Shown one piece after another: positions 1 through 64,000 of a stretch of 64,000 bases of DNA. The notes beneath the pieces are model-generated. The model did not search any database, was not told the origin of the DNA, and worked only from the letters and a program-made list of their open reading frames with translations. The translations under genes and the position numbers were made by a program. This stretch comes from Bacteroidota bacterium (GTDB lineage: Bacteria > Eisenbacteria > RBG-16-71-46 > SZUA-252): positions 9,743-73,742 of the forward strand of contig JBLMWD010000027.1 of the NCBI GenBank assembly GCA_050257045.1, given 5' to 3'. Each line of letters begins with the position of its first letter. Position 1 is the stretch's first letter.

Positions 1-406
1 CGGCGCCGCCGGCGGCGAGGAGCCGGGAGGTGTGCTCCATCGCCCAGCCGATCCCGACGAAGCCGGTGAACAGGGAGCCTTCCATCGGCACGCGCCCCGC
101 CGCTTCGATCGCGGCGTCCAGGCATTCCCGGGCGAGCGCGGCTTCACCGGGCGCACCGCTTCGCGCGAGGTAGGCGTGCAGCACCGCCTGTCCCGCCGTT
201 CCCGACGCGAGGGACGCATCCACGGCGGCGCGCATGTCCGGAGCCGCGGCCTCCGGCGCCCATCCGGGAAGTGGATGCGCGAAACGGGCCGTGATTCCGC
301 GGAGGGCTTCTTCGGCGCGCGCGCGGAGGGCCGCGTCCGCGATGGGTCGCCACCCGGAAGGTGGCGCGGCCGGAGCCGAAAGAGAGGTGTCGCTCGCCGG
401 TTCCAT
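1..406 (-). CDS. Partial (5' part only; continues past the left edge) LanC-like lanthionine cyclase family protein
   Basis: Minus-strand frame starting at ATG ~406 translates as MEPASDTSLSAPAAPPSGWRPIADAALRARAEEALRGI...GTAGQAVLHAYLARS...SLFTGFVGIGWAMEH. The repeated G-x-x-G-(I/A) helical-repeat motifs (SLFTGFVGIGW) resemble the N-terminal repeats of LanC/LanC-like proteins. It is not in the ORF track because it runs off the edge. GC3 is moderately high. The call rests on motif resemblance only. Confidence 0.35.
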   Translation of the reverse strand, partial: MEPASDTSLSAPAAPPSGWRPIADAALRARAEEALRGITARFAHPLPGWAPEAAAPDMRAAVDASLASGTAGQAVLHAYLARSGAPGEAALARECLDAAIEAAGRVPMEGSLFTGFVGIGWAMEHTSRLLAAGGA

Positions 407-437
407 CGGCGAATGAGGGTAGCACGCGCGGAAGGAA

Positions 438-467
438 TTGACGCGGCCCGGGCGCTGCTCCTAGATT
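438..467 (+). promoter_or_regulatory. Putative sigma70-like promoter for the small peptide gene
   Basis: TTGACG (438-443), an ~18-nt spacer, then TAGATT (462-467). This sits ~85 nt upstream of the AGGAGG SD, in the divergent intergenic region between the LanC-like start and the peptide ORF. Confidence 0.3.
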
Positions 468-560
468 CCACCCCACGCCGCGTCGGCGCCGGCACCCCAC
501 GGCGCCGCATCGCGGCCCGCTCGCAGTCGGGGGTCGGGCTCGAACCAGGAGGAGAACGCC

Positions 561-695
561 GTGAAGACTCCGAAGAAGCTCGTCTTGGCGAAGGAAACGG
601 TGATGCGGCTCCAGTCCCCGGCCAAGAAGGAAGCCGGCCCGGGCGGCACGCATCCGACGTACACGGCGACCACGATCCAGACCGGCTGCTGCTGA
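561..695 (+). CDS. Small ORF (44 aa) missing from the track: candidate RiPP/lanthipeptide-type precursor peptide
   Basis: AGGAGG at 547-552, an 8-nt spacer, then GTG at 561. Translation: VKTPKKLVLAKETVMRLQSPAKKEAGPGGTHPTYTATTIQTGCC*. GC3 is ~90% (40/44 codons end in G/C), which indicates coding. The leader resembles the K-K-L-x-L-x-K-E-T-I-x-x-L class of GG-motif leaders common in FCB-group bacteriocin/RiPP precursors. The PGG is followed by a 15-aa Thr-rich core ending in Cys-Cys. A strong hairpin terminator follows directly. Confidence 0.55.
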   Translation: MKTPKKLVLAKETVMRLQSPAKKEAGPGGTHPTYTATTIQTGCC

Positions 696-708
696 TCGGG
701 AGGGGTCT

Positions 709-745
709 GGTTTTCGAGGCCTCGGGTGCTTCGATCACCCGGGGC
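709..745 (+). terminator. Intrinsic terminator after the small peptide ORF (it could also serve the convergent subtilase gene)
   Basis: GAGGCCTCGGGTG-cttcgat-CACCCGGGGCCTC forms a 13-bp stem (one G-U pair) with a 7-nt loop, followed by the T-rich GTCGTTTATTCC. Confidence 0.5.
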
Positions 746-753
746 CTCGTCGT

Positions 754-2661
754 TTATTCCAGAAGGACGACCCGGAGCGACGCCTCCCCGTCGCGCGTCC
801 GCGCGCGGGCGAAGTAGATCCCCGATCCGACCGGCACGCCCCGGTCGTCGGTGCCGTTCCAGCGGAGCGGGTGGACGCCGGGTCCTACCACGCCGTCCAC
901 CAGGCGCGCGACGCGGCGCCCGCGCACGTCGAACACCGAGACGTCGGCCGTGCCGCCGCGTGGGAGCGAGAGCTCGAGCGCCACGCGCCCGGGGCCCGGC
1001 ACGCGCGACAGCGGCCGGAACCGGAACGTCACGCCCGGAGCGTCGCCCACCCCGGTCAGCGTGTTCACCACGAGCTGGACCGAAACGCCGGTGCTCGGCG
1101 TGACCGGATCGTTGCTCGTGATCGGGAGCGTCGCGTTGTACGTCCCGTCCAGGAGCCCCGTGGCGTCGACATGCACTACGACCGCGGCGCCGGAGCCCGC
1201 CGCGACGTTCCCCGTGTCGGGCGACGCAGAGAGCCAGGCCGCGGGCGCGGGCGTCGGGAGCCGGAAGTCGAGCCGCCCCCGCCCGGTGTTGGACAGGGTG
1301 AGCGTCGTGTCGCGGATCCATCCCGGCGCGACGTAGACGGTGAACGCGGCCGGCGTGGGCGCGACCACGGGGACGTTCCAGAGCGCCTTGTAGGCGTTCA
1401 GCCGCCCGCCGGTCACCGTGATGCCGTTCATCGAGGCGATCGGGTCGACGTTGTCGAGAATGAGCTGGCGGACCACCGCGATCGAAGCGAGTGGGTAGTG
1501 GCCCATCGCGAGCGCCGCCGTTCCGGCGACGTGTGGGCAGGCCATCGAGGTCCCCGTCAGGAGCTGGTACTGGTTCCCCGGCTTGCAGGAGTAGATGTTC
1601 AACCCGGGGGCGCCTAAGTGCACGGTCACGAGCCCGTAGTTGGTGAGCGTGGGCCGGCCGTCGCGCCCATCCGTCGACGTGACGTTGATCATGTTCGGCG
1701 CGAGATAGGACGGCGGCCAGAACGGGACGCTGTCGATGTTCCAGCCGTTGTTCCCGGCGGCGAAGATCATGAGCTGCCCGGCCGCGCCCGCTGCGTTGAT
1801 CGCGTCGAGCATCGCCTGCCCGCCGGACATGTTCCCCCACGAGTTGTTCGTGAGCCGGCAGCCCACGAGGACCGAGTAGCCGATCGCGGAGATGGCGTCG
1901 GCCTCGGTCCCCACGCCCGAGGCGTTCATGAACTTGATCGCGACCATCCGGCACTGCCAGTTCACGCCGGTCACGCCGACGGTATTGTTCCCCACGGCTC
2001 CGATCGTCCCGGCGACGTGGGTGCCGTGATAGCCGTCGTCCATCGGATCGCCGTCGTGGTTCACGAAGTCGTAGCCATGCACGTCGTCGACGTAGCCGTT
2101 CTTGTCGTCGTCCTTGCCGTTCCCCGGTGTCTCCCCGGGATTGGTCCAGACGTTCGCGGCGAGATCGGGATGCGTGTAGTCGATGCCGGTGTCGATGACG
2201 CCGATCTTGAAGTTGGGATCGCCGGTGTAGAGGTCCCACGCCTGCGTCGCCTTGATGTCGCATCCGGCGTAGCCGCCCCCCTGGCCGGTGTTCAGCATCC
2301 CCCAGAGCTGGCTGAAGCTCGGGTCGTTGGGGACGACCTGCGCCTCCTGGGCGTAGACGTAGTGGTTCGGCTGGGCGTAGGCGACGTCCGGATCGCGCGT
2401 GAGGCGCGCGATCGCCTCCTCCGCGGACTGGCCGGAGACGCGGACGTGGTCGGCTCCGATCAAGTCGAGGCGGCCGACGCGCGTGAGGCCGGGGATCGCC
2501 GCCTCGATGGCCGCGCGGCGCGACTCGCTCACGCCGGGGCGGTACTTCACGATAAGCTCGCCCGGGACCGAGTCGGCGGCCGCGGCAACAGAAACGGAAG
2601 CGCTGATCGCCGCGAAGGCAGCGATCAGCGCGACGAGGAGACAAGTCCGGCGCGAGGTCAT
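754..2661 (-). CDS. Secreted subtilisin-like serine protease (peptidase S8) with a T9SS-type C-terminal sorting domain
   Basis: The track ORF 754..2952 is trimmed to the ATG at 2661 (MTSRRTCLLVALIAAFAAISASV is a signal peptide; GGAGG lies upstream). D/H/S motifs: VIDTGID, HGTHVAGTIGA, GTSMACPHVAG. The C-terminal ~80 aa (VSVFDVRGRRVARLVDGVVGPGVHPLRWNGTDDRGVPVGSGIYFARA...LRVVLLE) resemble the Por_Secre_tail / FlgD-Ig-like T9SS CTD. Confidence 0.85.
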   Translation of the reverse strand: MTSRRTCLLVALIAAFAAISASVSVAAAADSVPGELIVKYRPGVSESRRAAIEAAIPGLTRVGRLDLIGADHVRVSGQSAEEAIARLTRDPDVAYAQPNHYVYAQEAQVVPNDPSFSQLWGMLNTGQGGGYAGCDIKATQAWDLYTGDPNFKIGVIDTGIDYTHPDLAANVWTNPGETPGNGKDDDKNGYVDDVHGYDFVNHDGDPMDDGYHGTHVAGTIGAVGNNTVGVTGVNWQCRMVAIKFMNASGVGTEADAISAIGYSVLVGCRLTNNSWGNMSGGQAMLDAINAAGAAGQLMIFAAGNNGWNIDSVPFWPPSYLAPNMINVTSTDGRDGRPTLTNYGLVTVHLGAPGLNIYSCKPGNQYQLLTGTSMACPHVAGTAALAMGHYPLASIAVVRQLILDNVDPIASMNGITVTGGRLNAYKALWNVPVVAPTPAAFTVYVAPGWIRDTTLTLSNTGRGRLDFRLPTPAPAAWLSASPDTGNVAAGSGAAVVVHVDATGLLDGTYNATLPITSNDPVTPSTGVSVQLVVNTLTGVGDAPGVTFRFRPLSRVPGPGRVALELSLPRGGTADVSVFDVRGRRVARLVDGVVGPGVHPLRWNGTDDRGVPVGSGIYFARARTRDGEASLRVVLLE

Positions 2662-2678
2662 GCCGGCCTCCTTTTCGG

Positions 2679-3179
2679 TTATGCGGGTTTGGAGAGGAGG
2701 AGCCGCCTCGTGTAGGGGATCAGCCCTCCCGCGTCGATGATCGCCTGGCGCGCCTTGGGAAGCGGCACCACGGGAAAGGAGGCTCCGGTCGTCTTGTTCA
2801 CGACCCCGCCGTCGCGGAAGGCGAGGATGTCGCCCTCCTTGGCCTCGAGGGTCGGGCAGATCACCATCCGGAGCCCGAGGTTGATCGCGTTCTGGAGGAA
2901 GATGCGCGCGAAGTTCCGCGCCACCACGGTGACATCGTAGCCCTTGAGGCACGAGGCCGCCTGTTCACGCGAGGAGCCGCAGCCGAAGTTCTTTCCCGCG
3001 ACGAGCACGCTCCCCGCGGGCACGTCGCCCGCGCGCAGCGCGCGATTGAAGGCGACGTCGTCGGCGAAGGCGTACTGCGGCGTCTCGCTGGGCAGCACCG
3101 TCGCCATGAAGCGGCCCGGATAGATGATGTCGGTCGACACGTCGTCGCCGACGGCCTTGACCACGCGTCCTTCGATCAT
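2679..3179 (-). CDS. leuD: 3-isopropylmalate/homoaconitate dehydratase small subunit (LeuD-type, short archaeal-like form)
   Basis: MIEGRVVKAVGDDVSTDIIYPGRF...; the start ATG overlaps the leuC stop (ATGA). 166 aa. Confidence 0.8.
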   Translation of the reverse strand: MIEGRVVKAVGDDVSTDIIYPGRFMATVLPSETPQYAFADDVAFNRALRAGDVPAGSVLVAGKNFGCGSSREQAASCLKGYDVTVVARNFARIFLQNAINLGLRMVICPTLEAKEGDILAFRDGGVVNKTTGASFPVVPLPKARQAIIDAGGLIPYTRRLLLSKPA

Positions 3180-4468
3180 GACCGGGCCTCCCTCGGATCG
3201 GTGATCACGCCGGCGATCGCGCTCGCCGCGGCCACCGCGGGCGAGCAGAGATAGACCTCGCCGGCCGGGTTCCCCATCCGGCCCTTGAAGTTCCGGTTCG
3301 TCGTCGAGAGGGCGACCTCGCCGTCGCCGAGGGCCCCCTGGTGCACGCCGAGACACGGGCCGCACCCCGGGTTGCAGACGACCGCGCCCGCCTCCATGAG
3401 ATCGCGGAGATAACCCCGGTCGAGCGCCTGGTGGAAGATGCGCCACGAGGCCGGGAAGACGAGCATCCGGGTCCCCGCCGCCACCTTCCGGCCGCGGAGC
3501 GTGCGCGCCGCGACCTCGAGGTCGTCGAGCCGTCCGTTCGTGCACGAGCCGATCACCACCTGCTGGATGCGGGTGCCTCTCACCGCGGCGACCGGTTTCA
3601 CGTTGTCGACGGTGTGCGGACAGGCGACCTGCGGCGCGAGCATGGCCGCGTCGATGTGGATCACCTGCTCGTAGGCGGCGTCGGGATCCGGCCCGAAGAT
3701 CTCGATCCGTTCCTTCACGCCGGCCTCCTCGCGGAGGTAGCGGAGCGTCTCGGCGTCCGGCGGCACCACGCCGGCCGTCGCGCCCGCCTCGACCGCCATG
3801 TTGCAGAGGACGAGCCGCCCCGACGTCGGCATGTTGCGGATGGCCGAGCCGTGGAACTCGAGGACCTTGAAGTTCGCCCCCTCGGCCGAGATCGTCCCGA
3901 TCAGGTGGAGGATCAGGTCCTTCGCGTAGACTCCGTCGGGGAGCACGCCGTTCACCACGACCTGGATCGTGCCCGGCGCCTCGACGTTCAGGATGCGGCC
4001 GAGCGCCCAGACCGAGGCCATCTCGGTCGCGCCGATGCCGAAGGCGAACGCACCCAGCGCCCCGTGCGTCGTGGTGTGGCTGTCGGTGCCGACGACGACG
4101 GCGCCCGGACGGACGTAGCCGTTCTCGGGAAGGATCTGATGGCAGATGCCGCCCACGTCGCCGCGCACGTCGTGGAACTTCACGATGCCGGCCGCCCCCA
4201 CGAATTCCCGCACCTTCTTCTGGTTGCTCGCCGTCTTCGCCGACTCCGCCGGAACGCGGTGGTCGAAGACGATCGCGATCTTGGAGGGATCCCAGACCCG
4301 GGCCTCGCGGCCGGTGTCGCGGAAGATCTCCTGGAACTGGTTCAGGACGAGCGCCGCGTTCTCGTGCGACATCGCGAGGTCGACCGGCGGCTCGACCACC
4401 TCGCCGACCGCGACTTCCCGCCGCCCGAGAGCGCGCGCGAGGAGCTTCTGCACGTAGGTCTGGCCCAT
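3176..4468 (-). CDS. leuC: 3-isopropylmalate dehydratase large subunit (aconitase family)
   Basis: MGQTYVQKLLARALGR...; Fe-S ligand motifs VIGSCTNGR and CNPGCGPCLG. The track ORF is trimmed to the ATG at 4468. Confidence 0.85.
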   Translation of the reverse strand: MGQTYVQKLLARALGRREVAVGEVVEPPVDLAMSHENAALVLNQFQEIFRDTGREARVWDPSKIAIVFDHRVPAESAKTASNQKKVREFVGAAGIVKFHDVRGDVGGICHQILPENGYVRPGAVVVGTDSHTTTHGALGAFAFGIGATEMASVWALGRILNVEAPGTIQVVVNGVLPDGVYAKDLILHLIGTISAEGANFKVLEFHGSAIRNMPTSGRLVLCNMAVEAGATAGVVPPDAETLRYLREEAGVKERIEIFGPDPDAAYEQVIHIDAAMLAPQVACPHTVDNVKPVAAVRGTRIQQVVIGSCTNGRLDDLEVAARTLRGRKVAAGTRMLVFPASWRIFHQALDRGYLRDLMEAGAVVCNPGCGPCLGVHQGALGDGEVALSTTNRNFKGRMGNPAGEVYLCSPAVAAASAIAGVITDPREARS

Positions 4469-4472
4469 GGCT

Positions 4473-5693
4473 CTACACGACTCCTTTCGCCCGGAGCGCG
4501 CACACGGCGTCGCCGTCCACGCCGACTTCGGCCAGCACCTCGGCCGTGTGCGCCGAGAGGCGCGGCGGCGGGCCCGTGATCGCACCCGGGGTCTTTTCGA
4601 ACTTGGCGGTGAGGTCGAAGAGCGGGACCGTCCCGATCCCCTCGACCGGCACGTCCTTCAGCGTCTCGCGGTGGCGGATCTGGGCTTGCCGGAGGGCGTC
4701 GCCGAGCGCGAGGATCGCGCCGGTCGGCACGTCGCGCGCGTTCAGCCGCTCCACCCAGACCGCCGTGGGACATTGCGTGAGGCGCTCCTCGAGGATCGGC
4801 GTGAGCTCCTTCCGGTTCTTCTTCCGGACGTCCCGCTTCTGGAACCGCGGATCGGCCTTCAGGTCCGCGAGCCCGAGCTCCTCGCAAAGCGCCTCCCACT
4901 GCTCCTGCTTGTTCGCGGCGATGTTGACGTAGCCGTCCCGCGTCCGGAACGTCCCCGAGGGGGCGGCGGTGAAGTTGTCGTTCCCCATGAGGACCGGCTG
5001 CTGGCCGCCGATCAGGAGATTCGCCGCCACCCAGCCCATGAGCGGCATGATCGAGTCGAGCATCGCGACGTCGATGAACTGCCCCTCGCCGGTGCGCTCG
5101 CGGTGATAGAGCGCGGCGAGGATGGCGAAGGCGGCGTTCAGCCCCCCAACCGTGTCGCAGACCGGGAAACCGGCGCGGAGCGGGTTCAGGCGCTCGTCGC
5201 CGTTCACGGCCATGACCCCCGAGAGGCCCTGGATGATCTGGTCGTAGGCGGGCTTCAGCGCGTCGGGTCCGGTGTGGCCGAAGCCCGAGATCGCGCAGTA
5301 GATGAGCCGCGGGTTGTCGGCCGCGAGCGTCGCGTAGCCGAGGCCCATCCGTTCCATCACGTCGGGGCGGAAGTTCTCGACCAGGACGTCGGACTTGGCG
5401 GCGAGCTTCCGGAAGATCTCCTTCCCCTCGGGCGTCTTCATGTTGAGGGTGACGGAGCGCTTGTTCGCATTCTGCGCGAGGAACGAGGTCCCCATGAGCT
5501 GCTCGTTCAGCTCCGGAACGATCCCGAGCTTGCGGGCGAGGTCGCCGTCCTTGGGGTTCTCGATCTTCACCACGTCCGCCCCGAGGAGGGCGAGGTGGAG
5601 GGTGGCGAAGGGTCCGGCGAGGACGTTGGTGAGGTCGAGGACGCGGATCCCCTGGAGCAGGGTGCGCGCGCCGGAGATCTCCGGTTGGCTCAC
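4473..5693 (-). CDS. Family III CoA-transferase (CaiB/BaiF family)
   Basis: RTLLQGIRVLDLTNVLAGPFAT...FRPDVMERMGLGY... The only in-frame start is GTG ~5693, overlapping the upstream gene stop (GTGA). ~406 aa. Confidence 0.75.
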   Translation of the reverse strand: MSQPEISGARTLLQGIRVLDLTNVLAGPFATLHLALLGADVVKIENPKDGDLARKLGIVPELNEQLMGTSFLAQNANKRSVTLNMKTPEGKEIFRKLAAKSDVLVENFRPDVMERMGLGYATLAADNPRLIYCAISGFGHTGPDALKPAYDQIIQGLSGVMAVNGDERLNPLRAGFPVCDTVGGLNAAFAILAALYHRERTGEGQFIDVAMLDSIMPLMGWVAANLLIGGQQPVLMGNDNFTAAPSGTFRTRDGYVNIAANKQEQWEALCEELGLADLKADPRFQKRDVRKKNRKELTPILEERLTQCPTAVWVERLNARDVPTGAILALGDALRQAQIRHRETLKDVPVEGIGTVPLFDLTAKFEKTPGAITGPPPRLSAHTAEVLAEVGVDGDAVCALRAKGVV

Positions 5694-6601
5694 GCCGGCA
5701 CTTTCGTGGGAAGCGGCCCCGTCTTGTGGACGAACCCCGGCAGGTCGCGGCCGAAGTGCGCGGACACCTCGCGGGCCACCTCGATCAGCCGCTCGAGATC
5801 CACGTCCGGGCGCTTCCCCTCGAGATGGAGGGCATGAACGAAGTCCTCGGTCGCGACGTTCCCGGCCGCCACCTTCGTGAAGGGGCAGCCGCCGAGCCCG
5901 CCGAACGACGTCTCGAAGGAGGTGACCCCGGCGCGCATGGCGGCGTAGATGTTCGCCATCCCCATGCCGTAGGTGTTGTGGAAGTGGCAGGTGGCCTCGA
6001 TCGTGGGGTCGATGGCGAAGACGGCGTTGAAGAGCCGCTCCACCTGTCCGGGACGGCCGTGCCCCGCCGTGTCGGCGAGGCTGATCGAGCGGAACCCCGC
6101 GCCGACGTACGCGCGGACCATGTCGAGCACCCGGTCCTCGGGGATCGCCCCCTCGAAGCCGCAGCCGAACGCCGACTGCACCGAGAGCTGCACCTTCCGG
6201 CCCGCCTCGACGGCGCGCTTCGCCGTGGCGATGATCCGCGTCACCGCCTCCTCGCTCCCCATGCCGGTGTTGGCGAGGCTGTGCGTCTCGCTCGCCGAAG
6301 CGCCCATGCAGAAGAGCTCGACGCCGCAAGCGAGCCCTCGATCGAGCCCCTTCTCGTTCAGCACGAGGCCCGAGAGGACGACTCCCGGCGCCTTCCCCTC
6401 GGTGAGGCGCCGGAAGAGTTTGTCGGTGTCGGCCATCTGCGGAACCTTGTCCGGGTGGACGAAGGAGCCCACCTGCACGATGTCCACGCCCGAGGCCATC
6501 ACGTTGCGGATCCAGGCCTCTTTCTTCGCCGTCGAGACGATCTGCTTCTCCATCTGGAGTCCGTCGCGCGGCCCGACCTCGTGCAGGACGATGCGGTTCA
6601 T
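5690..6601 (-). CDS. HMG-CoA lyase family protein (hydroxymethylglutaryl-CoA lyase or citramalyl-CoA lyase-like)
   Basis: MNRIVLHEVGPRDGLQMEKQIVSTAKKE...VPQMAD...GLGGCPF...GNVATEDFV closely parallels the HMGCL signatures EVGPRDGLQNEK / VPQMGD / GLGGCPY..GNLATEDLV. The RDGLQ motif (not the RDGEQ of LeuA/CimA) indicates an acyl-CoA lyase rather than a synthase. Confidence 0.8.
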   Translation of the reverse strand: MNRIVLHEVGPRDGLQMEKQIVSTAKKEAWIRNVMASGVDIVQVGSFVHPDKVPQMADTDKLFRRLTEGKAPGVVLSGLVLNEKGLDRGLACGVELFCMGASASETHSLANTGMGSEEAVTRIIATAKRAVEAGRKVQLSVQSAFGCGFEGAIPEDRVLDMVRAYVGAGFRSISLADTAGHGRPGQVERLFNAVFAIDPTIEATCHFHNTYGMGMANIYAAMRAGVTSFETSFGGLGGCPFTKVAAGNVATEDFVHALHLEGKRPDVDLERLIEVAREVSAHFGRDLPGFVHKTGPLPTKVPA

Positions 6602-6612
6602 GGCGGAGCCCT

Positions 6613-7779
6613 CTACGTTCGCGTCACACCCGCGCCGCGGGTGATGGATGGAGAGGCGGCGCGACACGTTTCCCCGACGGCGCGCGCCATGTCGAGCGTA
6701 CCGGCCGCCCCTCCCATGTCGTAGGTCCGGACCTTCCCTTCCTTCACGACGGACGCGACCGCCGCCTCGATGGCGTCAGCCTTCGCGCCCTCGCCGAGCC
6801 AGTCGAGCATCATCCTGGCGGCGAGGATCGTCGCGATCGGGTTGGCCTTGTACTTCCCCGCGTGCTTCGGCGCCGACCCGTGCGTCGGCTCGAAGACCGC
6901 GACGGTGCCGCCGATGTTGCCGGAGCAGCCGAAGCCGAGGCCGCCGACCATCTGCGCGCAGAGATCCGAGATGATGTCGCCGTACAGGTTGGGTGCCACG
7001 ATCACGTCGTAGTTGAAGGGATTCTTGAGCAGCCACATCGTCATCGCGTCGATGTTCGCGTCGTCCATCGCGATGCCGGGATACTCCGCCGCGACGCGGC
7101 GGGCCTCCTCGAGGAAGAGCCCGTCGGTGGCGCGGACGACGTTTGCCTTGTGGACGACGGTGACCTTCTTCCGGCCGAACTTCTTCGCGAACTCGAACGC
7201 GGCGCGGACGATCCGCTCCGACCCGTGCTTCGTGTTCACCTTGCAGGAGATCGCGTATTCGTCCCCCTTCAGGCCGGCAAACGCCTTGAAGGGCGGTGAA
7301 AGCGCCGTGAGCGTGTCGCGCAGGGCGTCGGGGACTTTCGGGAACTCGACGCCGGCGTAGAGGTCCTCCGTGTTCTCGCGGAAGACGACGAGATCGATCC
7401 CTTCCTTGAAGTTGAGGGGATTCCCGGGGAACGCCTTGCAGGGGCGGAGGCAGACGTAGAGATCGAAGAGCTGCCGCATGCGGACGATCGGGGAACGGTA
7501 GACGAGGCTCTTCCCCTGGAGCTCGGGAACGAGCTCCCGCTCCGCTTCCTTGAGCGGCTTCGACGTGATCGCGCCGAACAGCGCGGCGTCCACGTTCCGG
7601 AGGAGCTCGATGGTGCGCGGAGGCAACGCGTCCCCCTCGCGGCGCCAGAACTCCCAGCCGATGTCGCCGGGAACGTATTCCGCGTCGAATCCGACGGCGT
7701 CGAGGACGAGGCGGGCAGCCTCCATCACCTCGACCCCGATCCCATCTCCCGGCAGCCAGCCGATCTTGTATCGTGCCAT
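6613..7779 (-). CDS. icd: Isocitrate/isopropylmalate dehydrogenase family protein, closest to prokaryotic NADP-isocitrate dehydrogenase (Icd type)
   Basis: MARYKIGWLPGDGIGVEV...DLYVCLRPCKAFPGNP...VVFRENTEDLYAGVEF...HKANVVRATDGLF...NLYGDIISDL...GNIG parallels E. coli Icd (DLYICLRP..., IFRENSEDIYAGIEW, HKGNIMKFTEGAF). 388 aa. It could alternatively be a homoisocitrate or 3-IPM dehydrogenase. Confidence 0.65.
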   Translation of the reverse strand: MARYKIGWLPGDGIGVEVMEAARLVLDAVGFDAEYVPGDIGWEFWRREGDALPPRTIELLRNVDAALFGAITSKPLKEAERELVPELQGKSLVYRSPIVRMRQLFDLYVCLRPCKAFPGNPLNFKEGIDLVVFRENTEDLYAGVEFPKVPDALRDTLTALSPPFKAFAGLKGDEYAISCKVNTKHGSERIVRAAFEFAKKFGRKKVTVVHKANVVRATDGLFLEEARRVAAEYPGIAMDDANIDAMTMWLLKNPFNYDVIVAPNLYGDIISDLCAQMVGGLGFGCSGNIGGTVAVFEPTHGSAPKHAGKYKANPIATILAARMMLDWLGEGAKADAIEAAVASVVKEGKVRTYDMGGAAGTLDMARAVGETCRAASPSITRGAGVTRT

Positions 7780-7873
7780 GCCGATTGCCCTCCCCGGCCA
7801 CTGCCGATCGTAAGGCCCGGGCACGGCCGGGGTCGCCCCCTACCGAGGGCTACTTACCGGGTGGCCCGAGGGA

Positions 7874-8401
7874 TCATCCTCCTGCGGAAACGGTCTCGGC
7901 CGGCCGCGGCGCCTCCTTCGGCGCCTCCACCGTGCGCGGAACGCCTCCGGCCAGCGTGCAGACGAAGCGCATGATCTTGTGGCCCGGGTCGGCGGTCGGA
8001 TCGAACATGCAGGGGCACCCCCCGGCGATCACGGTGATCCCCCGCTCGCGGCCGTAGGCCGCGGCCTCCTTCGAGACGCTCCCCGCCCCCATCGAGCGGT
8101 GCATCCAGACCTCCCGCACCCCGAGATCGGCGCATTCCTTCATCGCGGTCATGGCGGTCTCGGGCCGGGTGCCGATCACCACGGCCTCGACGCCCCCCGG
8201 AATCGACTTGAGATCGGGATAGGCGCGGTCGCCCGCGACTTTCTCGGCGTTCGGGTTGACGGCGAAAACCTGGTAGCCCCGCTCGCGCAGCCGCTGGTAG
8301 ACGGCGTTGGCCGCGTGGGGCTGGGGATTCCTCGAAACGCCGGTCACGGCGATGCGCTTGTGAGCCAGAAACTTCGCGGCGGCTTCTCGAATCGTGCTCA
8401 T
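7874..8401 (-). CDS. CoA-binding domain protein (YccU-like)
   Basis: HKRIAVTGVSRNPQPHAANAVYQRLRERGYQVFAVNPN...; Rossmann-like CoA-binding fold signature. Confidence 0.7.
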   Translation of the reverse strand: MSTIREAAAKFLAHKRIAVTGVSRNPQPHAANAVYQRLRERGYQVFAVNPNAEKVAGDRAYPDLKSIPGGVEAVVIGTRPETAMTAMKECADLGVREVWMHRSMGAGSVSKEAAAYGRERGITVIAGGCPCMFDPTADPGHKIMRFVCTLAGGVPRTVEAPKEAPRPAETVSAGG

Positions 8402-8438
8402 GGCAGCTCTCCTGTGCGCCCGCGGGCGCCCACGACGG

Positions 8439-9002
8439 TCAGGGCTCCGGCGCGCTCGCGACGGACCATGCCCCGGTGGCCTGGTTCAGCTTGTGGCAGT
8501 AGGTGCACTCGCCCTGGAACTCGGTCATGTAGTGGTTCTCGTCGGCGCCGACGAGGTGGATCCGGTGGATCAGGCGCGCGAAGGGAGGCGCCTTCTTCGA
8601 GGCGGCGCCGTGGCACTTGACGCATCCCGCCGGGACGTCCTTGAGCGCGGCGCTCACGGCCGGATGCTTCCCCTTGAGCGTCACGGCGGCGGGCGCAGCG
8701 GCCTGGGCCTTTGCGAGAAGTGCCGGGTCGACCTTCACGGTCCAGCCCTTCATGAGGGTCGAGAGCCGCTGGTCCATGTGCCGCTCGGGAAGATTCACGT
8801 GGCAGCTCACGCATCCGTTCGGGAACTCGTCGGGGGCGTTGATGCCGGGGATCTTCCGCGCGGGCGGGAGCGGCGGCGGCGAGCCGGGGCTAGGCGTGGC
8901 CACCACCGATTTCGCGGTGCTGTCGGCCGGCTGGGCGTGAGCGCTGGAGGCGAAGGCGAGAAGTCCGAGAAGGAAGATGGACACGGTGGCGAGTGGGCGC
9001 AT
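8439..9002 (-). CDS. Secreted triheme c-type cytochrome
   Basis: Signal peptide MRPLATVSIFLLGLLAFASSAHA. Three CxxCH motifs: CVSCH, CVKCH, CTYCH. A GGAGGG RBS precedes the ATG. Confidence 0.75.
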   Translation of the reverse strand: MRPLATVSIFLLGLLAFASSAHAQPADSTAKSVVATPSPGSPPPLPPARKIPGINAPDEFPNGCVSCHVNLPERHMDQRLSTLMKGWTVKVDPALLAKAQAAAPAAVTLKGKHPAVSAALKDVPAGCVKCHGAASKKAPPFARLIHRIHLVGADENHYMTEFQGECTYCHKLNQATGAWSVASAPEP

Positions 9003-9075
9003 GGCCGTCCCTCCTCTGGGGGATGGAGCTTCAGGAGGACGTCACGCTAGCAGGGGACGGAAGCGGCCCGAATGG

Positions 9076-9085
9076 TACCTAGGTA
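9076..9085. promoter_or_regulatory. Perfect 10-bp palindrome TACCTAGGTA in the cytochrome c upstream region: candidate operator
   Basis: An AT-rich perfect palindrome in a 70%-GC genome, ~75 nt upstream of the cytochrome c start. It sits next to a GC hairpin (9095-9113, CCGGCGGC-gaa-GCCGCCGG) immediately after the ABC-2 permease stop. Confidence 0.25.
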
Positions 9086-9117
9086 TACCCGCCGCCGGCG
9101 GCGAAGCCGCCGGGGCG

Positions 9118-10251
9118 TCACAAAGTGCGCTTGAAGAGCGTCGAGGCGAGCACGAGCATCACGCCCGCGAAGAGCATGAGGATCAGGAAGTCGGGGAGCA
9201 CGGCCTGGAAGCCGACCCCCTTCAGGAGGAGGTTCCGGAGGGCGTGGACGGCATAGCGCATCGGGTTCACCCGGGAGATCGCCTGGAGCCACGCCGGGTA
9301 GCTCTCCGTCGGATAGAGCGCGCCGCTCGGGAAGAAGGTGACGACGTTCAGGATGCCGAAGAGGGCGCGCGGCGTCATCGGATTGGAGACGCGCGCCATG
9401 AGCGTGAACATGAACAGGACGAGCCCGAGGCCGAGGAGGAGGATCGTGAACTCCACCATGAGGAGCGTCGGGAGCCCGCCGATGAGCGGGAGCTGCGCGA
9501 TCACGATCGAAGAAAGGGTGACGACCGTGCCCATGGAGAGGGCGAGCGTCGTGGCCGAGAGCGTGAGCCCCGCCACCAGGTCGAGCGAGGTGAGGGGCGT
9601 CACGAAGTACCCCTCGTGGATCCCGCGCGCGCGGTCGTCCACGAGGATGATCCCGCCCGCCACCATCGCGACGAAGAAGAGGGCGAGCGCGATCACCCCG
9701 GGCACGAGATACTGCATGTAGTTCTTGTGACCGTAGACGTCGACCCGCTCGACCGTGATCCCGACGTCGGGGCGCTCGACCATTCCCGCCACGCGGAGGT
9801 CGCCGATCGCGCGGCGCATCTCCCCCTCGACCGTGTTCGACGAGGTGGCGTCGGTGTTGTCGAGCGCGAGCCCCAGCTCCGCCTTCTCCCCGCGCGCGAA
9901 GTCCTCGCTGAAATTGGGCGGGACGATCACGACGGCCCGGTATTCCCCCTGACGGAGGCGGTTCACCGCCTCGCCCGCCTCGGGCTCGTCCCGGAGATCG
10001 AAGAGCTGCCGGGTCGTCTCGAGGGTCATGATCTGCCTCCGGACCGCGGCGGCGGCCGCGCCCTCGTCCTCGACGACGAGCGCGACGGGAAGGTGGTGGA
10101 GATCCCCGCCCATCGACTTCCCGAGGATGAGGAGGTAGATGATCGGCATCATCACCATCGGGATCACGAGCTGGATGTTGCGTCGGAAGCGGCGGAGGTC
10201 GCGCTCGGCGACCGCGAGGACGCGGCTCGTGCTGAAGGGAAGCGAGAACAC
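9118..10251 (-). CDS. ABC-2 type transporter permease
   Basis: Six predicted TM helices with ABC-2 family architecture, directly downstream of an ABC ATPase. Confidence 0.8.
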   Translation of the reverse strand: MFSLPFSTSRVLAVAERDLRRFRRNIQLVIPMVMMPIIYLLILGKSMGGDLHHLPVALVVEDEGAAAAAVRRQIMTLETTRQLFDLRDEPEAGEAVNRLRQGEYRAVVIVPPNFSEDFARGEKAELGLALDNTDATSSNTVEGEMRRAIGDLRVAGMVERPDVGITVERVDVYGHKNYMQYLVPGVIALALFFVAMVAGGIILVDDRARGIHEGYFVTPLTSLDLVAGLTLSATTLALSMGTVVTLSSIVIAQLPLIGGLPTLLMVEFTILLLGLGLVLFMFTLMARVSNPMTPRALFGILNVVTFFPSGALYPTESYPAWLQAISRVNPMRYAVHALRNLLLKGVGFQAVLPDFLILMLFAGVMLVLASTLFKRTL

Positions 10252-10257
10252 CGCGGG

Positions 10258-11277
10258 CTACCTCATGATCGACGGGAGGGGGCGCACGTATTCGGTGGAC
10301 ACGGTGTCGCGCAGGCCCCGCCCGGTGTAGTGGATGAAGACGTCGTCGAGCGTCGGCTCCTGCACCGAGACGCTCTTCACCTTGTTGCCGACCTTGCGCG
10401 TCGCCTCGATGATCGCCTCGAGCGGCACCACCTCCGACGTGAGCACGAGCCGCACGGCGTGATCGCTGTCGATCGCCGCGTCCGAGACGTCGGGGAGCGC
10501 CTTGAGCGCGTCGCGAAGCGGCTCCCCCACTTCGCGGAAGAATTCGGCGAGCACCGCGTCCTGCCCCGGCACCGAAGCCTTGAGCTCCTTGGGGGTCCCG
10601 AGCGCGGCGATCTTCCCGTGGTCGATGATCGCGAGGCGGTCGCAGAGGCGGTCGGCTTCGTCCATGTAGTGCGTGCAGATCAGGATCGACAGATTCCCCT
10701 CGGCTCGGAGCTTTTCGAGCAGCTCCCAGATCACGCGCCGGCTCTGCGGGTCGAGTCCGGTGGTCGGCTCGTCGAGGAAGAAGACGCGGGGCCGGTGGAC
10801 CAGGCCGCGTGCGATCTCGAGCCGCCGCCGCATCCCGCCCGAGTAGGTCCCGGCGGCCTGGTCCTTCCACTCCCAGAGACCCACGGCGTGGAGGAGCTCG
10901 GTCGAGCGCTCCCGCCGCTCGTGCCGCGACATGCCGTAGAACTTTCCGTAGATGTCGAGGCTCTCCCACGCGGAGAGGTCGGAGTCGACGGTGTTCGCCT
11001 GCGGGATCACGCCGATCGAGCGCCGGACCGAACCCGTGCGCCGCGCCACGTCGAACCCCATGACGAGCGCGCGTCCCGAGGTCGGGCGGATCAAGGTCGT
11101 GAGCATGCGCACGAGGGTGCTCTTCCCCGCCCCGTTCGGGCCGAGGATCCCGAAGATCTCGTTCTGCGCCACGCTGAAGGTGAGGTCGTCGTCGGCCGTG
11201 AAATCGCCGAACTTCTTGGTGAGGTGCTCGACGACGATCGCGGGGACGTCCGGATTCTCGGGTTCGGGCGCGATCAC
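10258..11277 (-). CDS. ABC transporter ATP-binding protein
   Basis: Walker A GPNGAGKST, signature YSGGMRRRLEIA, Walker B VFFLDEPTTGLD. Confidence 0.85.
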   Translation of the reverse strand: MIAPEPENPDVPAIVVEHLTKKFGDFTADDDLTFSVAQNEIFGILGPNGAGKSTLVRMLTTLIRPTSGRALVMGFDVARRTGSVRRSIGVIPQANTVDSDLSAWESLDIYGKFYGMSRHERRERSTELLHAVGLWEWKDQAAGTYSGGMRRRLEIARGLVHRPRVFFLDEPTTGLDPQSRRVIWELLEKLRAEGNLSILICTHYMDEADRLCDRLAIIDHGKIAALGTPKELKASVPGQDAVLAEFFREVGEPLRDALKALPDVSDAAIDSDHAVRLVLTSEVVPLEAIIEATRKVGNKVKSVSVQEPTLDDVFIHYTGRGLRDTVSTEYVRPLPSIMR

Positions 11278-12221
11278 GGCGTCCGCTCCGCCACGGGGCG
11301 CGACGAGGCGGGGGACGCGGAGGGGACCTCGATCGTGACCTCGGCCGTCATGCCGTCCTTGAGGAGCCCGTCCGGGTTCGGGACGCGCGCCACGACGTCG
11401 AACGTCCGGATGTCGCGCCGCTGGGCGCCCCAGTCCTTCCGCGTCGCGAAGTCCCCCGAGGCCGAGACGTCGGTCACGACTCCCGGGAAGGTGCGCTTGT
11501 CGAACGTGTAGACCTTGACCGAGACCGGATCGCCGAGGCGCACGGCGCCGATCCGCGTCTCGTCCACGGCGGCGTGCACCTTCAACGTGTCGAGGTTCGC
11601 GATCGTGACGACCGCCGTCCCCACGGTGACCGTCTCGCCCGGGTGGTGGATCTTCTCCGTGACCTGGCCCGCCTGCGGCGCGGTGACGACGGCATAGGAG
11701 CGCGTGAGCTTCGCCTGGGCGAGGCTGCTCTCGGCCTGGTGGACCTGCGCCTCGGCCGCGTCGACCTGCGCCCGGCCGACCTGCGCCGCCGCGATCGAGG
11801 CGTCGAGCTGCTGCTGCGTGCCGGCGCCCTCGGCCGCGAGGGAGCGCATGCGCGCGAGGTCGCGGGCCGCCTTCTCGCGGTTCGCGCGCGCCTGGCCCAG
11901 CGCGGCGCGGGCCGATTCGAGGGCCGCCGCGGCGCTCTGCACCGCCACGTCGAAGTCCTGCGGGTCGAGCGTCGCCACGGCCTGCCCCGGGCGGACGCGG
12001 TCTCCCTCGTTCACCGGGACGGTCGCGATCTTCCCGCCCACCTTGAAGCCGAGGCTCACCTGCACGGCCTCGATGGTCCCGGTCGTGACCACGTTCCCGC
12101 CCTGATACCCCTCCTTGCGGTGGGTGTAGCTCCAGATCGCGTAGGCGGCCGCGGCGATCACGACCAGGAGGACGATCCCCCGGATCCGCCGGGCGCGCGA
12201 TGGAGGCGCTTTCTCGGCCAT
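11274..12221 (-). CDS. HlyD-family membrane fusion (periplasmic adaptor) protein
   Basis: N-terminal TM helix, coiled-coil region and beta-barrel/lipoyl-like motifs; its start overlaps the ABC ATPase. Confidence 0.8.
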   Translation of the reverse strand: MAEKAPPSRARRIRGIVLLVVIAAAAYAIWSYTHRKEGYQGGNVVTTGTIEAVQVSLGFKVGGKIATVPVNEGDRVRPGQAVATLDPQDFDVAVQSAAAALESARAALGQARANREKAARDLARMRSLAAEGAGTQQQLDASIAAAQVGRAQVDAAEAQVHQAESSLAQAKLTRSYAVVTAPQAGQVTEKIHHPGETVTVGTAVVTIANLDTLKVHAAVDETRIGAVRLGDPVSVKVYTFDKRTFPGVVTDVSASGDFATRKDWGAQRRDIRTFDVVARVPNPDGLLKDGMTAEVTIEVPSASPASSRPVAERTP

Positions 12222-12225
12222 GTCG

Positions 12226-13566
12226 TTACGGTCCCCCCGTGCTGGTGGCCGGTCCGATCGCGCGCTCGAGCGCGGCGCGCGCGGACCAGGTGTCGAGGAG
12301 CGACTGCGCCTCCTGCGCCCGCGCGTCGGCGAGCGCGCTCTCCGCGTCGCGCACCTGCGAGGCGGTGGTCGTGCCGCCGCGGTAGCCGGCCTCGGCCAGG
12401 TGGAGCGCCTCGCGCGCCGCGGTCACGCGCGAGGAGTCCGTCTGCCAGATCGCGAGCGAGACGCGGAGATCGGAGAGCGAGCTGTCGACGTTGCGGCGCA
12501 CGTCGAGCTCCGCCTCGCGCCGCCGAGCCGCGATCGCCTCGTGGTCGGCGCGCAGCTCGCCCGCGCGGGCGGAGGCGAGGCCGCCGTCGAAGATCGGCCA
12601 GCTGACATCGACGCCGGCCCAGAGGTTGTAGGTCTTGAGGCCGGGGTCCTGAAAGTTGAAGTATTCCTCTTGGCGATTCGGGCCGAGGTATTGTGCCGTG
12701 CCGCTCACGCCGAGGGCGGGCCCTCGCTGCGCGAGGGCAGCACGCGTCCGCTGCTCGTTCTCGCGGAGCTGCTCGTCGTAGCTGCGGAGCTCCGGGCGGT
12801 TCCGGAGGGCGGCCGCCTCCGCGGCGGCCGGATCGGGAATGGCCGAATCGGGCGGACCCGGCGGGGCGAGCGCTTCCGTGGAGTCGATGGTCGCGCCGAT
12901 CACGGTTTCGAGCTCCACGCGCGCCGTGCGGACCGCTTCGTGGGCCCGGATCAGGGCCGACTCGCGCTGGAAGAGATCGACGCGCGCCTGGAGCGAGTCG
13001 AGCCGCTGCGCCACGCCGGCGCGCACCTGGGCCGCCGCGAGGCGCCGGCGGGCCCCGGCCGCCTGCACCGCCTCCCCGGCGGCGTCCTCGAGCCGGCGCG
13101 CCGCGATCGCGCGGTAGAAGGCCTGGGAGACGCGCAGGGCGAGATCGGCGTCGGCCTCCGCGCGGCTCTCTTGCTGGGCGCGGCGGGCGGCTTCGGCGGC
13201 CCGCACGAGCGCCCGGTCGCGTCCGCTCGCGTCGATCGGGAGCCGCGCCTGGGCGCGCATGTCGATGTTCGTCGCGCTCCCCGTCTTCACGACCGCGGGA
13301 CCGGGCGCGCCCGGGATCGGGATGATGAACTTCTGCGACTCGCTCCGCTGGATCGCGCTCCCGTCGAGCCGGAACGTCGGCGCGAGCGCGGCGCGCGCCT
13401 CGCGGATCGCCTGCTCCGCGCGCGAGACGCCCGCCTCGGAGATCCGGATCGAGGGGGCGTTCTTGCGCGCGATGGCGAGGCACTCCTCGAGCGTGAGGGC
13501 GCGAGCGGTCGCCGAGGCCACTGCCACGGCCGCCGTGAGCGCGAGCAGGAAGGCGACCCGCCTCAC
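12226..13566 (-). CDS. TolC-family outer membrane efflux protein
   Basis: Signal peptide, two tandem repeats of the OEP coiled-coil/beta region, and the typical LTLEECLAIA start. Confidence 0.8.
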   Translation of the reverse strand: MRRVAFLLALTAAVAVASATARALTLEECLAIARKNAPSIRISEAGVSRAEQAIREARAALAPTFRLDGSAIQRSESQKFIIPIPGAPGPAVVKTGSATNIDMRAQARLPIDASGRDRALVRAAEAARRAQQESRAEADADLALRVSQAFYRAIAARRLEDAAGEAVQAAGARRRLAAAQVRAGVAQRLDSLQARVDLFQRESALIRAHEAVRTARVELETVIGATIDSTEALAPPGPPDSAIPDPAAAEAAALRNRPELRSYDEQLRENEQRTRAALAQRGPALGVSGTAQYLGPNRQEEYFNFQDPGLKTYNLWAGVDVSWPIFDGGLASARAGELRADHEAIAARRREAELDVRRNVDSSLSDLRVSLAIWQTDSSRVTAAREALHLAEAGYRGGTTTASQVRDAESALADARAQEAQSLLDTWSARAALERAIGPATSTGGP

Positions 13567-14249
13567 GCCGCCTCCTCCGGGAGGTAGAGGTTCACGATCG
13601 CCTCCGCGCGCGCCTTCGGATCCTGGGGGAGCGGCTCGATCCGGATCACGGCGCCGGTCATCTGGTAGAACATGAGCGAGCCGTGGAACGATCGCGCCGC
13701 GATGGCGGCGTCCCGCGCCGCGCGCCGCGCGCCCCGTTCGGCAAAGGCGCGCTGGAAGAGGCGCGTCTCGAGCGCGAGCAGGCGCGAGAGGAACGTCCGG
13801 TAGAACTCCCCCGCCAGGTCGGGCACCTCGAGGACGCCGAAAAACACGACGCGGAAGAGGCGCGGGTCGTCGCGCAGCGCCGTAAGGATGCGCTCGGCGA
13901 GCCGGCCGAGCGCCTCGCGCGGGGGGAGCTTCGCAAAGCCGCGCTCCATCGTCTCGATCCGGTCCTCGAATCCGACCGACGCGAGGATCGCCCGGACGAG
14001 GTCCTCCTTCGTCGGGAAGTGCCGGAAGAGGAGCGCTTCGCTCACGCAGGCCCGCTCCGCGACGTCGCGCGTGCGCGCCCCGTGGAAGCCCCGCTCCGCG
14101 AAGACGTCGAGCGCCGCCGCGAGGATCTGCGAGCGGCGGTCGTCCGCCTTCAGTCGAAGCCTGGGGTTGAAGTCCGATGCGCCCACGGTTCCTTTCGATG
14201 CGCCGCCGCCGCGGGCGGCGCGGATAAGTGAGCGCTTACTTAATCGCAT
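13563..14249 (-). CDS. TetR-family transcriptional regulator (likely controls the downstream efflux operon)
   Basis: HTH region RRSQILAAALDVFAERGFHGARTRDVAERACVSEALLFRHF. The track ORF is trimmed to the ATG at ~14249. Its stop overlaps the tolC start. Confidence 0.75.
   Translation of the reverse strand: MRLSKRSLIRAARGGGASKGTVGASDFNPRLRLKADDRRSQILAAALDVFAERGFHGARTRDVAERACVSEALLFRHFPTKEDLVRAILASVGFEDRIETMERGFAKLPPREALGRLAERILTALRDDPRLFRVVFFGVLEVPDLAGEFYRTFLSRLLALETRLFQRAFAERGARRAARDAAIAARSFHGSLMFYQMTGAVIRIEPLPQDPKARAEAIVNLYLPEEAA
14226..14241. promoter_or_regulatory. Near-palindromic 16-mer AAGTGAGCGCTTACTT overlapping the first codons of tetR: candidate TetR autoregulatory operator
   Basis: 14/16 positions are palindromic. 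The overlapping tetR codons (CGA TTA AGT AAG CGC TCA CTT ATC) use codons that are rare in this genome, which suggests a constraint at the DNA level. A second perfect palindrome, AACGATCGTT (~14337-14346), lies just upstream of the osmC RBS. Confidence 0.3.
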
Positions 14250-14366
14250 GCCGAGCCGGGTGGCAAGCCCCGATGTCGAGCGGTACCATTTCCCGCCCGG
14301 CCCGGCCGGACCTGACGACAATGAGCGGAAACGACGTTCCGAAACGATCGTTGCAAGGAGGTCACG

Positions 14367-14792
14367 ATGAACCGCAAGGCATCCGCGGAGTGGCGCGGCG
14401 GACTCAAGGACGGCAAGGGAACGATGTCGACGGAGAGCGGGCTCCTCGCGAACGCCCCCTACTCCTTCGGCACCCGCTTCGAAAGCGCCAAGGGAACGAA
14501 CCCCGAGGAGCTGATCGCGGCGGCGCACGCGGGGTGCTTCTCGATGGCGCTCTCGGCCCAGCTCGAGGGCGCGGGGATCAAGCCCGAGAGCGTGCGCACG
14601 TCGGCCACGGTCACGCTCGAGAAGGTGGGCGACGGATTCTCGGTCACGGCGAGCCACCTCGACGTGGTCGCGCGCATCCCGGGCGCCGACCGCGCGGCGT
14701 TCCAGAAGGCGGCGGAGCAGGCCAAGTCGGGCTGCCCCATCTCGAAGCTCCTGAACGCGAAGATCTCGATGGACGCGAAGCTGGAGGGCTGA
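14367..14792 (+). CDS. osmC: OsmC/Ohr family peroxiredoxin
   Basis: ...AAHAGCFSMALSAQLE...AEQAKSGCPISKLL...; contains the two conserved Cys. AAGGAGG RBS 6 nt upstream. Confidence 0.85.
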   Translation: MNRKASAEWRGGLKDGKGTMSTESGLLANAPYSFGTRFESAKGTNPEELIAAAHAGCFSMALSAQLEGAGIKPESVRTSATVTLEKVGDGFSVTASHLDVVARIPGADRAAFQKAAEQAKSGCPISKLLNAKISMDAKLEG

Positions 14793-14829
14793 CGTCCGGC
14801 GCCTCCCCGGACGCGGGGGCGGCCGCGGG

Positions 14830-15936
14830 CTAGTGAGCCCCGTCGGGGGTGCGTCCCGCCGCGGTCGTCCGCCAGTTGAAGCGCGCCTTCTCGGGCGGGA
14901 TCCAGGCCGGGAGCGGCATGACGAGGTACTCGGCGAGCGCGCTTCCGTACGGCGCGTAGAGGCGGCGCAGCTCATCGAGCCGCGTCGAGGCCGCGGGCTC
15001 CTCCGCGATCGGAACGCCCACCGCGGCGAGCCAGCGGCGGAGCTCCGCGATCTTCTCCGGAGCGCTCCGCTCGCGGTCGTCGTCGAGCGGCGCGAGCCGG
15101 AAGACCTGGCTCACGTCGACGAGCGTGTGCCGGCAGATCGCGAACGTGAGCCGCGCCTGGAACGGATCGACGCCGCGCACGCCGGCGCTCACCACCGCGG
15201 CCGCGTCGGTCACGGCGCAGAGCGAGGCGAGCCACGACTGGTTGTCATGCTGGGAGCGGAAGAAGGCGAGGAGCGGATAGGACAGGTGGCTCTCTAATAT
15301 ATTCGCCGCCGCCTCCTCCCAGTCGCGGAAGAGCCGGTCGAGCTCGGCGCCGGGCGTGGGGCTCTCGAACGCGCGGCGCAGGATCTGCCCCGCCGCGGGG
15401 GGCGACCCCGCCCACTCGTCGAGCATCGTGATCCGCGCCTCGCGCGGCGAGAAGGACTGGTAGAGCACCGGCACGTACGCGATCACGAGGGCGAGGAAGC
15501 CGAAGCCGAGCCCCGCCTCGAGCACGGTGACCGCGCGCGTGACTCCGCTCATCGGCACCACGTCTCCGAGCCCGAGCGTGAAGAAAGTCGTCCCGGAGAG
15601 ATACAGATCGGCCGGAAAGCCCGCCATCCCCGACCCGCGAACGGCGGAGCCGAGCGCCCACTGGACCAGCGCGAACCCCAGGATGATCCCCGCGGCCCAG
15701 ACCCCGAAGAGCGCGATGAGCGAGAGCTGGGCGTAGAAGCTGAGGAAGAGCTCGCGGAGGTTCCGGGCGCGGATCCGCCGCCCGAAGAAGGTCCAGACCC
15801 GCCAGAGCGAGCGGAAGAGGAGGCGCGAGATCCGGATGTCGGCCGGGAGGCGGCGCGGCAGGAGGATCGTCTCGTACGCGTCCCAGAGCGGGACGAGGAC
15901 GAGCAGGACTCCCGCGATCGCGGCGATCGCGGTCAA
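14830..15936 (-). CDS. Two-TM potassium-channel family protein (ion transport 2 family) with a cytoplasmic C-terminal domain
   Basis: Pore signature TFFTLGLGDVVP (TxGxGD). The start is uncertain. The upstream part of the track ORF overlaps the sigma factor gene, so it is trimmed to the TTG at ~15936, which overlaps the sigma stop. Confidence 0.5.
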   Translation of the reverse strand: MTAIAAIAGVLLVLVPLWDAYETILLPRRLPADIRISRLLFRSLWRVWTFFGRRIRARNLRELFLSFYAQLSLIALFGVWAAGIILGFALVQWALGSAVRGSGMAGFPADLYLSGTTFFTLGLGDVVPMSGVTRAVTVLEAGLGFGFLALVIAYVPVLYQSFSPREARITMLDEWAGSPPAAGQILRRAFESPTPGAELDRLFRDWEEAAANILESHLSYPLLAFFRSQHDNQSWLASLCAVTDAAAVVSAGVRGVDPFQARLTFAICRHTLVDVSQVFRLAPLDDDRERSAPEKIAELRRWLAAVGVPIAEEPAASTRLDELRRLYAPYGSALAEYLVMPLPAWIPPEKARFNWRTTAAGRTPDGAH

Positions 15937-16982
15937 TGCACCGAAGCCTGGGATTCCGTCGATTCCGACTCGATCAGCCCCCGGAGCTTCAACAGCGCCC
16001 GCTGCTCGAGCTGGCGGATCCGCTCGCGGGAGAGCCCGAACTGCGCGCCGGTCTCCGCGAGCGTGCGCGGCCGGTCGTCGTAGAAGCCGTAGCGGAAGCG
16101 GAGGATCGCCTCTTCGCGCTCGGAGAGGCGTTTCAGCATCTCGTTCACCTGCTGGTCGCGGAGCTGGAGCTCGACGATCTCGTCGAGGGTGGGCGGCTGC
16201 TCCACCGCCTCGGACTCGACGAGGCCGTGGAAGGCCTCGTTCGAGAGATCGACGTCGAGGGAGCGGACCGAGTAGACGAGCGTCTCGAGCCGCTTCGCGC
16301 GCGTCATCGGAATCCCCATCGCGCGCGCCACGTCCTCGAGGTCGGGCGGGCTCTTGCGCTCGGTCTCGAGGCGGCGCTGCGTCGCGATGAACCGGCGCAT
16401 CATCTGGAGGACGTGGATCGGGATGCGGACCGTGCGCGACTGGTTGGCGACGCCCCGCGCGAGGGCCTGGCGGATCCACCACGTCGCGTACGTCGCGAAG
16501 TGGATCCCCCGGTCGACGTCGTAGCGGTCGACCGCCGTGATCAGGCCGAGGTTCCCTTCTTCGACGAGATCGAGGAACTCGACGCCTCGGTTCCGGTAGG
16601 CGCGCGCCTGCGAGACGACCAGGCGGAGATAGGAGAGGATGAGCCGCTTGCGCGCGTCCTCGGCCCCCTTCCGCATCCGCTCCCAGAGCGAGCGCTCCTG
16701 GTCGCGCTCGAGGATCGGGTAGCGCTGGATCTCCTGGAGGTAGCGGCGCTCGAGGTCGCCGACCCCGCGCGCTTCCTCCGGGGCCGGGGCCTCGGGCGCG
16801 GCCGCCCCCTCGGGGAGCGTGATGCCCTGGCGGCGCGCCTCGGCGAGGAAGAGGTCGAACGCGGTCGCGTCGAAGTCGGGCGAGTGGAGGAGGCGGTCGA
16901 GCGCGGCGTCGTCGAGGAACCCCTGCGCGAGCCCTTCGCGCATCGCCTCGGAGAGATCGGATACGAATCGCCGGGGTCCCAT
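15933..16982 (-). CDS. RNA polymerase sigma-70 family factor (group 2/3-like; RpoS/SigB-like size)
   Basis: Region 2 (YLQEIQRYPIL...DLVEEGNLGLITAVDRYD...HFATYATWWIRQAL), region 3, and region 4 (LSEREEAILRFRYG...LAETGAQFGLSRERIRQLEQRALLKLR). Confidence 0.85.
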   Translation of the reverse strand: MGPRRFVSDLSEAMREGLAQGFLDDAALDRLLHSPDFDATAFDLFLAEARRQGITLPEGAAAPEAPAPEEARGVGDLERRYLQEIQRYPILERDQERSLWERMRKGAEDARKRLILSYLRLVVSQARAYRNRGVEFLDLVEEGNLGLITAVDRYDVDRGIHFATYATWWIRQALARGVANQSRTVRIPIHVLQMMRRFIATQRRLETERKSPPDLEDVARAMGIPMTRAKRLETLVYSVRSLDVDLSNEAFHGLVESEAVEQPPTLDEIVELQLRDQQVNEMLKRLSEREEAILRFRYGFYDDRPRTLAETGAQFGLSRERIRQLEQRALLKLRGLIESESTESQASVH

Positions 16983-16996
16983 CGTCGTGGCCTCGA

Positions 16997-17314
16997 TCAG
17001 GTGCGGATCACGAAGTCGCGCGCGCCCTGCGCCGATATCCAGCGCACCGACACGTCGCTCACGCGCGCGGCGGGGGGACCGTGGTGGAGCTCTTCGAGGT
17101 AGGCCCGGAGCGCCTCGTCCGGCCCCTCGGCCTCGACCTCGACGCCGCCCGAGGGAAGGTTCCGTACCGAGCCGCCGAGCCCGTGCACGCGCGCCCGCTC
17201 CTGGGCGAAGAAACGGTATCCGACGCCCTGCACGCGCCCGGCGACCACCGCGACGAAACGCGCGCGGCCGGCGCGCGGGCGGGGCGAAGCGCCGTCCGGA
17301 TCACGCGACGTCAC
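16997..17314 (-). CDS. acyP: Acylphosphatase
   Basis: RARFVAVVAGRVQGVGYRFFAQERARVHGLGGSVRNLPSGGVEVEAEG... is the canonical acylphosphatase fold signature. The start is trimmed to the GTG at ~17314 because the upstream part of the track ORF overlaps tRNA-Pro. Confidence 0.6.
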   Translation of the reverse strand: MTSRDPDGASPRPRAGRARFVAVVAGRVQGVGYRFFAQERARVHGLGGSVRNLPSGGVEVEAEGPDEALRAYLEELHHGPPAARVSDVSVRWISAQGARDFVIRT

Positions 17315-17346
17315 GCGCGCCCCCGTGAAGTCCTCCGGCAAAAAAA

Positions 17347-17420
17347 TCGGGGCGAGAGGATTTGAACCTCCGACCCCCTGGTCCCGAACCAGGTGCTCTA
17401 CCAGGCTGAGCCACGCCCCG
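17347..17420 (-). tRNA. tRNA-Pro (anticodon CGG)
   Basis: CGGGGCGTGGCTCAGCCTGGTAGAGCACCTGGTTCGGGACCAGGGGGTCGGAGGTTCAAATCCTCTCGCCCCGA folds as a cloverleaf with anticodon loop TTCGGGA. No encoded CCA; a T6 run follows. Confidence 0.85.
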
Positions 17421-17508
17421 ATCGAATCGAGCCGAAATGAGGACACAAAGGAGCCTCCGGTGGAGGGAACCTTTGCGCCGGGAGTCTATCAACGCGCGCG
17501 GCATGGGG

Positions 17509-18171
17509 TCAACGGGACTCGCGCCGTTCCCAGGCGTCCCGGCCGATCAGCGGCACGAAGGCGCAGCCGCAGAGCTCACGCCGCTGCCAGCCGCTTTCCG
17601 TCCGGATCGCCTTGACCAGCATCTGGTTCTCCCCCACGCCGATCGGCATGACGGCGATCCCCCCCGTCTGGAGCTGCTCGGAGAGGAACTGCGGCATGCG
17701 CGGGGCGCCGGCCGCGATCAGCACCCGGTCGAAGGGCGCCATCTCCCGCCATCCCACCGACCCGTCGGCGATCCGGAAGACGATGTTGGTGTATCCCATG
17801 CGCACGAGCCGGTCGCGCGCGGCGACCCCGACCGCCGGGATCCGCTCGACCGTGAAGACCCGGTCGGCCAGCTCGGCGAGAATCGCGGTCTGGTATCCCG
17901 ACCCGGTTCCGATCTCCAGCACCTTCTCCGTCCCGGTCAGGTCGAGCGCCTGCGTCATGAGGGCGACCATGTAGGGCTGGGAGATCGTCTGCGACGACCC
18001 GATCGGAAGGGCGCTGTCGCTGTAGGCCTTGGCGCCGAGCGCCTCGTCGACGAAGAGATGGCGCGGGAGGGCCTCCATGATCCGGAGGACGTGGGGATCG
18101 TGGATCCCCCGCTCCCGGAGCTGGACCTGCACCATCCGCCGCCGCGCGACGGCCTGCTCGTCATTCGTCAT
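17509..18171 (-). CDS. pcm: Protein-L-isoaspartate O-methyltransferase
   Basis: MTNDEQAVARRRMVQVQLRERGIHDPHVLRIMEALPRHLFVDE... with the SAM motif VLEIGTGSGYQTAILA. The ATG at 18171 overlaps the surE 3' end. Confidence 0.85.
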   Translation of the reverse strand: MTNDEQAVARRRMVQVQLRERGIHDPHVLRIMEALPRHLFVDEALGAKAYSDSALPIGSSQTISQPYMVALMTQALDLTGTEKVLEIGTGSGYQTAILAELADRVFTVERIPAVGVAARDRLVRMGYTNIVFRIADGSVGWREMAPFDRVLIAAGAPRMPQFLSEQLQTGGIAVMPIGVGENQMLVKAIRTESGWQRRELCGCAFVPLIGRDAWERRESR

Positions 18172-18916
18172 GGATCGCAAGCCCCATCGTCTCCAGCTCG
18201 ACGATCTCCTTGTAGTCCGTCAGCTCGAACGAGAGCGGGGTCACCGCCACGAAGCCGTGCGAGACGGCGTGGAAGTCGCTCGCCTCGTCGGGGTCCCACG
18301 TGGGGTTTTCCCCACCGATCCAATAATACGACTTCCCCCGCGGGTCGGTCTTTTCGACGATCACGTCGCGGAAGACCCGGCGGCCGAGCCTTGCGACGCG
18401 GAGTCCGCGGATCTCCTTCCACGGGATCGGCGGGATGTTCACGTTGAGGCAGAGGCCCTTCTTGAGCCCGCGTCCCATGAGGAGACGCACGAGGCCGCCC
18501 GCGACGCGCGCCGCGGGAGCGAAGTCCGACGGCTCCCAGGTGGCGAGCGAGAAGGCGATCGAGGGGATGCCGAGGAACGCCCCTTCGCTCGCGGCCGACA
18601 CCGTGCCCGAGTAGAGGACGTCGTTCCCCATGTTCGGGCCGTGGTTGATCCCCGAGACGATGAGGTCGGGCGGCTGCTTTAGGAAGCTGTGGACGCCGAG
18701 GAGGACGCAGTCGGTCGGCGTTCCGTCGACGCTCAGGATGCGGTCGGCGACCTTCCGGATCCGCAGCGGCCGGTGGAGCGTGAGGGAATGGCTGGTCGCG
18801 CTCTGCTCGCGGTCGGGCGCGATGATCGTGACCTCGCCGAGCCGGCGCATCGCCTCGGCGAGCGCGCGCATCCCCTCGGCCGCGATCCCGTCGTCGTTGG
18901 TGACGAGGATCTCCAT
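18161..18916 (-). CDS. surE: 5'/3'-nucleotidase SurE
   Basis: MEILVTNDDGIAAEGMRALAEAM...VSGINHGPNMGNDVLYSGTVSAA. Confidence 0.85.
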   Translation of the reverse strand: MEILVTNDDGIAAEGMRALAEAMRRLGEVTIIAPDREQSATSHSLTLHRPLRIRKVADRILSVDGTPTDCVLLGVHSFLKQPPDLIVSGINHGPNMGNDVLYSGTVSAASEGAFLGIPSIAFSLATWEPSDFAPAARVAGGLVRLLMGRGLKKGLCLNVNIPPIPWKEIRGLRVARLGRRVFRDVIVEKTDPRGKSYYWIGGENPTWDPDEASDFHAVSHGFVAVTPLSFELTDYKEIVELETMGLAIHDE

Positions 18917-18922
18917 CGCGCT

Positions 18923-19585
18923 CTAGCGGAAGAGGTGCCGCAGCACGAAGCGGACGAAGCGCGCCGTGTCGACGAGCGGCCGGATGTGGCTCTCGGGAGC
19001 GTTGTAGAGCGTGGGGATCGGGACCGCGCCGATCCGGAATCCCGCCCGCGCTGCCGCGACGAGGTACTCGGATTCGTACTCGAACCGCTGCGCCTCGGGG
19101 CGCACGCGGCGCAGCACCGTGGCGCGGATCGCGCGGTAGCCCGACTGCGAGTCCTCGATGCGAGTCCGCGCGAGGCGCGACACCCACCAGCTCGTCACGT
19201 CGTTCGTGGCGCGCCGGAGCCAGGGCATCGACGTGCGGCTCTGGAGGCGCGAGCCGACCACGAGGTCGGCGGCCTCGAGGCCGGCGAGGAGCTTCGGCGC
19301 CCACGAGGGGTCGTGCTGGCCGTCGGCGTCGAGGGCGAGGACGGTGTCGGCGCCGAGGCGGAGCGCCTCGTCGAATCCGGTCTGGAGCGCGGCCCCCTTC
19401 CCCTGGTTCAGCGTGTGGCGGAAGACGGTGGCGCCCGCCTCGCGCGCGCGGGCGCCCGTGTCGTCCACGGAGCCGTCGTCGATCACGAGGACCTCCGCCT
19501 CGGGGAGCGTTGCCTTGAGCCCGCGCACGACGGGGCCGACGGTGGCCGCGGCGTTCCGGGCGGGAATCACCGCGAAGACGCGCAT
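18923..19585 (-). CDS. Family 2 glycosyltransferase (polyprenyl-phosphate sugar transferase type)
   Basis: MRVFAVIPARNAAATVGPVVRGL...VLVIDDGSVDDT...LALDADGQHDP, DXD motif. The track ORF is trimmed to the internal ATG. Confidence 0.75.
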   Translation of the reverse strand: MRVFAVIPARNAAATVGPVVRGLKATLPEAEVLVIDDGSVDDTGARAREAGATVFRHTLNQGKGAALQTGFDEALRLGADTVLALDADGQHDPSWAPKLLAGLEAADLVVGSRLQSRTSMPWLRRATNDVTSWWVSRLARTRIEDSQSGYRAIRATVLRRVRPEAQRFEYESEYLVAAARAGFRIGAVPIPTLYNAPESHIRPLVDTARFVRFVLRHLFR

Positions 19586-20454
19586 CAGCGGGCGGGCCTC
19601 CGCGTCGGGCGGAGGCTCCAGTCGAACCACTGGGTCGGGTGTGCGCGCACGTGCCCGTCGAAGAAGCGGGAGAGCTCCGCGGCCGCCGCGTCCACGGTGA
19701 GCCCGTCGGGGGCCGCGGGATCGAGGACGATCGGGGCGTGGAACCGGACGCAGATCCCGCCGTCGGGCGCGCGCCAGGCGGCGCCCGGCAGCACCTGCGC
19801 CCGCGCGCGCTGGGCGAGGATCAAAGGGGCGGTGTCGATCGCGACGAGGGCTTCGGCGGTTTCCGAAGCGGCGCGCGGCTCACGGCGCCACGAGCGGTCG
19901 ACGAGCGCCGCCACCCACCCGCCGTCCCGGAGCCGGCGCACGACCTCCGCGGCCGGGCTCTTCCCCCCGAACGTCCGCACGCCGAAGGCGGCGCGCCGCG
20001 CGCGAAAGAAGCGCTCCACCGCTTCGAAGCGGTGCGGCGCCGCGATCGCGTCCATCGGGCCCACCTCGCGCGCGAGCCACCAGAGCGCCATCTCCCAGGG
20101 GCCGAAGTGCCCGCTCACGACGACCGTGGGCGAGCCGGCCGCGCGAGCCGCGGCGAGGTGGCGGGCGGCCTCGGGGTCGAGGCGGACCGGAGGGACGCGC
20201 GCGCCGCCCCCGCGCGCGGCGAGGAAATCGCGAAGCGCCCAGGCGAAGGCGCGGAAGGTCTCGCGGGCGTGCGGCGGCGATCCGCCGAGACCCGCGGCGC
20301 GCCAGGCGCGGCCGATCCGGTGGGCCGCCTCGCGGGCGCGGGAGGGATGCGTGGAGACGTAGAAGTCCGCGATCCACGCCGCCACCCGGTCGGTGACCCA
20401 GACCGGCAGCCGGCGCGCCGCGATCGAGGCGATGGTATAGCCCAGATCGGTCAT
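19585..20454 (-). CDS. Lipid A biosynthesis (Kdo2-lipid IVA) acyltransferase family protein (LpxL/HtrB-like)
   Basis: MTDLGYTIASIAARRLPVWVTDRVAAWIADF...VVVSGHFGPWEMAL (HX4D-like acyltransferase motif). The track ORF is trimmed to the ATG at ~20454 because upstream sequence overlaps tRNA-Pro(GGG). Confidence 0.6.
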   Translation of the reverse strand: MTDLGYTIASIAARRLPVWVTDRVAAWIADFYVSTHPSRAREAAHRIGRAWRAAGLGGSPPHARETFRAFAWALRDFLAARGGGARVPPVRLDPEAARHLAAARAAGSPTVVVSGHFGPWEMALWWLAREVGPMDAIAAPHRFEAVERFFRARRAAFGVRTFGGKSPAAEVVRRLRDGGWVAALVDRSWRREPRAASETAEALVAIDTAPLILAQRARAQVLPGAAWRAPDGGICVRFHAPIVLDPAAPDGLTVDAAAAELSRFFDGHVRAHPTQWFDWSLRPTRRPAR

Positions 20455-20553
20455 GCTCCCCCACGCTCGTTCCAGACGGTGCGGGCCCCTCGCGGGCCCG
20501 GAAACGCGGACGCCCCGGACGGGCGCGCCGGGGCGACGGACAGCGGGAAAAAA

Positions 20554-20630
20554 TGGTCGGGGCGACAGGATTTGAACCTGCGACCACCTCCACCCCAAGG
20601 AGGTGCGCTACCGGGCTGCGCTACGCCCCG
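20554..20630 (-). tRNA. tRNA-Pro (anticodon GGG)
   Basis: CGGGGCGTAGCGCAGCCCGGTAGCGCACCTCCTTGGGGTGGAGGTGGTCGCAGGTTCAAATCCTGTCGCCCCGACCA has anticodon loop TTGGGGT. CCA is encoded, and a T6 run plus GC hairpins follow. Confidence 0.85.
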
Positions 20631-20744
20631 ACCCGAAGCCGGCGGCGACGTTCGGCCGCAACGTCATCCTACACGACCGGATGCGGTGCGGACAAGGCGC
20701 CGCCCGCCCCTCGTCCGGATTGCCGGCGGCGCCGCGTACGGACG

Positions 20745-21128
20745 CTAGCGCCCGCGCGCGCGCTTCGACGCGTCCTGGCGGAGCATCGCGAGGAGCGATT
20801 CCATGTCCTTCTTGAGCGACCGGATCGCCTCCTCGCGATCGAGCTTCGTGAACGGCATCTCGATCTGGTCCTTGCCGTCGGTCTTGTCGTCCAGGATCTT
20901 CCGCCGCGCGCCCGCGATGGTGAAGCGCTGGTCGTAGAGGAGCTGCTTGATGTCGAACAGCACCTCGATGTCCCGCTTCCGGTACATGCGCGCGCCGCCG
21001 CGCCCCTTGCGCGGGCGGAGCATTTTGAACTGGGTCTCCCAGTACCGGAGCACGTGCGGCTTCACGCCGATCAGGTCGCTCACTTCGCTGATGGAGTAGT
21101 AGAGTTTTCCGGTCGGAAGCGACTTCAC
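20745..21128 (-). CDS. MerR-family HTH transcriptional regulator
   Basis: YYSISEVSDLIGVKPHVLRYWETQF is a MerR-type HTH followed by a coiled-coil region. 127 aa. Confidence 0.7.
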   Translation of the reverse strand: MKSLPTGKLYYSISEVSDLIGVKPHVLRYWETQFKMLRPRKGRGGARMYRKRDIEVLFDIKQLLYDQRFTIAGARRKILDDKTDGKDQIEMPFTKLDREEAIRSLKKDMESLLAMLRQDASKRARGR

Positions 21129-21132
21129 GCGT

Positions 21133-22158
21133 TCACCTCCTCGAGACGGTTCGAGCTTCCGGTTTCAAGTCGCGCGTCAAGAGCTCGCGCATGGCGGCTC
21201 TCGCGCTCTTTCCTTCGAACAGAATCGCCCGCACCTGCTCCGCGATCGGGAGCTCCACGCCGCACCGCGCGGCGAGCTCGACCGCGGCCTGCGCCGTCCC
21301 CACTCCTTCCGCCACCATCGGCGTCGCGGCGAGCGCCTCCTCCAGCGTCGCCCCCCGGCCGACCGCCTCTCCGAGGCGGCGGTTGCGGCTGTGGCGGCTC
21401 GTGGCCGTCGCGACCAGGTCGCCCATGCCGGCGAGCCCGGCGAACGTCTCCGGGCGCGCGCCGAGGCACTCCCCGAGCCGCGCGATCTCGGCGAGGCCGC
21501 GCGTGAGGAGCGCCCCCTTCGTCGAATCGCCGAATCCGAGCCCGTCCGAAAGGCCCGCCGCGATCGCGACCACGTTCTTCAAGGCGACCCCGATCTCGAC
21601 CCCGAGCACGTCGTCGTTGGTGTAGACGCGGAAGGACTCGTTCGAGAACGCCTCCTGCACCGCCTCGGCGCGCGCGCGGTCGAGCGAGGCCGCCACGACG
21701 GCGGTCGGGATGCCGCGCGCCACCTCCTCGGCGTGGCTCGGGCCGGCGAGCACGACGGCATGCTCGCCGATCTCGGCGGGAAGGGTCTCCGCCGCGACCT
21801 CGCTCATCCGCCGGTGCGTGCCGCGCTCGAGCCCCTTCGTCGCGATCACGGCGAGCCTTGCCGAGCGGAGCGCTCCGGGCTCGGAGGCGAGCCGCGCCGC
21901 GACGCCCCGGAAGGCGTGCGAGGGGACGACGAGGAGGATCGTCTCCGCGCCGGTCGCGGCCTCGGCCAGGTCGTGCGTGACCAGGACGCCATCCGGAATC
22001 GAGACGCCCGGAAGGTACGTGTCGTTCGTCCGATCGCGGCGCATCCGTTCGGCGAGGTCGGTCTCGTAGACCCAGAGCCGCACCGCGTGTCCGTTCTTCG
22101 CGAGGAGGATCGCGAGCGCGGTCCCCCATCCGCCGCCGCCGATCACGCCGATGGTCAC
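21133..22158 (-). CDS. gpsA: NAD(P)H-dependent glycerol-3-phosphate dehydrogenase
   Basis: VTIGVIGGGGWGTALAILLAKNGH...VALKNVVAIAAG... Start is GTG ~22158 with GGGAGG upstream; it overlaps the plsY stop (GTGA). Confidence 0.85.
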   Translation of the reverse strand: MTIGVIGGGGWGTALAILLAKNGHAVRLWVYETDLAERMRRDRTNDTYLPGVSIPDGVLVTHDLAEAATGAETILLVVPSHAFRGVAARLASEPGALRSARLAVIATKGLERGTHRRMSEVAAETLPAEIGEHAVVLAGPSHAEEVARGIPTAVVAASLDRARAEAVQEAFSNESFRVYTNDDVLGVEIGVALKNVVAIAAGLSDGLGFGDSTKGALLTRGLAEIARLGECLGARPETFAGLAGMGDLVATATSRHSRNRRLGEAVGRGATLEEALAATPMVAEGVGTAQAAVELAARCGVELPIAEQVRAILFEGKSARAAMRELLTRDLKPEARTVSRR

Positions 22159-22751
22159 GACTTCGCCTCCCGCCGGCCGAAGCTCGGACGCTCGGTTCCG
22201 GCGAGGAGCCGGCGGATGTTCGGGATGTGGCGGACCACGACGAGCACGGCGATCAGGATCCCGGCGACCAGATAGGCGGTCCGGAAGCCGTCCCGGGGGG
22301 CGCGCCAGGCGACGAGGAAGGGATAGGCGATCGCCGCGCCGAGCGACCCGACCGAGACGCGGCGCGTGATCGCGAAGAGAGCGAGCCAGATGGCAAGCGC
22401 CAGCAGTGCCGGTACAGGCAGGATCGAGAGGAAAACGCCAAGACTCGTCGCGACCCCACGGCCGCCCTTGAATCCGGCCCATGGAGAGAAAACATGCCCC
22501 AGGATCGCGGCCGCGCCGGCCGCGAGCGCGGTCGGGACGCCGCCGCCGAAGAGCCGGCCCCCGACCAGGGCCGCGGCCGAGCCCTTGGCGACGTCGAGCG
22601 CGAAGACGAGGGCGCCCCAGCGCGGACCCATCGCGCGGACCACGTTCGTGGCCCCGATGTTCCCGCTCCCGACCGCGCGAAGGTCGACGCCGCGGGCGCG
22701 CGCAAGCCAGAGACCCGAAGGGATCGAGCCGAGGAGGAAGCCGAGAACCAC
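22155..22751 (-). CDS. plsY: Glycerol-3-phosphate acyltransferase PlsY
   Basis: VLGFLLGSIPSGLWLARARGVDLRAVGSGNIGATNVVRA... GTG start per the track. Confidence 0.8.
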   Translation of the reverse strand: MVLGFLLGSIPSGLWLARARGVDLRAVGSGNIGATNVVRAMGPRWGALVFALDVAKGSAAALVGGRLFGGGVPTALAAGAAAILGHVFSPWAGFKGGRGVATSLGVFLSILPVPALLALAIWLALFAITRRVSVGSLGAAIAYPFLVAWRAPRDGFRTAYLVAGILIAVLVVVRHIPNIRRLLAGTERPSFGRREAKS

Positions 22752-22796
22752 CGGGATCGGATGGATCGGAATCGCGATCTCTCCCTGAAGATGGAG

Positions 22797-24110
22797 CTAC
22801 TCGCTCTTCTTCCACTCCAAGACGATCGGCGTTCCCTGGAAGCCGAAACGCCGGCGCAATCCAGACTCCAGGTAACTTACATAATTCTTGGCCCGGTAGC
22901 GAGGATTGTTCACGAACAGCGCGAATGACGGCGGGCGGCTTCCGTTCTGGGCGGCGTAGTAGAACTTGAGGTGCCGCCCCTCGGCCGTGGCGGGCGGCCG
23001 GACCCGGTCCAGGATCTGGCCGATCGCGTCGTTCAGGACGGAGGTGGGGATCGTGCGGGTGTACTCGCCGAAGACCGCGACCGCGGCCGGGAGCACCCGA
23101 TCCATCCCCTTCCCGGTGAGCGCCGAGACGTAGAGCCGCGGAACGTGCTCGAGGAAGGGATAGACCTTCGTGAACTCCTCCTCGATGGCCGCGCGCGCCG
23201 CGGCCGGATCCTCGACCAGATCCCATTTGTTGAAGACCACGACGAGCCCCTTCCGCTGCTCCTCGGCCAGTGCGGCGAGCTTGGCGTCCTGCCGCGCCGG
23301 CTCGCGCCCGACGTCGATCACGAGGAGGACGATGTCGGCCCGGGAGACCGCGCGGAGCGCGCGCGTCACGCTGTAGAATTCGACCGGGTCGTTCACCCGC
23401 GTCTCCCGCCGGAGCCCCGCGGTGTCGACGAGGCGGAAGGAGCGCCCGTGGGCCTGGAGCGTGGTGTCGACCGCGTCCCGCGTCGTTCCCGCGGCGGCGT
23501 CGACCACCATCCGCTCCTCGCCGAGGAGGCGGTTCACGAGGGAGGACTTCCCCACGTTCGGCCGGCCGAGCACGGCGATGCGGATGGTGTCGGGCTCCTC
23601 CACATCGACATCGCGGGCAGGGAGGAGGCCGACCATGGCTTCGAGCAGATCCCCCGACTGGGTGCCGTGGAGCGCCGAAACGGGCATCGGCTCGCCCAGA
23701 CCGAGCGAGAAGAACTCGGCGACCAGCTCCTCGCGCGAGGGCTGGTCGGCTTTGTTCACGACGAGGATCGTCGGTCGGCCGCGCCGCCGCACCCGCTCGG
23801 CCACCTCGCGGTCGAGCGGCGTCACCCCCTCCTTGCCGTCGGTCACGACGAGCGCGACGTCCGCCTCGTCGAGCGCCACCTGCGTCTGCTGGAGGATCTG
23901 CTTCTGGATCGGGTGCGCGCTACCGGGGTCGATCCCGCCCGTATCGACGAGGAGAAACTTCCGCCCGCTCCACTCCCCTTCGGCGTAGTGGCGGTCGCGC
24001 GTGAGCCCCGGCACCTCGTCGACGATGGCGCGGCGCTGGCCGAGGATGCGGTTGAAGAGGGTCGACTTTCCGACGTTGGGGCGGCCGACGATCGCGACGA
24101 TCGGGAGCAC
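22797..24110 (-). CDS. der: Ribosome-associated GTPase Der (EngA), tandem GTPase domains + KH-like domain
   Basis: VLPIVAIVGRPNVGKSTLFNR (G1 of domain 1) and RIAVLGRPNVGKSSLVNR (G1 of domain 2). Start is GTG ~24110. The upstream R-rich part of the track ORF is not coding-like. Confidence 0.85.
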   Translation of the reverse strand: MLPIVAIVGRPNVGKSTLFNRILGQRRAIVDEVPGLTRDRHYAEGEWSGRKFLLVDTGGIDPGSAHPIQKQILQQTQVALDEADVALVVTDGKEGVTPLDREVAERVRRRGRPTILVVNKADQPSREELVAEFFSLGLGEPMPVSALHGTQSGDLLEAMVGLLPARDVDVEEPDTIRIAVLGRPNVGKSSLVNRLLGEERMVVDAAAGTTRDAVDTTLQAHGRSFRLVDTAGLRRETRVNDPVEFYSVTRALRAVSRADIVLLVIDVGREPARQDAKLAALAEEQRKGLVVVFNKWDLVEDPAAARAAIEEEFTKVYPFLEHVPRLYVSALTGKGMDRVLPAAVAVFGEYTRTIPTSVLNDAIGQILDRVRPPATAEGRHLKFYYAAQNGSRPPSFALFVNNPRYRAKNYVSYLESGLRRRFGFQGTPIVLEWKKSE

Positions 24111-24115
24111 GTCGC

Positions 24116-25459
24116 TCAGGCCGCCGCGGGGTCGTCGAAACCGATCTCGACCGGCGCCCCGACCGCCTGCTCGAGGCCGGTCCGCGTGCGATCGTCGAGG
24201 AAGATCTCCCGTTCCTTGAGGCAGTTCGGCGGGAGGAGAACGCGGTCGACGGGCCCGTGCCGGAGGAGTGCCGCTTCGATGTCGGCGCCGACGAGGAGGC
24301 CGCTCACGCTGACGGTATCGCCGAAGTACTCGTTCGTCACGACGCACAGAGAAACGTCGAGACCGCGCGGCGGCTGCTCCGCAAGGAGACGGCGGAGCGT
24401 CGGCGCGGCACTTGTGCCGGTGACAATCGCGACTCGCTCGGCCGCCCCGTTTCGAGCCTCAGCGCCTCGCCGGGGGCGGATCGCCCCCGGCGTCCAGGCA
24501 TCAATCGTCTGGCGGAGCATCCCAATCCCGTTCTCGAGCTGCGGGAATCCCTCGTAGGCGCGCGCGGGCGGCACTTCCTCCCCCGCGAGGACGTACATCT
24601 CGTCGGCCGCGAAGACGATCCGGGAGCGGTGCCGCTTCCGGAACGCCGCCTGAAAGCCGTGCACCTGCTCGAGCGCGCGGACCGCGTCGTCGCGCGTGAA
24701 CGTGCGGAGCTCCGGGAGCCGTCCGCGGTGCTTGGTGAGCCCGACCGGGACCACGGCGATCGTCCGGACCCGCGGGAAGCGCGCCGCGAGCTCCTCGATC
24801 GAGCGCTCGAGAACCGCCCCGTCGTTCATGCCGGGACAGATCACGAGCTGCGTGTGGAGGTCGATGCCGCCGGCCGCGAGCCGGTCGATGTCGGCGAGGA
24901 TCCTCCCCGACTTCGGATTCTTCATCATCCGGACGCGCACGTCGGGATCGGTGGCGTGCACCGAGACGTAGAGCGGCGAGAGGCGCTCGTCGAGGATCCG
25001 CTGGAACTCCGCCTCGCCGAGGTTCGTCAGCGTGATGAAGTTCCCGTGGACGAACGAGAAGACGTAGTCGTCGTCCTTGATCAGGAGCTCGCGGCGCACC
25101 CCCTTCGGGTGCTGATAGACGAAGCAGAAGACGCAGTTGTTGTGGCAGCGCTTCGGCTGGCGCGCCTCGAACTCGACGCCGAACGGGATGCCGTACTCGC
25201 GGAACCCCTCGACCTCGCGCGCCGAGCCGTCGGGGCTCTGGACGCGCAGGCGCAGGTGCTCCTCGGAGACCTGCGAGCCGAAGTCGATCTCGTCGTGGAG
25301 GGCGACGCCGTTGATCTCGAGGATCCGCTCGCGCGGGAGGAGGCCGAGGCGCGCGCCGAGGCTCCCCGGCTCGACCCGGGCGATCGTGAAGGGATCGCTC
25401 AGGCCGATCGCGGCCGGAGGCGCGCTGCTCGGATCGAGGGCAAAGCGGTGTTCAGGCAC
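24116..25459 (-). CDS. PDZ + radical-SAM-like (DUF512-type) protein
   Basis: N-terminal PDZ (IARVEPGSLGARLGLLPRERILEINGVAL) and a CX3CX2C cluster, CHNNCVFC. This protein is commonly encoded next to der. Confidence 0.7.
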   Translation of the reverse strand: MPEHRFALDPSSAPPAAIGLSDPFTIARVEPGSLGARLGLLPRERILEINGVALHDEIDFGSQVSEEHLRLRVQSPDGSAREVEGFREYGIPFGVEFEARQPKRCHNNCVFCFVYQHPKGVRRELLIKDDDYVFSFVHGNFITLTNLGEAEFQRILDERLSPLYVSVHATDPDVRVRMMKNPKSGRILADIDRLAAGGIDLHTQLVICPGMNDGAVLERSIEELAARFPRVRTIAVVPVGLTKHRGRLPELRTFTRDDAVRALEQVHGFQAAFRKRHRSRIVFAADEMYVLAGEEVPPARAYEGFPQLENGIGMLRQTIDAWTPGAIRPRRGAEARNGAAERVAIVTGTSAAPTLRRLLAEQPPRGLDVSLCVVTNEYFGDTVSVSGLLVGADIEAALLRHGPVDRVLLPPNCLKEREIFLDDRTRTGLEQAVGAPVEIGFDDPAAA

Positions 25460-25521
25460 GTTCCAAGACCCCGATCATCGACGGTTGCATGAGTTGGACG
25501 CCGGGCGGGCGAGAGAAAAAC

Positions 25522-25596
<75 letters not shown>

Positions 25597-25749
25597 TCCC
25601 ACAACTGTGACGAGAGTTAGCTTACGTGGGATGGCGAGTGGGGTCAAGGAGCATCTCCGGACCAGACTGGGGCGAGCCCAAGTCGAACATCTCCCAGGAG
25701 ATGTGCCACCACGGCTCACGAACTCGTCCCTCCGTGACGATGTCACGCG

Positions 25750-26676
25750 TTATCCTGATCTCTCGCGGGCGTCCCGCTCGATGGCGCGCGCCACCTCCGC
25801 GAACTCCCCTGGCGATCCGAGATCGAACCACCGGACCTCCCCCGTCCGGCGGAACCAGGTTTCCTGCCGCTTCGCGAGCTGGCGGGTCCGGAGCGCGATC
25901 GTGGCGACCGCCTCGTCCAGCGTTGTCTCGCCGCGCAAGTGCGCGAGCAGTTCGCGGTACCCGAGGGTATGGAGGCCCGGAGCGTCTGGAGGCAGACCGG
26001 CACCGAGGAGCGTGCGCGTCTGATCCAGAAAACCGTCCCGGAGCTGCTGGGCGATCCGCTCCTGGATTCGCGCGGCGAGAGCCACGCGCGTCCACCGGAT
26101 GCCATACCGTCGTGCCACCGTCGGCTGATTCCGGCGCTCCCGCCGAAGCGCGCTGATCGGCCTTCCCGTGAGCCGGTAGACCTCGAGCGCCCGAATTACC
26201 CGGACCGAGTCGCCGGGGAAGATCTTCGCGAGCGCCTCCGGATCCACGCGGCCGAGCTCCGCCCGGAGGGCGTCGAGCCCGTCGGCGGCGAGGCGCGCGG
26301 CGAGCTCCGCGCGCACCGATTCGTCCCGCTCGGGGCCGGCGAAAAGCCCTTCGAGGAGCGCGCGAAGGTAGAGGCCCGATCCCCCTACGATCACGGCGGT
26401 TCGGCCCCGCGACTCCACCTCCGCGATCACCACGCGCGCCTCCCGCGCGTAGCGCCCCGCGCTGTAGGTCTCCTCCGGCGCCAGGAAGGAAGCCAGGTGG
26501 TGGGGTGCGCGCGCGCGGTCGGCGGCGCTCGGGGCGGCGGTCCCGATCTCGAGCCCGCGGTAGATCTGGCGGGAATCGGCCCCGACGATCTCGCCGCCGA
26601 TGCGCTCGGCGAGATGGAGGGCGATCTCGCTCTTCCCTCCGGCGGTGGGGCCGAGGATGACGACGCGTGTGGTCAT
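25750..26676 (-). CDS. miaA: tRNA dimethylallyltransferase
   Basis: MTTRVVILGPTAGGKSEIALHLAERIGGEIVGADSRQIYRGLEIGTAAP. Confidence 0.85.
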   Translation of the reverse strand: MTTRVVILGPTAGGKSEIALHLAERIGGEIVGADSRQIYRGLEIGTAAPSAADRARAPHHLASFLAPEETYSAGRYAREARVVIAEVESRGRTAVIVGGSGLYLRALLEGLFAGPERDESVRAELAARLAADGLDALRAELGRVDPEALAKIFPGDSVRVIRALEVYRLTGRPISALRRERRNQPTVARRYGIRWTRVALAARIQERIAQQLRDGFLDQTRTLLGAGLPPDAPGLHTLGYRELLAHLRGETTLDEAVATIALRTRQLAKRQETWFRRTGEVRWFDLGSPGEFAEVARAIERDARERSG

Positions 26677-26735
26677 GCGTAGCGGGACAACAGGGCCGCT
26701 CTGTGGACGGCGCCGCGATTCAATCGCGGCGCGTT

Positions 26736-28589
26736 CTAGCGGCGGCCGAAGCGGCGGTCCAACTCCTCCATCGAGACCCGCACGTACGTGGCGCGGCCGT
26801 GCGGATCGCCGTGCGGCAGGTCGGTCGCGAAGAGCCGGTCGATCAGCGCCCGGCGCTCCTCGGGGCGAAGCGCCTGCCCCGACCGGACCGCGGCGTGGCA
26901 GGCGAACGTCTTCGCGACCCGCTCTTCGGGCGGCTCCCCCGACGCGCCGTGCGCATCCTCGCTCTCGAGGAGTGAGCGGAAGGCGTCGACCGCCGCCTCT
27001 TCCGGCACGGAGGCCGGGACGGCGCGGATCGCGACCTGCCGCTCGCCGAACATCGTCACCTCGTATCCGAGGCGGCGGATCGCGGTCTCGAGGAGGATGA
27101 GGTGCTCCATCTCATCCGGGGTCACGTCGACGACGCGCGGGAAGAGGAGGTGCTGGCTCTCCGCGTTCTCCCCGTAGAGACGCCCCCGCGCCTCCTCGTA
27201 GAGGATCCGCTCGTGCGCGGCATGCTGATCGACGACGACGAGGCCGCCGCGGATCGGGGCGAGGAGATAGCGGTCGTGCAGCTGCCAGATCGTGATCTCT
27301 GGCTCAACTAGATCCTCGCGGAGCGAGGCTCCTGCTTCCTGGATCGCGGGGGCCGCTCGTTCGGAGACTCGGTACTCTTCGATCACCGTCTGGACGGATC
27401 CGGGCGACGTCGTATGCGGCTCCGGCGCATACGACGTCGACCCGCTGGTCGTCTGAGGGCCCGTCGCGCCCGTCGCTTCCGTCGCGGCGGGCGTGCTCCA
27501 CGAACCGAGCGCGCCCGTCTCGGTCGGCGGCGCGCCCATTTCCGTCGGCGGTGCGACCCAGCGTGCTTCGTCGCGCGCGTCGCGCGCTCCGTAGACTGGC
27601 ACGTGCCGACGCATCGCGCGTTCGACCGCCTGCCGGACGGCCTGGAAGACGCGCCCCTCGTCGCGGAAGCGCACCTCGCGCTTCGTCGGGTGGACGTTCA
27701 CGTCGACGAGGGCGGGATCGATCTCGACCAGGAGCGCCGCCATGGGATGGCGGTCTCCCGGGATCAGGTTCCCGTACCCCTGGCGCAGCGCCGCGCTCAG
27801 CGCGGGCGAGGAGACGATGCGGCCGTTCACCGCGACGACCTGCTGCTCGCGTCCCGTGCGCGCCTGCTCGGGCGACCCCAGCACGCCGCGCACCTGGATC
27901 GACTCCGATTCGTCGGCGAACGCCTCGGCGCCCTCGGAGGCGTTCCGCCCGTAGAGGAGCTGCCAGCGCTCGAGCAGGTCCTCGGCCGCGGGAAGGTCGA
28001 CGTCCTCGCGCCCGGCCGCCGCGTAGCGCCAGTGCACGGCCGGATAGGTGAGGATGTAGCCCCAGACCGCGCGGGCCACCGCGCGGAGCTCCGAGTCGCG
28101 CGACTTGAGGAAGCGGAGCCGCGCCGGCGTGTTGAAGAAGAGGTCTTCGACCGTGACGGTCGTCCCGACCGCGCGCCCGACGCCCGAGACGCCGATCACG
28201 GTCCCTCCGAGCACCTCCACCTGCGTGCCGGTCAGCTCGGCCGCCGCGCGCGTGGAGAGAGAGACGCGCGCCACCTCCGCGATCGAGGCGAGCGCCTCGC
28301 CACGGAAGCCGAGCGTGCGGATCGCCTCCAGGTCGTCCTCGGAGGCGAGCTTGCTCGTCGCGTGGCGGCGCACGGAAAGGAGGGCATCCTCGCGCGGCAT
28401 GCCGGTGCCGTCGTCCTGCACGCGGATCATCTTCTCGGGGCCGGCGCCCACCTGGACGGCGATGAGGCGGCTCCCCGCGTCGATCGCGTTCTCGACCAGC
28501 TCCTTCGCGACCGCGGCGGGGCGATCGATGACCTCCCCCGCCCGGATCTTCGCGGCGACCTCGGGAGGGAGAACGCGGATGGACGCCAT
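26736..28589 (-). CDS. mutL: DNA mismatch repair protein MutL
   Basis: MASIRVLPPEVAAKIRAGEVIDRPAAVAKELVENAIDAGS... is a GHKL ATPase N-terminal domain, with a C-terminal dimerization domain. Confidence 0.85.
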   Translation of the reverse strand: MASIRVLPPEVAAKIRAGEVIDRPAAVAKELVENAIDAGSRLIAVQVGAGPEKMIRVQDDGTGMPREDALLSVRRHATSKLASEDDLEAIRTLGFRGEALASIAEVARVSLSTRAAAELTGTQVEVLGGTVIGVSGVGRAVGTTVTVEDLFFNTPARLRFLKSRDSELRAVARAVWGYILTYPAVHWRYAAAGREDVDLPAAEDLLERWQLLYGRNASEGAEAFADESESIQVRGVLGSPEQARTGREQQVVAVNGRIVSSPALSAALRQGYGNLIPGDRHPMAALLVEIDPALVDVNVHPTKREVRFRDEGRVFQAVRQAVERAMRRHVPVYGARDARDEARWVAPPTEMGAPPTETGALGSWSTPAATEATGATGPQTTSGSTSYAPEPHTTSPGSVQTVIEEYRVSERAAPAIQEAGASLREDLVEPEITIWQLHDRYLLAPIRGGLVVVDQHAAHERILYEEARGRLYGENAESQHLLFPRVVDVTPDEMEHLILLETAIRRLGYEVTMFGERQVAIRAVPASVPEEAAVDAFRSLLESEDAHGASGEPPEERVAKTFACHAAVRSGQALRPEERRALIDRLFATDLPHGDPHGRATYVRVSMEELDRRFGRR

Positions 28590-28591
28590 CG

Positions 28592-29800
28592 TCAGGCGAG
28601 TCGGAGGATCGGGAGCTCTCGCGGGAATCGGGAGAGGAAACGCGCCCCGTCAGGGCCGACGATCACGTCCTCCTCGAGGGAGACGAGGCCGTGGCCTTCG
28701 AGGTAGAGGCTCGGCTCGAGCGTGAAGACGTTGCCCACGCGCACCGGCGCGTAGGGTTCCTTGCCGTAGCGCTCCCACCGGGGACCGAGGACGCCGCCCC
28801 CGTCGTGCACCGCGCGCCCGAGGTGATGCCCCAGGGCGTGCGCGTACTCGGGATAGCCGCTCGCGAGGAGGTGCCCGCGCGCGATCTGGTCGATCTCGTA
28901 ACCGGCCACGCCGGGGCGGAGCGCCTTCGCCGAGCGGTCGATCGCCTCGACGATGGTGGCGTAGGCCCGGCGCACCTCGGCGGGCGCCTCGTCTGATCCG
29001 GCGGGCGCGACGTACCAGAGCCGCTGGAGGTCCGAGCAGTAGCCCTCGAGCAGGATGCCGAAGTCGATATGGACGATGCACCCCGGCGTGATCTTCTCCT
29101 CGCCCGGCGAGACGTGCCCCACCGCGGCGTGCGCCCCCACCGTGACCGTCGGACACTGGCGGCGCGGCCATGCCGTCGGCGCGCCGAGCCGGTCCGCCTC
29201 GGCGTGCGCGCGCGCGGCGATCTCCCGCGCGGTCATGCCGATCGTGAGCGAGTCGCGGATCGTGTCGAAGATCGCCTCGGTGCGCTCGATCGCGCGTTCG
29301 ATCCGTTTCCGCTCCTCGTCGAGCTTCACGGAGCGGAGATGAGCGAGGAAGGAGCCCGCGGGCGTCAGGCAATTCGCGTACGGCGTCCCCGCGAGCGTGG
29401 CGACGAGATGGTCGCGCAGCCCCGCGGTGAGGCCGTCGGCGAGCGCGTCGTCCTCGGAGACGTTGATCCCGATGCGGCCCGGCTTCGCCGCCTCGAGCAT
29501 CTCGAGGAGCCCGGCCTTGGGCCCTTCCTTGTACGTCTTCACCTCGTCGAAGACGCCCGCCTTCGCCACGTCCGGCGCGTCGTACGTCGCGACGAGCGCG
29601 GTCGAGGAGCGCTCCGTCACGAGGAAGAAGGTCGTCCAGGTGAAGTCGACGTCGAGGAAGTAGCGCAGGATCGGATCGGGGCGCGTCGACGACTCGCGCA
29701 CCACGGTGAGCCAGGCGTCGAGGCCGTGCTCGGCCAGGATCGACTGCGCCTGCGCGAGCTTCTGGGCGCCGAGCGAGGGAGCGCGGGTTGCGGTATGCAT
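28592..29800 (-). CDS. Xaa-Pro aminopeptidase / M24 family metallopeptidase
   Basis: MHTATRAPSLGAQKLAQAQSILAEHGLDAW..., with the M24 catalytic domain HIDFGILLEGYCSDLQRLWY...HALGHHLG. The track ORF is trimmed to the internal ATG (~29800). Confidence 0.8.
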   Translation of the reverse strand: MHTATRAPSLGAQKLAQAQSILAEHGLDAWLTVVRESSTRPDPILRYFLDVDFTWTTFFLVTERSSTALVATYDAPDVAKAGVFDEVKTYKEGPKAGLLEMLEAAKPGRIGINVSEDDALADGLTAGLRDHLVATLAGTPYANCLTPAGSFLAHLRSVKLDEERKRIERAIERTEAIFDTIRDSLTIGMTAREIAARAHAEADRLGAPTAWPRRQCPTVTVGAHAAVGHVSPGEEKITPGCIVHIDFGILLEGYCSDLQRLWYVAPAGSDEAPAEVRRAYATIVEAIDRSAKALRPGVAGYEIDQIARGHLLASGYPEYAHALGHHLGRAVHDGGGVLGPRWERYGKEPYAPVRVGNVFTLEPSLYLEGHGLVSLEEDVIVGPDGARFLSRFPRELPILRLA

Positions 29801-29859
29801 GCGCCCAATGTACGGGGTTCGGCGCGCGGGAGCAAGGGGGCACGCGCTGCGCGCGCGGC

Positions 29860-32157
29860 CTACTCGCCGCGGATCAGCGCGATCAGCTCGCCTCCGGTCG
29901 CGATCTCGTCGGGATAGGCGTACTGGCGGCCGAGGAGGCGCACCTCGCTCGGAGTCTCCATCTCGCGCACGCATTCGAGCCGCGGGAGGAGGAGATCGAG
30001 GCGCTTCAGGAGCGCGCCCGAATCCTTGTCGGTCTCGGGCGAGAGGACGGCGAAGCGGCCGTCGCCGACGCGCGCCACGGTGTCGACCTCGCGCACGTTC
30101 CGGGCGAGCGAGGCGCCGAACTCCCGGAGCAGCCGCTCGGCGAAGGGGGCGCCGTGGCGCTCGGCGAGAAGCGGGAACTCCGCGATCGCGCAGAGCGTGA
30201 GCAGGAAGCCCTCCTTGTACCGCTCGGCGCGCTTCACCTCCTCCTGGATGCGCGTCTCGAGCCCCGCGCCGGTGAGGAGCCCCGTCGTCTTGTCGCGGGT
30301 CTCGGGCTCCACGCCTCCCGCACCGCGCACGTGTTCCCACGCGATCGAGACGTAGAGGGCGAGCTTTCGCAGGGCGTCCATCTCCGGCTCGCCGAGCGCG
30401 GCGTCGCGGCCCGGATGCGGCGGGAGAACCACCCCGAGCGTGCCGGCGATCCGGTCGGAGGCGCGCACCGGCACGACCGCGGCGTCCCCCTCGTCCGGAT
30501 CGGCGGGCCCGAGGATCTCGAGACCGTCGTTCTCCGACGGGGAGAGCTCCATTCCCTCCGCCATCGCCTTCGCGGCGAGCGACCCCTCGCGGCGCTGGGC
30601 TTCGGTGCGTCCTTCGTCGCTCCCCTCGAACGCGGTGCGCATCACGACCTCGTCATCCTGGCCGAGGAGGCGCACCACGGCGAGCCCGCTCGGGAAGAGG
30701 GCGCGCAGCGCGGCGATCGACTCGAGGGCCAGCGCCTCCATGTCGCGCGTCACCATGAGGCGCGGGGCGATGTCGGAGAGGAGTGAGACCATGGTCCCGC
30801 GCCGCGCGGCGCCCGCGTCCTCCTTCCGATGCTCGAGGAGGGTCGTGAGGTAGGTCGCGATGCGGTCCAGCACGTGCGCGAGCCCCTCGGGGTCGAAATC
30901 CCCCGAGCCCGAGAACTCCGCGGCGAGGACGCCGTGCGGCTCCTTCCCGCGGAGCGGCACCAGGATGAGGAGCGCCGGGCGGCTCGACCCCTCTTCCCCG
31001 GCGCGCGCGATCTCGCCCGTGAGGCAGACGCTCTCCCCCTCGCGGTGGGCGCGTCCCACGAAGCCCGCGGCATGGATCGGCAACGATCCCGACTCGCCCG
31101 AGCCCGAGCCCGACGGGATCACCGTGAACTCGCGGTTCCCCGCGTCGGCCGTGTAGATCACCACCGAATGGGCGCCCAGACGCGAGGCGAGGCGCGTGGC
31201 CGCGGAACGGAGCCGTTCGGTGCGCGGCGCGTTCTCGCCGCGGAAGATCCGCTCGAGCGCCTGGCGGGAACGGAACTCCAGCGCCTCGAGATCGCTCCGC
31301 GACCGGCGCACCACCCGGTCGAGGATTGCCGAGATCTGGGCGCCGATCTCGACGAGCCGGTCGAGGTCCTCGTCCTTGAAGCGCTTCCCCTGGCGGTTGC
31401 TGGAGACGTTGAGCACGCCGATCACGCGCCCGTCGAGCTGGATCGGCGCCGACATGGCCGAGGCGATGCGCGTCCGCTCGCGATCCTTGTACCGCGGGTC
31501 CAGCACGCGCTCGTTCACGATGAGCGGCTTTCCGCTCTGCGCCACGGTCCCGGCGATCCCTTCGCCGATCTTCTGGCGCACGCTCCGCACGGTGTCGTGC
31601 GAGAGCCCGTCGGCGAAGGCGATGCGAAGCTCCCCCTCGTCCTCGTCGACCAGCATGAGGGAGCCGGCGTCGGCGCCGGTCTCGGCGATCGAGAGGGCGA
31701 GGACCTCGCGGAAGAGGCGCTGGCGGTCGTCCGACAGCGCGAGCGCGTTCCGGATCTCGGCGAGGCGGCGCCCCGCGCCCGCAGCTTCCTCGAACTCCCG
31801 CTCCCACTCGTCGATGGGCGCGGGCGCCGGATCGGCCGCCGGCCCGTTATCGGTCGCGCCGGCGAGGTAGGAGGGGAGCTCCTCGAGCGGAAGGAAGATC
31901 GAAGGGGCGATCCCCGCGCGCAGGAGCGCGGCCGCGCCGGGCGCTTCGAGCGACGGGAGCGCCACGCGGTCGGGCTTCAAGGAGAGGAGGTCGAGCGGCT
32001 CGGTGGAGCGCGGGATCTGGAGCACCTCCGCGATCCGGAGCGAGAGCGCGTCGGGGTCGGCGCTCGCGACGAGAACGAGGTCGACTCCGGCCGCGCTGCG
32101 CGCGGTCGAAATGAGGTCGACCCTGTCATCGGGCAGGTCGAGGAACGCAAGTCTCAT
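29860..32157 (-). CDS. Multi-GAF domain sensor protein with a C-terminal degenerate GGDEF-like domain
   Basis: Several GAF-like modules (e.g. GIAGTVAQSGKPLIVNERVLDPRY). The C-terminal segment RYKEGFLLTLCAIAEFPLL...ARVGDGRFAVL resembles a diguanylate cyclase, but the GGDEF motif is replaced by GDGRF. The start is trimmed to ATG ~32157 (MRLAFLDL). Confidence 0.65.
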   Translation of the reverse strand: MRLAFLDLPDDRVDLISTARSAAGVDLVLVASADPDALSLRIAEVLQIPRSTEPLDLLSLKPDRVALPSLEAPGAAALLRAGIAPSIFLPLEELPSYLAGATDNGPAADPAPAPIDEWEREFEEAAGAGRRLAEIRNALALSDDRQRLFREVLALSIAETGADAGSLMLVDEDEGELRIAFADGLSHDTVRSVRQKIGEGIAGTVAQSGKPLIVNERVLDPRYKDRERTRIASAMSAPIQLDGRVIGVLNVSSNRQGKRFKDEDLDRLVEIGAQISAILDRVVRRSRSDLEALEFRSRQALERIFRGENAPRTERLRSAATRLASRLGAHSVVIYTADAGNREFTVIPSGSGSGESGSLPIHAAGFVGRAHREGESVCLTGEIARAGEEGSSRPALLILVPLRGKEPHGVLAAEFSGSGDFDPEGLAHVLDRIATYLTTLLEHRKEDAGAARRGTMVSLLSDIAPRLMVTRDMEALALESIAALRALFPSGLAVVRLLGQDDEVVMRTAFEGSDEGRTEAQRREGSLAAKAMAEGMELSPSENDGLEILGPADPDEGDAAVVPVRASDRIAGTLGVVLPPHPGRDAALGEPEMDALRKLALYVSIAWEHVRGAGGVEPETRDKTTGLLTGAGLETRIQEEVKRAERYKEGFLLTLCAIAEFPLLAERHGAPFAERLLREFGASLARNVREVDTVARVGDGRFAVLSPETDKDSGALLKRLDLLLPRLECVREMETPSEVRLLGRQYAYPDEIATGGELIALIRGE

Positions 32158-32339
32158 GGGTTCGGTGTCGCCGGCCCCAGTGGTAGGCGGACTGCTCCGT
32201 GGTGCCGGAACGCAAAGAGTGTACCACCGCTCAACTGGGTGTCCGTGCGCGGGTACAGCCAGGGCGGGGCGTGCAGGGGGCGTGCAGCGGGCCTCGGGGA
32301 TTGCGAAATGCACGGTCACGCGGGCGACCCGCCCGAGCG

Positions 32340-34502
32340 CTACTTCGCCAGGGTGACGACCTTCGCGATGGCCACGTTGCGATCCTGATCGCTCGCGCGC
32401 ACCGTGACCGTGTGCTCGCCCGGCGCGAGGTTGCGGATCTGGATGTGGAACGACTCGGACCGTTGGTCGTAGATGCCGTCGTCGGGGAAGATCTGGACCC
32501 AGTCGCCGCCGTCGACGGAGTACTCGATCTGGCCGATGCGGGAGTCGGCGTCGACCGCGGCGCCGCTCACGACCACGCCGCGCCCTCCGAGTGTTCCCTC
32601 ACTCGACGTCTTGAGCCCTTCGATCTGCGGCGGGACGTTGTCGATCCGGATCGGGGCGCTCATGCGCTCGGTGATGAGCGCCGCGTCGGGCGGATTGTCG
32701 GGCCGGTCGGAGGCGATGACCTTGATCCGATACGTCCCGTTCGCGTACGACTCCGCGTCCCACGAGAGGACGCGATCCTTCTTGTCGGTGGCGAGCTTCC
32801 GCCAGTCCTTCTCGTCGTCGCTGCGGATCAGGACGTCGTACGTGAGGTCGTCGCCGTTGGGATCGATCGCGTCCCACGTGACGGTGCGCACGCCGCGAGC
32901 CCAGGCGGCGCTCGCGTCGGAGACCGCGCGCGGCCCCGTCTTGGGGAGCGAGTACTCCACCTTGAGGCCGTTCGGAAAGGTCTGGGAGATCTGCGGCGGC
33001 CGGTACTCCGGCCCACCTTCCATGAAGGGGTTGTCCGGCCCGAAGACCTGGATGTTCCCGATCTCGGGCGGGAGGTTCCGCTGCCGGTACGAGACCTCCA
33101 TCGTGGAGAGCATCGGCGGGTCCGCACCGCTCTTCTTCAGGCGGATCCGATACTGGAGGAAGCGCGCGGCCGGGCTCTTGATCTCGGCGCCGCCTTTGCC
33201 GAGCGGCTCCTCGGGGCTCCAGTCGCTCCATCCTTCGTCGGGCACCTGGCTCAGACCGCTGCGCGACGACCAGGTCGCGTCGCCGCCGCGGAGCATCGCC
33301 ACGGCGCGGCCCCACGACGCCACCGAGCGGAGGTCGTGGGCGTCGGAGAGATAGGTCCCCTGGGAAGCGGTTCCCGAACCGAGCGCATAGAGCACCCCCG
33401 GATTCCCCGTGGCGGCGAAGGTCTCCCCGCCGGAGCGGATGAGCGCGAGCACCTGCTTCTCGTCGGGCGCGCCGAGGAGCGCGTACTTTCGGTTCGTGGA
33501 GACGCGGAAGATCGCGCCCGGGTCGCCGGTCGCCACCCAGACCGACTGGTCGTCGGCGGGCACCATCGCGTAGATGTAGTCGGCCGAGGGCGCGTAGAGA
33601 AGCCGCGCGCTCCCGTCGGGCTGCACGAGGAAGACCCCGCTCCGCCCACCGCTCGTCGGGGTGACCTCGACCGCGTAGGGCGCGGCGCCGGCCGCGGAGA
33701 CCGCGGCGGCGACGGGACGCGCCTGTCCCTTGCACGCTCCGACCGCGACCGAGCCGTCGGGAAGAACCGCGATCGAGCGGATCTCGTCCGCGTCGGAGTC
33801 GTAGATCACCCGCTGCTTCCCCGCCCCGTCGATCCGGACGAGGAGCCCCTTCGAGCTCGTTCCGGCGAGCAGCGCGCCGTCCTTGGCCCAGGCGAGCGCG
33901 AGCACGTTCACGTCGCGCGTCTCGGCGTAGACCCTGCCCTTGCCGGGCCCGGTCACCTCGAAAACCTTCCCGTTCGGCCCCGTGCCCGCGTAGAGCGCGC
34001 CGCTCCGGCCGGTCAGGAGCGACCAGACCGATTCCTCGCCGGTCTTGAAGTAGCGCGTCGTGTCGCCGCGCGCGGAGACGCGGAAGATCTCGCCTCCCGG
34101 CGCCGAGGCGGCGTAGACGTTGTCGCTCCCGTCGACCGTCATCGCGGTGATCTCGGTGGCCCCCGTCTTCCAGAGGAGCTTCGCCCCTTCGCCGCGCGTC
34201 CAGCGGTAGATGCCGCCGTTGTCGCCCGTGCCGAAGTAGACGCGGCCCTTCGAATCGCGCGCGAGGCACCAGATGTAGGCCACGTCGGGCAGGTGGGTCG
34301 CCACGGAATCCCATGCGGGCCCGAGCGTGAGGTATCCGTCGCTGTCGATGGAGGTGCCGACCACCTGCTCTCCCTGGAGGAAGTCGGTGGCGCTGTCCAT
34401 CGTCCAGAACGACGTGCTCACCGCGAGCGCCGTCGCGGCGCATCCCCACCCCACGATCGCCGCCACGGCCAGCGCGGCGAACCCTGCCCTGCGTCGCGTC
34501 AC
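32340..34502 (-). CDS. Secreted beta-propeller repeat protein with C-terminal Ig/FN3-like (Y_Y_Y-like) domains
   Basis: Signal peptide MTRRRAGFAALAVAAIVGWGCAA, then multiple ~40-aa repeats (GxxxxVYFGTGDNGGIYR, ALYAGTGPNGKVFEV, ...) and C-terminal beta-sandwich segments (TYDVLIRSDDEKDWRKL; GEHTVTVRASDQDRN). Confidence 0.6.
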   Translation of the reverse strand: MTRRRAGFAALAVAAIVGWGCAATALAVSTSFWTMDSATDFLQGEQVVGTSIDSDGYLTLGPAWDSVATHLPDVAYIWCLARDSKGRVYFGTGDNGGIYRWTRGEGAKLLWKTGATEITAMTVDGSDNVYAASAPGGEIFRVSARGDTTRYFKTGEESVWSLLTGRSGALYAGTGPNGKVFEVTGPGKGRVYAETRDVNVLALAWAKDGALLAGTSSKGLLVRIDGAGKQRVIYDSDADEIRSIAVLPDGSVAVGACKGQARPVAAAVSAAGAAPYAVEVTPTSGGRSGVFLVQPDGSARLLYAPSADYIYAMVPADDQSVWVATGDPGAIFRVSTNRKYALLGAPDEKQVLALIRSGGETFAATGNPGVLYALGSGTASQGTYLSDAHDLRSVASWGRAVAMLRGGDATWSSRSGLSQVPDEGWSDWSPEEPLGKGGAEIKSPAARFLQYRIRLKKSGADPPMLSTMEVSYRQRNLPPEIGNIQVFGPDNPFMEGGPEYRPPQISQTFPNGLKVEYSLPKTGPRAVSDASAAWARGVRTVTWDAIDPNGDDLTYDVLIRSDDEKDWRKLATDKKDRVLSWDAESYANGTYRIKVIASDRPDNPPDAALITERMSAPIRIDNVPPQIEGLKTSSEGTLGGRGVVVSGAAVDADSRIGQIEYSVDGGDWVQIFPDDGIYDQRSESFHIQIRNLAPGEHTVTVRASDQDRNVAIAKVVTLAK

Positions 34503-34518
34503 GAAGCGCTCCTTTCGG

Positions 34519-36315
34519 TCATCGATTGCCGGGGATCACGGTGACGGTCGCGCTCTCGTTGCCGCGCACCACGCGGCCGAGCGGAACCGAGATCTCGGAG
34601 ACGGTCGCGCCCTTGGTCGTCGCCGACTCGCCCGACTTGGGCGAGGAGCCGAGGACCTGGAGCACCGAACCGGGCGCCTGCGAGATCTCGCGGCCGCCCA
34701 CGATCGCGCCGCCGGCCGGGCGATAGAGCTGCACGTAGAGCCGGTCGGAGGGACGGTCCTCCTCGATCAGATCGGCCAGCTGATCGAACGTCTCGGGCTG
34801 GTAGCGCTCGGGGGCGCGCTGCATCTCCCAGCGCTCGGTCTCGGACGCGTCGCAGACGCGCACGGTGATATCGCCGGGCGGGACGGACGGCGGGATGCGG
34901 ATCCGGACGCGCCGCGTCTCGACCAGCTTGCTCGAGCGGCGGAGCGAGAGATCGAGGTCGAGCGAGTCGCCGGCCACGATGGCCGCCGGAGCGACGCGGA
35001 TCCCGACGAGGGCCGCCTCGTCGATCCCCTCGGCCACGGCGACGTTCACGCGCACCGAATCGAGGCGCGAGGGACGGAATCGGTCGCCCAGGAGGAGTGT
35101 CAGGGACTGCGAGATCGTCTCTCCCACCCCCGAGACCGGCGCCGTGCTCACGAAGACGTCGTCGTGGTGGATCGTGCGCGCGCCGCCGTTCATGTAGAGG
35201 GCGAAGTCGTAGCGCACCGTCGCCACGCCGGCGTCGTAGAGCGCTTCCGAGATCGAGTTCACGACGGTCGCGCTGACCAGGGCGGGCGTGAGATAGCGGC
35301 TCCGCGCGACCTCCAGGTTGTAGCGGCGCGCGCGGCCGCCGCTCCCTTGGATCGCCACCTTCACCGGGATCATGGAGGCGGTCTCTCCGACGCGCCCCGC
35401 GATGCCGGTGGAGCGGTCGGCGAAGATCGTCCCGCACGTCGCCGTCGGCGAGCCGATCTTGTTCGAGATCTGCTGGCTCGACATGATGGTGTGGATCTTC
35501 GCGGCGGTCATGGGAAGCTCCATCCACCCCATCGCGAGGAAGGGGTGGCCGAAGGCGAGCACGCGGTCGCCCTCGCGCCACGTCACCGTGCCGATCGCCG
35601 CGGCCGACCAGTCGCCGCGGACGAGCTGCACGCCGACGGCCGATCCCGCGCGCAGCGAGTCGCACGAGCCGCCCGGCTCGGTGGCGCCGCCCGGGCTCGC
35701 GACGAAGCCGCGGTCCTTGAGCCAGGGGTCGAGATAGCGGAGCGCCTCGTCCGTGAAACCGGCGAGCGCGATCGGGGTGGCGATCGGCTTGGCGCCTCCC
35801 TCTTCCCCGGCCGGCGCCTGGGGGGCCCCGAGCGTCCCGAAGGCGTCCTCGCCGTCGGGCGGGACCGCGCCGTCCTTGGGGAGCAGGCTCAGCATCTGGT
35901 CGATCGGCGTGATCCCGGCCATCGGCTCCTTCAGGAACGACCAAGTGTAGGAGACGGCGCCGATGAGCTTCCCGCCGATGTAGACGGGGCTCCCGCTCAT
36001 CCCGGCGATCACCCCGGTCCGGTCGATGATCGGGCTCGAGGCCTTCGCCATGATGAGATCGAACCCCGGCCGGTACCCCTTGAGGACGCCGAGCACGGTC
36101 ACGGAGAAGCTGTCGACCTGGGTGCCGGCGAAGACGCTGTAGCCGACCCCCGTCATCCCCTCCTTCACCTGGGAGACGGGAAGGGTCGCGGAGGCGGGAA
36201 TGGCGGGCGGGAGCGCCGCTTGCGCGGAGGCGCCGACCGGGATGCCCGAGAGAACGATGAGATTCAGGAAAACGCGCCGGAGCGCGCGGTTGAAGGCCAT
36301 CAGTAGGGGGAACAA
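34519..36315 (-). CDS. SpoIVB-like serine peptidase (S55 family)
   Basis: Signal peptide plus the catalytic-Ser motif GMSGSPVY, which is typical of SpoIVB/S55 peptidases. 598 aa. Confidence 0.65.
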   Translation of the reverse strand: MFPLLMAFNRALRRVFLNLIVLSGIPVGASAQAALPPAIPASATLPVSQVKEGMTGVGYSVFAGTQVDSFSVTVLGVLKGYRPGFDLIMAKASSPIIDRTGVIAGMSGSPVYIGGKLIGAVSYTWSFLKEPMAGITPIDQMLSLLPKDGAVPPDGEDAFGTLGAPQAPAGEEGGAKPIATPIALAGFTDEALRYLDPWLKDRGFVASPGGATEPGGSCDSLRAGSAVGVQLVRGDWSAAAIGTVTWREGDRVLAFGHPFLAMGWMELPMTAAKIHTIMSSQQISNKIGSPTATCGTIFADRSTGIAGRVGETASMIPVKVAIQGSGGRARRYNLEVARSRYLTPALVSATVVNSISEALYDAGVATVRYDFALYMNGGARTIHHDDVFVSTAPVSGVGETISQSLTLLLGDRFRPSRLDSVRVNVAVAEGIDEAALVGIRVAPAAIVAGDSLDLDLSLRRSSKLVETRRVRIRIPPSVPPGDITVRVCDASETERWEMQRAPERYQPETFDQLADLIEEDRPSDRLYVQLYRPAGGAIVGGREISQAPGSVLQVLGSSPKSGESATTKGATVSEISVPLGRVVRGNESATVTVIPGNR

Positions 36316-36354
36316 TACGGAGTGGCGGCTGGTTCCGTCAACGAGTCCCGCCGG

Positions 36355-38958
36355 TCAGCGGGACCGCGCGCGCGCCCGGTCCCGGAGGGCGGCAAGCCGC
36401 TGGAGCGCATCGAGCGGCGTCAGCCGCTCGAGGGGAATGTCCGCAAGCTCGCCCAGAAGAGCGGCCCGCTCGTCCCGACCCACTCCGGGGCGGCCGGGGT
36501 CCGCGACGGCTTCCGCCCGGCTCCCCGCCCCCGCCGCGTGCTCCCGCTCGAGGCGCGCCAGGATCTCACTCGCGCGCGCGAGCACCTCTCCGGGCACCCC
36601 GGCGAGCTGCGCCACGTGGATGCCGTAGCTCCGGTCGGCGCGGCCGGGCGCGATCAGGTGGAGAAAGACGATCGTTCCGTCGGCCTCGGAGACCCGCACG
36701 TTCCGGTTCCGTAGCCGCGGCAGGGTCGCCTCGAGATCGGTCAGCTCGTGGTAGTGGGTCGCGAAGAGGGTTCGCGGGCGCGCGCGCGGCCCCTCGTGCA
36801 GCGCCTCGGTCACGGCCCATGCGAGGGAGAGGCCGTCGTACGTGCTCGTCCCGCGCCCCACCTCGTCGAGGAGGACGAGGCTTCGATCGGTGGCCTGCCG
36901 GAGGATCGCCGCCGTCTCCTCCATCTCCACGAAGAACGTGGACGCTCCGCGAGCGATCTGGTCCGAGGCGCCGACCCGCGTGAAGATCCGGTCGGCGAGC
37001 CCGATCACGGCGGACGCGGCGGGAACGTAGGAGCCCACCTGGGCCAGGTAGACGCAGAGCCCCACCTGGCGGAGAAACGTCGACTTCCCGCCCATGTTGG
37101 GACCGGTGATGAGCCAGATCTGCTCGGTCTCGCCGTCGAGCGCGCAGTCGTTCGGGACGAACGCGCCCCCCTCGAGCGCGCGCTCGACCATGGGATGGCG
37201 CGCCTGCTTGAGGACGAGCTTCCGATCGTCGGCCACCGCCGGCCGCGTCCAGCGCTCGCGCGCCGCGGTTTCGCCGAGCGCGCGGTAGAGATCGATCTCG
37301 GCCACGACGCGCGCGGCGTCGTGCAGCGCGCCGATCGCCTCGAGGCAGCGCCCGCGGATCGAGTGGAAGTGCGCCGCCTCGCGCCGCCGGCTCTCCACGC
37401 TTGCGGCCTCGATCCGCTCCTCCATCCGCTTCAGCTCCGGCGTGACGTAGCGCTCGGCCCCGGCGAGCGTCTGCTTGCGGATGTAGTCGTCGGGGACGCG
37501 CGCGAGCTGGGAGCGCGTCACCTCGATGTAGTAGCCGAAGACGCGGTTGTACCCGGCCTTGAGGTTCGGGATCCCGGTCCGCGCGCGCTCGCGCGCCTCG
37601 AGGGCGAGGACCTGGTCGCGCCCATCCCCCGCCTCGCCCCGCATCTGGTCGAGCTCGGGGTCGAAGCCGGCGCGTACGATCCCGCCCTGCGTCGCCGTGA
37701 GCGGGAGCTCCTCCTCCAGCGCCTCCTCGAGGTGCGCGGCGAGCGCGGAGAGGTCGGGGAGCGACTCGCGCCAGGCGGCGATCGTGGCGCCAGGTCGCGC
37801 TTCCAGGGAAAGGCGGAGCGGCGGAAGGCGGCGGAGCGCGTCCCGCACCACGCCGAGGTCGCGCGGCGCCGCGCGTCCCGAGCCGAGGATCCCGAGGGTC
37901 CGCTCGAGGTCGGGAAAGCGATGGAGCCGCTCGGCGAGCTCGGCGCGGAGCGGCGCCGACTCGGCGAAACAGGCGGTGCGGTCGAGGCGGGCCTCCACCA
38001 CGCCGCGGTCGCGGGCGGGCTTCCGGAGGAGCGAGCGGAGGGCGCGCCCGCCCATCGAGGTCTCGGTGCGGTCGAGGAGGTGGAGGAGCGAGTGCTCCTT
38101 CCCCGCCGCCGAGTCGAGCACCTCGAGATTCCGGAGCGTGACCTCATCCACCACGAGCGGCGCCCCCTCGCGGAGCGGACGGATCTCGCGAAACTGCGGA
38201 AGGTCGGACTTGGCGAGCGAGCGGAGGTACTCGAGGAGCGCCCCCGCGGCGCCGAGCTCCTCGCGCGCGTCGCCGAGACCGAAGGCGTCGAGGCGGCTCA
38301 CGCCGAAGTGGCGGAGGAGCGACTGGCGTCCCGCTTCCACGTCGAAGCGCGCGGGCTCCCGGCGCGTCACGGGGACGTTCCCGTAGGGAGACCCCGCGCC
38401 GTTCGAGGCCGAGGCGCCGCGCGCGGCGGTGTCGCGGTCGCCCGGAAGGAGCACCTCGCGCGCCGGGAACTCGAACGGGAGCGTCGCGAGCTCCTCCGCC
38501 GTCACCGAGCCCGCGCGAAGCTCTCCGGTCGAGACCTCCGCCACGGCCACGCCGACGCGCGCGCCGCCCGGCGACAGGGCGACGATGTAATGGCTCTCCC
38601 GCGCCTCGAGGAGGCCCAGCCGGGTGACCGTCCCCGGCGTGAGCACCTCGACCACCTGCCGGTCGACGAGCCCCTTCGCCTCCTCGGCGCTCTCCATCTG
38701 CTCGGCGATCGCGACCGAGTAGCCGCGCTCGACGAGCTTCTTCAGATATCCCTCGACCGAGTGGTGCGGCACGCCCGCGAGCGGGAGGGGATCGCGCTTC
38801 TTGTCGCGCGACGTGAGCGCGATCCCGAGCTCGCGCGACGCGACGAGCGCGTCCTCGCCGAACGTCTCGTAGAAATCCCCCATCCGGAAGAGGAGGAGGC
38901 TTCCCGGATGCTCCGCCTTGAGCCGCCGGTACTGCTCGAGCATGGGGGTCGCTTCCAA
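36355..38958 (-). CDS. mutS: DNA mismatch repair protein MutS
   Basis: MLEQYRRLKAEHPGSLLLFRMGDFYETFGEDA (mismatch-binding domain with the Phe motif) and Walker A ITGPNMGGKSTFLRQ. Confidence 0.9.
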   Translation of the reverse strand: MEATPMLEQYRRLKAEHPGSLLLFRMGDFYETFGEDALVASRELGIALTSRDKKRDPLPLAGVPHHSVEGYLKKLVERGYSVAIAEQMESAEEAKGLVDRQVVEVLTPGTVTRLGLLEARESHYIVALSPGGARVGVAVAEVSTGELRAGSVTAEELATLPFEFPAREVLLPGDRDTAARGASASNGAGSPYGNVPVTRREPARFDVEAGRQSLLRHFGVSRLDAFGLGDAREELGAAGALLEYLRSLAKSDLPQFREIRPLREGAPLVVDEVTLRNLEVLDSAAGKEHSLLHLLDRTETSMGGRALRSLLRKPARDRGVVEARLDRTACFAESAPLRAELAERLHRFPDLERTLGILGSGRAAPRDLGVVRDALRRLPPLRLSLEARPGATIAAWRESLPDLSALAAHLEEALEEELPLTATQGGIVRAGFDPELDQMRGEAGDGRDQVLALEARERARTGIPNLKAGYNRVFGYYIEVTRSQLARVPDDYIRKQTLAGAERYVTPELKRMEERIEAASVESRRREAAHFHSIRGRCLEAIGALHDAARVVAEIDLYRALGETAARERWTRPAVADDRKLVLKQARHPMVERALEGGAFVPNDCALDGETEQIWLITGPNMGGKSTFLRQVGLCVYLAQVGSYVPAASAVIGLADRIFTRVGASDQIARGASTFFVEMEETAAILRQATDRSLVLLDEVGRGTSTYDGLSLAWAVTEALHEGPRARPRTLFATHYHELTDLEATLPRLRNRNVRVSEADGTIVFLHLIAPGRADRSYGIHVAQLAGVPGEVLARASEILARLEREHAAGAGSRAEAVADPGRPGVGRDERAALLGELADIPLERLTPLDALQRLAALRDRARARSR

Positions 38959-38964
38959 CGCGGC

Positions 38965-40044
38965 CTAGCGCGGAACGACCTGGTAGGAGAAGCCGCGCTC
39001 GCGGCGGAGGCGCTCGCCGAGCGCGCGCGCCTCGTCGCGGCTCGTGAAGGAGCCGGCGCGCACCCGGTAGATGGGCGGCGTCTCGTCCCCCTGGCGGACC
39101 GACACGTCCCCGGTCCCGGCCCGCTTGAGCTCGAGCGCGAGCGCGTCGGCGAGGTCCTTGCGGCTGAAGGCGCCGATCTGGACGGCGAAGCCGCCGCCGA
39201 TCGGGAGGAGCGGGGTCACCTCGGTGCCGGGGCGGATCCCCCGGTCGCGGACGCGCGTCGCCTCGTAGGAGAGGGGGAAGCGCTGCGCCACCTGGCGGAA
39301 GACGCTCGTCGCGTCGGTCTGCCGGCCCGTCATCTCGAGCGCAGTCCCCATCGCGTAGAGCGCCTGCGGCGCGTAGTCCCCCTGCGGATGGCGCTCGAGG
39401 AGGTAGCGGAGCGCGGTCATGGCGTCCTGCGGCTTGTTCGCGCGGAGCGCGGCTTCGGCCACCGCGTAGTAGTAGTCCTCCTCCTCGTTCGATCCCTTGA
39501 GGTCCGATTCGGCGGTGGCGAGGAACTGGAGCGCGCCGGCGGCGTCGCCGCGCCCGAGGAGGGCGAGGCCGCGCGTGACGAGCGCCTCCCGTCCCGTGGC
39601 CGTCCGCTCGACCCCGGGGCTGAAGATCGCGAGGAGGTTCTCCGCCTGCGCGTAGTCGCCGCTCACGTAGCGGATCCTCGCCAGCGCGAGGGTCGCCTCG
39701 CGCCGGTAGATTCCCTTCGGATAGCGGGTGCGGTAGTCGCCGAGCGCGCGCTCGTAGGCGGAGCCGTCCTCCTCGAGCAGCGCGCGGAGATAGGTCGCCG
39801 CGTCCTCCTTCTCGGGCGGGAGCGCCCCCTTCGGGATCCGGACGAGAAGTGCGCGCGCCCCGTCGGTGGCTCCGCGCGCGAACGCCTCCTGCGCGGACGT
39901 GAGGAGCGAAGCCTGGGACTCGGGCGCGGCCGGCTTCTTCGCCGCCTTCCGGGGCGCGGTGTGCGCGAGGCCCTGCCCGATGCCCCACGCCGCCCCGGCG
40001 AGGAGGAGCGCCGCCGCCGCGAGCCGGAGCGCGCGGGCGCTCAC
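38965..40044 (-). CDS. TPR-repeat protein with a C-terminal SPOR (peptidoglycan-binding) domain
   Basis: Signal/TM segment LRLAAAALLLAGAAWG, TPR-like repeats, and a C-terminal FAVQIGAFSRKDLADALALELKRAG...YRVRAGSFTSRDEARALGERL SPOR domain. The GTG start overlaps the lapB stop (GTGA). Confidence 0.6.
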   Translation of the reverse strand: MSARALRLAAAALLLAGAAWGIGQGLAHTAPRKAAKKPAAPESQASLLTSAQEAFARGATDGARALLVRIPKGALPPEKEDAATYLRALLEEDGSAYERALGDYRTRYPKGIYRREATLALARIRYVSGDYAQAENLLAIFSPGVERTATGREALVTRGLALLGRGDAAGALQFLATAESDLKGSNEEEDYYYAVAEAALRANKPQDAMTALRYLLERHPQGDYAPQALYAMGTALEMTGRQTDATSVFRQVAQRFPLSYEATRVRDRGIRPGTEVTPLLPIGGGFAVQIGAFSRKDLADALALELKRAGTGDVSVRQGDETPPIYRVRAGSFTSRDEARALGERLRRERGFSYQVVPR

Positions 40045-41180
40045 GCGGGCTCCATCCAGGCGAGGCACGAGGGGCAGCGCGACCAGTACTCGTCCGCGCG
40101 CTCGCCGCAGCGCGGGCACGCGGGCGGGGCCGTCCCGGCGAGCGAACGCAGGAGCGAATCGACCTCGGCCAGCGCGTGCGCGGGGTCGCCGAGACGCCGG
40201 TGGATCTCGATCGTGAGGAGCCGCGCCTCGAGCGAGCGCGGGTCGACGGCGAGCGCCTCGCGCGCCGCATGCATCGCCTCGCTCAGGTCGTCGCGCTTCA
40301 TGTGCATCCGCGCGAGGGCGAGGAGGAGCCGCGCGTCGCGCGGGTTCCGTTGGAGCAGCTCCTCGTAGAGCGGTGCCAGCTCGCCGAAGCGGCCGCGCTC
40401 GAAATAGGAGACCTCGAGGCGCTCGAGGACGAGATGCGAGCGCTCGGGATGCGCGGCCGCGAGCCCTTCCCAGAGACGGATCGCGCGGTCGGGATGGCGC
40501 CGCTCGTAGTAGATGTCGCCGAGGCGAAGGAGCGCGATCGGATGATCCCGCTCCAGGCGGAGCGCCGCCTTGAAGTGGCGCGCCGCGTCGTCGAGCTTCT
40601 CGTTCCGGAGGAAGATCTCGCCGATGGCGGCGCGGTAGCTCGCGAGCGCCGCGCTCTCACGCTCCCCGCGCGCCTTCGCCATCTCGGCCCGCACCTCGTA
40701 GGCGCGATCCCACTCCCCGCCCGCCTCGTAGGCCTTGAGGAGGAGCGGGAGCCCCGCCCCGTTCTTGCGATCGCGGTCGCGCAGAAGGACCGCCTCCTGG
40801 ACCGCCTCCTTGGGCCGTCCGACGGCGATCCAGTCGAGCACGAGCGCTTCCCGAACGGCGCGGTCCTGCGCGGGCGTGCGCGCGGGACGGACGGTGAGCT
40901 TCCGGTGGAGGTCGAGCGCGCGTGCGCCCTCGCCGCGGTCGCGGAGGAGGTTTCCGAGGTGGATGTAGGCGTCGATGTTCTCGCTGTCTTCCTGGACGGT
41001 GTCGGCGAAGGCTTCGAGCGCCGCGTCCTTGTCGCCGGCGAGGAGCGCGTGCACGCCGCGCTGGTAGGGCGTCTCCGGGCGGGGCGGACCCGTGTCCGCG
41101 TCGCGCGAGAAGAGCCAGGCCGCGTACCCCACCGCCGCGAGCACGCCCACGACCACCACCCAGGTGAAGATCGGTGCCAT
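40041..41180 (-). CDS. lapB: Lipopolysaccharide assembly protein B (LapB/YciM): TM + TPR + rubredoxin-like zinc finger
   Basis: N-terminal TM helix MAPIFTWVVVVGVLAAVGYAAWLF, TPR repeats, and the C-terminal metal-binding pair CPRCGERADEYWSRCPSC. Confidence 0.75.
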   Translation of the reverse strand: MAPIFTWVVVVGVLAAVGYAAWLFSRDADTGPPRPETPYQRGVHALLAGDKDAALEAFADTVQEDSENIDAYIHLGNLLRDRGEGARALDLHRKLTVRPARTPAQDRAVREALVLDWIAVGRPKEAVQEAVLLRDRDRKNGAGLPLLLKAYEAGGEWDRAYEVRAEMAKARGERESAALASYRAAIGEIFLRNEKLDDAARHFKAALRLERDHPIALLRLGDIYYERRHPDRAIRLWEGLAAAHPERSHLVLERLEVSYFERGRFGELAPLYEELLQRNPRDARLLLALARMHMKRDDLSEAMHAAREALAVDPRSLEARLLTIEIHRRLGDPAHALAEVDSLLRSLAGTAPPACPRCGERADEYWSRCPSCLAWMEPA

Positions 41181-41227
41181 CAGCTTCCCTCCCCGCCCGC
41201 CGTCATCCCCGCTTCTCCGTCATCCCC

Positions 41228-41557
41228 TCACCCACGCCCTCCGCCGGTCCTGCTTCCGATCGCGAGCCCCTCGAGCGGGAGGTTCCGGAGCTCGGTCAGC
41301 TCGCGCTCGAGCGCGCGCTTCTCGCGCTCCACCGCGGCCGCGTCCGAGCGCGCCTTCAGCACCTGGAAGAGCGCGAGCAGGAACGCGACGAGCATCCCGA
41401 GGACGAAGGCGGCGAAGACCGCGACGTTCACCGGGATCGAACGGTAGACGTGCCCCGGCAGGTTGATGGCCGTCACGCTCTCGCGCATGTTGAGGACCGC
41501 GAAGCCGACCACGAGAACCATGATGGCGAGCCAGAGGATGTTCCGGAGAAACCACAT
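41228..41557 (-). CDS. lapA: Lipopolysaccharide assembly protein A (LapA/YciS; DUF1049)
   Basis: A small two-TM protein, MWFLRNILWLAIMVLVVGFAVLN..., followed by a coiled-coil. It lies immediately upstream of lapB. Confidence 0.7.
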   Translation of the reverse strand: MWFLRNILWLAIMVLVVGFAVLNMRESVTAINLPGHVYRSIPVNVAVFAAFVLGMLVAFLLALFQVLKARSDAAAVEREKRALERELTELRNLPLEGLAIGSRTGGGRG

Positions 41558-41633
41558 GGCACGGACCTCCTTGGGGGGAGATGGGCCGGGCGCCGCCCCA
41601 TCGGCGCCAGAATAGGGGCGCCGATGCCGTGGG

Positions 41634-42992
41634 TCAACCCGCGGGCGGCAAAAGGAGCGAGCCCGTGAGCGCGCCGCCGGCGATTCCGTCGACGCGCACG
41701 TCGACGATCCCGCGGCGCTCCGGGCGGCGCGCGAGGAGCACCGGAGCGTAGACGTCGGTCATGGCGCGGCAGGGATCGGGGTCGGCGCCTTCCGGGAGCG
41801 CGGGGAGCACGGAGCCGAGGAGACTCCGCTGGAACGCGGCGCGCTTCCGCTCGCCGAGCGCGCGGAGCCGCGCCGATCGCTCGCGCGCCTCCGCTTGGCC
41901 GGCCCGCCCGGAGAGGAGCGCCGCGCGCGTCCCGGGGCGGGGCGAGTAGCGGAAGACGTGGAGGTAGGAGAGCGGGAGCCGCTCGAGGAACCGAACGGTC
42001 TCCTCGAACTCCGCCGCCCCCTCTCCCGGATGGCCCACGATCACGTCCGCCCCGATCGCGACCGTGCCGCGCGCGGCGACCGCTTCCGTGAGGCGCGCGT
42101 AGTCCTCGGGCGCGTACGGGCGCCGCATGGCTCGGAGCACCGCGGGCGAGCCGCTCTGGAGCGGCAGGTGAAGATGGCGGCAGAGGCGCGGCTCCGCGCC
42201 GATCATCGCGACGAGGACGGGGTCGACCTTGTTCGGCTCGATCGAGGAGATCCGGACACGATGGCACCCTCCCAGCGCGAGGAGCGCCTCGACAAGGCGT
42301 GGAAGGAGCGCCGGCTCGCCGAGGTCCTTCCCGTAGGAGCCGAGATCGGCGCCCGTCAGCACGAGCTCGTGGAAGCCGGCCTCGAGGAGACGCCGCGCCT
42401 GGTCCAGGGCGTCGGCGAGCGGAAGGCTCCGGCTCCGTCCCCGGACCATCGGCACGACGCAGTAGGCGCAGAAGGAGTCGCAGCCGTCCTGCACCTTGAG
42501 GAGGGCGCGCGTGCGCCCGAAGGAAACGGGCGCGGAAGGCACGAACGGCCGCCGGGAACGGGCCGGCGCGACGGCAACCGCCGCAGCGCCCTCGCGCGCG
42601 ACGCCGGGCACGCCGCGTGCCGGCGAACCGAGGAGGGACGCGAGCCGATCTCGCTCGGCCGTCCCCGCGACGAGGGCCACTCCCGGGAGCGCGGCCGCCT
42701 CGGCGGGAGCGCGCTGCGCCCAGCAGCCCGTGACGACGAGCCGCGCTTCGGGGTGTTCGCGCGCGAGTCGCCGGACCGCCTGCCGCGCCTCCTGGTCGGC
42801 GCGGGCCGTGACCGTGCAGGTGTTCACCACGATCACGTCGGGGTCCTCCCCCTCGCGGGCCTCGCCCCATCCGGCCGCGGCCAGCGAAGCCCGGATCGCG
42901 GCCGTGTCGTGCTGGTTCAGGCGGCAGCCGAGCGTGAAATAGGAAACCCGGGGCGCCGTGAGGGGCGCCCCGGGCTCTGGTGCGTGCGGCAT
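41634..42992 (-). CDS. mtaB: MiaB-like tRNA methylthiotransferase (MtaB/RimO family, radical SAM)
   Basis: VSYFTLGCRLNQHDTAAI (MTTase N-domain), radical-SAM cluster CDSFCAYC, and a C-terminal TRAM-like region. Confidence 0.8.
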   Translation of the reverse strand: MPHAPEPGAPLTAPRVSYFTLGCRLNQHDTAAIRASLAAAGWGEAREGEDPDVIVVNTCTVTARADQEARQAVRRLAREHPEARLVVTGCWAQRAPAEAAALPGVALVAGTAERDRLASLLGSPARGVPGVAREGAAAVAVAPARSRRPFVPSAPVSFGRTRALLKVQDGCDSFCAYCVVPMVRGRSRSLPLADALDQARRLLEAGFHELVLTGADLGSYGKDLGEPALLPRLVEALLALGGCHRVRISSIEPNKVDPVLVAMIGAEPRLCRHLHLPLQSGSPAVLRAMRRPYAPEDYARLTEAVAARGTVAIGADVIVGHPGEGAAEFEETVRFLERLPLSYLHVFRYSPRPGTRAALLSGRAGQAEARERSARLRALGERKRAAFQRSLLGSVLPALPEGADPDPCRAMTDVYAPVLLARRPERRGIVDVRVDGIAGGALTGSLLLPPAG

Positions 42993-43002
42993 GGCGCTTC
43001 GC

Positions 43003-44877
43003 TTACGAGGCGGGCGCCTCGTCGCCTTCCGAACTGGCGACTCCCGCGACCGGCGCCGGCTCGCCCGGCTCGTCCGGCGACGGCGTCGGCTTGAACCGCT
43101 CCTGGAACGCCTCCTGCCCGGCGCGGTCCTGGTCCTGCACCCACGCCTTGGCGCTCAGGATGATGCGGTGGGCCTGCGTGTCGACGCGCGTGACCTTGAG
43201 ATCGAGCGTGTCGCCCGGCTTGAAGCTGTCCGACGGCTTCTTGAGTCCGTCCACCCCCAGCTGCGAGAGCGGGATGAACCCTTCGAGACCGTCCTCCAGG
43301 TCCACGATGACGCCGCGGTCGAGGAGGCGCACCACCGTCCCCTTCACGATGATGTCGGGGAGATAGCGCTCGGCCAGCGTCGGCCACGGATCCTCGCTCA
43401 CCTGCTTCAGGCCGAGGCTGATCCGGCGGGCCTCCTTGTCGATCGAGAGGACCACGACGTCGACCTTGTCGCCCTTCTTGAGAATCTCGCTCGGGTGCGC
43501 GACGCGGCGCGTCCACGACATGTCGCTGATGTGGACGAGGCCGTCGATCCCCTCCTCGATCTCGACGAAGGCGCCGAAATTGGTGAGGTTCCGGACCTTC
43601 CCCGAGAGCTTGGTGCCGATCGGGAAGCGGTCGTCGAGCGTGAGCCACGGATCGGGCTCGATCTGCTTGAGACCGAGGCTGATCTTCTCGTTGTCCTTGT
43701 CGATCTTCAGGATCATCGCCTCGACCTCGTCCCCGATGGCGACCACCTTGCTCGGGTGACGGACGTGGCGCGTCCACGACATCTCGGAGATGTGGATGAG
43801 CCCCTCGATTCCCTTCTCCAGCTCCACGAAGGCGCCGTAATCGGTGATCGAGACCACCTTCCCCTTCACGCGCTGGCTCACGTTGTAGCGCTTGTCCACG
43901 TCCTCCCACGGATAGGGCGTGAGCTGCTTCATGCCGAGGGAGATGCGCTCCTTCTCCGGATCGAACGAGAGGACCTTCACGCGGACCTTGTCGCCGATCG
44001 AGACCAGCTCGGACGGATGGCTCACGCGGCCCCAGGACATGTCGGTGATGTGGAGGAGGCCGTCGATGCCGCCGAGGTCGACGAAGGCGCCGAAGTCGGT
44101 GATGTTCTTGACCACGCCCTCGCGGATCTGGTCCTTGGCCAGCTCCTGGATGATCTCGCTCTTCTGCTTCGCTCGGTGCTCCTCGAGCACCGCGCGCCGC
44201 GAGACGACGATGTTCCGGCGCCGCTTGTTCAGCTTGATGATCTTGAATTCCATCGACTGGCCGAGGAGCGAGTCGACGTTCTGCACCTGGCGCAGCGCGA
44301 TCTGGGAGCCGGGGAGGAACGCCTCGACGCCGTAGAGATCGACCACGACGCCGCCCTTGATCTTCCGCATGAGCCGCCCCTCGACGAGCTCGCCCTGATC
44401 GGCGGCCGCCTTGACGCGGTCCCACACCTTGACGAAATCGGCGCGCTGCTTGGAGAGGACGACCAGACCGTCCTGGTTCTCGGTCTTCTCGAGGAAGACC
44501 TCGATCTCGTCCCCGACCTTGACCCCCTCCAGATCCGGGAACTCCTCGACCGGGATGACCCCCTCGGACTTGAACCCCACGTCGACGGTGACTTCCTTGT
44601 CGTCGATCTTGAGGACGCGTCCGCGGACGATCTCCCCTTCTTCGAGGTCCTGAAGCGACTCCTCGTAGAGCTGGAGCCACTGGCCCATGGCGCCGGCCGA
44701 TTCGTCCTCGCCGTCGACGACCGCCTCCGGACCGCCGGCCGAGGTGAACAGCTCCTCGTCGTCGTCCTGGTGGATCAGCCGGGTCGTCGTGCGCCGCTTG
44801 CGCGGCTTTGCTTCGGCTTCCGCTTCTTCCGCGCCATCGTCCTTCACATCCAGCTCTTCTTCGTGACGTCGAACCAT
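43003..44877 (-). CDS. rpsA: 30S ribosomal protein S1 (six S1 domains), possibly with an acidic N-terminal extension
   Basis: Six repeats of the S1 motif (GxV..I.D.GAFV.L..GI.GL.H.S..SW). Start is called at ATG ~44877 (MVRRHEEELDVKDDGAEE...) because the extension has strong GC3 codon bias. An alternative start is ATG ~44688 (MGQWLQLYEESL..., the typical S1 N-terminus). Confidence 0.85.
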   Translation of the reverse strand: MVRRHEEELDVKDDGAEEAEAEAKPRKRRTTTRLIHQDDDEELFTSAGGPEAVVDGEDESAGAMGQWLQLYEESLQDLEEGEIVRGRVLKIDDKEVTVDVGFKSEGVIPVEEFPDLEGVKVGDEIEVFLEKTENQDGLVVLSKQRADFVKVWDRVKAAADQGELVEGRLMRKIKGGVVVDLYGVEAFLPGSQIALRQVQNVDSLLGQSMEFKIIKLNKRRRNIVVSRRAVLEEHRAKQKSEIIQELAKDQIREGVVKNITDFGAFVDLGGIDGLLHITDMSWGRVSHPSELVSIGDKVRVKVLSFDPEKERISLGMKQLTPYPWEDVDKRYNVSQRVKGKVVSITDYGAFVELEKGIEGLIHISEMSWTRHVRHPSKVVAIGDEVEAMILKIDKDNEKISLGLKQIEPDPWLTLDDRFPIGTKLSGKVRNLTNFGAFVEIEEGIDGLVHISDMSWTRRVAHPSEILKKGDKVDVVVLSIDKEARRISLGLKQVSEDPWPTLAERYLPDIIVKGTVVRLLDRGVIVDLEDGLEGFIPLSQLGVDGLKKPSDSFKPGDTLDLKVTRVDTQAHRIILSAKAWVQDQDRAGQEAFQERFKPTPSPDEPGEPAPVAGVASSEGDEAPAS

Positions 44878-44947
44878 TCCGTTACCGTACCCCCTGTTTT
44901 CTATGAATTTCGGCCTTGTGGGCCGGTGCTGCCGTCGTGAAGAACCG

Positions 44948-45808
44948 CTACGCGGACTGGCGCGCGCCGGGCTCGATGTCCGTGAGCCGCGCCACCACCT
45001 CCGCAATGACGTCGTCGGGGGTCGAAGCCCCCGCCGACACGCCGACCCGGTGGATCCCGCGGAACCAGGCGGGGTCGATCTCGTCGGCCGACTCGACCTG
45101 GTGCACGCGCGGGTTCACCTTGCGGCAGACCTCGGCGAGCTGCGCCGTGTTCGCGCTCTGGCGCCCGCCGATGATCACCATGGCTTCCACCGTGGGCGCG
45201 AGCTCGACCGCGGTCCGCTGCATCGAGGTCGTGGCGCCGCACAGGGTGTTGAAGACCCGCACTTCCTTCCCGCGCTTCAGGAGCGCCCCGACCACCTCCT
45301 GCACGTGGCCGATCGAATGGGTCGTCTGGAATACGACGCCCATGCGCGGGATGAACTTCAGCTTCTCCGCCTCGGCGACGCTGTTGATGACGATCGCCCT
45401 TCCGTGCGTGTGGGCGACGACGCCGATCACCTCGGGGTGATGGGCGTCGCCGATCATCACGACCTTGTAGTCGTCGGCGATCAGCTTCGCCGCGTACTGC
45501 TGCGCCTTCGTCACGAAGGGGCAGGTGGTGTCGACCACGTTGAGGCTCCGCTTCGTCGCCGCGTCCCGCACCTCGGGCCCGACGCCGTGGGAGCGGATCA
45601 CCACCGTGCCGTCGGGCGCGAGCTCGGTCAGGTCGCTCACCACCTCGAGGCCGCGCCGCTGGAACTGGCTCACGACCTGGGGATTGTGGATGAGCTGCCC
45701 GAGCGATTTCACCGGACCGCTGGCCTGGTCGAGCGTCTCACTCGCCATCTTGATGGCGCGCTTGACCCCGAAGCAGAAGCCCGCGTTGTCGGCGACGATC
45801 ACTTCCAT
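44948..45808 (-). CDS. ispH: 4-hydroxy-3-methylbut-2-enyl diphosphate reductase
   Basis: MEVIVADNAGFCFGVKRAI...VVDTTCPFVTK...NTLCGATT carries the three conserved Cys. Confidence 0.9.
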   Translation of the reverse strand: MEVIVADNAGFCFGVKRAIKMASETLDQASGPVKSLGQLIHNPQVVSQFQRRGLEVVSDLTELAPDGTVVIRSHGVGPEVRDAATKRSLNVVDTTCPFVTKAQQYAAKLIADDYKVVMIGDAHHPEVIGVVAHTHGRAIVINSVAEAEKLKFIPRMGVVFQTTHSIGHVQEVVGALLKRGKEVRVFNTLCGATTSMQRTAVELAPTVEAMVIIGGRQSANTAQLAEVCRKVNPRVHQVESADEIDPAWFRGIHRVGVSAGASTPDDVIAEVVARLTDIEPGARQSA

Positions 45809-45875
45809 GCCGTTCCCTTGCTCCCCGCCGGGTCCGCCCGGCTCGTCTCCGATCTCAGCACGGTCGGATCCGTGC

Positions 45876-47129
45876 TCAGCCCGGCAGCGCGGCGATCGCC
45901 TCCATGACGCGCGCCGCGAATTCGTTCATCGCCGTCCGGTCCGCGTCCGCCGTGAGCGGCGGCGTCATCGGCGTGCCGATGACGATCCGCACGAGCGTCT
46001 GCCGCCGGAGCGACCGGCGAATCTGGTTCGACCCGGAGATCCGAATGGGAAGCACCGGCGACCGGGTCACGACCGCGAGGCGGCCGATGCCGGCCCGAGG
46101 CGGCAAGAGAGCCCCGCTCTTGTTCCGGGTTCCCTCCGGAAAGATGAGCACGGCTCCGCCCCCGTTCAGCGCCTCTTCCGCGCCCACGAGACCGGACCGG
46201 GCCCGGGAACCCCGCTGAATGGGGATCGAATTATACCCCCGGAGCATCGCGCCAAACACCTTGTTTTGGAAGAGTTCCGCCTTCGCCACGAAGTGGAGCA
46301 CGCGGGGGAAATTGGACCCCACCAGGGGCGGATCCCAGAAGCTGATGTGGTTGCAGGCCGCGATCAGGGGCCCCGTACGTGGGACGTGATCGATCCCTTC
46401 GATGCGAAACTTGAGGAAAGTTCTCGAAAAAGCCTTCACAAAACGACTTCCGAACCAGTAGAAGGGCGTCGTCGGGCCAGGGCCATGGCGGGCCGATTCG
46501 GCCCAGCTGCCGACGATCTCGACCTGCTCCTCGAGGGTCAGCGCGGAGGTGTCGAGCCGGATCGCGTCGTCGGCCGGGAGCATCGGGCTCTCGGGACGGC
46601 GCTCGTCCCGGAGGTCGCGGTCCCGCATCATCACCTCGATGGCGCCGAGGTCGGCGTGCTCGCCGCGCCGCTCGAACTCGCGGGAGCGGCGCTGGGCGCG
46701 CACCTCGGCCGAGGCGGAAAGGAAGATCTTGAGGTCGGCCCGCGGGAAGACGACGGTGCCGATGTCGCGCCCCTCCATCACGACGCCGGGCGGGCGCGCG
46801 AAGGATCGCTGGACCGCGACGAGGCGGCGGCGGAGCTCGGGGTGCACCGCCACGCGCGAGGCCGCCTCGCCCGCTTCGGCGGTGCGGATCTCGTCCTCGA
46901 CGAGGCGGCCGTCGCAGCGGAGGCCCTCGGGCGAGGGCTCGAACCGGACGCCTTCGATCGCGCCGAGGGTGTCGGACTCGGAGTCGAGGTCGGCGCCCGC
47001 GCGAAGTGCGAGGTAGGCCGCGGCGCGATACATCGCCCCCGAGTCGACGTGCGGGAGCCCGATCCGGCGCGCCACGCCGCGGGCCGTCGCGCTCTTCCCC
47101 GCGCCGGCCGGCCCGTCGATCGCGAGCAC
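45876..47129 (-). CDS. cmk: In-frame fusion: cytidylate kinase (N-terminal) + 1-acyl-sn-glycerol-3-phosphate acyltransferase (C-terminal)
   Basis: Cmk part: VLAIDGPAGAGKSATARGVARRIGLPHVDSGAMYRA (P-loop). PlsC part: FKIEGIDHVPRTGPLIAACNHISFWDPP (HX4D) ... LIFPEGTRN. No stop codon separates them (~417 aa). The start is GTG ~47129, or TTG ~47141 overlapping the aroA stop. The upstream part of track ORF 45876..48491 is just the alternative frame of aroA. Confidence 0.7.
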   Translation of the reverse strand: MLAIDGPAGAGKSATARGVARRIGLPHVDSGAMYRAAAYLALRAGADLDSESDTLGAIEGVRFEPSPEGLRCDGRLVEDEIRTAEAGEAASRVAVHPELRRRLVAVQRSFARPPGVVMEGRDIGTVVFPRADLKIFLSASAEVRAQRRSREFERRGEHADLGAIEVMMRDRDLRDERRPESPMLPADDAIRLDTSALTLEEQVEIVGSWAESARHGPGPTTPFYWFGSRFVKAFSRTFLKFRIEGIDHVPRTGPLIAACNHISFWDPPLVGSNFPRVLHFVAKAELFQNKVFGAMLRGYNSIPIQRGSRARSGLVGAEEALNGGGAVLIFPEGTRNKSGALLPPRAGIGRLAVVTRSPVLPIRISGSNQIRRSLRRQTLVRIVIGTPMTPPLTADADRTAMNEFAARVMEAIAALPG

Positions 47130-47137
47130 GAAAGCGC

Positions 47138-48415
47138 TCAACGGCGAAGGCTCCGGAGCCTGTCGAGGAAATCCGGATCGGAGACCGCGGCGGCCTCGAC
47201 GCCCTCCACGGTCACGCCTTCTTTCGCGCAGAGCCCCGCGACGAGGAGCGCCATCGCGATCCGGTGATCCCCCGCCGCGTCGACGCGGCCGCCGCGCAGC
47301 GACCCTTTTCCCTCGATCGCCCAGCCGTCCTCGAGCTCCTCGACGGTCGCGCCCGCTGCACGGAGCGCGGCCGCGGTCGTGGCGATCCGGTCCGACTCCT
47401 TCACGCGCAGCTCGCGCGCGCCGCGAATCTCGCTGTGCCCGCGCGCGAACGCCGCGAGCACCGCGACGAGCGGGAGCTCGTCGATCAGGCGCGGCGCCTC
47501 GTCTTCGCCGATCTCCACCGGGACGAGCCCGCCGGCGCGGACGTGGAGGTCGGCCACCGGCTCCTCGCCGAGGGCGCGCGGGTCGAGCCGCTCGATCGAG
47601 GCCCCCATGCGGACGAGGACGTCGAGGAACGCCGCACGCGTGGGGTTGGTACCCACGCCGCGGATCGTGATCTCCGACCGCGGCACGACCGCCGCCGCGG
47701 CGAGGAGGAATGCGGCGGCCGAGAGATCCCCCGGCACGTCGATCTCGGCCGCGTGGAGCGCGGCGGGTCCGGTGACGCGCGCGGCGCGGCCCTCCCGCGC
47801 GACACGCGCGCCGAAGAGCGGGAGCATCCGCTCGGTGTGGTCGCGCGTCGCCACCGGCTCGTCGACGATCGTCGTTCCCGAAGCCTGGATCGCGGCGAGG
47901 AGGAGCGCGCTCTTCACCTGCGCGCTCGCGACGCGCGTGTCGACGTGCGCGCCGTGGAGCGCCGTCCCGCGGATCACGACGGGCGGGAGCCGGTCCCCCG
48001 CGCGGGCGTGGACGTCGGCGCCAAGGGCGCGGAGCGGCACGATGACGCGGTCGACCGGACGGCGCCGGAGCGAATCGTCGCCGGTGAGGATCGAGAGAAA
48101 GGGGCGCGCCGAGAGAAGACCCGTCGCGAGGCGGAGCGCGGTCCCCGAGTTCTTCGCGTCGAGGACCGCCTCGCTCTCCCGGAGCGTGCCGCCGTCGAGG
48201 ATCCACTCGCCGCGCGCCGTGCGGACGCGGGCGCCCAGCGCGCGTACGAGCCCGAGCGCCGCGCGGGCGTCGGCGCCGGGATTGGCGCCGCGCACGCGGG
48301 TCGCTCCGGGCGCGAGGGCGCCGAGCAGGACCGCGCGCTGCGTGATCGACTTGTCCCCGGGAACCGTGGTCTCGCCCCGGAGCGGACGGCCGGGGCGCGT
48401 CGCGGCGCGGCTCAT
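47138..48415 (-). CDS. aroA: 3-phosphoshikimate 1-carboxyvinyltransferase (EPSP synthase)
   Basis: TTVPGDKSITQRAVLLGALA...DAKNSGTALRLATGLL...; the start overlaps the tyrA stop (ATGA). Confidence 0.9.
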   Translation of the reverse strand: MSRAATRPGRPLRGETTVPGDKSITQRAVLLGALAPGATRVRGANPGADARAALGLVRALGARVRTARGEWILDGGTLRESEAVLDAKNSGTALRLATGLLSARPFLSILTGDDSLRRRPVDRVIVPLRALGADVHARAGDRLPPVVIRGTALHGAHVDTRVASAQVKSALLLAAIQASGTTIVDEPVATRDHTERMLPLFGARVAREGRAARVTGPAALHAAEIDVPGDLSAAAFLLAAAAVVPRSEITIRGVGTNPTRAAFLDVLVRMGASIERLDPRALGEEPVADLHVRAGGLVPVEIGEDEAPRLIDELPLVAVLAAFARGHSEIRGARELRVKESDRIATTAAALRAAGATVEELEDGWAIEGKGSLRGGRVDAAGDHRIAMALLVAGLCAKEGVTVEGVEAAAVSDPDFLDRLRSLRR

Positions 48416-49260
48416 CGGGCGATCTCCTCCCGGAATGCGCGCGCTTCTTCGAGGCGCGCGCGGAGGGAGGGCCCTCCCTCCTCGATCGCATGCCGGAGCG
48501 CGCGCACTTCCCGCTCGAGGAGCTCGAGGGCGGGAAGGAGCTTCGGCCCGTTCAGGGAGAGGATCTCCGCCCAGAGCGCGGGCGGCGAGCCGGCCACGCG
48601 CGTCGTGTCGCGGAGCCCCGGTCCCGCCGTCTCGGCGAGCGCCACCGTCATCGAGCCGGTGCGCCGGAGCGTCCGCACGAGCGCGACCGAGGCCGCGTAC
48701 GGCAGGTGGCTCGTGAGCGCGACGAGGGCGTCGTGGAGCGCGGGGGCGATCGAGGCGGGGCGCGCGCCGAGCGCGCTCCAGAACGCGGCCGCGCGGCCGC
48801 CGGGCGAATCGGACTCGAGCGGCCGTCCGATCAGCACCGGGGCTCCCACGTAGAGATCGGCGCGGGCCGCGGCGATCCCCGCCGCTTCGGATCCCGCGAG
48901 CGGATGCGCCGGGACGAAGCGGTCGGCGAGGTGCGTCGTCTCCAGCGAGGCCGCGACCGACGGGAGCATCACGCTCGAGAGATCCATGACGAGGGCTCCA
49001 TCGGGAAGTGGAGCGTCCAGCGCAGGAATGAGCGATGCCGCGGCGCGCGGCGGGACGGCGAGGACGACGAGGTCCGTTCCATCCGGGAGCGCCGAGGGCG
49101 AATCGAAGAGTTCCGTGACCGCCTCGCGCGCGAGTGCCTCGCGCGCGGCACGCTCATCGCATCCCGCGACGCGGGTATCCGGCGTCGTGGCGCGGAGCGC
49201 GAGCCCCAGCGAGCCGCCCATGAGCCCGAGCCCGATGATCGCCACACGACGCGGGAGCAT
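48412..49260 (-). CDS. tyrA: Prephenate/arogenate dehydrogenase
   Basis: MLPRRVAIIGLGLMGGSLGLALRA (NAD-binding) ... HPLAGSE. The track ORF is trimmed to ATG ~49260. Confidence 0.85.
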   Translation of the reverse strand: MLPRRVAIIGLGLMGGSLGLALRATTPDTRVAGCDERAAREALAREAVTELFDSPSALPDGTDLVVLAVPPRAAASLIPALDAPLPDGALVMDLSSVMLPSVAASLETTHLADRFVPAHPLAGSEAAGIAAARADLYVGAPVLIGRPLESDSPGGRAAAFWSALGARPASIAPALHDALVALTSHLPYAASVALVRTLRRTGSMTVALAETAGPGLRDTTRVAGSPPALWAEILSLNGPKLLPALELLEREVRALRHAIEEGGPSLRARLEEARAFREEIAR

Positions 49261-49286
49261 CGGGCCCGGGGTGTCCGGAGGCGCCG

Positions 49287-50387
49287 TCACGAAATCCGCG
49301 CGAGCGCCTCGATCAGACGATCGTTCTCGAGCCGCGTGCCGACGCTGATCCGGGCGAACTCGGCGGGCAGCCCGAACGACGTCATCGGGCGGATGATCAC
49401 GCCCAGGCGCTCGAGCGTGCGCGTGGCCTCCACGGCCGAGCCCGGGAAACGCGCGAGGACGAAGTTGGCCCAGCTCGGCGTCACGCGGATGCCCCGCTGC
49501 GGGAGCTCGCGCTCGAGCAGCGTGATCCCCTCCTGGTTCATCTCGCGGCTGCGGCGCACCTGCTCCGGATCGCCGAGGCTCGCGCGCGCCGCCGCCTGCC
49601 CCACCGTGGAGACGTTGAACGGGAGCCGGACGCGGTGCACGAGCGCGGCGATGTCGTCCGGGAAGAAGCCGTAGCCGACGCGGAGGCCGGCCAGCGCGTA
49701 GATCTTCGAGAAGGTGCGGAGCACCGCGACCCGCTTCCCCTTCCGGAGGTAGTCGAGCGCGTTGGGGTAGTCGGGATCGGTGACGTACTCGAAGTAGGCC
49801 TCGTCGACGATCGTGAGGACGTGCTCGGGCACCCGCCGGAACCACTCGTCCATCGCGCGGCGGCGGACGATGGTGCCGGTCGGATTGTCGGGATTGGCGA
49901 AGTAGACGAGCTTGGTGCGGTCGGTGATCGCCGCGAGCATCGCCTCGGGATCGTGGAAGAGCTCCTTCCCCGGCACGCGCCGGAGGGTCCCTCCCGCGAC
50001 CTTCACGGCCACGGCGAACATCACGAAGGAGGGGTGCGACATGACCGCCTCGTCCCCGTGGTCGAGATAGATGCGGCAGAGGACGTCGATCAGGTCGTTC
50101 GACCCCGAGCCGACCGCGATCCACTCCGGCGGGACGTTCCAGTGGGCGCTGAGCGCCTCGCGCAGATAGAACGACGAGCCGTCGGGATAGCGGTTCACGC
50201 CGTGCACCGCCGCGTTCATGGCGGCGATGGCGAGGGGCGAGGGGCCGAGGGGATTTTCGTTCGACGCGAGCTTCACGGCGCCCGCGATGCCGAGCTCGCG
50301 CTCCAGCTCTTCGACGGGCTTTCCGGGTACGTACGGCGTGAGGTTTCGAATCTCGGGGCGGATTGGATCCATCGCTCTGAGCGTCAT
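49287..50387 (-). CDS. hisC: Histidinol-phosphate/aromatic aminotransferase (class II)
   Basis: LASNENPLGPSP...YPD...LRTFSKIYALAGLRVGY (PLP lysine motif). Confidence 0.85.
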   Translation of the reverse strand: MTLRAMDPIRPEIRNLTPYVPGKPVEELERELGIAGAVKLASNENPLGPSPLAIAAMNAAVHGVNRYPDGSSFYLREALSAHWNVPPEWIAVGSGSNDLIDVLCRIYLDHGDEAVMSHPSFVMFAVAVKVAGGTLRRVPGKELFHDPEAMLAAITDRTKLVYFANPDNPTGTIVRRRAMDEWFRRVPEHVLTIVDEAYFEYVTDPDYPNALDYLRKGKRVAVLRTFSKIYALAGLRVGYGFFPDDIAALVHRVRLPFNVSTVGQAAARASLGDPEQVRRSREMNQEGITLLERELPQRGIRVTPSWANFVLARFPGSAVEATRTLERLGVIIRPMTSFGLPAEFARISVGTRLENDRLIEALARIS

Positions 50388-50424
50388 GGCGAAGCACTCC
50401 TTCCGGTCGTGATCCGAGCGCAGT

Positions 50425-51492
50425 CTACCACCCGGATTCCGACTCGGGGAAACTTCCGAGAACCCTCAGAAGCCTCGTCCGGGCGCGGATTTCGTCGAGT
50501 GCTAAGCGGAGCGGATCGGCGTCCTTGTGGCCGGCCACCTCGAGGAGGAAGAGGTGCTCCCCCGGACGCCAGCGGTGCGTCCGCGACTCGATCCAGTGAA
50601 GGTTCACGCCGCGGCTGGCGAGCGCCTGGAGGACCGCGAGCAGGGTGCCCGGCGTGTTCTCGAGCGCGAGGAGGAGCGCGGTCTTGTCGCGGCCGCTCGC
50701 AGTACCGCCGGAGCGGCCGAGCACCAGGAAGCGCCGCGTCCGCCGCGGCGCGTCCTCCGCGTCCCCCTCGACGACGGGAAGCCCGAGGAGGTCCCCCACG
50801 ATCGCGGGCGCGAGGCAGAGCGTCTCCGGATCGGCCGCCGCCGCGCGCCCCGCTTCGAGGCTTCCGGCCGCGGCGTCGACCGCGACGCCCGGACCGAGGG
50901 TGGCGCGCCAGCGCTGGCACAGGGCGAGCGCCGCGGGGTGCGCGACGATCCGCCTCGGCGCGCGCGTCCGGCCGAGTGCCTCGTAGCCGCCCCGGTCGAC
51001 GAACTCCGCGGTGATCGCGGCCTCGGCGCCGAGGAAGAGGTCGTAGGCGTCGAACGGCGGATCCTCCGCGTCCCCCTCGAGCGCGAAGACGCCGTGCTCC
51101 GCGCGCTCCGAGCCGACCGCCTCGAGGAGGTGCTGCGGCGACGGAGACGCGGCGTACGTCGACGAGGCGCCGAACCGGCGCACGGCGGCCTGGTGGGCGA
51201 AGCCGCCCTCGACGCCGAGATAGGCGACGCGGAAGGCCCCCTGCACCGCCCGCGAGGCGGAGACGATCTCCCGGAAGATGGCGCGCACGCCGGAGCGCGG
51301 GAAGCGTCCCGCCGCTTCGCGCTCGATCCGCTCGATCAGGTCGCGCTCGCGCGCGGGATCGAGCGTCGCCTCCCCCGCCGCCTCCTTGATCGCGCCGATG
51401 CGCGCGGCGAGCTCGGCGCGCTTCGCGAGCAGGTCGAGGAGGTCCCGATCGAGACGGTCGATGGCGCGGCGGATCTCGTCGCGCTCGCTCAT
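50425..51492 (-). CDS. pheA: Bifunctional chorismate mutase / prephenate dehydratase (P-protein)
   Basis: N-terminal AroQ chorismate mutase (IRRAIDRLDRDLLDLLAKRAELAARIGAIK), PDT domain (VAYLGVEGGFAHQAA), C-terminal ACT domain. ATG ~51492 overlaps the upstream stop (ATGA). Confidence 0.85.
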   Translation of the reverse strand: MSERDEIRRAIDRLDRDLLDLLAKRAELAARIGAIKEAAGEATLDPARERDLIERIEREAAGRFPRSGVRAIFREIVSASRAVQGAFRVAYLGVEGGFAHQAAVRRFGASSTYAASPSPQHLLEAVGSERAEHGVFALEGDAEDPPFDAYDLFLGAEAAITAEFVDRGGYEALGRTRAPRRIVAHPAALALCQRWRATLGPGVAVDAAAGSLEAGRAAAADPETLCLAPAIVGDLLGLPVVEGDAEDAPRRTRRFLVLGRSGGTASGRDKTALLLALENTPGTLLAVLQALASRGVNLHWIESRTHRWRPGEHLFLLEVAGHKDADPLRLALDEIRARTRLLRVLGSFPESESGW

Positions 51493-52223
51493 CGCGGCCT
51501 CGCTCGAGGGGCGTGCGCCGCGTGGCGGAGCGCCTCGATCTCGCGCCCGGTGAGCGGACGGATCGTCCCGCGGCGCTGCGTGCCGAGACGGATCGGGCCG
51601 AACCGCGTGCGGAGCAGGCGCGCGACGTCGAGCCCCGCCCGCTTCGCGAGGACGCGCACCTCGCGCTTCTTCCCCTCGGCGAGGTCGAATCGGACGATGC
51701 CGCGGCCGTGGTCCGCTCCCTCGAGCACGACGTGGAGCGGCCGCACCGGCACGCCTTCGACGACCGCGCCCTGCTGCAGCAGGCGCAGGATGTCGGGCGC
51801 GGGGACCGGCCGCACCCAGACGCGGTAGCTCCGGACGAGACCGCTCCGGGGATGGAGCAGCGCCTCCGCGAGCGTTCCGTCGGTGGTGAGGAGGAGGAGC
51901 CCTTCCGATTCGTAGTCGAGGCGCCCGACCGGCATGAGTCCGCGAGCCACCTCGCCGAGGAGCTCGAAGATGGTCGGTTTTCCGCCCTGCGACCGGCGGC
52001 TCACGAGGACTCCGGGCGGCTTGTGGTAGGCGGCGTAGCGCTCCCGCTCGGGGAGCTCGAGAGGGGTTCCGTCGAGGGCGACGGCGTCGACGCCGGGAGT
52101 GACCGGCGCTCCCATGCCGTCGGGGGCCCGCCCGTTCACGGTGACGCGTCCGTCGCGGATCCACTGGTCCGCTTCGCGGCGCGACCCGCGTCCGGCGCGG
52201 GCGAGGAAGAGGTTAAGCCGCAC
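51489..52223 (-). CDS. rRNA pseudouridine synthase (RsuA/RluB family) with an N-terminal S4 domain
   Basis: MRLNLFLARAGRGSRREADQWIRDGRVTVNG (S4) ... GRLDYESEGLLLLTTDG (catalytic Asp motif). GTG start. Confidence 0.8.
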   Translation of the reverse strand: MRLNLFLARAGRGSRREADQWIRDGRVTVNGRAPDGMGAPVTPGVDAVALDGTPLELPERERYAAYHKPPGVLVSRRSQGGKPTIFELLGEVARGLMPVGRLDYESEGLLLLTTDGTLAEALLHPRSGLVRSYRVWVRPVPAPDILRLLQQGAVVEGVPVRPLHVVLEGADHGRGIVRFDLAEGKKREVRVLAKRAGLDVARLLRTRFGPIRLGTQRRGTIRPLTGREIEALRHAAHAPRARPR

Positions 52224-52857
52224 CCTCGGGAGCGGGCTCCTCGACGTCGGCCGCCTTCGCCGTCTCCCCCGCCTCCGGCGTGTCTTCTCCGGCAGCCGGC
52301 TCGTCGCCCGGCTCCATCTCCAGCCGCTCCCGCTCCTCGAGAACCGGCCCCAGCTCCTTCAGCTCCGGAAGATCGGAGAGGTCGTTGATCCCCATGTACG
52401 AGAGGAAATCGGGGGACGTGGCGTAGACGAGCGGACGGCCGACTCCCTTCGAGCGCCCCTTGATCGTGACGAGCCCGCGCTCGAGGAGGGTGTGGAGCGA
52501 GCCGCTCGAATCGACGCCGCGGATCGAGTCGATCTCCACCTTCGTGACCGGCTGCTTGTAGGCGACGATCGCGAGCGTTTCGAGCCCCGCGCGCGACAGG
52601 CGCACCTTGCGGCGCGAGCGGAGCATCCGTTCGATCCACGGAGCGCACTCCTTCCGCGAGAGGAGCTGGTAGCCGCCCGCGATCTCGGCCAGGGCGACGC
52701 CGCGTCCGCTCTCGTCGAGATCGCGCGCGAGCTCGCGCAACTCCTCGGCGACGGTCGCGGCGTCGGGGCCGTCGAGCACCTCGACCAGGGTCGAGAGCCC
52801 GACCGGCGCGTCGCTGGCGAAGAGGAGCGACTCCAAGATCTGCTTCGTGGTGGTCAT
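52213..52857 (-). CDS. scpB: Segregation and condensation protein B
   Basis: MTTTKQILESLLFASDAPVGLSTLVEVL...GRSKGVGRPLVYATSPDFLSYMGI. The track ORF is trimmed to the ATG. Confidence 0.85.
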   Translation of the reverse strand: MTTTKQILESLLFASDAPVGLSTLVEVLDGPDAATVAEELRELARDLDESGRGVALAEIAGGYQLLSRKECAPWIERMLRSRRKVRLSRAGLETLAIVAYKQPVTKVEIDSIRGVDSSGSLHTLLERGLVTIKGRSKGVGRPLVYATSPDFLSYMGINDLSDLPELKELGPVLEERERLEMEPGDEPAAGEDTPEAGETAKAADVEEPAPEGAA

Positions 52858-53681
52858 CGCGTCTCCTCCTCGGCGTGCACCGTGGTCTGGTCCATTCCCT
52901 GCTCCTGCGGCGCGTCCCCGCGCCACTCGACCCAGATCGGCCCGAACAGCTCCTCCTGCGCGACCTGGACCTCTCCCGATTTCAGCATCTCGAGGAGGCC
53001 GAGGAAGGCCGTGATCTTCTCGATCCGGCTCACGAAGGGCTCGAGCAGCTCCTCGAAGAGCATCCGCGGGCGCTCGCGCAGATTCGTGGAGAGGAGCGCG
53101 ATCGCCTCCTCGAGCCGGATCGGCTCCGCGACGATGGTGTGGACCGGTGCGGGCACCTGGCGCGTGAGGACGTTCTTGAGCGCGTCGAGGAGCCGGAAGA
53201 GGCTCACCGGAAGCAGTTCGCTCGCCTCGGGGTCCTCGAGCTGCGCCGGCGCGCCCCGGTCGAAGCGGAGCCGGCGGTCCCCTTCCATCCGCTCCAGCTC
53301 CCGCGAGGCTTCCTTGAACCGCCGGTACTCGAGGAGCTGGCGCACGAGCCCTTCGCGCGGATCTTCTTCTTCCTCCTCGGCGCTGATGGGCGGCGGGAGG
53401 AGCATGCGCGCCTTGATGCGCATGAGCGTCGCGGCCATGACCAGGAACTCGCCCGCCACCTCGAGGTCCAGCTCGCGCATCAGCTCGAGCGTCTCGAGAT
53501 ACTGGCGCGTGATCTTCGCGATCGGGATGTCGCTGATCTCGATCTCGTTCTCCTGGATCAGGTGGAGAAGGAGATCGAGCGGGCCCTCGAATACCGGGAG
53601 CTGGACGCGCATCGGAAGACGCTCCGAGGCGGCATCGCCCGCGGGTGTCGGCGGGTTCTCCTGCTCGCGCTCGTCGCTCAT
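52854..53681 (-). CDS. scpA: Segregation and condensation protein A
   Basis: FEGPLDLLLHLIQENEIEISDIPIAKITRQYLETLELM. Confidence 0.85.
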   Translation of the reverse strand: MSDEREQENPPTPAGDAASERLPMRVQLPVFEGPLDLLLHLIQENEIEISDIPIAKITRQYLETLELMRELDLEVAGEFLVMAATLMRIKARMLLPPPISAEEEEEDPREGLVRQLLEYRRFKEASRELERMEGDRRLRFDRGAPAQLEDPEASELLPVSLFRLLDALKNVLTRQVPAPVHTIVAEPIRLEEAIALLSTNLRERPRMLFEELLEPFVSRIEKITAFLGLLEMLKSGEVQVAQEELFGPIWVEWRGDAPQEQGMDQTTVHAEEETR

Positions 53682-54673
53682 CCGATCTTCATCGCCTCGC
53701 GCACCTCGCGCATCGTCTCCTGCGCCACCGCCCGCGCCCGCTCCTCACCCTGCCGGAGCGCCTCGGCCACGCGCTCGGGGTGGGCGTCGAGCTCCTTGCG
53801 CCGCTCGCGGATCGGCCCGAGCCGCTCGGCGAGAACGGACGAGAGATCGCGCTTGTCGGCCACGCAGCCGAGCTTCCCGGCGCGGCACGCCTGGTCGATG
53901 ACCGGCGCGTTCGCCGCGTTGAAGGCGCGATGATACGCGAAGACGACGCATCCGTCCGGGTTTCCCGGGTCGTTGAGCCGGATCTTCTTCGGGTCGGTGT
54001 AGGCGGTCTTGATCTTGGCCGCGATCTCCTCCGGCTCGTCGGAGAGGAGGATCGTGTTCCCGAGCGACTTGCTCATGCGCCGCCCGTCGAGTCCCGGGAG
54101 CCGCGGGAAGTGCGTCAGCTTCGGCTCCGGGACCGGAAAGACCTCGCCATAGAGCGAATTGAACTTTCGCGCCAGCTCGCGGGTGATCTCCACGTGGGGG
54201 ACCTGGTCCTCCCCCACCGGCACGAGGTTCGCCTTGTAGAGGAGGATGTCGGCGGCCTGGAGCACCGGATACCCCAGGTGGCCGTAGGACAGGCGCTCCT
54301 CCAGCTCCAGGTCGCGGGCCTGGTCCTTGACGGTCGGGTTCCGCTCGAGGCGACTCGTCGTGATCAGCATCGAGAGGAGGAGATGGAGCTCCGCGTGTTC
54401 CTTCACCCGCGACTGGACGAAGACCGGGCTCTTCTCCGGATCGATGCCCGCCGCGAGCCAGTCGGTCACCATCTCCATCGTGTTGGGATGGATCTGGTCG
54501 GTGTGCTCGTAATCGGTCGTGAGCGCGTGCCAGTCGGCGACCATGTGGAAGTTGTCGCACGTGTCCTGGAGCGCGACCCAGTTCTGGAGCGCGCCGAGGT
54601 AGTTCCCGAGGTGGAGGCGCCCCGTGGGGCGCATGCCGCTCAGGATGCGGGGCCGCTTGGGCGCGGCCGTCAC
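53678..54673 (-). CDS. trpS: Tryptophan--tRNA ligase
   Basis: RILSGMRPTGRLHLGNYLGAL (HIGH-type) ... KMSKSLGNTI (KMSKS). Confidence 0.9.
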   Translation of the reverse strand: MTAAPKRPRILSGMRPTGRLHLGNYLGALQNWVALQDTCDNFHMVADWHALTTDYEHTDQIHPNTMEMVTDWLAAGIDPEKSPVFVQSRVKEHAELHLLLSMLITTSRLERNPTVKDQARDLELEERLSYGHLGYPVLQAADILLYKANLVPVGEDQVPHVEITRELARKFNSLYGEVFPVPEPKLTHFPRLPGLDGRRMSKSLGNTILLSDEPEEIAAKIKTAYTDPKKIRLNDPGNPDGCVVFAYHRAFNAANAPVIDQACRAGKLGCVADKRDLSSVLAERLGPIRERRKELDAHPERVAEALRQGEERARAVAQETMREVREAMKIG

Positions 54674-54680
54674 GAAGCGC

Positions 54681-55337
54681 TCATCCCATGAGCCCCCAGC
54701 TGAAGAGGTGCATCAGGGGCGTCACCACGGGTCCGATCAGCGCGCCGACGAGGGAGACATGGGAGATGCTGCCCATCAAGATCAGGCCCAGCAGGAGCAT
54801 CGGGCCGAACGGCTCGAGAGCGCGGAACCGCTCGGCCGCGCGCCAGGGCAGGAGCCCCGTCACGACGCGGGAGCCGTCCAGGGGAAAGATCGGGATCATG
54901 TTGAAGGCCGCCAGCACGAGGTTGATGTAGACGGCGTTGCCGGTCATCTGGAGCAGCGCCGTGGCCGCGGGGCTCGCGTCCCCACCGGAGAAATACGGGC
55001 TCGCGACCATCCCGCGCAAGAGCGTTCCGAAGATCGCGGCGAGGATCACGTTCGAGACCGGGCCCGCGAGCGCGATCCACATCATGTCGCGATGCGGGTG
55101 CGAGAGGTAGCGGGAGTCGACCGGCACCGGGCGCGCCCATCCGAAGTGCGGCGGAAGGAGCAGGAGAATGGAGCCGATCGGGTCGAGGTGGACGATCGGA
55201 TTCAGCGTGAGCCGGCCGAGGAGCCGCGACGTCGGGTCCCCCAGCTTGGTCGCGACGAATGCGTGGCTCGCTTCGTGGAACGTCAGGGCGAAGAGGATCG
55301 GCGGGATGAACAGCAGGATCTGCGCGACGCTGCCCAC
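54681..55337 (-). CDS. Site-2 protease family (M50) membrane metallopeptidase
   Basis: HEASH zinc motif (LTFHEASHAFVA) plus NxxPxxxLDG-like (NMIPIFPLDG). Confidence 0.75.
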   Translation of the reverse strand: MGSVAQILLFIPPILFALTFHEASHAFVATKLGDPTSRLLGRLTLNPIVHLDPIGSILLLLPPHFGWARPVPVDSRYLSHPHRDMMWIALAGPVSNVILAAIFGTLLRGMVASPYFSGGDASPAATALLQMTGNAVYINLVLAAFNMIPIFPLDGSRVVTGLLPWRAAERFRALEPFGPMLLLGLILMGSISHVSLVGALIGPVVTPLMHLFSWGLMG

Positions 55338-55370
55338 CCTGGCTCCCCTGCCCCGTCGCGCCTGACGCGC

Positions 55371-56933
55371 CTAGGGCTGTCCGTTGCTCTGTTGCAGCCC
55401 CGGGGCAGGCGCCTGGGACACTTCGGCCGCGTGGGTGAACCAGCGCGCCGCCGCGTCGCGGACGTCCTCCGGCTTCAGCTTGAGGAGCGCGGTCTCGAAC
55501 GTGCGCGGGAAGTCGACCGTGACCCCCTGGACCTCCCAGCGGGAGAGGTTGCGCGCCCGGATGACCGGCTCGTACTGGTTGCTGAAGAAACCGTTCTGAA
55601 CGCGCTTGAGCTGGACGCCCCATTCGCCCTTGTCGAGCGGCTCGGTCTTCAACCGATCGAGCACGGCGATGACGGTGTCGCGCGCCGCGGCGTAGTTCTC
55701 GGGCTTGGCCGCGAGGTGGACGGCCATCGTGGAGCGGTGCGGATAGCTCGGGTACATGATCCCCACGCCGACCACCTGCTCCCGCTCCGGCATCCAGAAC
55801 GTGATCGGAGAGCGATCGCCCGAGCGGAGGTAGGAGTCGAGGACCATGAAGGCCGGATAATCGGGGTCGGCGTAGCCGGGCGCCGCGTAGCCGTAGACGA
55901 GCGCGCGCCCCAGGATCTGCTTGTACGTGGTCACCACCGTGTCCGCGGGGAGCGGCTTGGGCATATCGGGCAGCGCCTTGGGAGGGGCGCCCGCCGGCAC
56001 GGCCGAGAAGAGCTTCTCGAGCTGCGACATCGTCTTCTTGCCGTCCACGTTCCCCACCACCGCGACCACCATGTTCCCGCCGACAAAGAGCTGCTTGTAG
56101 AGCGCGAGGATGTCCGAGCGCCGCGCGTCCGAGAGCGACTGCACGGTGCCGTGCGGCGGCCGGGCGAGCGGGGTGCCGCGATACATCGTCTTGAGGAAGG
56201 TCGCGTACGACTCCTGGAGCGGGCCTTCGACGTCCTCGGAAGCTTTCGCCAGGAAGTAGCTCCGCGCCTTCTCCACCGTCGACTCAGGGAAGGCCGGCTG
56301 CAGGACGATCTGCGCGAGGAGATCGAGCGACCCCGGCACGTTCTCGCGAATCGTCTGGAAGCCGATCTGTCCGTAGTCGACGCTCGAGCCGCTCTCCAGC
56401 TTGGTCTTGTTCGCGAGGAGCCGCACCTGGAGCTCGGTCGGCGGGAGCTTCTGGGTCGCCGCCGTGATCGAGGCCATGAGCACCTGGCTCAGCCCCGAGT
56501 TCCGCTCGTTCTCGTAGAGCGTCCCCATCCGGAGCGCCACCATTCCCGCGGCCGCGGCGTTCGTGCGCTCTTCCTGGACGATGAGCTGGACCCCGTTCTT
56601 CAGCGTCTTCCGCATGAGCGGGAGGCCCGGATCGTAGACCGGGATGCGCGGCCGCTCCGGAAGGACCGGCATGACGCGCTCATGGAATTCCTCGACGGGC
56701 TGCGTGGAGTCGGAGGCGGCGGCGGTGGAATCGGCCGGCGCGGCCTCGGGCTGGGCGGCTTGCGCCTGGGAGGCCTCGGGCTGCGTGGAGGTACCCGGAG
56801 CGGCCTGCCCCGTGCCGTTCTGGGCGCGGGCCCCCGTCGCGGCCGATACGACCAGGACGGCGAGCGCGGCCAGAATGAGCAGCGCGAACGCCGAAACTCG
56901 TTTGGGAGCAATGAGATTCGTCATGGCAGGCAT
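55371..56933 (-). CDS. Secreted M16-family (insulinase-like) peptidase homologue
   Basis: Signal peptide MPAMTNLIAPKRVSAFALLILAALAVLVVSAATGARA followed by M16 N/C-domain architecture. An alternative start lies 9 nt downstream. Confidence 0.7.
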   Translation of the reverse strand: MPAMTNLIAPKRVSAFALLILAALAVLVVSAATGARAQNGTGQAAPGTSTQPEASQAQAAQPEAAPADSTAAASDSTQPVEEFHERVMPVLPERPRIPVYDPGLPLMRKTLKNGVQLIVQEERTNAAAAGMVALRMGTLYENERNSGLSQVLMASITAATQKLPPTELQVRLLANKTKLESGSSVDYGQIGFQTIRENVPGSLDLLAQIVLQPAFPESTVEKARSYFLAKASEDVEGPLQESYATFLKTMYRGTPLARPPHGTVQSLSDARRSDILALYKQLFVGGNMVVAVVGNVDGKKTMSQLEKLFSAVPAGAPPKALPDMPKPLPADTVVTTYKQILGRALVYGYAAPGYADPDYPAFMVLDSYLRSGDRSPITFWMPEREQVVGVGIMYPSYPHRSTMAVHLAAKPENYAAARDTVIAVLDRLKTEPLDKGEWGVQLKRVQNGFFSNQYEPVIRARNLSRWEVQGVTVDFPRTFETALLKLKPEDVRDAAARWFTHAAEVSQAPAPGLQQSNGQP

Positions 56934-57099
56934 TTTCCGGAGGTTAGCAGATCGGCGGCGCGCCGTCAACGCGGCGGGCGGGATGCACGCCGTCTGAAAG
57001 ATGCAAACCCCGGCCGGAGATACCTTTCGCCCGTTAAGTTCGCCGGCCGCGGGGCCGATCGATTCGATGAGGCCGGGGGGCCTTCGAATCGAGGACCGC

Positions 57100-57576
57100 A
57101 TGGCAAAATCCGAGTCCATCGGCGCGCGTCACCGTCGCGGAAACCGAGCCCTCGCGCTCGCGGCGACCCTGGGGCTCCTGATCGCCCTGCCGCGGGCCGT
57201 CCCGGCCGCGACGTCGCCGCAGGGGGGCATCCCGAAGGTCGCGCTCGAGGATTTCCGCGGTCTCTGCGCCGATCTCGCCGCCGCGCGCGAGCAGCTCGCG
57301 GCCGGCCGGCTCGACGAATCCGCTTTCGCCGACACTCTGCTCTCGCTCTTCGCCCGGGCCGACAGCCTCGCGCAGTGGCTCGGCGCGCGGGCCCACGGGA
57401 ATCCGAACTGGATCCCGCTCCAGCAAGGGACCCGATACCTGATCGCCTCGCTCCGCGAGAACTGGGTCGGGATCGCGGCGAAGAACGGGATGAGCTTTGC
57501 GGAGGCGGACACCGCCTTGAAAGCGGCGCTGGCGTGGCGGAGCGATGTCGTGTCGGCGGAGGCGGTCTCGCCCTAA
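57100..57576 (+). CDS. Small secreted hypothetical protein (158 aa)
   Basis: GAGGA SD 5 nt upstream. Signal peptide MAKSESIGARHRRGNRALALAATLGLLIALPRAVPA. GC3 bias is strong in this frame. The track ORF 57001..57576 is trimmed. Confidence 0.6.
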   Translation: MAKSESIGARHRRGNRALALAATLGLLIALPRAVPAATSPQGGIPKVALEDFRGLCADLAAAREQLAAGRLDESAFADTLLSLFARADSLAQWLGARAHGNPNWIPLQQGTRYLIASLRENWVGIAAKNGMSFAEADTALKAALAWRSDVVSAEAVSP

Positions 57577-57726
57577 CGCGCTTTGTTGCCGGGCCCAGCC
57601 CAGGGCCGCACTTGCACTGCCCGCTCCACCCGCGTGTCCCGTACGACCGCCAGCTTCCCCTCGAGCCATCCCCCCGCGCAGCGACCGCAGCCCATCCGCC
57701 GTCATGGCTCGGTCCACCCTGACCCT

Positions 57727-58686
57727 TTACGGCCTCGGTCCCCAGTTCGGTGTCATGTCCGCGGCCGTGCCCGCGAGGAAGAGCTGGGGATCGCCCGGCG
57801 TCGGGGTCGCTGTGTACAGATCGCCGCTCAAGCCCGAGAGGTGGGCCGAGAATACGATCGCCGCGCCGTCCGGAGACCATGACGGCGCGCTGAGGCCCTC
57901 GAGATCTGGATTCCCGCGCGCCGCGACCACGCGGCTCGCTCCGTCTTCATCGCAGATCTCGATCGAGAATCCGCGGGAGAAGTCCCAGTAATCGAAAACG
58001 ATATGCGATCCGTCGGGAGAGTAATCAGCGCCGATGAAATCCAGAGCAAGTACGAGCAGCGTCCGGACCGTAGTGCCGTCGGGGGTGACGTCCCTGAGGG
58101 TATCGATCGGGAAGGCGTAGGACGCATCGGGCGCGCGACGGCTCACGTACAGGATGCGTGAGCCATCCGGGGACCATGCGAAGGCGTGCGAAACGCCATT
58201 CGACGTGAGCGCCAGGAGCGAGTCGCCCGTGGCCAGGATGGTGTAGACGTTCGCGGCGCCGGTCGCGTACGAGGTCCCGGTGAACACGATCCGCTTGCCA
58301 TCGGGAGACCAGTGTGGCTGGGATGCTCCGAACTGCGCGTTGGCGCCGCATAGGACGCGATTCGTGCCGTCGACGGCCATCGTCATCAGGCGATTGACCG
58401 CGCCGACTGGGGTGGCGAAGGCGATGCGCCGGCCGTCGGGTGAAATGGCCGGGTCTGCGTCGTAGACTCCCGGCGGTGTGAGGCCGACGACGTTTCGGGT
58501 GGACGGGTCGAGAAGGTAGATGCCCTGGGTTCCGCTGCGGTCGCTGATGAAGGCAATCCGTGGGGATGTCAGCTGGGGCGGTGGAGGTGGCCCGGTGACC
58601 CGGTCCTTACCACATCCGATGACGAGCCAGAGAACGAGCCCGAGAACGGCCCATCCCGTGCGCCAGGGGATTGGCACATGTCGCAT
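57727..58686 (-). CDS. TolB-like beta-propeller lipoprotein (WD40-like/PD40 repeats)
   Basis: Lipobox LVIGCGKD; repeated SPDG..I.F motifs (AISPDGRRIAFAT, WSPDGKRIVFTG, WSPDGSRILYVS, YSPDGSHIVFDY, WSPDGAAIVFSA). A GAGGAGG RBS precedes the ATG at ~58686. Confidence 0.75.
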   Translation of the reverse strand: MRHVPIPWRTGWAVLGLVLWLVIGCGKDRVTGPPPPPQLTSPRIAFISDRSGTQGIYLLDPSTRNVVGLTPPGVYDADPAISPDGRRIAFATPVGAVNRLMTMAVDGTNRVLCGANAQFGASQPHWSPDGKRIVFTGTSYATGAANVYTILATGDSLLALTSNGVSHAFAWSPDGSRILYVSRRAPDASYAFPIDTLRDVTPDGTTVRTLLVLALDFIGADYSPDGSHIVFDYWDFSRGFSIEICDEDGASRVVAARGNPDLEGLSAPSWSPDGAAIVFSAHLSGLSGDLYTATPTPGDPQLFLAGTAADMTPNWGPRP

Positions 58687-58717
58687 ACGATCCTCCTCTG
58701 AGGATCCGGCGACCTCG

Positions 58718-58746
58718 ATCTTAGTCTCGGGCGAACTCCTGTCAAC
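58718..58746 (-). promoter_or_regulatory. Putative sigma70-like promoter for the TolB-like lipoprotein gene
   Basis: Minus strand: TTGACA, a 16-nt spacer, TAAGAT, ~25 nt, then GAGGAGG-ATG. Confidence 0.35.
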
Positions 58747-58823
58747 GATCCTATGGATCGGCGGAGCAGAGGCCCTTTTCACTCAAGTTGGACGCGCTCG
58801 CGCCGATTTCGTGAAGATGAGAA

Positions 58824-58856
58824 CCCGCCCCCACCGGGCGATCCCGGCGGGGGCAG
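58824..58856 (-). terminator. Hairpin terminator downstream of tRNA-Ala
   Basis: Minus strand CCCCCGCCGGG-atcg-CCCGGTGGGGG forms an 11-bp stem (one G-U), followed by GUUCUCAUCUUC. Confidence 0.4.
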
Positions 58857-58895
58857 GTTGCTTCGTTCAAGTCGTGTGGTTCACTTCAGGAAAGA

Positions 58896-58971
58896 TGGTG
58901 GAGCTGGCGGGGTTCGAACCCGCTACCTCTTGACTGCCAGTCAAGCGCTCTCCCAACTGAGCTACAGCCCC
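58896..58971 (-). tRNA. tRNA-Ala (anticodon GGC)
   Basis: GGGGCTGTAGCTCAGTTGGGAGAGCGCTTGACTGGCAGTCAAGAGGTAGCGGGTTCGAACCCCGCCAGCTCCACCA has the G3:U70 Ala identity pair, anticodon loop CTGGCAG, and an encoded CCA. Confidence 0.85.
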
Positions 58972-59055
58972 ACACTTGTCGCAGCGGAACGAGATTACCC
59001 TCGGCTTCGGAGCTACGTCAACGACCATGGACGGCCAATCCGGTATCATCCGCCA

Positions 59056-60498
59056 GTGACCGCCCCCATCGAGCGCCCCCTGTCCGGCCACCGTTACCAC
59101 TTCAGCGGCGTGGGCGGAAGCGGGATGGCTCCGCTCGCGATCCTCGCGGTCTCGCTAGGCGCGGACGTGACCGGCTCCGACCGGAACCATGACCGCGGCA
59201 CGGCGCTCCACGTCTTCGACGATCTCCGGCGCGCAGGCGTGCACCTCCTTCCCCAGGACGGCTCCGGCGTGACGGAAGCCCTGACCGCGCTCGTCCACTC
59301 GACCGCCGTCGAGACCACGAATCCGGATTTCGCGCGCGCGACGGCGCTCGGCATCACGCGGATCCGGCGCGGCTCGTTCCTCGCCCGGCTCGCCGCCTCG
59401 CGCCGCACGGTCGCCATCGCCGGGACGAGCGGCAAGTCGACCGTGACCGCGATGACGGCGCACATCCTCCTGGCCGCGGGCTACGACCCGTCGTTCCTCG
59501 GCGGAGGCGCCGCGGTGAACCTTCCGGGCGCGATCCCGCCCGGAAGCCTCCGCGTGGGCGGCGGCGACTGGTTCGTGGTCGAGACCGACGAGAGCGACGG
59601 CAGTGTCGCCGAGTTCGCCCCCGCGATCGCGGTGCTCACGAACCTGAGCCGCGACCACAAGGAGATCGAGGAGACGGCTCGGAACTTCGAGTCGCTCCTC
59701 GCCGCGACGCGCGAGCGCGCCGTGATCCACGTGAGCGACCCCGCGCTCGAGCGCGTGCGCGTTCCGGCGGGTCTCGACGTTTTGCGGGTCGCGATGCCGG
59801 GCGCGACGTGGGCCGAACCCGACCTTCGGGTCGAGCGGATCGCGCTCCACACCGACCGCGTCGAGTTCGCGGTGGGCGGCGTCGGAGCCCGCGTCCCCTT
59901 CCCCGGCCTTCTCACCGTGGAGAACGCCCTCCTCGCGATCGGCGCCGCGGTGGCGTCGGGGCTCGCGTTGGCGGCCGCGGCCGCGGCCCTCGCGACGTTC
60001 GCCGGCGTACGCCGGAGACTCGAACGGATCGGCGCGCACGCGGGCGTCGACGTCTTCGACGATTTCGCGCACAACCCGGTGAAGATTCGCGCCGCTCTCG
60101 AGGCGCTCCGCCCCGCGGGAGCGATCCGCGTCTACTACCAGCCGCACGGCTATGGCCCGACTCGATTCTTCGCCTCGGAGCTGACCGAAGCCTTCCGCGA
60201 GAGGCTCCGTCCCGGCGACCGGCTCTTCCTCGCTCCGATCTACGACGCGGGCGGCACCGCCGACCGTTCGATCCGTTCGGAAGACCTCGTCCGCTCGATG
60301 CGCGAGCGCGGAATCCCGGTCGAGCTCGCGCCGACCCGGGAGGCGGCGTCGCGTGCCCTGATCGAGGGTATCCGGCACGGCGACCGCATCCTCGTCATGG
60401 GCGCGCGCGACGACACGCTCCCGGTCTTCGCGCGATCGCTCCTCGCCGCGCTAGTCACCCGCGACGAATCGCCGGCGGCACAGCGCGAGCGCGCCTAG
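59056..60498 (+). CDS. Mur ligase family protein (MurC / Mpl-like UDP-N-acetylmuramate:peptide ligase)
   Basis: YHFSGVGGSGMAPLA (MurC/Mpl N-terminal motif), AIAGTSGKSTVTAM (ATP-binding P-loop), DDFAHNP. The start is set at the in-frame GTG ~59056 because the upstream part of the track ORF overlaps tRNA-Ala. The ATG near 59027 is out of frame. Confidence 0.7.
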   Translation: MTAPIERPLSGHRYHFSGVGGSGMAPLAILAVSLGADVTGSDRNHDRGTALHVFDDLRRAGVHLLPQDGSGVTEALTALVHSTAVETTNPDFARATALGITRIRRGSFLARLAASRRTVAIAGTSGKSTVTAMTAHILLAAGYDPSFLGGGAAVNLPGAIPPGSLRVGGGDWFVVETDESDGSVAEFAPAIAVLTNLSRDHKEIEETARNFESLLAATRERAVIHVSDPALERVRVPAGLDVLRVAMPGATWAEPDLRVERIALHTDRVEFAVGGVGARVPFPGLLTVENALLAIGAAVASGLALAAAAAALATFAGVRRRLERIGAHAGVDVFDDFAHNPVKIRAALEALRPAGAIRVYYQPHGYGPTRFFASELTEAFRERLRPGDRLFLAPIYDAGGTADRSIRSEDLVRSMRERGIPVELAPTREAASRALIEGIRHGDRILVMGARDDTLPVFARSLLAALVTRDESPAAQRERA

Positions 60499-61305
60499 CC
60501 CCGCGAGCCAGAGCGAGCTCCCGCCAGGCTCCGGCAGCGAGGCCGTCGGTGGCGGCGGCGGCACGACCGTCCCCGGCTCCGAGAAGGTCCCCGTCCACGC
60601 CCCGCACGTGATCGTGACTCCCCCGAACGTGAACGTCGGGAGGTCGAAGCCGAACGCGAGCCGCGCGCCCGCCAGGCTCCGGCGGAACGCCGTGATGCGG
60701 ATGAAATCTGGGATGTCGATCCACTGCCCCGGCTGGAGACGGACGCCGGCGAGGTAGGCGGCGAGATCGGAGCCCGAGGCGCCCGTGAGGGCGATCCAGT
60801 TGTCGGCGACGCCCGTCGCCGCTCCGCCTCCGCCGCCGTTCGATCCCACCACGGGCGACGAGTAGGCGAAGAGCGAGTCGGTGAGATCGATCACCGTGCG
60901 ACTGATCGCGCCGTCCACCCCCGTCGCACCCGGCTTCGCCGCGCCGCCGGCCGCGACGTTCAGCTTCGACGCGTACCCGTCCACGCCGTTCACCCCCGTG
61001 AGCGCCGACACGCCCGGGAGCGCGTCCGGAAAGGCGAGCTCCTGGTCGGAGGTGTTCTGCAAGCGGACCGTGAGACCGAGATAGGAATCTGGTGCGACGC
61101 TCGGATCGAAGAGGAGCGGCGACCCGAGCTGGGTGAGTGTGCTGCCGCTGAGCGATTCTTGAAGCAGGGGGTCCGCGATCGTGGTCGATCCGTCCACGGC
61201 GGTCGCGCCGCCGACGAGGGTGAGCGAGATCAACCCGGCCGCGGCGGATCCAGGTCCGAGCAAGAGAGAAACGATTAGCCAAATGAACAGAACGGTACGG
61301 GACAC
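60451..61305 (-). CDS. PEP-CTERM sorting-domain protein (putative exosortase substrate), secreted
   Basis: GGAGG SD then GTG ~61305. Signal peptide VSRTVLFIWLIVSLLLGPGSAAAG. Gly/Ser/Thr-rich body. The C-terminus LPEPGGSSLWLAGLGALALCRRRFVAGD* has a PEP motif, a hydrophobic helix and an Arg cluster. The track ORF is trimmed. Confidence 0.65.
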   Translation of the reverse strand: MSRTVLFIWLIVSLLLGPGSAAAGLISLTLVGGATAVDGSTTIADPLLQESLSGSTLTQLGSPLLFDPSVAPDSYLGLTVRLQNTSDQELAFPDALPGVSALTGVNGVDGYASKLNVAAGGAAKPGATGVDGAISRTVIDLTDSLFAYSSPVVGSNGGGGGAATGVADNWIALTGASGSDLAAYLAGVRLQPGQWIDIPDFIRITAFRRSLAGARLAFGFDLPTFTFGGVTITCGAWTGTFSEPGTVVPPPPPTASLPEPGGSSLWLAGLGALALCRRRFVAGD

Positions 61306-61426
61306 GGCGCGCCTCCATCGCAGGGGTGGTATCGGGGACGAAGACGCACTTGCGAGAGCTATGCCGGGGCTGTCAGGCCCCGGAAACGAGGCACCCCCAC
61401 TGCAGGCGAGCGCGCGCCGGTACACG

Positions 61427-61465
61427 GAAAACAGCCCCGAGCCTGATCCGCTCGGGGCTGTTTGA
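61427..61465. terminator. Strong bidirectional intrinsic terminator
   Basis: Perfect 14-bp inverted repeat AAACAGCCCCGAGC-ctgatcc-GCTCGGGGCTGTTT with U-rich flanks on both strands (plus: UUUGAUUCUC; minus: UGUUUUCC). Confidence 0.5.
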
Positions 61466-61553
61466 TTCTCTGCCCGTCGCCGCCACCCGGCGACAGGACC
61501 GTCAACGGCGGTTGGCGCGAACCGCTGATTACGCGGGGCGCTCCGCGCCCCGT

Positions 61554-63104
61554 TTAGCCAACCAGCTCCGTGATCGCCTTCCCCTGCAGGAACAGCCCCA
61601 GGTAGTCGCGACCGCCCGCCTTCGAATCGGTCCCGCTCATGTTGAACCCGCCGAAGGGGTGGACGCCGACGAGCGCGCCGGTGCACTTCCGGTTGATGTA
61701 GAGGTTCCCGACGTGGAGCCGTCGCTTCGCCTCGACGATCCGGGCCCGGTCCCGCGAGTAGTAGGCGCCGGTCAGCCCGTAGATCGTTCCATTGGCGATC
61801 GCGATCTCCTCTTCGAACGACGCGGCCGGGATGACGGCGAGCACCGGCCCGAAGATCTCCTCCTGCGCGATCCGCGCGTCGGGGCGCACGTCGGTGTAGA
61901 CGGTCGGCTGGACGAAGTAGCCGGGACCGGAGTGCTTCCCGCCGCCGGCGAGCGTCTTCCCTTCCTTCTTCCCCACCTCGCAGTACTCGAGGATCGTCTT
62001 TTCGGCGCGCGCGCTCACGACCGGCCCGAGATAGTTCTCCCGCTTGTCGGTCGGCCCGACCTTCATCGCGTCAACGCGCGCCTTGAGCCGCTGGTTGAAG
62101 TCGTCGTAGAGCGACCGGTGCACGATGGCGCGCGAGCAGGCGGAGCACTTCTGCCCCTGGAAGCCGAACGCCCCGGCGAAGACGCCGGCCGCGGCGGCCT
62201 CCACGTCCGCGCCCTCGTCGACGATCGTGAAGTCCTTCCCGCCCATCTCGAGGACCATCCGCTTGAGCCAGATCTGGCCCTGCGGCACGCGCGCCGCGCG
62301 CTCGTGGATCCGGATCCCGACCTCCTTGGAGCCGGTGAAGGCGACGAAGCGAACCTTCGGATGCTCCACGAGGGCATCCCCCATCGCGCCGCCCGGCCCC
62401 GGCAGGAAGTTCACGACTCCGGGAGGGACGCCCGCCTCTTCCAGGACTTCGAACAGTTTCCAGGCAATGAACGGCGCGTCGCTCGAGGGCTTGAGCACGA
62501 CGGTGTTGCCGGTCACCACGGCGGCGACCGTCATCCCGGTCGTGATCGCGAGCGGGAAGTTCCAGGGCGGGATCACCGCGCCCACGCCAAGCGGGATGTA
62601 GCGGTACTCGTTCGCCTCGCCCGGATAGGGCGTGATCGGCTGCGGGCCGCCCCATCGCAGCATCTCGCGCGCGTAGAACTCGCAGAAGTCGATCGCTTCG
62701 GCGGTGTCTCCGTCCGCCTCCGCCCAGTTCTTCCCGACCTCGTAGATCATCGACGCCGAGAGCTCGTTGCGGCGGCGGCGCATGATGCCGGCGACCCGCA
62801 TCAGCACGTTCGCGCGCTCCTCGTGCGGCACCCAGCGCCAGGACTCGAACGCGCGAGCGGCGGCCTCGACGGCCTGGTTCACGTGGTCGGGAGTGGCCTT
62901 GGCGAAGTTCCCCACGCACTGCGTGGGATCGGCGGGATTGACGCTCTGGAAGGTATCGTCGGTCTCGATGCGCCGGCCGCCGATCACGAGGGGGTGCTTG
63001 CGCCCCAGCTGGCCGCGGATGGTCTCGAGGCCGCACTGCATGCCCTTCTCGTTCTCGGGGCGCGAGAAGTCGAGGAGCGCCGCGTTCTGAAATTCCGGAA
63101 GCAT
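61554..63104 (-). CDS. rocA: L-glutamate gamma-semialdehyde (1-pyrroline-5-carboxylate) dehydrogenase
   Basis: MLPEFQNAALLDFSRPENEK is the typical P5CDH N-terminus. Aldehyde dehydrogenase motifs LEMGGKDF and catalytic Cys FQGQKCSACSR. Confidence 0.9.
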   Translation of the reverse strand: MLPEFQNAALLDFSRPENEKGMQCGLETIRGQLGRKHPLVIGGRRIETDDTFQSVNPADPTQCVGNFAKATPDHVNQAVEAAARAFESWRWVPHEERANVLMRVAGIMRRRRNELSASMIYEVGKNWAEADGDTAEAIDFCEFYAREMLRWGGPQPITPYPGEANEYRYIPLGVGAVIPPWNFPLAITTGMTVAAVVTGNTVVLKPSSDAPFIAWKLFEVLEEAGVPPGVVNFLPGPGGAMGDALVEHPKVRFVAFTGSKEVGIRIHERAARVPQGQIWLKRMVLEMGGKDFTIVDEGADVEAAAAGVFAGAFGFQGQKCSACSRAIVHRSLYDDFNQRLKARVDAMKVGPTDKRENYLGPVVSARAEKTILEYCEVGKKEGKTLAGGGKHSGPGYFVQPTVYTDVRPDARIAQEEIFGPVLAVIPAASFEEEIAIANGTIYGLTGAYYSRDRARIVEAKRRLHVGNLYINRKCTGALVGVHPFGGFNMSGTDSKAGGRDYLGLFLQGKAITELVG

Positions 63105-63149
63105 GACAACTCCTTACGTGTGAAGTGGAAGGCGGGTATACTCCGCGCG

Positions 63150-63902
63150 CCCATGATATCCGCTCTCGCCACGGCTGTCATCCCGGCCCTCCTGTTGCCG
63201 TGGGCGCTCCTCCCGCTGCGGATCCCGCTCCTCTTCACGCTCCTTCCGACGATTCCGGTGGCCGTGGTCTACGCGCGCGCGGTCGCGCGGCGCGAGACGA
63301 CCCGCGCCTTCGTGGTCGCGCTGGCCTGGGCGGTCGCCTGGAGCGTCGCGACGATCGCGGCGGTGTCGCTCCGCCCCGACGCGCCGATCAAGGGGGTCTG
63401 GCACGCGGGAGCCTACCGCGAGGAGATGGTGCGTTGGATCGCGACCGGGGCGGGACCGGAGGGAAACATCGCCCTCTTCCTCCCGCGCCTCCTCCTCGAG
63501 CTGGCGATCGTGCTCGTCCTCTCCGCCGCGACGGCGGGGACGGCGGGGCTCCTCCTCGGCGCGGTCCTCCTCGGCTACATGAACAGCTATGTGGGGTGGG
63601 TCGCGGCGAGCGCCGACAAGCACGTGGGGCCGGTCGCCGCTTCGCTGATCGCCTGGCCGCCGTGGGCCGCGGCGCGGGTGGTGGGCTTCATCGCGGCCGC
63701 GACCGCGGCCGCGCTCTGGGGCTATCCGCGGTTCGTGCGGCGGGGGGCGCCGCGTTCACGCCTCGGAGGCTTCGTGGTCGCCGCCGTGCTCCTGCTCGCC
63801 CTCGATGTCTTCCTCAAGTGGTGGCTCGCGCCCCTCTGGCGCGAGTGGCTGCGGACGATCCTCGGGGCGAGCGCCGGAATCGAAGCGGGCGGGAGCGCAT
63901 GA
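63150..63902 (+). CDS. Hypothetical polytopic membrane protein (250 aa)
   Basis: The last part of track ORF 61326..63902, starting at the internal ATG (MISALATAVIPALLLPWALL...). GC3 bias is very strong in this frame, versus weak bias in the overlapping 63125..63964 frame. Several hydrophobic helices. Confidence 0.55.
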   Translation, partial: PMISALATAVIPALLLPWALLPLRIPLLFTLLPTIPVAVVYARAVARRETTRAFVVALAWAVAWSVATIAAVSLRPDAPIKGVWHAGAYREEMVRWIATGAGPEGNIALFLPRLLLELAIVLVLSAATAGTAGLLLGAVLLGYMNSYVGWVAASADKHVGPVAASLIAWPPWAAARVVGFIAAATAAALWGYPRFVRRGAPRSRLGGFVVAAVLLLALDVFLKWWLAPLWREWLRTILGASAGIEAGGSA

Positions 63903-64000
63903 CGCGGGCGCGTCCGGCTCCCACCCTGGGCCGCGGGTCGCGGCCCTGTTCGGGTCCTACTTGAGGATCGTCACCGCGGTCACGTCGGTCTGCTCCGCCG

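Follow-up and report, generated by a model that had tools for sequence, protein, structure and literature searches.

The window that we analyzed, a stretch of 64,000 nt taken as a whole, holds three adjoining genes at its left end. The first 135 codons of lanC, encoding a class I lanthipeptide cyclase, lie on the reverse strand (2..406) and run off the left edge. Divergent from it, on the forward strand, lies a 44-aa ORF with a GTG start (lanA; 561..695; product MKTPKKLVLAKETVMRLQSPAKKEAGPGGTHPTYTATTIQTGCC), and convergent with this ORF is a reverse-strand gene (754..2661) for a secreted S8 subtilase with a candidate signal peptide, a fervidolysin-type prodomain, an S8 domain, an Ig-like domain and a FlgD-Ig-like C-terminus. 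The contigs of the closest clade present the same arrangement wherever they are long enough, with the peptide gene divergent from lanC and convergent with the S8 gene. The genes to the right of the S8 gene belong to primary metabolism and are not RiPP-related, and no second precursor, lanB or lanC was found elsewhere in the 64-kb window. The source of the window has a G+C content of 71% and the related contigs are soil metagenomes; this G+C content and the FlgD-Ig-like C-terminal domain of the S8 protein would tentatively fit the FCB group or Gemmatimonadota. The initial annotation had proposed the small ORF as an unannotated gene, and this proved correct: eight metagenome contigs have gene calls for homologues of its product (75–98% identity), and far more diverged loci preserve the peptide as well. 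Exact-sequence look-ups with the peptide and with the S8 protein returned no match. A real conserved gene had been missed by ORF calling.

The expression signals attributed to this ORF were all recovered. The Shine-Dalgarno sequence AGGAGG (547..552, forward strand), read from the sequence, stands 8 nt upstream of the GTG at 561 and is invariant in all nine loci of the close-clade alignment; in L006–L009 the start is an ATG located three codons further in than the GTG of the window. Third-position G+C, put at about 90% in the initial annotation, was measured at 0.91 (GC1/2/3 = 0.52/0.55/0.91), within the range of the credible genes of the window (0.85–0.96); read in the remaining two frames, this stretch gives 0.50 and 0.57. 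The predicted sigma-70-like promoter TTGACG-18-TAGATT is present as claimed (438..467, forward strand): it is the sole promoter-like match in 3 kb (shuffled sequences yield 0.1 on average) and nine related loci agree at 29 of its 30 positions. A terminator-like hairpin (715..749, forward strand) follows lanA and ends 4 nt short of 754–756, where the S8 gene has its stop codon on the opposite strand. It counts 14 pairs, 11 of them G-C, where a 13-bp stem had been described, and is followed by TCGTTTATTC; the hairpin itself was thus confirmed, and the T-tract reported behind it is only weak. The 71-nt stretch around the hairpin folds at −33.5 kcal/mol (z = −2.6), and the hairpin is kept in the close clade and has no alignable counterpart in L011 and L012. 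Together with the lanthipeptide reading developed below, we consider it very probable that lanA carries its own promoter and terminator.

Conservation upstream of a short ORF might also reflect regulation, in which case the conserved intergenic element would act on the neighboring genes, either as a leader RNA or as a small regulatory reading frame, and would not encode a RiPP precursor. The first ~70 nt of the 5′ untranslated region (468–539) are indeed nearly invariant in nine close loci (50 of the 80 positions of 468–547 are invariant), and the ORF is short. However, L011 and L012 preserve the protein encoded by the ORF while their untranslated region cannot be aligned: in the intergenic DNA of these two loci, lanA is the only long conserved stretch and the non-coding DNA around it yields only short matches. 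Rfam returned nothing for the untranslated region at E ≤ 1, its fold is not unusual (z = −0.35), and a structured RNA was rejected on these grounds together with the absence of conservation in L011 and L012. Across 16 aligned members of the family, conservation peaks in the Thr/Cys-rich C-terminal 15 residues of the peptide. Among the nine close loci, the differences within the leader motif K5–Q18 are almost all synonymous (the sole exception is A10S in L002); the synonymous and non-synonymous codon counts are distorted by indels of the DNA alignment and were relied on for this motif only. The ORF also adjoins lanC wherever the contig reaches that far, and within NCBIfam its leader hits one family only, a curated model of lanthipeptide leaders. 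A regulatory role is very improbable in light of these observations, and we retain the precursor reading.

The left-edge ORF, initially described as LanC-like, is by sequence comparison the N-terminus of a LanC cyclase. The fragment, which contains SLFTGFVGIGWAMEH, scores 18.6 bits against PF05147 (cut-off 23.2; profile positions 3–72), it is 76–86% identical to the N-termini of orthologues found in L003–L007 (soil-metagenome contigs) and the full-length orthologue of L006 reaches 101 bits against the same profile. The five LanC sequences that we compared share G115, F116, G118, W121 and H125 without exception. The orthologues, including the full-length protein of L006, carry AHGVPG, WCYGD and CHGAAG, in which we place, as in NisC, the catalytic His and the three zinc ligands (Cys-Cys-His). 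More distant LanC proteins in L011 and L012 are 46–53% identical to those of the window clade. A word-indexed protein search with the 135-aa fragment returned nothing at E ≤ 0.001, and a contig scan with the same fragment yielded only a LanC of Archangium lansingense (38% identity).

The proposed lanC-lanB operon is represented in the window by these 135 codons of lanC; lanB would lie outside of it and the left flank is known from orthologous contigs. In L006 and L007, a gene with a Lant_dehydr_N domain (243 and 47 bits, respectively) overlaps the lanC stop codon by 4 nt, both genes being cut by the contig end. L011 encodes a full LanB of 1074 aa with both Lant_dehydr_N and Lant_dehydr_C domains, and the closest relative of the L006 fragment in the protein database is a split LanB (671 + 394 aa). 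Of the genes expected past the left edge, the dehydratase was therefore found in orthologous contigs, and no transporter could be assigned. The peptide is conserved in relatives with the same synteny. The identity of LanC, the LanB of the orthologous contigs and the synteny of the peptide support the central proposal of the initial annotation, a lanthipeptide-type RiPP precursor divergent from LanC with a dehydratase past the left edge. We consider it highly likely, from comparison of sequences, that the ORF at 561..695 is lanA, a class I lanthipeptide precursor gene divergent from a lanC-lanB operon.

The leader region of LanA (residues 1–29; 561..647, forward strand) contains L7-x-L9-x-K11-E-T-V-x-x-L17, the motif of the Lys-rich leader that had been noticed initially. 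A leader motif LxLxKx5L has been published for class I LanAs of Bacteroidetes (Walker et al. 2020, PMC7268733), and its four defining residues (L7, L9, K11 and L17) are all present in the window LanA. The 16 sequences of the family share the motif L-x-L-x-x-E-T-[LVI]-x-x-L: L9, E12, T13 and L17 are invariant (16/16), whereas the motif Lys (K11) is not conserved in this subfamily. The only NCBIfam match of the window LanA is NF038153 (lant_leader_L1a; 16.5 bits, E = 0.007), which falls below the curated cut-off of 22 bits and covers the first two-thirds of the profile (positions 2–23 of 32) without its GG end. Similar scores below the cut-off, also matching the N-terminal part of the profile only, were obtained for P0002 (16.6), P0003 (16.0) and the peptide of L010 (17.2). 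In contrast, precursors encoded beside related LanC proteins exceed the cut-off (22.5–31.9 bits). TIGR04149 did not match the window LanA at E ≤ 1, and several related LanA sequences do match it (17.6–29.2 bits). The comparison with leader models suggested at the outset thus recovered the class I lanthipeptide leader model, under its cut-off, and not TIGR04149. The latter model (GG_sam_targ_CFB) describes leaders of radical-SAM RiPPs that are of a related type (K-L-x-L-x-K-E-T-I-x-x-L), but the window LanA adjoins LanC, and LanB in orthologous loci, not a radical-SAM enzyme.

The initial annotation also took the GG at the end of this leader as its cleavage motif, which the family contradicts. 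Only 4 of the 16 members have a GG ahead of the core, the profile match stops before the GG end and no C39 transporter is located nearby; we therefore rejected a GG cleavage site as a feature of the family. The second half of the leader, GG end included, is a variable Pro/Ala/Lys-rich linker in this subfamily. The boundary between leader and core would fall after residue 29.

The core region THPTYTATTIQTGCC, with the stop codon (648..695, forward strand), consists of 15 residues with the six Thr and the C-terminal Cys-Cys that had been described. It is nearly invariant across the 16 sequences: x-[HQ]-P-T-x-T-x-x-T-x-x-[TS]-G-C-C, with P32, T33, T35, T38, C43 and C44 conserved in 16/16 and G42 nearly so. 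The second core residue is either His or Gln. When 1.84 billion representative proteins were searched with a profile, 10 clusters emerged, all with the [TS]GCC end, and the divergent lanA genes present in L011 and L012 encode the core THPTTT[AV][TN]TI[QH]TGCC. In the literature library that we searched, none of the core-sequence strings tried matched a paper. The core remained almost frozen while the leader linker and the enzymes diverged to ~50% identity, and this very strong conservation suggests that the product has a specific molecular target.

We infer the maturation of LanA by analogy with the NisB/NisC-type mechanism. The N-terminal leader motif L-x-L-x-(K)-E-T-[VLI]-x-x-L would dock the peptide on LanB, which would glutamylate the side chains of core Thr residues with glutamyl-tRNA(Glu) and eliminate glutamate to form dehydrobutyrines. 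The zinc-dependent LanC would then add the two C-terminal Cys to two dehydrobutyrines, closing two methyllanthionine rings at that end of the peptide. As acceptors, the invariant core Thr9 and Thr/Ser12 would be the best candidates, and the other dehydrated Thr may stay as Dhb.

The product of LanB and LanC could also differ from a plain two-ring lanthipeptide, for instance through a C-terminal aminovinyl-cysteine formed by a decarboxylase encoded elsewhere, or through metal binding by a retained free thiol or by its His. It is unusual for a peptide to end in an invariant pair of adjacent Cys, and core position 2 offers a His or Gln; moreover, the affinity of pinensins for Zn(II) is nanomolar (PMC13532221). 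Yet this His is not invariant, being replaced by Gln in several members, and a Pfam scan of ten genes within the 10-kb flanks of L011 detected neither a flavoprotein decarboxylase nor another tailoring enzyme. A LanC whose zinc-ligand motifs are intact accompanies the peptide in every case, an argument that the cysteines end up in thioether rings. Such a modified product appears quite unlikely, and we keep two methyllanthionine rings as the preferred structure.

Removal of the leader raises the question of the S8 protein, which the initial annotation placed in the enzyme class of LanP leader peptidases. A subtilisin-like protease encoded convergently with lanA was confirmed: the protein scores 162 bits against PF00082 and its hydrophobic N-terminus MTSRRTCLLVALIAAFAAISASVSVAAAA, read from the translation, is a candidate secretion signal. 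As a dedicated LanP, it would cut the same precursor after the GG (residues 28–29). The S8 gene shares the hairpin region with the convergent lanA and adjoins it in 8/8 close-clade contigs, its product has a candidate signal peptide and a prodomain as do secreted LanP enzymes, and some other protease is needed since no C39 peptidase was seen near the lanA subfamily. However, tblastn found the S8 gene in L002–L009 only; none of the other 67 loci has it, L011 and its 10-kb flanks included, and it was not found in the sequence covered of L011, L012 or L076. Different genes occupy the position beyond lanA in these three loci, namely a GNAT acetyltransferase (L011), a large regulator judged by eye from its translation to be of the TPR type (L012) and a glycosyltransferase (L076). 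Between the window and L006, the S8 protein is more conserved (92% identity) than LanC (76%) or the peptide (75–78%), which fits a housekeeping neighbor. Among solved structures, the S8 protein is closest to deseasin MCP-01 (299 bits), followed by SUB1-type and thermitase-type subtilases, and none of the best 60 structure chains that it matched is labeled as a lanthipeptide protease. Its best NCBIfam matches are the mycosin and dentilisin models, far under their cut-offs. Finally, the presumed GG site precedes the core in a minority of the family, as shown above. Because the S8 gene is adjacent in the closest clade only and its product is nearest to deseasin MCP-01, it is probably a neighbor and not a dedicated LanP; cleavage after GG by this enzyme is unlikely, and we rejected a dedicated LanP role.

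Leader removal would instead rely on a protease other than a C39 double-glycine peptidase, for which the S8 protein is at best an opportunistic candidate. L011 carries two ABC exporters without a C39 domain, and C39-ABC genes were observed in the GG-type relatives L029, L059 and L063. We could assign neither an exporter nor an immunity gene nor a dedicated protease to the lanA-lanCB cluster. An LxLxK-type leader without the GG/C39 processing module suggests that maturation requires either a general secreted protease or one whose gene lies elsewhere.

These features place lanA in a known kind of gene cluster, and its product is almost certainly a lanthipeptide precursor that belongs to an uncharacterized peptide family. 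It resembles the LxLxKx5L class I LanAs in its motif, its match to NF038153 and its position beside LanC and, in orthologous loci, LanB. It differs from them by a score of 16.5 bits against a 22-bit cut-off, limited to profile positions 2–23, and by the linker found in place of the later leader half, GG end included. A GG end and a C39 peptidase-ABC transporter are frequent, though not obligatory, in those systems, whereas the subfamily of the window has neither a conserved GG nor a nearby C39 domain. Relative to nisin-type systems (NisA, NisB, NisC, NisP and NisT), the related loci likewise pair a LanB that is complete in L011, with its glutamylation and elimination domains, with a separate LanC and a leader-bearing precursor. 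In contrast, the leader of the window LanA lacks an FxLD box and the core contains only two Cys, both C-terminal, without the lipid II-binding motif SxxxCTP(G/S)C listed for class I precursors (PMC7268733). No LanT, LanFEG or LanRK genes can be assigned to the cluster, and the adjacent S8 protein is not demonstrably an equivalent of NisP.

On balance, we favor the view that uncultured soil bacteria of high G+C content harbor, in these loci, an uncharacterized structural family of class I lanthipeptides, with a minimal cluster (lanA and lanCB) that lost the GG/C39 module and a product that may carry, below a poly-dehydrobutyrine tail, two C-terminal methyllanthionine rings that interlock. If so, the scaffold and the target of this product have not yet been described. 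Genome mining already lists about 8,500 lanthipeptide precursors, and pinensins are the only lanthipeptides isolated from Bacteroidetes (PMC7268733). Given this prior mining, lanA itself will not surprise specialists. It adds at least 10 clusters (50% identity) of class I precursors that NF038153 does not capture, and the loss of the GG/C39 module within the LxLxK-leader lineage constitutes a small, though useful, data point on the evolution of leader removal. The strong conservation of its core makes LanA a reasonable candidate for heterologous production.

The window presents a G+C content of about 71% throughout. The gap between the start of one leftward gene (406) and the stop of another (754) contains a small ORF on the forward strand (lanA; 561..695), which starts with GTG and encodes the 44-aa product MKTPKKLVLAKETVMRLQSPAKKEAGPGGTHPTYTATTIQTGCC. 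The initial annotation had described this ORF with a ribosome-binding site, codon bias, a promoter and a hairpin, and this description is accurate, each element lying where it had been placed. A Shine-Dalgarno sequence read from the DNA (AGGAGG; 547-552, forward strand) is located 8 nt upstream of the GTG. The G+C content of lanA at the three codon positions is 0.52, 0.55 and 0.91, a pattern that is missing in the two other frames of the same stretch; credible genes of the window present a GC3 of 0.85-0.96. The promoter-like sequence TTGACG-18-TAGATT (438-467, forward strand) is the sole match in the first 3 kb (0.1 expected). A hairpin of 14 bp, including 11 G-C pairs, is found 3' of the lanA stop (715-749, forward strand); its T-tract, TCGTTTATTC, is weak, and 4 nt separate its end from the stop of the convergent gene, a subtilase of the S8 family. 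This ORF merits annotation and could reasonably be chosen for expression.

We then analyzed the conservation of the peptide. In a protein search, the peptide matched three homologue clusters, P0001 (98% identity), P0002 (86%) and P0003 (75%; 40 aa), whose members had already been annotated as genes by other pipelines. These homologues are located on eight short soil-metagenome contigs (L002-L009), in which the order leftward gene, peptide and convergent S8 gene is constant wherever the contig is long enough. When these eight loci and the window were aligned at the DNA level, 29 of the 30 promoter positions were invariant, and the Shine-Dalgarno sequence and the part coding for the core (the last 15 residues) were also kept. 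The nucleotide differences within the leader motif K5-Q18 (GTC/GTG, TTG/CTG, GCG/GCC, ACG/ACA and AAG/AAA) are silent, except for A10S in L002. Within the 5' untranslated region of lanA (468-547), these nine loci hardly vary over the first ~70 nt (468-539), a segment that contains the repeated motif CACCCCACG(C/G)CGC. The region is not conserved in the more diverged loci L011 and L012; no Rfam family matched it, and its predicted fold is not unusual. It must also hold the divergent lanCB promoter. L006-L009 share an insertion of 22-23 nt (alignment columns 51-73, between window positions 449 and 450) that duplicates GGAAGGAATTGACGCGG, so that in these four loci lanA is preceded by two -35-like TTGACG boxes in tandem.

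The LanC proteins of L011 and L012 are only 46-53% identical to those of the window clade, and both loci possess a divergent small ORF (MKQDSGKLVLSLETLMRLQAPPDAEANRGGTHPTTTVNTIHTGCC and MNQQAPKLVLSVETLMRLQPPAEAREPGRPPHTHPTTTATTIQTGCC, respectively). In a DNA alignment including these two loci, the ORF alone was conserved over a long stretch, and neither the untranslated region nor the hairpin aligned. The survival of the ORF in such distant loci is a stronger test of the gene than the alignment of the close clade. A profile search against 1.84 billion representative proteins yielded 10 clusters at E <= 0.001, all of which end in [TS]GCC. Across a 16-sequence alignment, L9, E12, T13, L17, P32, T33, T35, T38, C43 and C44 are invariant and G42 is nearly so, with the core consensus x-[HQ]-P-T-x-T-x-x-T-x-x-[TS]-G-C-C. 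Judging from these comparisons, the small ORF is a conserved gene. Three of the homologues (P0009, P0011 and P0014) were given long N-terminal extensions by gene callers (85, 68 and 91 aa, respectively); because each contains an internal Met directly before the conserved leader, this suggests that their starts were mis-called.

The leftward gene at the edge of the window (406..2, reverse strand) had been proposed to be LanC-like, and its orthologues bear this out. The fragment itself scores just below the cut-off of the Pfam LANC_like model (18.6 against 23.2 bits), since only the first 135 residues are present in the window, and it shares 76-86% identity with the N-termini encoded by the leftward genes of L003-L007. 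The full-length orthologue of L006 (466 aa) scores 101 bits over the entire PF05147 profile and contains the motifs AHGVPG, WCYGD and CHGAAG; by comparison with NisC, the catalytic His and the three zinc ligands (Cys, Cys and His) lie in these motifs. The dehydratase that had been expected past the left edge is known from the flanks of the orthologues. A Lant_dehydr_N gene begins 4 nt before the lanC stop in L006 and L007 (243 and 47 bits, both genes being cut by the contig end), and the corresponding LanB of L011 (1074 aa) matches Lant_dehydr_N and Lant_dehydr_C (504 and 204 bits). L011 thus presents a complete set of the three genes (lanA, 9789..9652; lanC, 9965-11320; lanB, 11317-14538). 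In the databases, the LanB fragment of L006 is closest to a protein split over two ORFs in L075 (10001-13269), one of 671 aa with Lant_dehydr_N and the other of 394 aa with Lant_dehydr_C; this locus also carries a GG-type precursor (13518-13700) and a divergent LanC (8687-9919).

The sole NCBIfam match of the window peptide is NF038153 (lant_leader_L1a, a class I lanthipeptide leader), at 16.5 bits for a cut-off of 22 and covering profile positions 2-23 of 32. We searched small ORFs adjoining LanC or LanB for the pattern K-L-x-L-x-[KR]-E-T-[VIL]-x-x-L in 65 loci retrieved with LanC. Such ORFs were found in 21 of these loci and in Archangium (L001), and their leaders mostly end in GG. NF038153 was passed at 28.6-31.9 bits by two of six peptides tested and by one from L075; the peptides of L001 (27.1) and L070 (22.5) also pass and that of L019 fails (14.6). 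A family of LxLxKx5L leaders of this type was described directly by Walker et al. 2020 (PMC7268733), who report that many end in GG and that the cluster often encodes a C39 (double-glycine peptidase) protease. The window peptide presents L7-x-L9-x-K11-x5-L17, and its subfamily is a divergent branch of the LxLxK-leader family, in which a variable linker rich in Pro, Ala and Lys takes the place of the second leader half. A GG leader end had been proposed for the peptide, but GG precedes the core in just 4 of 16 subfamily members and is not a family feature. In line with this rarity, C39-ABC transporters are encoded in the GG-type relatives L029, L059 and L063, whereas the two ABC exporters of L011, ~6 kb from lanA, both lack a C39 domain. 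Six loci (L013, L015, L016, L044, L045 and L058) present two or three tandem, differing LxLxKET-type precursors per LanC/LanB pair. The L001 locus (Archangium lansingense NZ_JAPNKA010000001.1) contains a lanC-lanA-lanB cluster (10001-14951) with the precursor (M)DEKKTKKLELHKETVRLLADRQLAAVAGGYRYQTQNITCDTGSSTCAKQCCFEVAG (11388-11546), and an IS66 transposase (16382-18055).

The adjacent S8 gene (2661..754, reverse strand) had been suggested to encode the leader peptidase LanP. Its product comprises a hydrophobic N-terminus, a fervidolysin-type prodomain, the S8 domain, an Ig-like domain and a FlgD-Ig-like C-terminus. Several observations argue against a dedicated LanP. By tblastn, the gene was found in L002-L009, the close clade, and the other 67 loci gave no match. 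Different genes lie past lanA elsewhere: a GNAT acetyltransferase (L011), a glycosyltransferase (L076, whose peptide and LanC N-terminus are 73% and 56% identical to those of the window) and a large regulator (L012), judged by eye from its translation to be TPR-type. Conservation between the window and L006 is also higher for S8 (92%) than for LanC (76%) or for the peptide (75-78%). Finally, among proteins of solved structure S8 most resembles deseasin MCP-01, and the 60 best chains include none named as a lanthipeptide protease. The leader may still be trimmed by a secreted protease of general function. According to PMC8960859, many lanthipeptide clusters are served by unclustered proteases.

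Our data consist of gene content and conservation. A class I lanthipeptide pathway explains them best; its chemistry, the topology of the rings, the site of leader cleavage, the route of export and the activity of the product are all inferred. The leader would guide LanB in the Glu-tRNA-dependent dehydration of core Thr residues, and LanC would add Cys14 and Cys15 to dehydrobutyrines, the most plausible acceptors being the invariant Thr9 and Thr/Ser12 of the core. The leader would then be removed by a non-C39 protease. Class I lanthipeptide clusters whose precursor has an LxLxK-type leader are already known; the locus is one of these and will not surprise specialists. The peptide family matches no curated Pfam or NCBIfam model above threshold, and a literature search found no paper containing its core-sequence strings. 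In contrast to the class I precursors listed in PMC7268733, the window peptide does not carry the lipid II-binding motif SxxxCTP(G/S)C.

On the right, a stretch located ~8.5 kb from lanA (9118-12422) encodes an ABC-2-type membrane protein (9121-10257, reverse strand) and, after a gap, an HlyD-type membrane-fusion protein (11277-12422, reverse strand). LanFEG immunity transporters are of the ABC-2 type. We claim no link of these genes to lanA, since six primary-metabolism genes intervene. A leftward run (2679-8485, reverse strand) encodes small and large subunits of the aconitase family, a family III CoA-transferase, an HMGL-like lyase, an isocitrate/isopropylmalate dehydrogenase and a CoA-binding protein. 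This run resembles an operon for organic-acid or leucine-type catabolism and bounds the RiPP locus on the right.

Follow-up and report, generated by a model that had tools for sequence, protein, structure and literature searches.

The five genes that fill positions 2679-7779 of the window (the whole 64,000-nucleotide stretch analysed) form a conserved operon, shared by several hundred bacterial species from soils and sediments. Quite possibly, although we hold this reading only tentatively, they constitute one linear 2-oxoacid chain-elongation module that manages without a synthase.

Results

Operon anatomy

Five co-directional minus-strand ORFs occupy the interval exactly (Table 1), and their products match Pfam families with E-values from 4e-12 to 3e-123. 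Genes 1 and 2 are 11 nt apart, genes 2 and 3 overlap at GTGA, 4 nt separate genes 3 and 4, and genes 4 and 5 overlap at ATGA; there is translational coupling in the operon. Coordinates, short gaps and overlaps as measured in the window confirm the tight five-gene operon reported in a preliminary description of this DNA. Searches of the upstream intergenic region, whose conservation is limited to close relatives, revealed neither a sigma-70-like promoter nor an Rfam element or a leader peptide.

Table 1. Features of the operon and its upstream region
Feature	Coordinates	Strand	Length	Start codon	Pfam match (E-value) or motif
Gene 1, Icd-like dehydrogenase	7779..6613	minus	388 aa	ATG	Iso_dh (3.7e-90)
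Gene 2, HMG-CoA-lyase-like (HMGL)	6601..5690	minus	303 aa	ATG	HMGL-like (2.8e-39)
Gene 3, family III CoA-transferase	5693..4473	minus	406 aa	GTG	CoA_transf_3 (3.1e-123)
Gene 4, LeuC	4468..3176	minus	430 aa		Aconitase (1.4e-100)
Gene 5, LeuD	3179..2679	minus	166 aa		Aconitase_C
Upstream intergenic region (presumed promoter region)	7780..7873	minus	94 nt		GGAGGG ribosome-binding site

Synteny and neighbouring genes

Of 80 related genome loci, 60 have the five genes in an identical order, and 12 others are merely interrupted by contig ends. Protein identity among the syntenic genomes is 60-91%, the colinear block recurs in metagenomic loci too, and the layout is unchanged in a sister clade that is 49% identical. 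Carriers bear at least seven phylum-level labels (Eisenbacteria, Gemmatimonadota, Acidobacteriota, Ignavibacteriota, Bacteroidota, Fibrobacterota, Verrucomicrobiota) and include cultured Geothrix (Acidobacteriota) as well as MAGs labelled Gemmatimonas and Vicinamibacteria. The dehydrogenase gene, present in 71/80 loci, is the first and most consistently linked one. Four of the 80 genome loci hold the lyase and CoA-transferase pair without the other three genes; they fit a stand-alone catabolic role and count against elongation. The five-gene arrangement is far beyond chance. Because the gene order recurs across phyla, we do not regard it as an accidental juxtaposition, and the operon behaves as one conserved unit distinct from plain leuABCD, as had been proposed.

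A single neighbour is recurrent, a 2-oxoacid:ferredoxin oxidoreductase found in 14/80 loci in two different arrangements, a point in favour of the elongation reading. Its alpha subunit passes the NCBI VorB model; its delta and beta subunits match 2-oxoglutarate-type models weakly. Among the loci examined, neither amino-acid catabolic genes, nor lysW/X/Y/Z-type or other TCA genes, nor a dicarboxylate transporter or regulator recur beside the operon, and leucine-catabolic genes never adjoin the lyase in 160 loci examined.

Lyase and CoA-transferase

Judged by its sequence, the gene 2 product is an acyl-CoA lyase of the HMG-CoA-lyase family (DRE-TIM), predicted to act as a 2-alkylmalyl-CoA lyase that joins acetyl-CoA to a 2-oxoacid through a C-C bond or cleaves that bond. 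It passes NCBIfam PRK05692 (HMG-CoA lyase subfamily; 268 bits vs cut-off 246) and shows roughly 40% identity to HMG-CoA lyases of known structure (human HMGCL, P. aeruginosa, B. subtilis and Acinetobacter; PDB 2cw6, 2ftp, 1ydo, 6nds), with which it shares the fold family and the catalytic residues R41, D42, K48, D204, H233, H235, C266 and N275. It has RDGLQ where E. coli LeuA has RDGEQ, together with a GGCP loop missing from E. coli LeuA; its earlier assignment as a lyase-type and not a synthase-type enzyme thus stands. Among the HMG-CoA-lyase catalytic residues checked, the sole change is Glu72 to Gln, which occurs in all orthologs and separates them from the four true HMG-CoA lyases with solved structures. 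Unlike the HMG-CoA lyases of leucine catabolism and ketogenesis, the lyase belongs to a discrete clade of its own (398 and 314 bits, next at most 238 bits) and has Icd-like, CoA-transferase and LeuCD genes as neighbours, not leucine-catabolic ones. Metagenomic relatives of at least 54% identity all lie within the module wherever flanks suffice, and none of at most 43% identity does; in the loci examined, the lyase clade coincides with module membership.

Gene 3 encodes a family III (CaiB/Frc-type) CoA-transferase, predicted to shuttle CoA between 2-alkylmalyl-CoA and a free acid, for which succinate is the most plausible candidate. Its top NCBIfam matches, both far under cut-off, are succinate-glutarate and succinyl-CoA:mesaconate CoA-transferases, and among solved structures human succinate-hydroxymethylglutarate CoA-transferase (4.5e-76) is nearest to it. 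Pairing of the lyase with a CaiB-type enzyme, pointed out before, is borne out: its partner is always a transferase of dicarboxylate type, as these matches indicate. Database names of the orthologs are generic and inconsistent, and a GFPVCDTVGG motif, which we take to be the site of the catalytic Asp, is near-invariant in them.

Dehydratase and dehydrogenase

LeuC and LeuD are, by family membership, the large subunit of a type-2 (archaeal-like) aconitase-family dehydratase and a type-2 LeuD-like small subunit with a substrate-recognition loop. LeuC conserves the Cys motifs GSCTNG and GCGPCLG and passes NCBIfam subfamily models only (PRK00402, 550 bits). Compared with M. jannaschii large subunits, it resembles IPM/citramalate isomerase (388 bits) as much as homoaconitase (380 bits), a point against the elongation reading. 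LeuD reaches 114 bits against NCBIfam LEUD_arch (cut-off 109), conserves GSSRE, and has the M. jannaschii IPM/citramalate isomerase small subunit 3vba as nearest solved relative. Its loop, the determinant of substrate specificity (PMC7308503), reads GR(F/Y)MATVLP invariantly in 62 orthologs and lacks the Arg of homoaconitase (GPYLRT there, ARYLVY in IPMI). For LeuB, LeuC or LeuD, no NCBIfam equivalog cut-off was reached.

The gene 1 product can be assigned to the NADP-type beta-decarboxylating dehydrogenases of the Icd/IPMDH family and is predicted to be a 3-alkylmalate dehydrogenase. Its top equivalog, AksF2, scores 337 bits vs cut-off 540, and its best whole-protein matches are homoisocitrate dehydrogenases. 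The build is ICDH-like, with the clasp insertion, Ser113 (E. coli ICDH numbering) and the cofactor motif HGSAPKYAGQYKVNP, which most orthologs share and which is that of E. coli ICDH, not LeuB. The NADP motif may be inherited from an ICDH-like ancestor. The compared LeuB and HICDH sequences carry an APDIAG-type motif instead, and this difference in NADP dependence counts against the elongation reading. A YRSPIVRMRQ motif is invariant in 58 orthologs. Asn115, which in E. coli ICDH binds the distal carboxylate of isocitrate and is Leu in LeuB, is replaced by Ile, and a new Arg stands two residues further on (Ala117 to Arg). The E. coli ICDH N115L mutant entry fits this segment better than wild type. 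Thermus homoisocitrate dehydrogenase also has Ile at the 'Asn115' position, but its Arg85 corresponds to Val in our dehydrogenase.

Discussion

From how the genes are arranged and conserved, the families to which they belong and the residues observed in the active sites, we infer the reactions, substrates, CoA acceptor and direction as follows. The HMG-CoA-lyase-like enzyme would join acetyl-CoA and a 2-oxoacid to 2-alkylmalyl-CoA, from which the CoA-transferase would hand CoA to a free acid (succinate most plausibly, acetate possibly), freeing 2-alkylmalate. The LeuCD-type dehydratase would turn this into 3-alkylmalate, and oxidative decarboxylation by the NADP-type Icd-like enzyme would yield CO2 and a 2-oxoacid one carbon longer. 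An uncharged alkyl substituent, of citramalate or isopropylmalate type, is the likeliest, and a carboxyalkyl group is unlikely; the specificity residues point this way without settling the matter. Candidate conversions are pyruvate to 2-oxobutyrate via citramalate and/or 2-oxoisovalerate to 2-oxoisocaproate via isopropylmalate. LeuA, CimA and homocitrate synthases hydrolyse the thioester; here, lyase and CoA-transferase would replace such a synthase and the thioester would therefore be conserved. Without its hydrolysis, we estimate, the module would lie near equilibrium and be reversible in principle, elongation pulled by decarboxylation presumably being the usual direction.

Only CoA-dependent elongation gives each of the five enzymes a step in a single linear scheme. 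To this extent the preliminary proposal of such a route is upheld, and its homocitrate variant is disfavoured by the LeuD loop and by Val at the Thermus HICDH Arg85 position. Like the LeuABCD, CimA-LeuCD-LeuB, AksADEF and homocitrate pathways, the module combines a two-subunit aconitase-family isomerase with an Icd/IPMDH-family beta-decarboxylating dehydrogenase, and its putative condensing enzyme also belongs to the DRE-TIM (HMGL-like, PF00682) superfamily. It differs from them in the lyase-type enzyme and CoA-transferase that stand in for the synthase, in the NADP-type motif, and in a LeuD loop that is neither YLVY nor YLRT.

By analogy, the lyase next to a family III CoA-transferase resembles the citramalyl-CoA couple of Chloroflexus, whose CoA-transferase acts on a 2-hydroxy-2-alkyl dicarboxylate. 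HMG-CoA-lyase-family enzymes run towards cleavage, and so does this couple, described as cleaving citramalate and, to our knowledge, the only characterised one of its kind, which speaks against elongation; in Chloroflexus it is not known to share an operon with LeuCD and an Icd-like enzyme. EC and KO numbers exist for the Chloroflexus-type couple, and a reversible 'indirect' route to citramalate through (R)-citramalyl-CoA lyase and succinyl-CoA:citramalate CoA-transferase has been considered a theoretical possibility (PMC8307300). IMG names of the orthologs of our proteins do not include those KOs.

Citrate lyase (CitDEF) and the citryl-CoA synthetase / citryl-CoA lyase of the reductive TCA cycle combine acyl transfer onto a hydroxy-polycarboxylate with retro-Claisen cleavage. 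The chemical logic, with no net thioester hydrolysis, would be the same, but the families are unrelated (CitE or citrate-synthase-like vs DRE-TIM), and the specificity residues here oppose citrate or isocitrate.

The same enzymes and intermediates might instead run backwards in catabolic chain shortening, which we consider unlikely but worth weighing. A 2-oxoacid from amino-acid breakdown, e.g. 2-oxoisocaproate (from leucine) or 2-oxobutyrate, would undergo NADPH-dependent reductive carboxylation to 3-alkylmalate; isomerisation, CoA transfer from succinyl-CoA and cleavage would then give acetyl-CoA and a shorter 2-oxoacid, to be oxidised by the neighbouring ferredoxin oxidoreductase. An Ignavibacteria-related MAG is reported to keep leuBCD without leuA, which would suit elongation as well; the relatives described in that paper break down branched-chain amino acids but do not make Val or Ile (PMC6338057). 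The NADP-type motif suits the reductive step, although it may just reflect ancestry; couples of this kind are typically catabolic, as the four loci with the pair alone recall; the adjoining oxidoreductase is VorB-type; and with the overall free-energy change estimated at about zero, reversal is feasible. Reductive carboxylation, however, depends on elevated CO2 and on an NADPH/NADP ratio that is likewise high, whereas the module also occurs in MAGs labelled Gemmatimonas and Vicinamibacteria, known as aerobic groups; amino-acid catabolic neighbours do not recur.

Forward elongation also has to be set against other substrates. In an improbable tricarboxylate version, oxaloacetate and acetyl-CoA would pass through citryl-CoA, citrate and isocitrate to 2-oxoglutarate, an energy-conserving bypass of citrate synthase, aconitase and ICDH or its reductive reverse; alternatively, 2-oxoglutarate would pass through homocitrate to 2-oxoadipate, the course taken in lysine synthesis via aminoadipate. 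The ICDH-like build, the homoisocitrate dehydrogenase matches, the weak 2-oxoglutarate-type matches of oxidoreductase subunits nearby and the kinship of the transferase to succinate-glutarate-type enzymes would suit it, and citryl-CoA is one substituent apart from HMG-CoA. Yet tricarboxylates are disfavoured because two independent specificity sites, the LeuD loop and the dehydrogenase (Asn115 invariably Ile, Val for Arg85), speak against them; recurrent lysine or TCA neighbours are missing, and the TCA cycle of a related MAG is reportedly complete (PMC6338057). We give similarly little credence to the purely catabolic reading raised earlier, in which free branched C5/C6 dicarboxylates (citraconate, citramalate, mesaconate, itaconate-like) are hydrated by LeuCD, activated by the CoA-transferase and cleaved to acetyl-CoA and pyruvate. 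It shares the pairing logic of the Chloroflexus (R)-citramalyl-CoA lyase / D-citramalate CoA-transferase couple and fits the isolated pairs, but relegates so consistently linked a dehydrogenase to a side branch, effectively unexplained; no dicarboxylate transporter or regulator recurs, and the very high cross-phylum conservation resembles core metabolism more than niche substrate use. That leucine-synthesis leuB/leuCD came by chance to lie beside a leucine-catabolic HMG-CoA lyase and an unrelated CoA-transferase is scarcely credible: automated names (HMG-CoA lyase, formyl-CoA transferase and similar) and the lyase's subfamily score favour it, whereas colinearity across phyla, translational coupling, the unreached equivalog cut-offs and the clade-specific changes (lyase Glu72Gln, dehydrogenase Asn115Ile and NADP motif, unusual LeuD loop) contradict it.

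We found no paper describing the five-gene module.

Structure and surroundings of the operon

The frames of the five operon genes are unambiguous, with starts backed by orthologs. The tight co-directional packing claimed in the preliminary description is confirmed: 11 nt separate the Icd-like gene from the lyase gene, the latter overlaps the transferase gene in GTGA, and after a 4-nt gap leuC follows, overlapping leuD in ATGA. All five proteins match Pfam families with strong E-values (Iso_dh, HMGL-like, CoA_transf_3, Aconitase and Aconitase_C). None of them reaches an equivalog (function-specific) cut-off of NCBIfam, the only models passed being broad subfamily ones, namely PRK05692 for the lyase, PRK00402, IPMI_arch and hacA_fam for LeuC, and LEUD_arch for LeuD.

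Features of the operon and its surroundings (window positions)
Feature	Position	Strand	Remarks
Icd/IPMDH-family protein	7779..6613	-	388 aa
HMGL-like protein (lyase)	6601..5690	-	303 aa
Family III CoA-transferase	5693..4473	-	406 aa, GTG start
Type-2 LeuC	4468..3176	-	430 aa
Type-2 LeuD	3179..2679	-	166 aa
Secreted subtilase (S8 peptidase)	754-2661	-	Peptidase_S8, fervidolysin-like prodomain, FlgD_ig-like C-terminus; directly downstream of operon
Inverted repeat	2600-2631		perfect, 14 bp, with T-rich run
CoA_binding_2 (YccU-like) gene	7874-8401	-	94 nt upstream of operon
ORF	8439-9002	-	187 aa; third-position G+C high, no Pfam match
Efflux-type cluster	9118-14975	-	TetR-domain, outer-membrane efflux protein, HlyD-family adaptor, ABC ATPase, ABC-2 permease
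Sigma-70, PCMT and SurE genes	15933-18922		after efflux cluster

The window neighbours of the operon are unrelated to it. The S8 peptidase gene starts 17 nt past the leuD stop and is preceded by an AAGGAGG ribosome-binding site. The inverted repeat inside its signal-peptide coding region looks like a terminator, and read-through from the operon may be ended or attenuated there. Adjacency of the peptidase was suggestive at first, yet it is common to only two related acidobacterial loci and was discarded as a clue. The CoA_binding_2 gene accompanies the operon in none of the best 80 related loci. Rfam gave no match at the gathering threshold in nine loci, nor at E <= 1 in window positions 1-12000, and upstream of the operon neither conserved leader peptides with amino-acid runs nor a sigma-70 promoter were found. 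Regulatory RNA and leader peptides were therefore dropped as indicators of what the pathway makes. No paralogous leu or icd genes were found, be it in the window or in the flanks of related loci.

Conservation of the gene set

With the lyase as query, a scan of GTDB species, each represented by a single genome, yielded more than 500 relatives, the best 80 of which were retrieved and scored for synteny by tblastn with the five window proteins. All five genes occur in identical order and strand in 60 of these 80 loci; in 12 more the layout is consistent but truncated where the contig ends, and the remaining eight deviate from it. The pairing of the lyase with a CaiB-type CoA-transferase, already pointed out in the preliminary description, recurs as well, the two genes being adjacent in 76 of the 80 loci and overlapping in the window. 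Median intergenic distances within the operon are 19-33 nt in the same loci. Median identities to the window proteins (Icd-like 75%, lyase 66%, CoA-transferase 73%, LeuC 74%, LeuD 65%) are high for the phylogenetic distances spanned.

A metagenome scan gave a clear-cut picture: lyase relatives of at least 54% identity with long enough flanks all lie beside module partners, whereas none of those at 43% identity or below does. Accidental juxtaposition of the five genes is excluded by this contrast together with the colinearity across genomes. The module is thus a genuine, widely conserved gene set. Its layout does vary among the related loci (designated by L-numbers). L107 has the rotated order leuC-leuD-icd-lyase, a low-G+C subgroup (L091, L101, L115) has Icd-lyase-transferase with LeuCD not adjacent, four loci of Acidobacteriota/Aminicenantes type (L040, L055, L067, L074) have the lyase and CoA-transferase pair alone, and in L020 leuC directly follows the lyase, the transferase being absent. 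Plasmids of PLSDB contain no ortholog, all matches being below 44% identity.

Titles of the retrieved records include Candidatus Eisenbacteria, Krumholzibacteriia, Gemmatimonadota, Ignavibacteriota, Bacteroidota/Chitinophagales, Fibrobacteraceae and Verrucomicrobiota. Among the acidobacterial ones are Geothrix fermentans DSM 14018, whose operon lies on NZ_KE386810.1 around 687,926-702,819, a further four Geothrix species in culture, Holophagaceae, Thermoanaerobaculia, Vicinamibacteria and Aminicenantes. In NCBI the lyase identical to that of the window (P0001) is labelled 'Bacteroidota bacterium'; as taxonomic label of the metagenome-assembled genome (MAG) this looks doubtful because the G+C content of the window is about 70% and the closest relatives are labelled Candidatus Eisenbacteria.

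The lyase and its CoA-transferase partner

The lyase matches Pfam HMGL-like (PF00682, 2.8e-39), passes the subfamily model PRK05692 of HMG-CoA lyase, a DRE-TIM metallolyase of EC 4.1.3.4 (267.8 bits, cut-off 246), and shares about 40% identity with solved HMG-CoA lyases. Residues R41, D42, K48, D204, H233, H235, Cys266 of the 'GGCP' loop and N275 (human HMG-CoA lyase numbering) are kept in it; R41, D42, H233, H235, N275 and the Cys266 loop align with structures 2cw6, 2ftp, 1ydo and 6nds and are kept in orthologs as well. Its alignment with E. coli LeuA is weak, covering 155 residues at 28% identity; LeuA carries RDGEQ and has no GGCP loop. Given the retained residues and loop and the weak alignment with LeuA, the window enzyme is by its sequence of lyase type and not of synthase type, in agreement with the preliminary description.

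One position sets the enzyme apart. The four solved HMG-CoA lyases and E. coli LeuA (MEVGFP) share Glu72, the Glu of the DRE signature; the window lyase and 78 of 78 orthologs have Gln instead. Of the 123 nearest representatives of the family, 34 have Gln at this site too. It was rejected as a marker of lyase and CoA-transferase pairs, the Gln-type representative proteins P0144 and P0274 sitting in unrelated contexts. No recurrent liu-type (leucine-catabolic) neighbours were detected in the best 80 genome loci. In sequence the lyase belongs to the HMG-CoA lyase family; with both Glu72 and a leucine-catabolic context missing, we refrain from classing it as an HMG-CoA lyase in function.

When 50%-identity cluster representatives were searched exhaustively with the window lyase, two stood out, one at 61% identity (398 bits) and a sister at 49% (314 bits); all other full-length representatives scored at most 238 bits with at most 44% identity. 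By this search the lyase forms a discrete clade. The sister lyase (P0122; locus L082, contig CAYVVD010000012.1) keeps the module layout with two unrelated genes inserted: one for a T9SS-tailed protein separates the Icd-like gene from the lyase, and one for a response regulator separates the transferase from LeuC. Pairing of a lyase with a CoA-transferase recurs beyond this clade: in loci L117, L149 and L153, ordinary HMG-CoA-lyase-family genes (37-38% identity to the window lyase) lie beside a distant family III CoA-transferase (34-35%).

Best NCBIfam matches of the CoA-transferase are succinate-glutarate and succinyl-CoA:mesaconate CoA-transferases, far under cut-off, and its closest solved relative is human succinate-hydroxymethylglutarate CoA-transferase, so that by similarity it is closest to enzymes acting on dicarboxylates and succinyl-CoA. 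The motif GFPVCDTVGG, in which the catalytic Asp presumably lies, scarcely varies among orthologs. Public names of these orthologs are contradictory (formyl-CoA transferase, CoA:oxalate CoA-transferase, CaiB-like), and IMG calls module orthologs HMG-CoA lyase and formyl-CoA/oxalate CoA-transferase; such names, generic or inconsistent, were rejected as functional clues. The module resembles the Chloroflexus couple of (R)-citramalyl-CoA lyase and citramalate CoA-transferase in that an HMGL-family lyase adjoins a family III CoA-transferase. No NCBIfam model for that couple was matched by the window proteins.

Substrate signatures of LeuCD and the dehydrogenase

LeuC and LeuD possess the Aconitase and Aconitase_C domains, the Fe-S cysteine motifs and GSSRE. 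LeuC passes PRK00402 (550 bits, cut-off 385) and LeuD passes LEUD_arch (114, cut-off 109). They fall short of the leucine-type models TIGR02083 LEU2 (LeuC 434, cut-off 611) and TIGR02084 leud (LeuD 107, cut-off 246) as well as of the homoaconitase models HacA_Meth (LeuC 477, cut-off 550) and HacB2 (LeuD 112, cut-off 230). LeuC is equally near to two large subunits of M. jannaschii, those of isopropylmalate/citramalate isomerase (388 bits) and homoaconitase (380 bits).

In aconitase-family dehydratases a loop of five residues in the small subunit sets the specificity (PMC7308503). Among solved small subunits, 3vba (isopropylmalate/citramalate isomerase) has ARYLVY, 2pkp (homoaconitase) GPYLRT and 1v7l (P. 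horikoshii) GRYNLT. The window LeuD has GRFMAT, and GR(F/Y)MATVLP is invariant in 62 orthologs; the Arg by which homoaconitase recognizes the distal carboxylate is therefore absent, its position being invariantly Ala. With (F/Y)MAT in place of the YLVY type and of the Arg-containing YLRT, the loop is neither of homoaconitase nor of classical isopropylmalate type.

The dehydrogenase is a hybrid. Its top whole-protein scores are to Thermus homoisocitrate dehydrogenase (HICDH) and AksF-type models, the function-specific scores being below cut-off (AksF2 337, cut-off 540; leuB 205, cut-off 353; prok_nadp_idh 214, cut-off 567), and its alignment with E. coli Icd and LeuB reveals the clasp insertion of isocitrate dehydrogenase (ICDH) type. 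The NADP-binding motif APKYAGQ.KVNP of E. coli-type ICDH is present. Most orthologs have the cofactor motif HGSAPKYAGQYKVNP, close to HGTAPKYAGQDKVNP of E. coli ICDH and unlike the NAD-type APDIAG of LeuB and HICDH, from which we predict the use of NADP.

In all 58 orthologs the substrate helix reads YRSPIVRMRQ, its ICDH equivalent being RS(L/V/I)NV(A/T)(L/M)R(Q/R). Ser113 (E. coli ICDH numbering) is kept, Asn115 is Ile in 58 of 58 (Leu in LeuB), Val116 is kept at the position of Thermus HICDH Arg85, and Ala117 is Arg. The Ser113/Asn115 pair that binds the gamma-carboxylate of isocitrate in ICDH is hence broken, Arg85 of the Thermus/AksF enzymes is replaced by Val, and a hydrophobic Ile-Val pair stands where LeuB has Leu-Leu. 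A short-segment search ranked subfamily I NADP-ICDHs first, with E. coli entry 1grp (RSLLV), presumably the N115L mutant, above the wild type.

Two independent sites, the dehydrogenase helix and the LeuD loop, thus argue against isocitrate or citrate as substrate. The case against homoisocitrate is less strong: Ile stands at the '115' position of Thermus HICDH too, and the Arg newly present two residues on could reach a distal carboxylate, which leaves some doubt about excluding a HICDH activity. An alkyl rather than a carboxyalkyl substituent is likely. Of the citramalate or homocitrate substrates named in the preliminary description, the alkyl type accordingly fares well and the homocitrate side loses ground, equivalents of both the homoaconitase Arg and Arg85 being absent.

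A recurrent ferredoxin oxidoreductase

When all flanking ORFs of the best 80 loci were clustered, a single neighbour set proved recurrent: the genes of a 2-oxoacid:ferredoxin oxidoreductase with four subunits, frequently accompanied by an Rrf2-family regulator. It was found in 14 loci (L017, L023, L024, L030, L031, L039, L041, L047, L050, L062, L065, L070, L071, L077), all labelled Ignavibacteria or Bacteroidota, either upstream and co-directional or downstream on the opposite strand. The alpha subunit passes the NCBI subfamily model 'VorB, 3-methyl-2-oxobutanoate dehydrogenase' (554 bits, cut-off 399); model scores of the remaining subunits do not discriminate. All other flanking genes in these 80 loci are lineage-specific.

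Proposed pathway and its direction

Elongation of 2-oxoacids is a textbook pathway type in the synthesis of Leu, Ile, Lys and coenzyme B. Only a four-step elongation scheme places all five enzymes on a single path, and the CoA-dependent chain elongation put forward in the preliminary description is kept as the best reading. The lyase would join acetyl-CoA and a 2-oxoacid to 2-alkylmalyl-CoA (reversibly), the transferase would exchange CoA between this product and an acid to give 2-alkylmalate and acyl-CoA, LeuCD would interconvert 2-alkylmalate and 3-alkylmalate, and the dehydrogenase would convert 3-alkylmalate and NADP+ to the 2-oxoacid one carbon longer, CO2 and NADPH. The logic is that of LeuABCD, CimA and Aks, but the synthase is replaced by lyase and transferase, and the thioester would therefore be passed on instead of hydrolysed. 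Synthase reactions release free energy approximating that of thioester hydrolysis; as this would be conserved here, the pair should operate near equilibrium and the whole module should be only mildly exergonic in the direction of elongation, pulled by decarboxylation.

Near equilibrium, reversal is thermodynamically conceivable, and the main rival is accordingly the exact reverse, in which NADPH-dependent reductive carboxylation, CoA activation and cleavage would shorten amino-acid-derived 2-oxoacids. Lyase and transferase couples are usually catabolic, and the occurrence of this pair alone in four loci points the same way. The NADP-type cofactor motif also suits a reductive reaction, although it may be simply ancestral. 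Occurrence of the module in aerobic lineages speaks against the reverse route. The VorB-type oxidoreductase is compatible with both directions, since it might use up the 2-oxoacid product, for instance by converting 2-oxoisocaproate to isovaleryl-CoA, or might supply or remove 2-oxoisovalerate. We propose elongation with a CoA-recycling entry, in the direction written, as a tentative reading whose chances fall slightly short of even; the same mechanism with its reverse counted in is fairly probable.

Full-text literature searches found no paper describing the five-gene set, nor the terms isopropylmalyl-CoA and homocitryl-CoA, so that the gene set is, as far as could be found, undescribed. An Ignavibacteria-related organism is reported to have a complete TCA cycle and every leucine gene that acts after 2-isopropylmalate is formed, with 2-isopropylmalate synthase and valine/isoleucine synthesis lacking (PMC6338057). 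Such a pattern would be expected if this MAG carried the operon.

It is doubtful that every part of the wider picture holds at once, namely a reversible, thioester-conserving replacement of LeuA/CimA that is the 'missing leuA', is linked through VorB to primer supply and saves ATP. If true, several hundred species of FCB-group bacteria, Acidobacteriota, Gemmatimonadota and Verrucomicrobiota would enter elongation by a reversible lyase and CoA-transferase, saving one ATP equivalent per elongation. The module would take the place of the 'missing leuA' in genomes at present rated auxotrophic for leucine or isoleucine and, together with the VorB-type oxidoreductase, would feed isovaleryl-CoA or propionyl-CoA primers into branched- or odd-chain lipids.

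The mechanism is directly testable, as cultured Geothrix species carry the operon. Should it hold, a widespread pathway variant would swap an irreversible, energy-wasting synthase step for a reversible lyase and CoA-transferase, which would offer metabolic engineering an ATP-saving, reversible elongation module. A function would be gained for several hundred gene sets that currently bear the annotations 'HMG-CoA lyase', 'formyl-CoA transferase' and 'isocitrate dehydrogenase', and prediction of auxotrophy and carbon flow would be altered for abundant, mostly uncultured phyla of soil and sediment.
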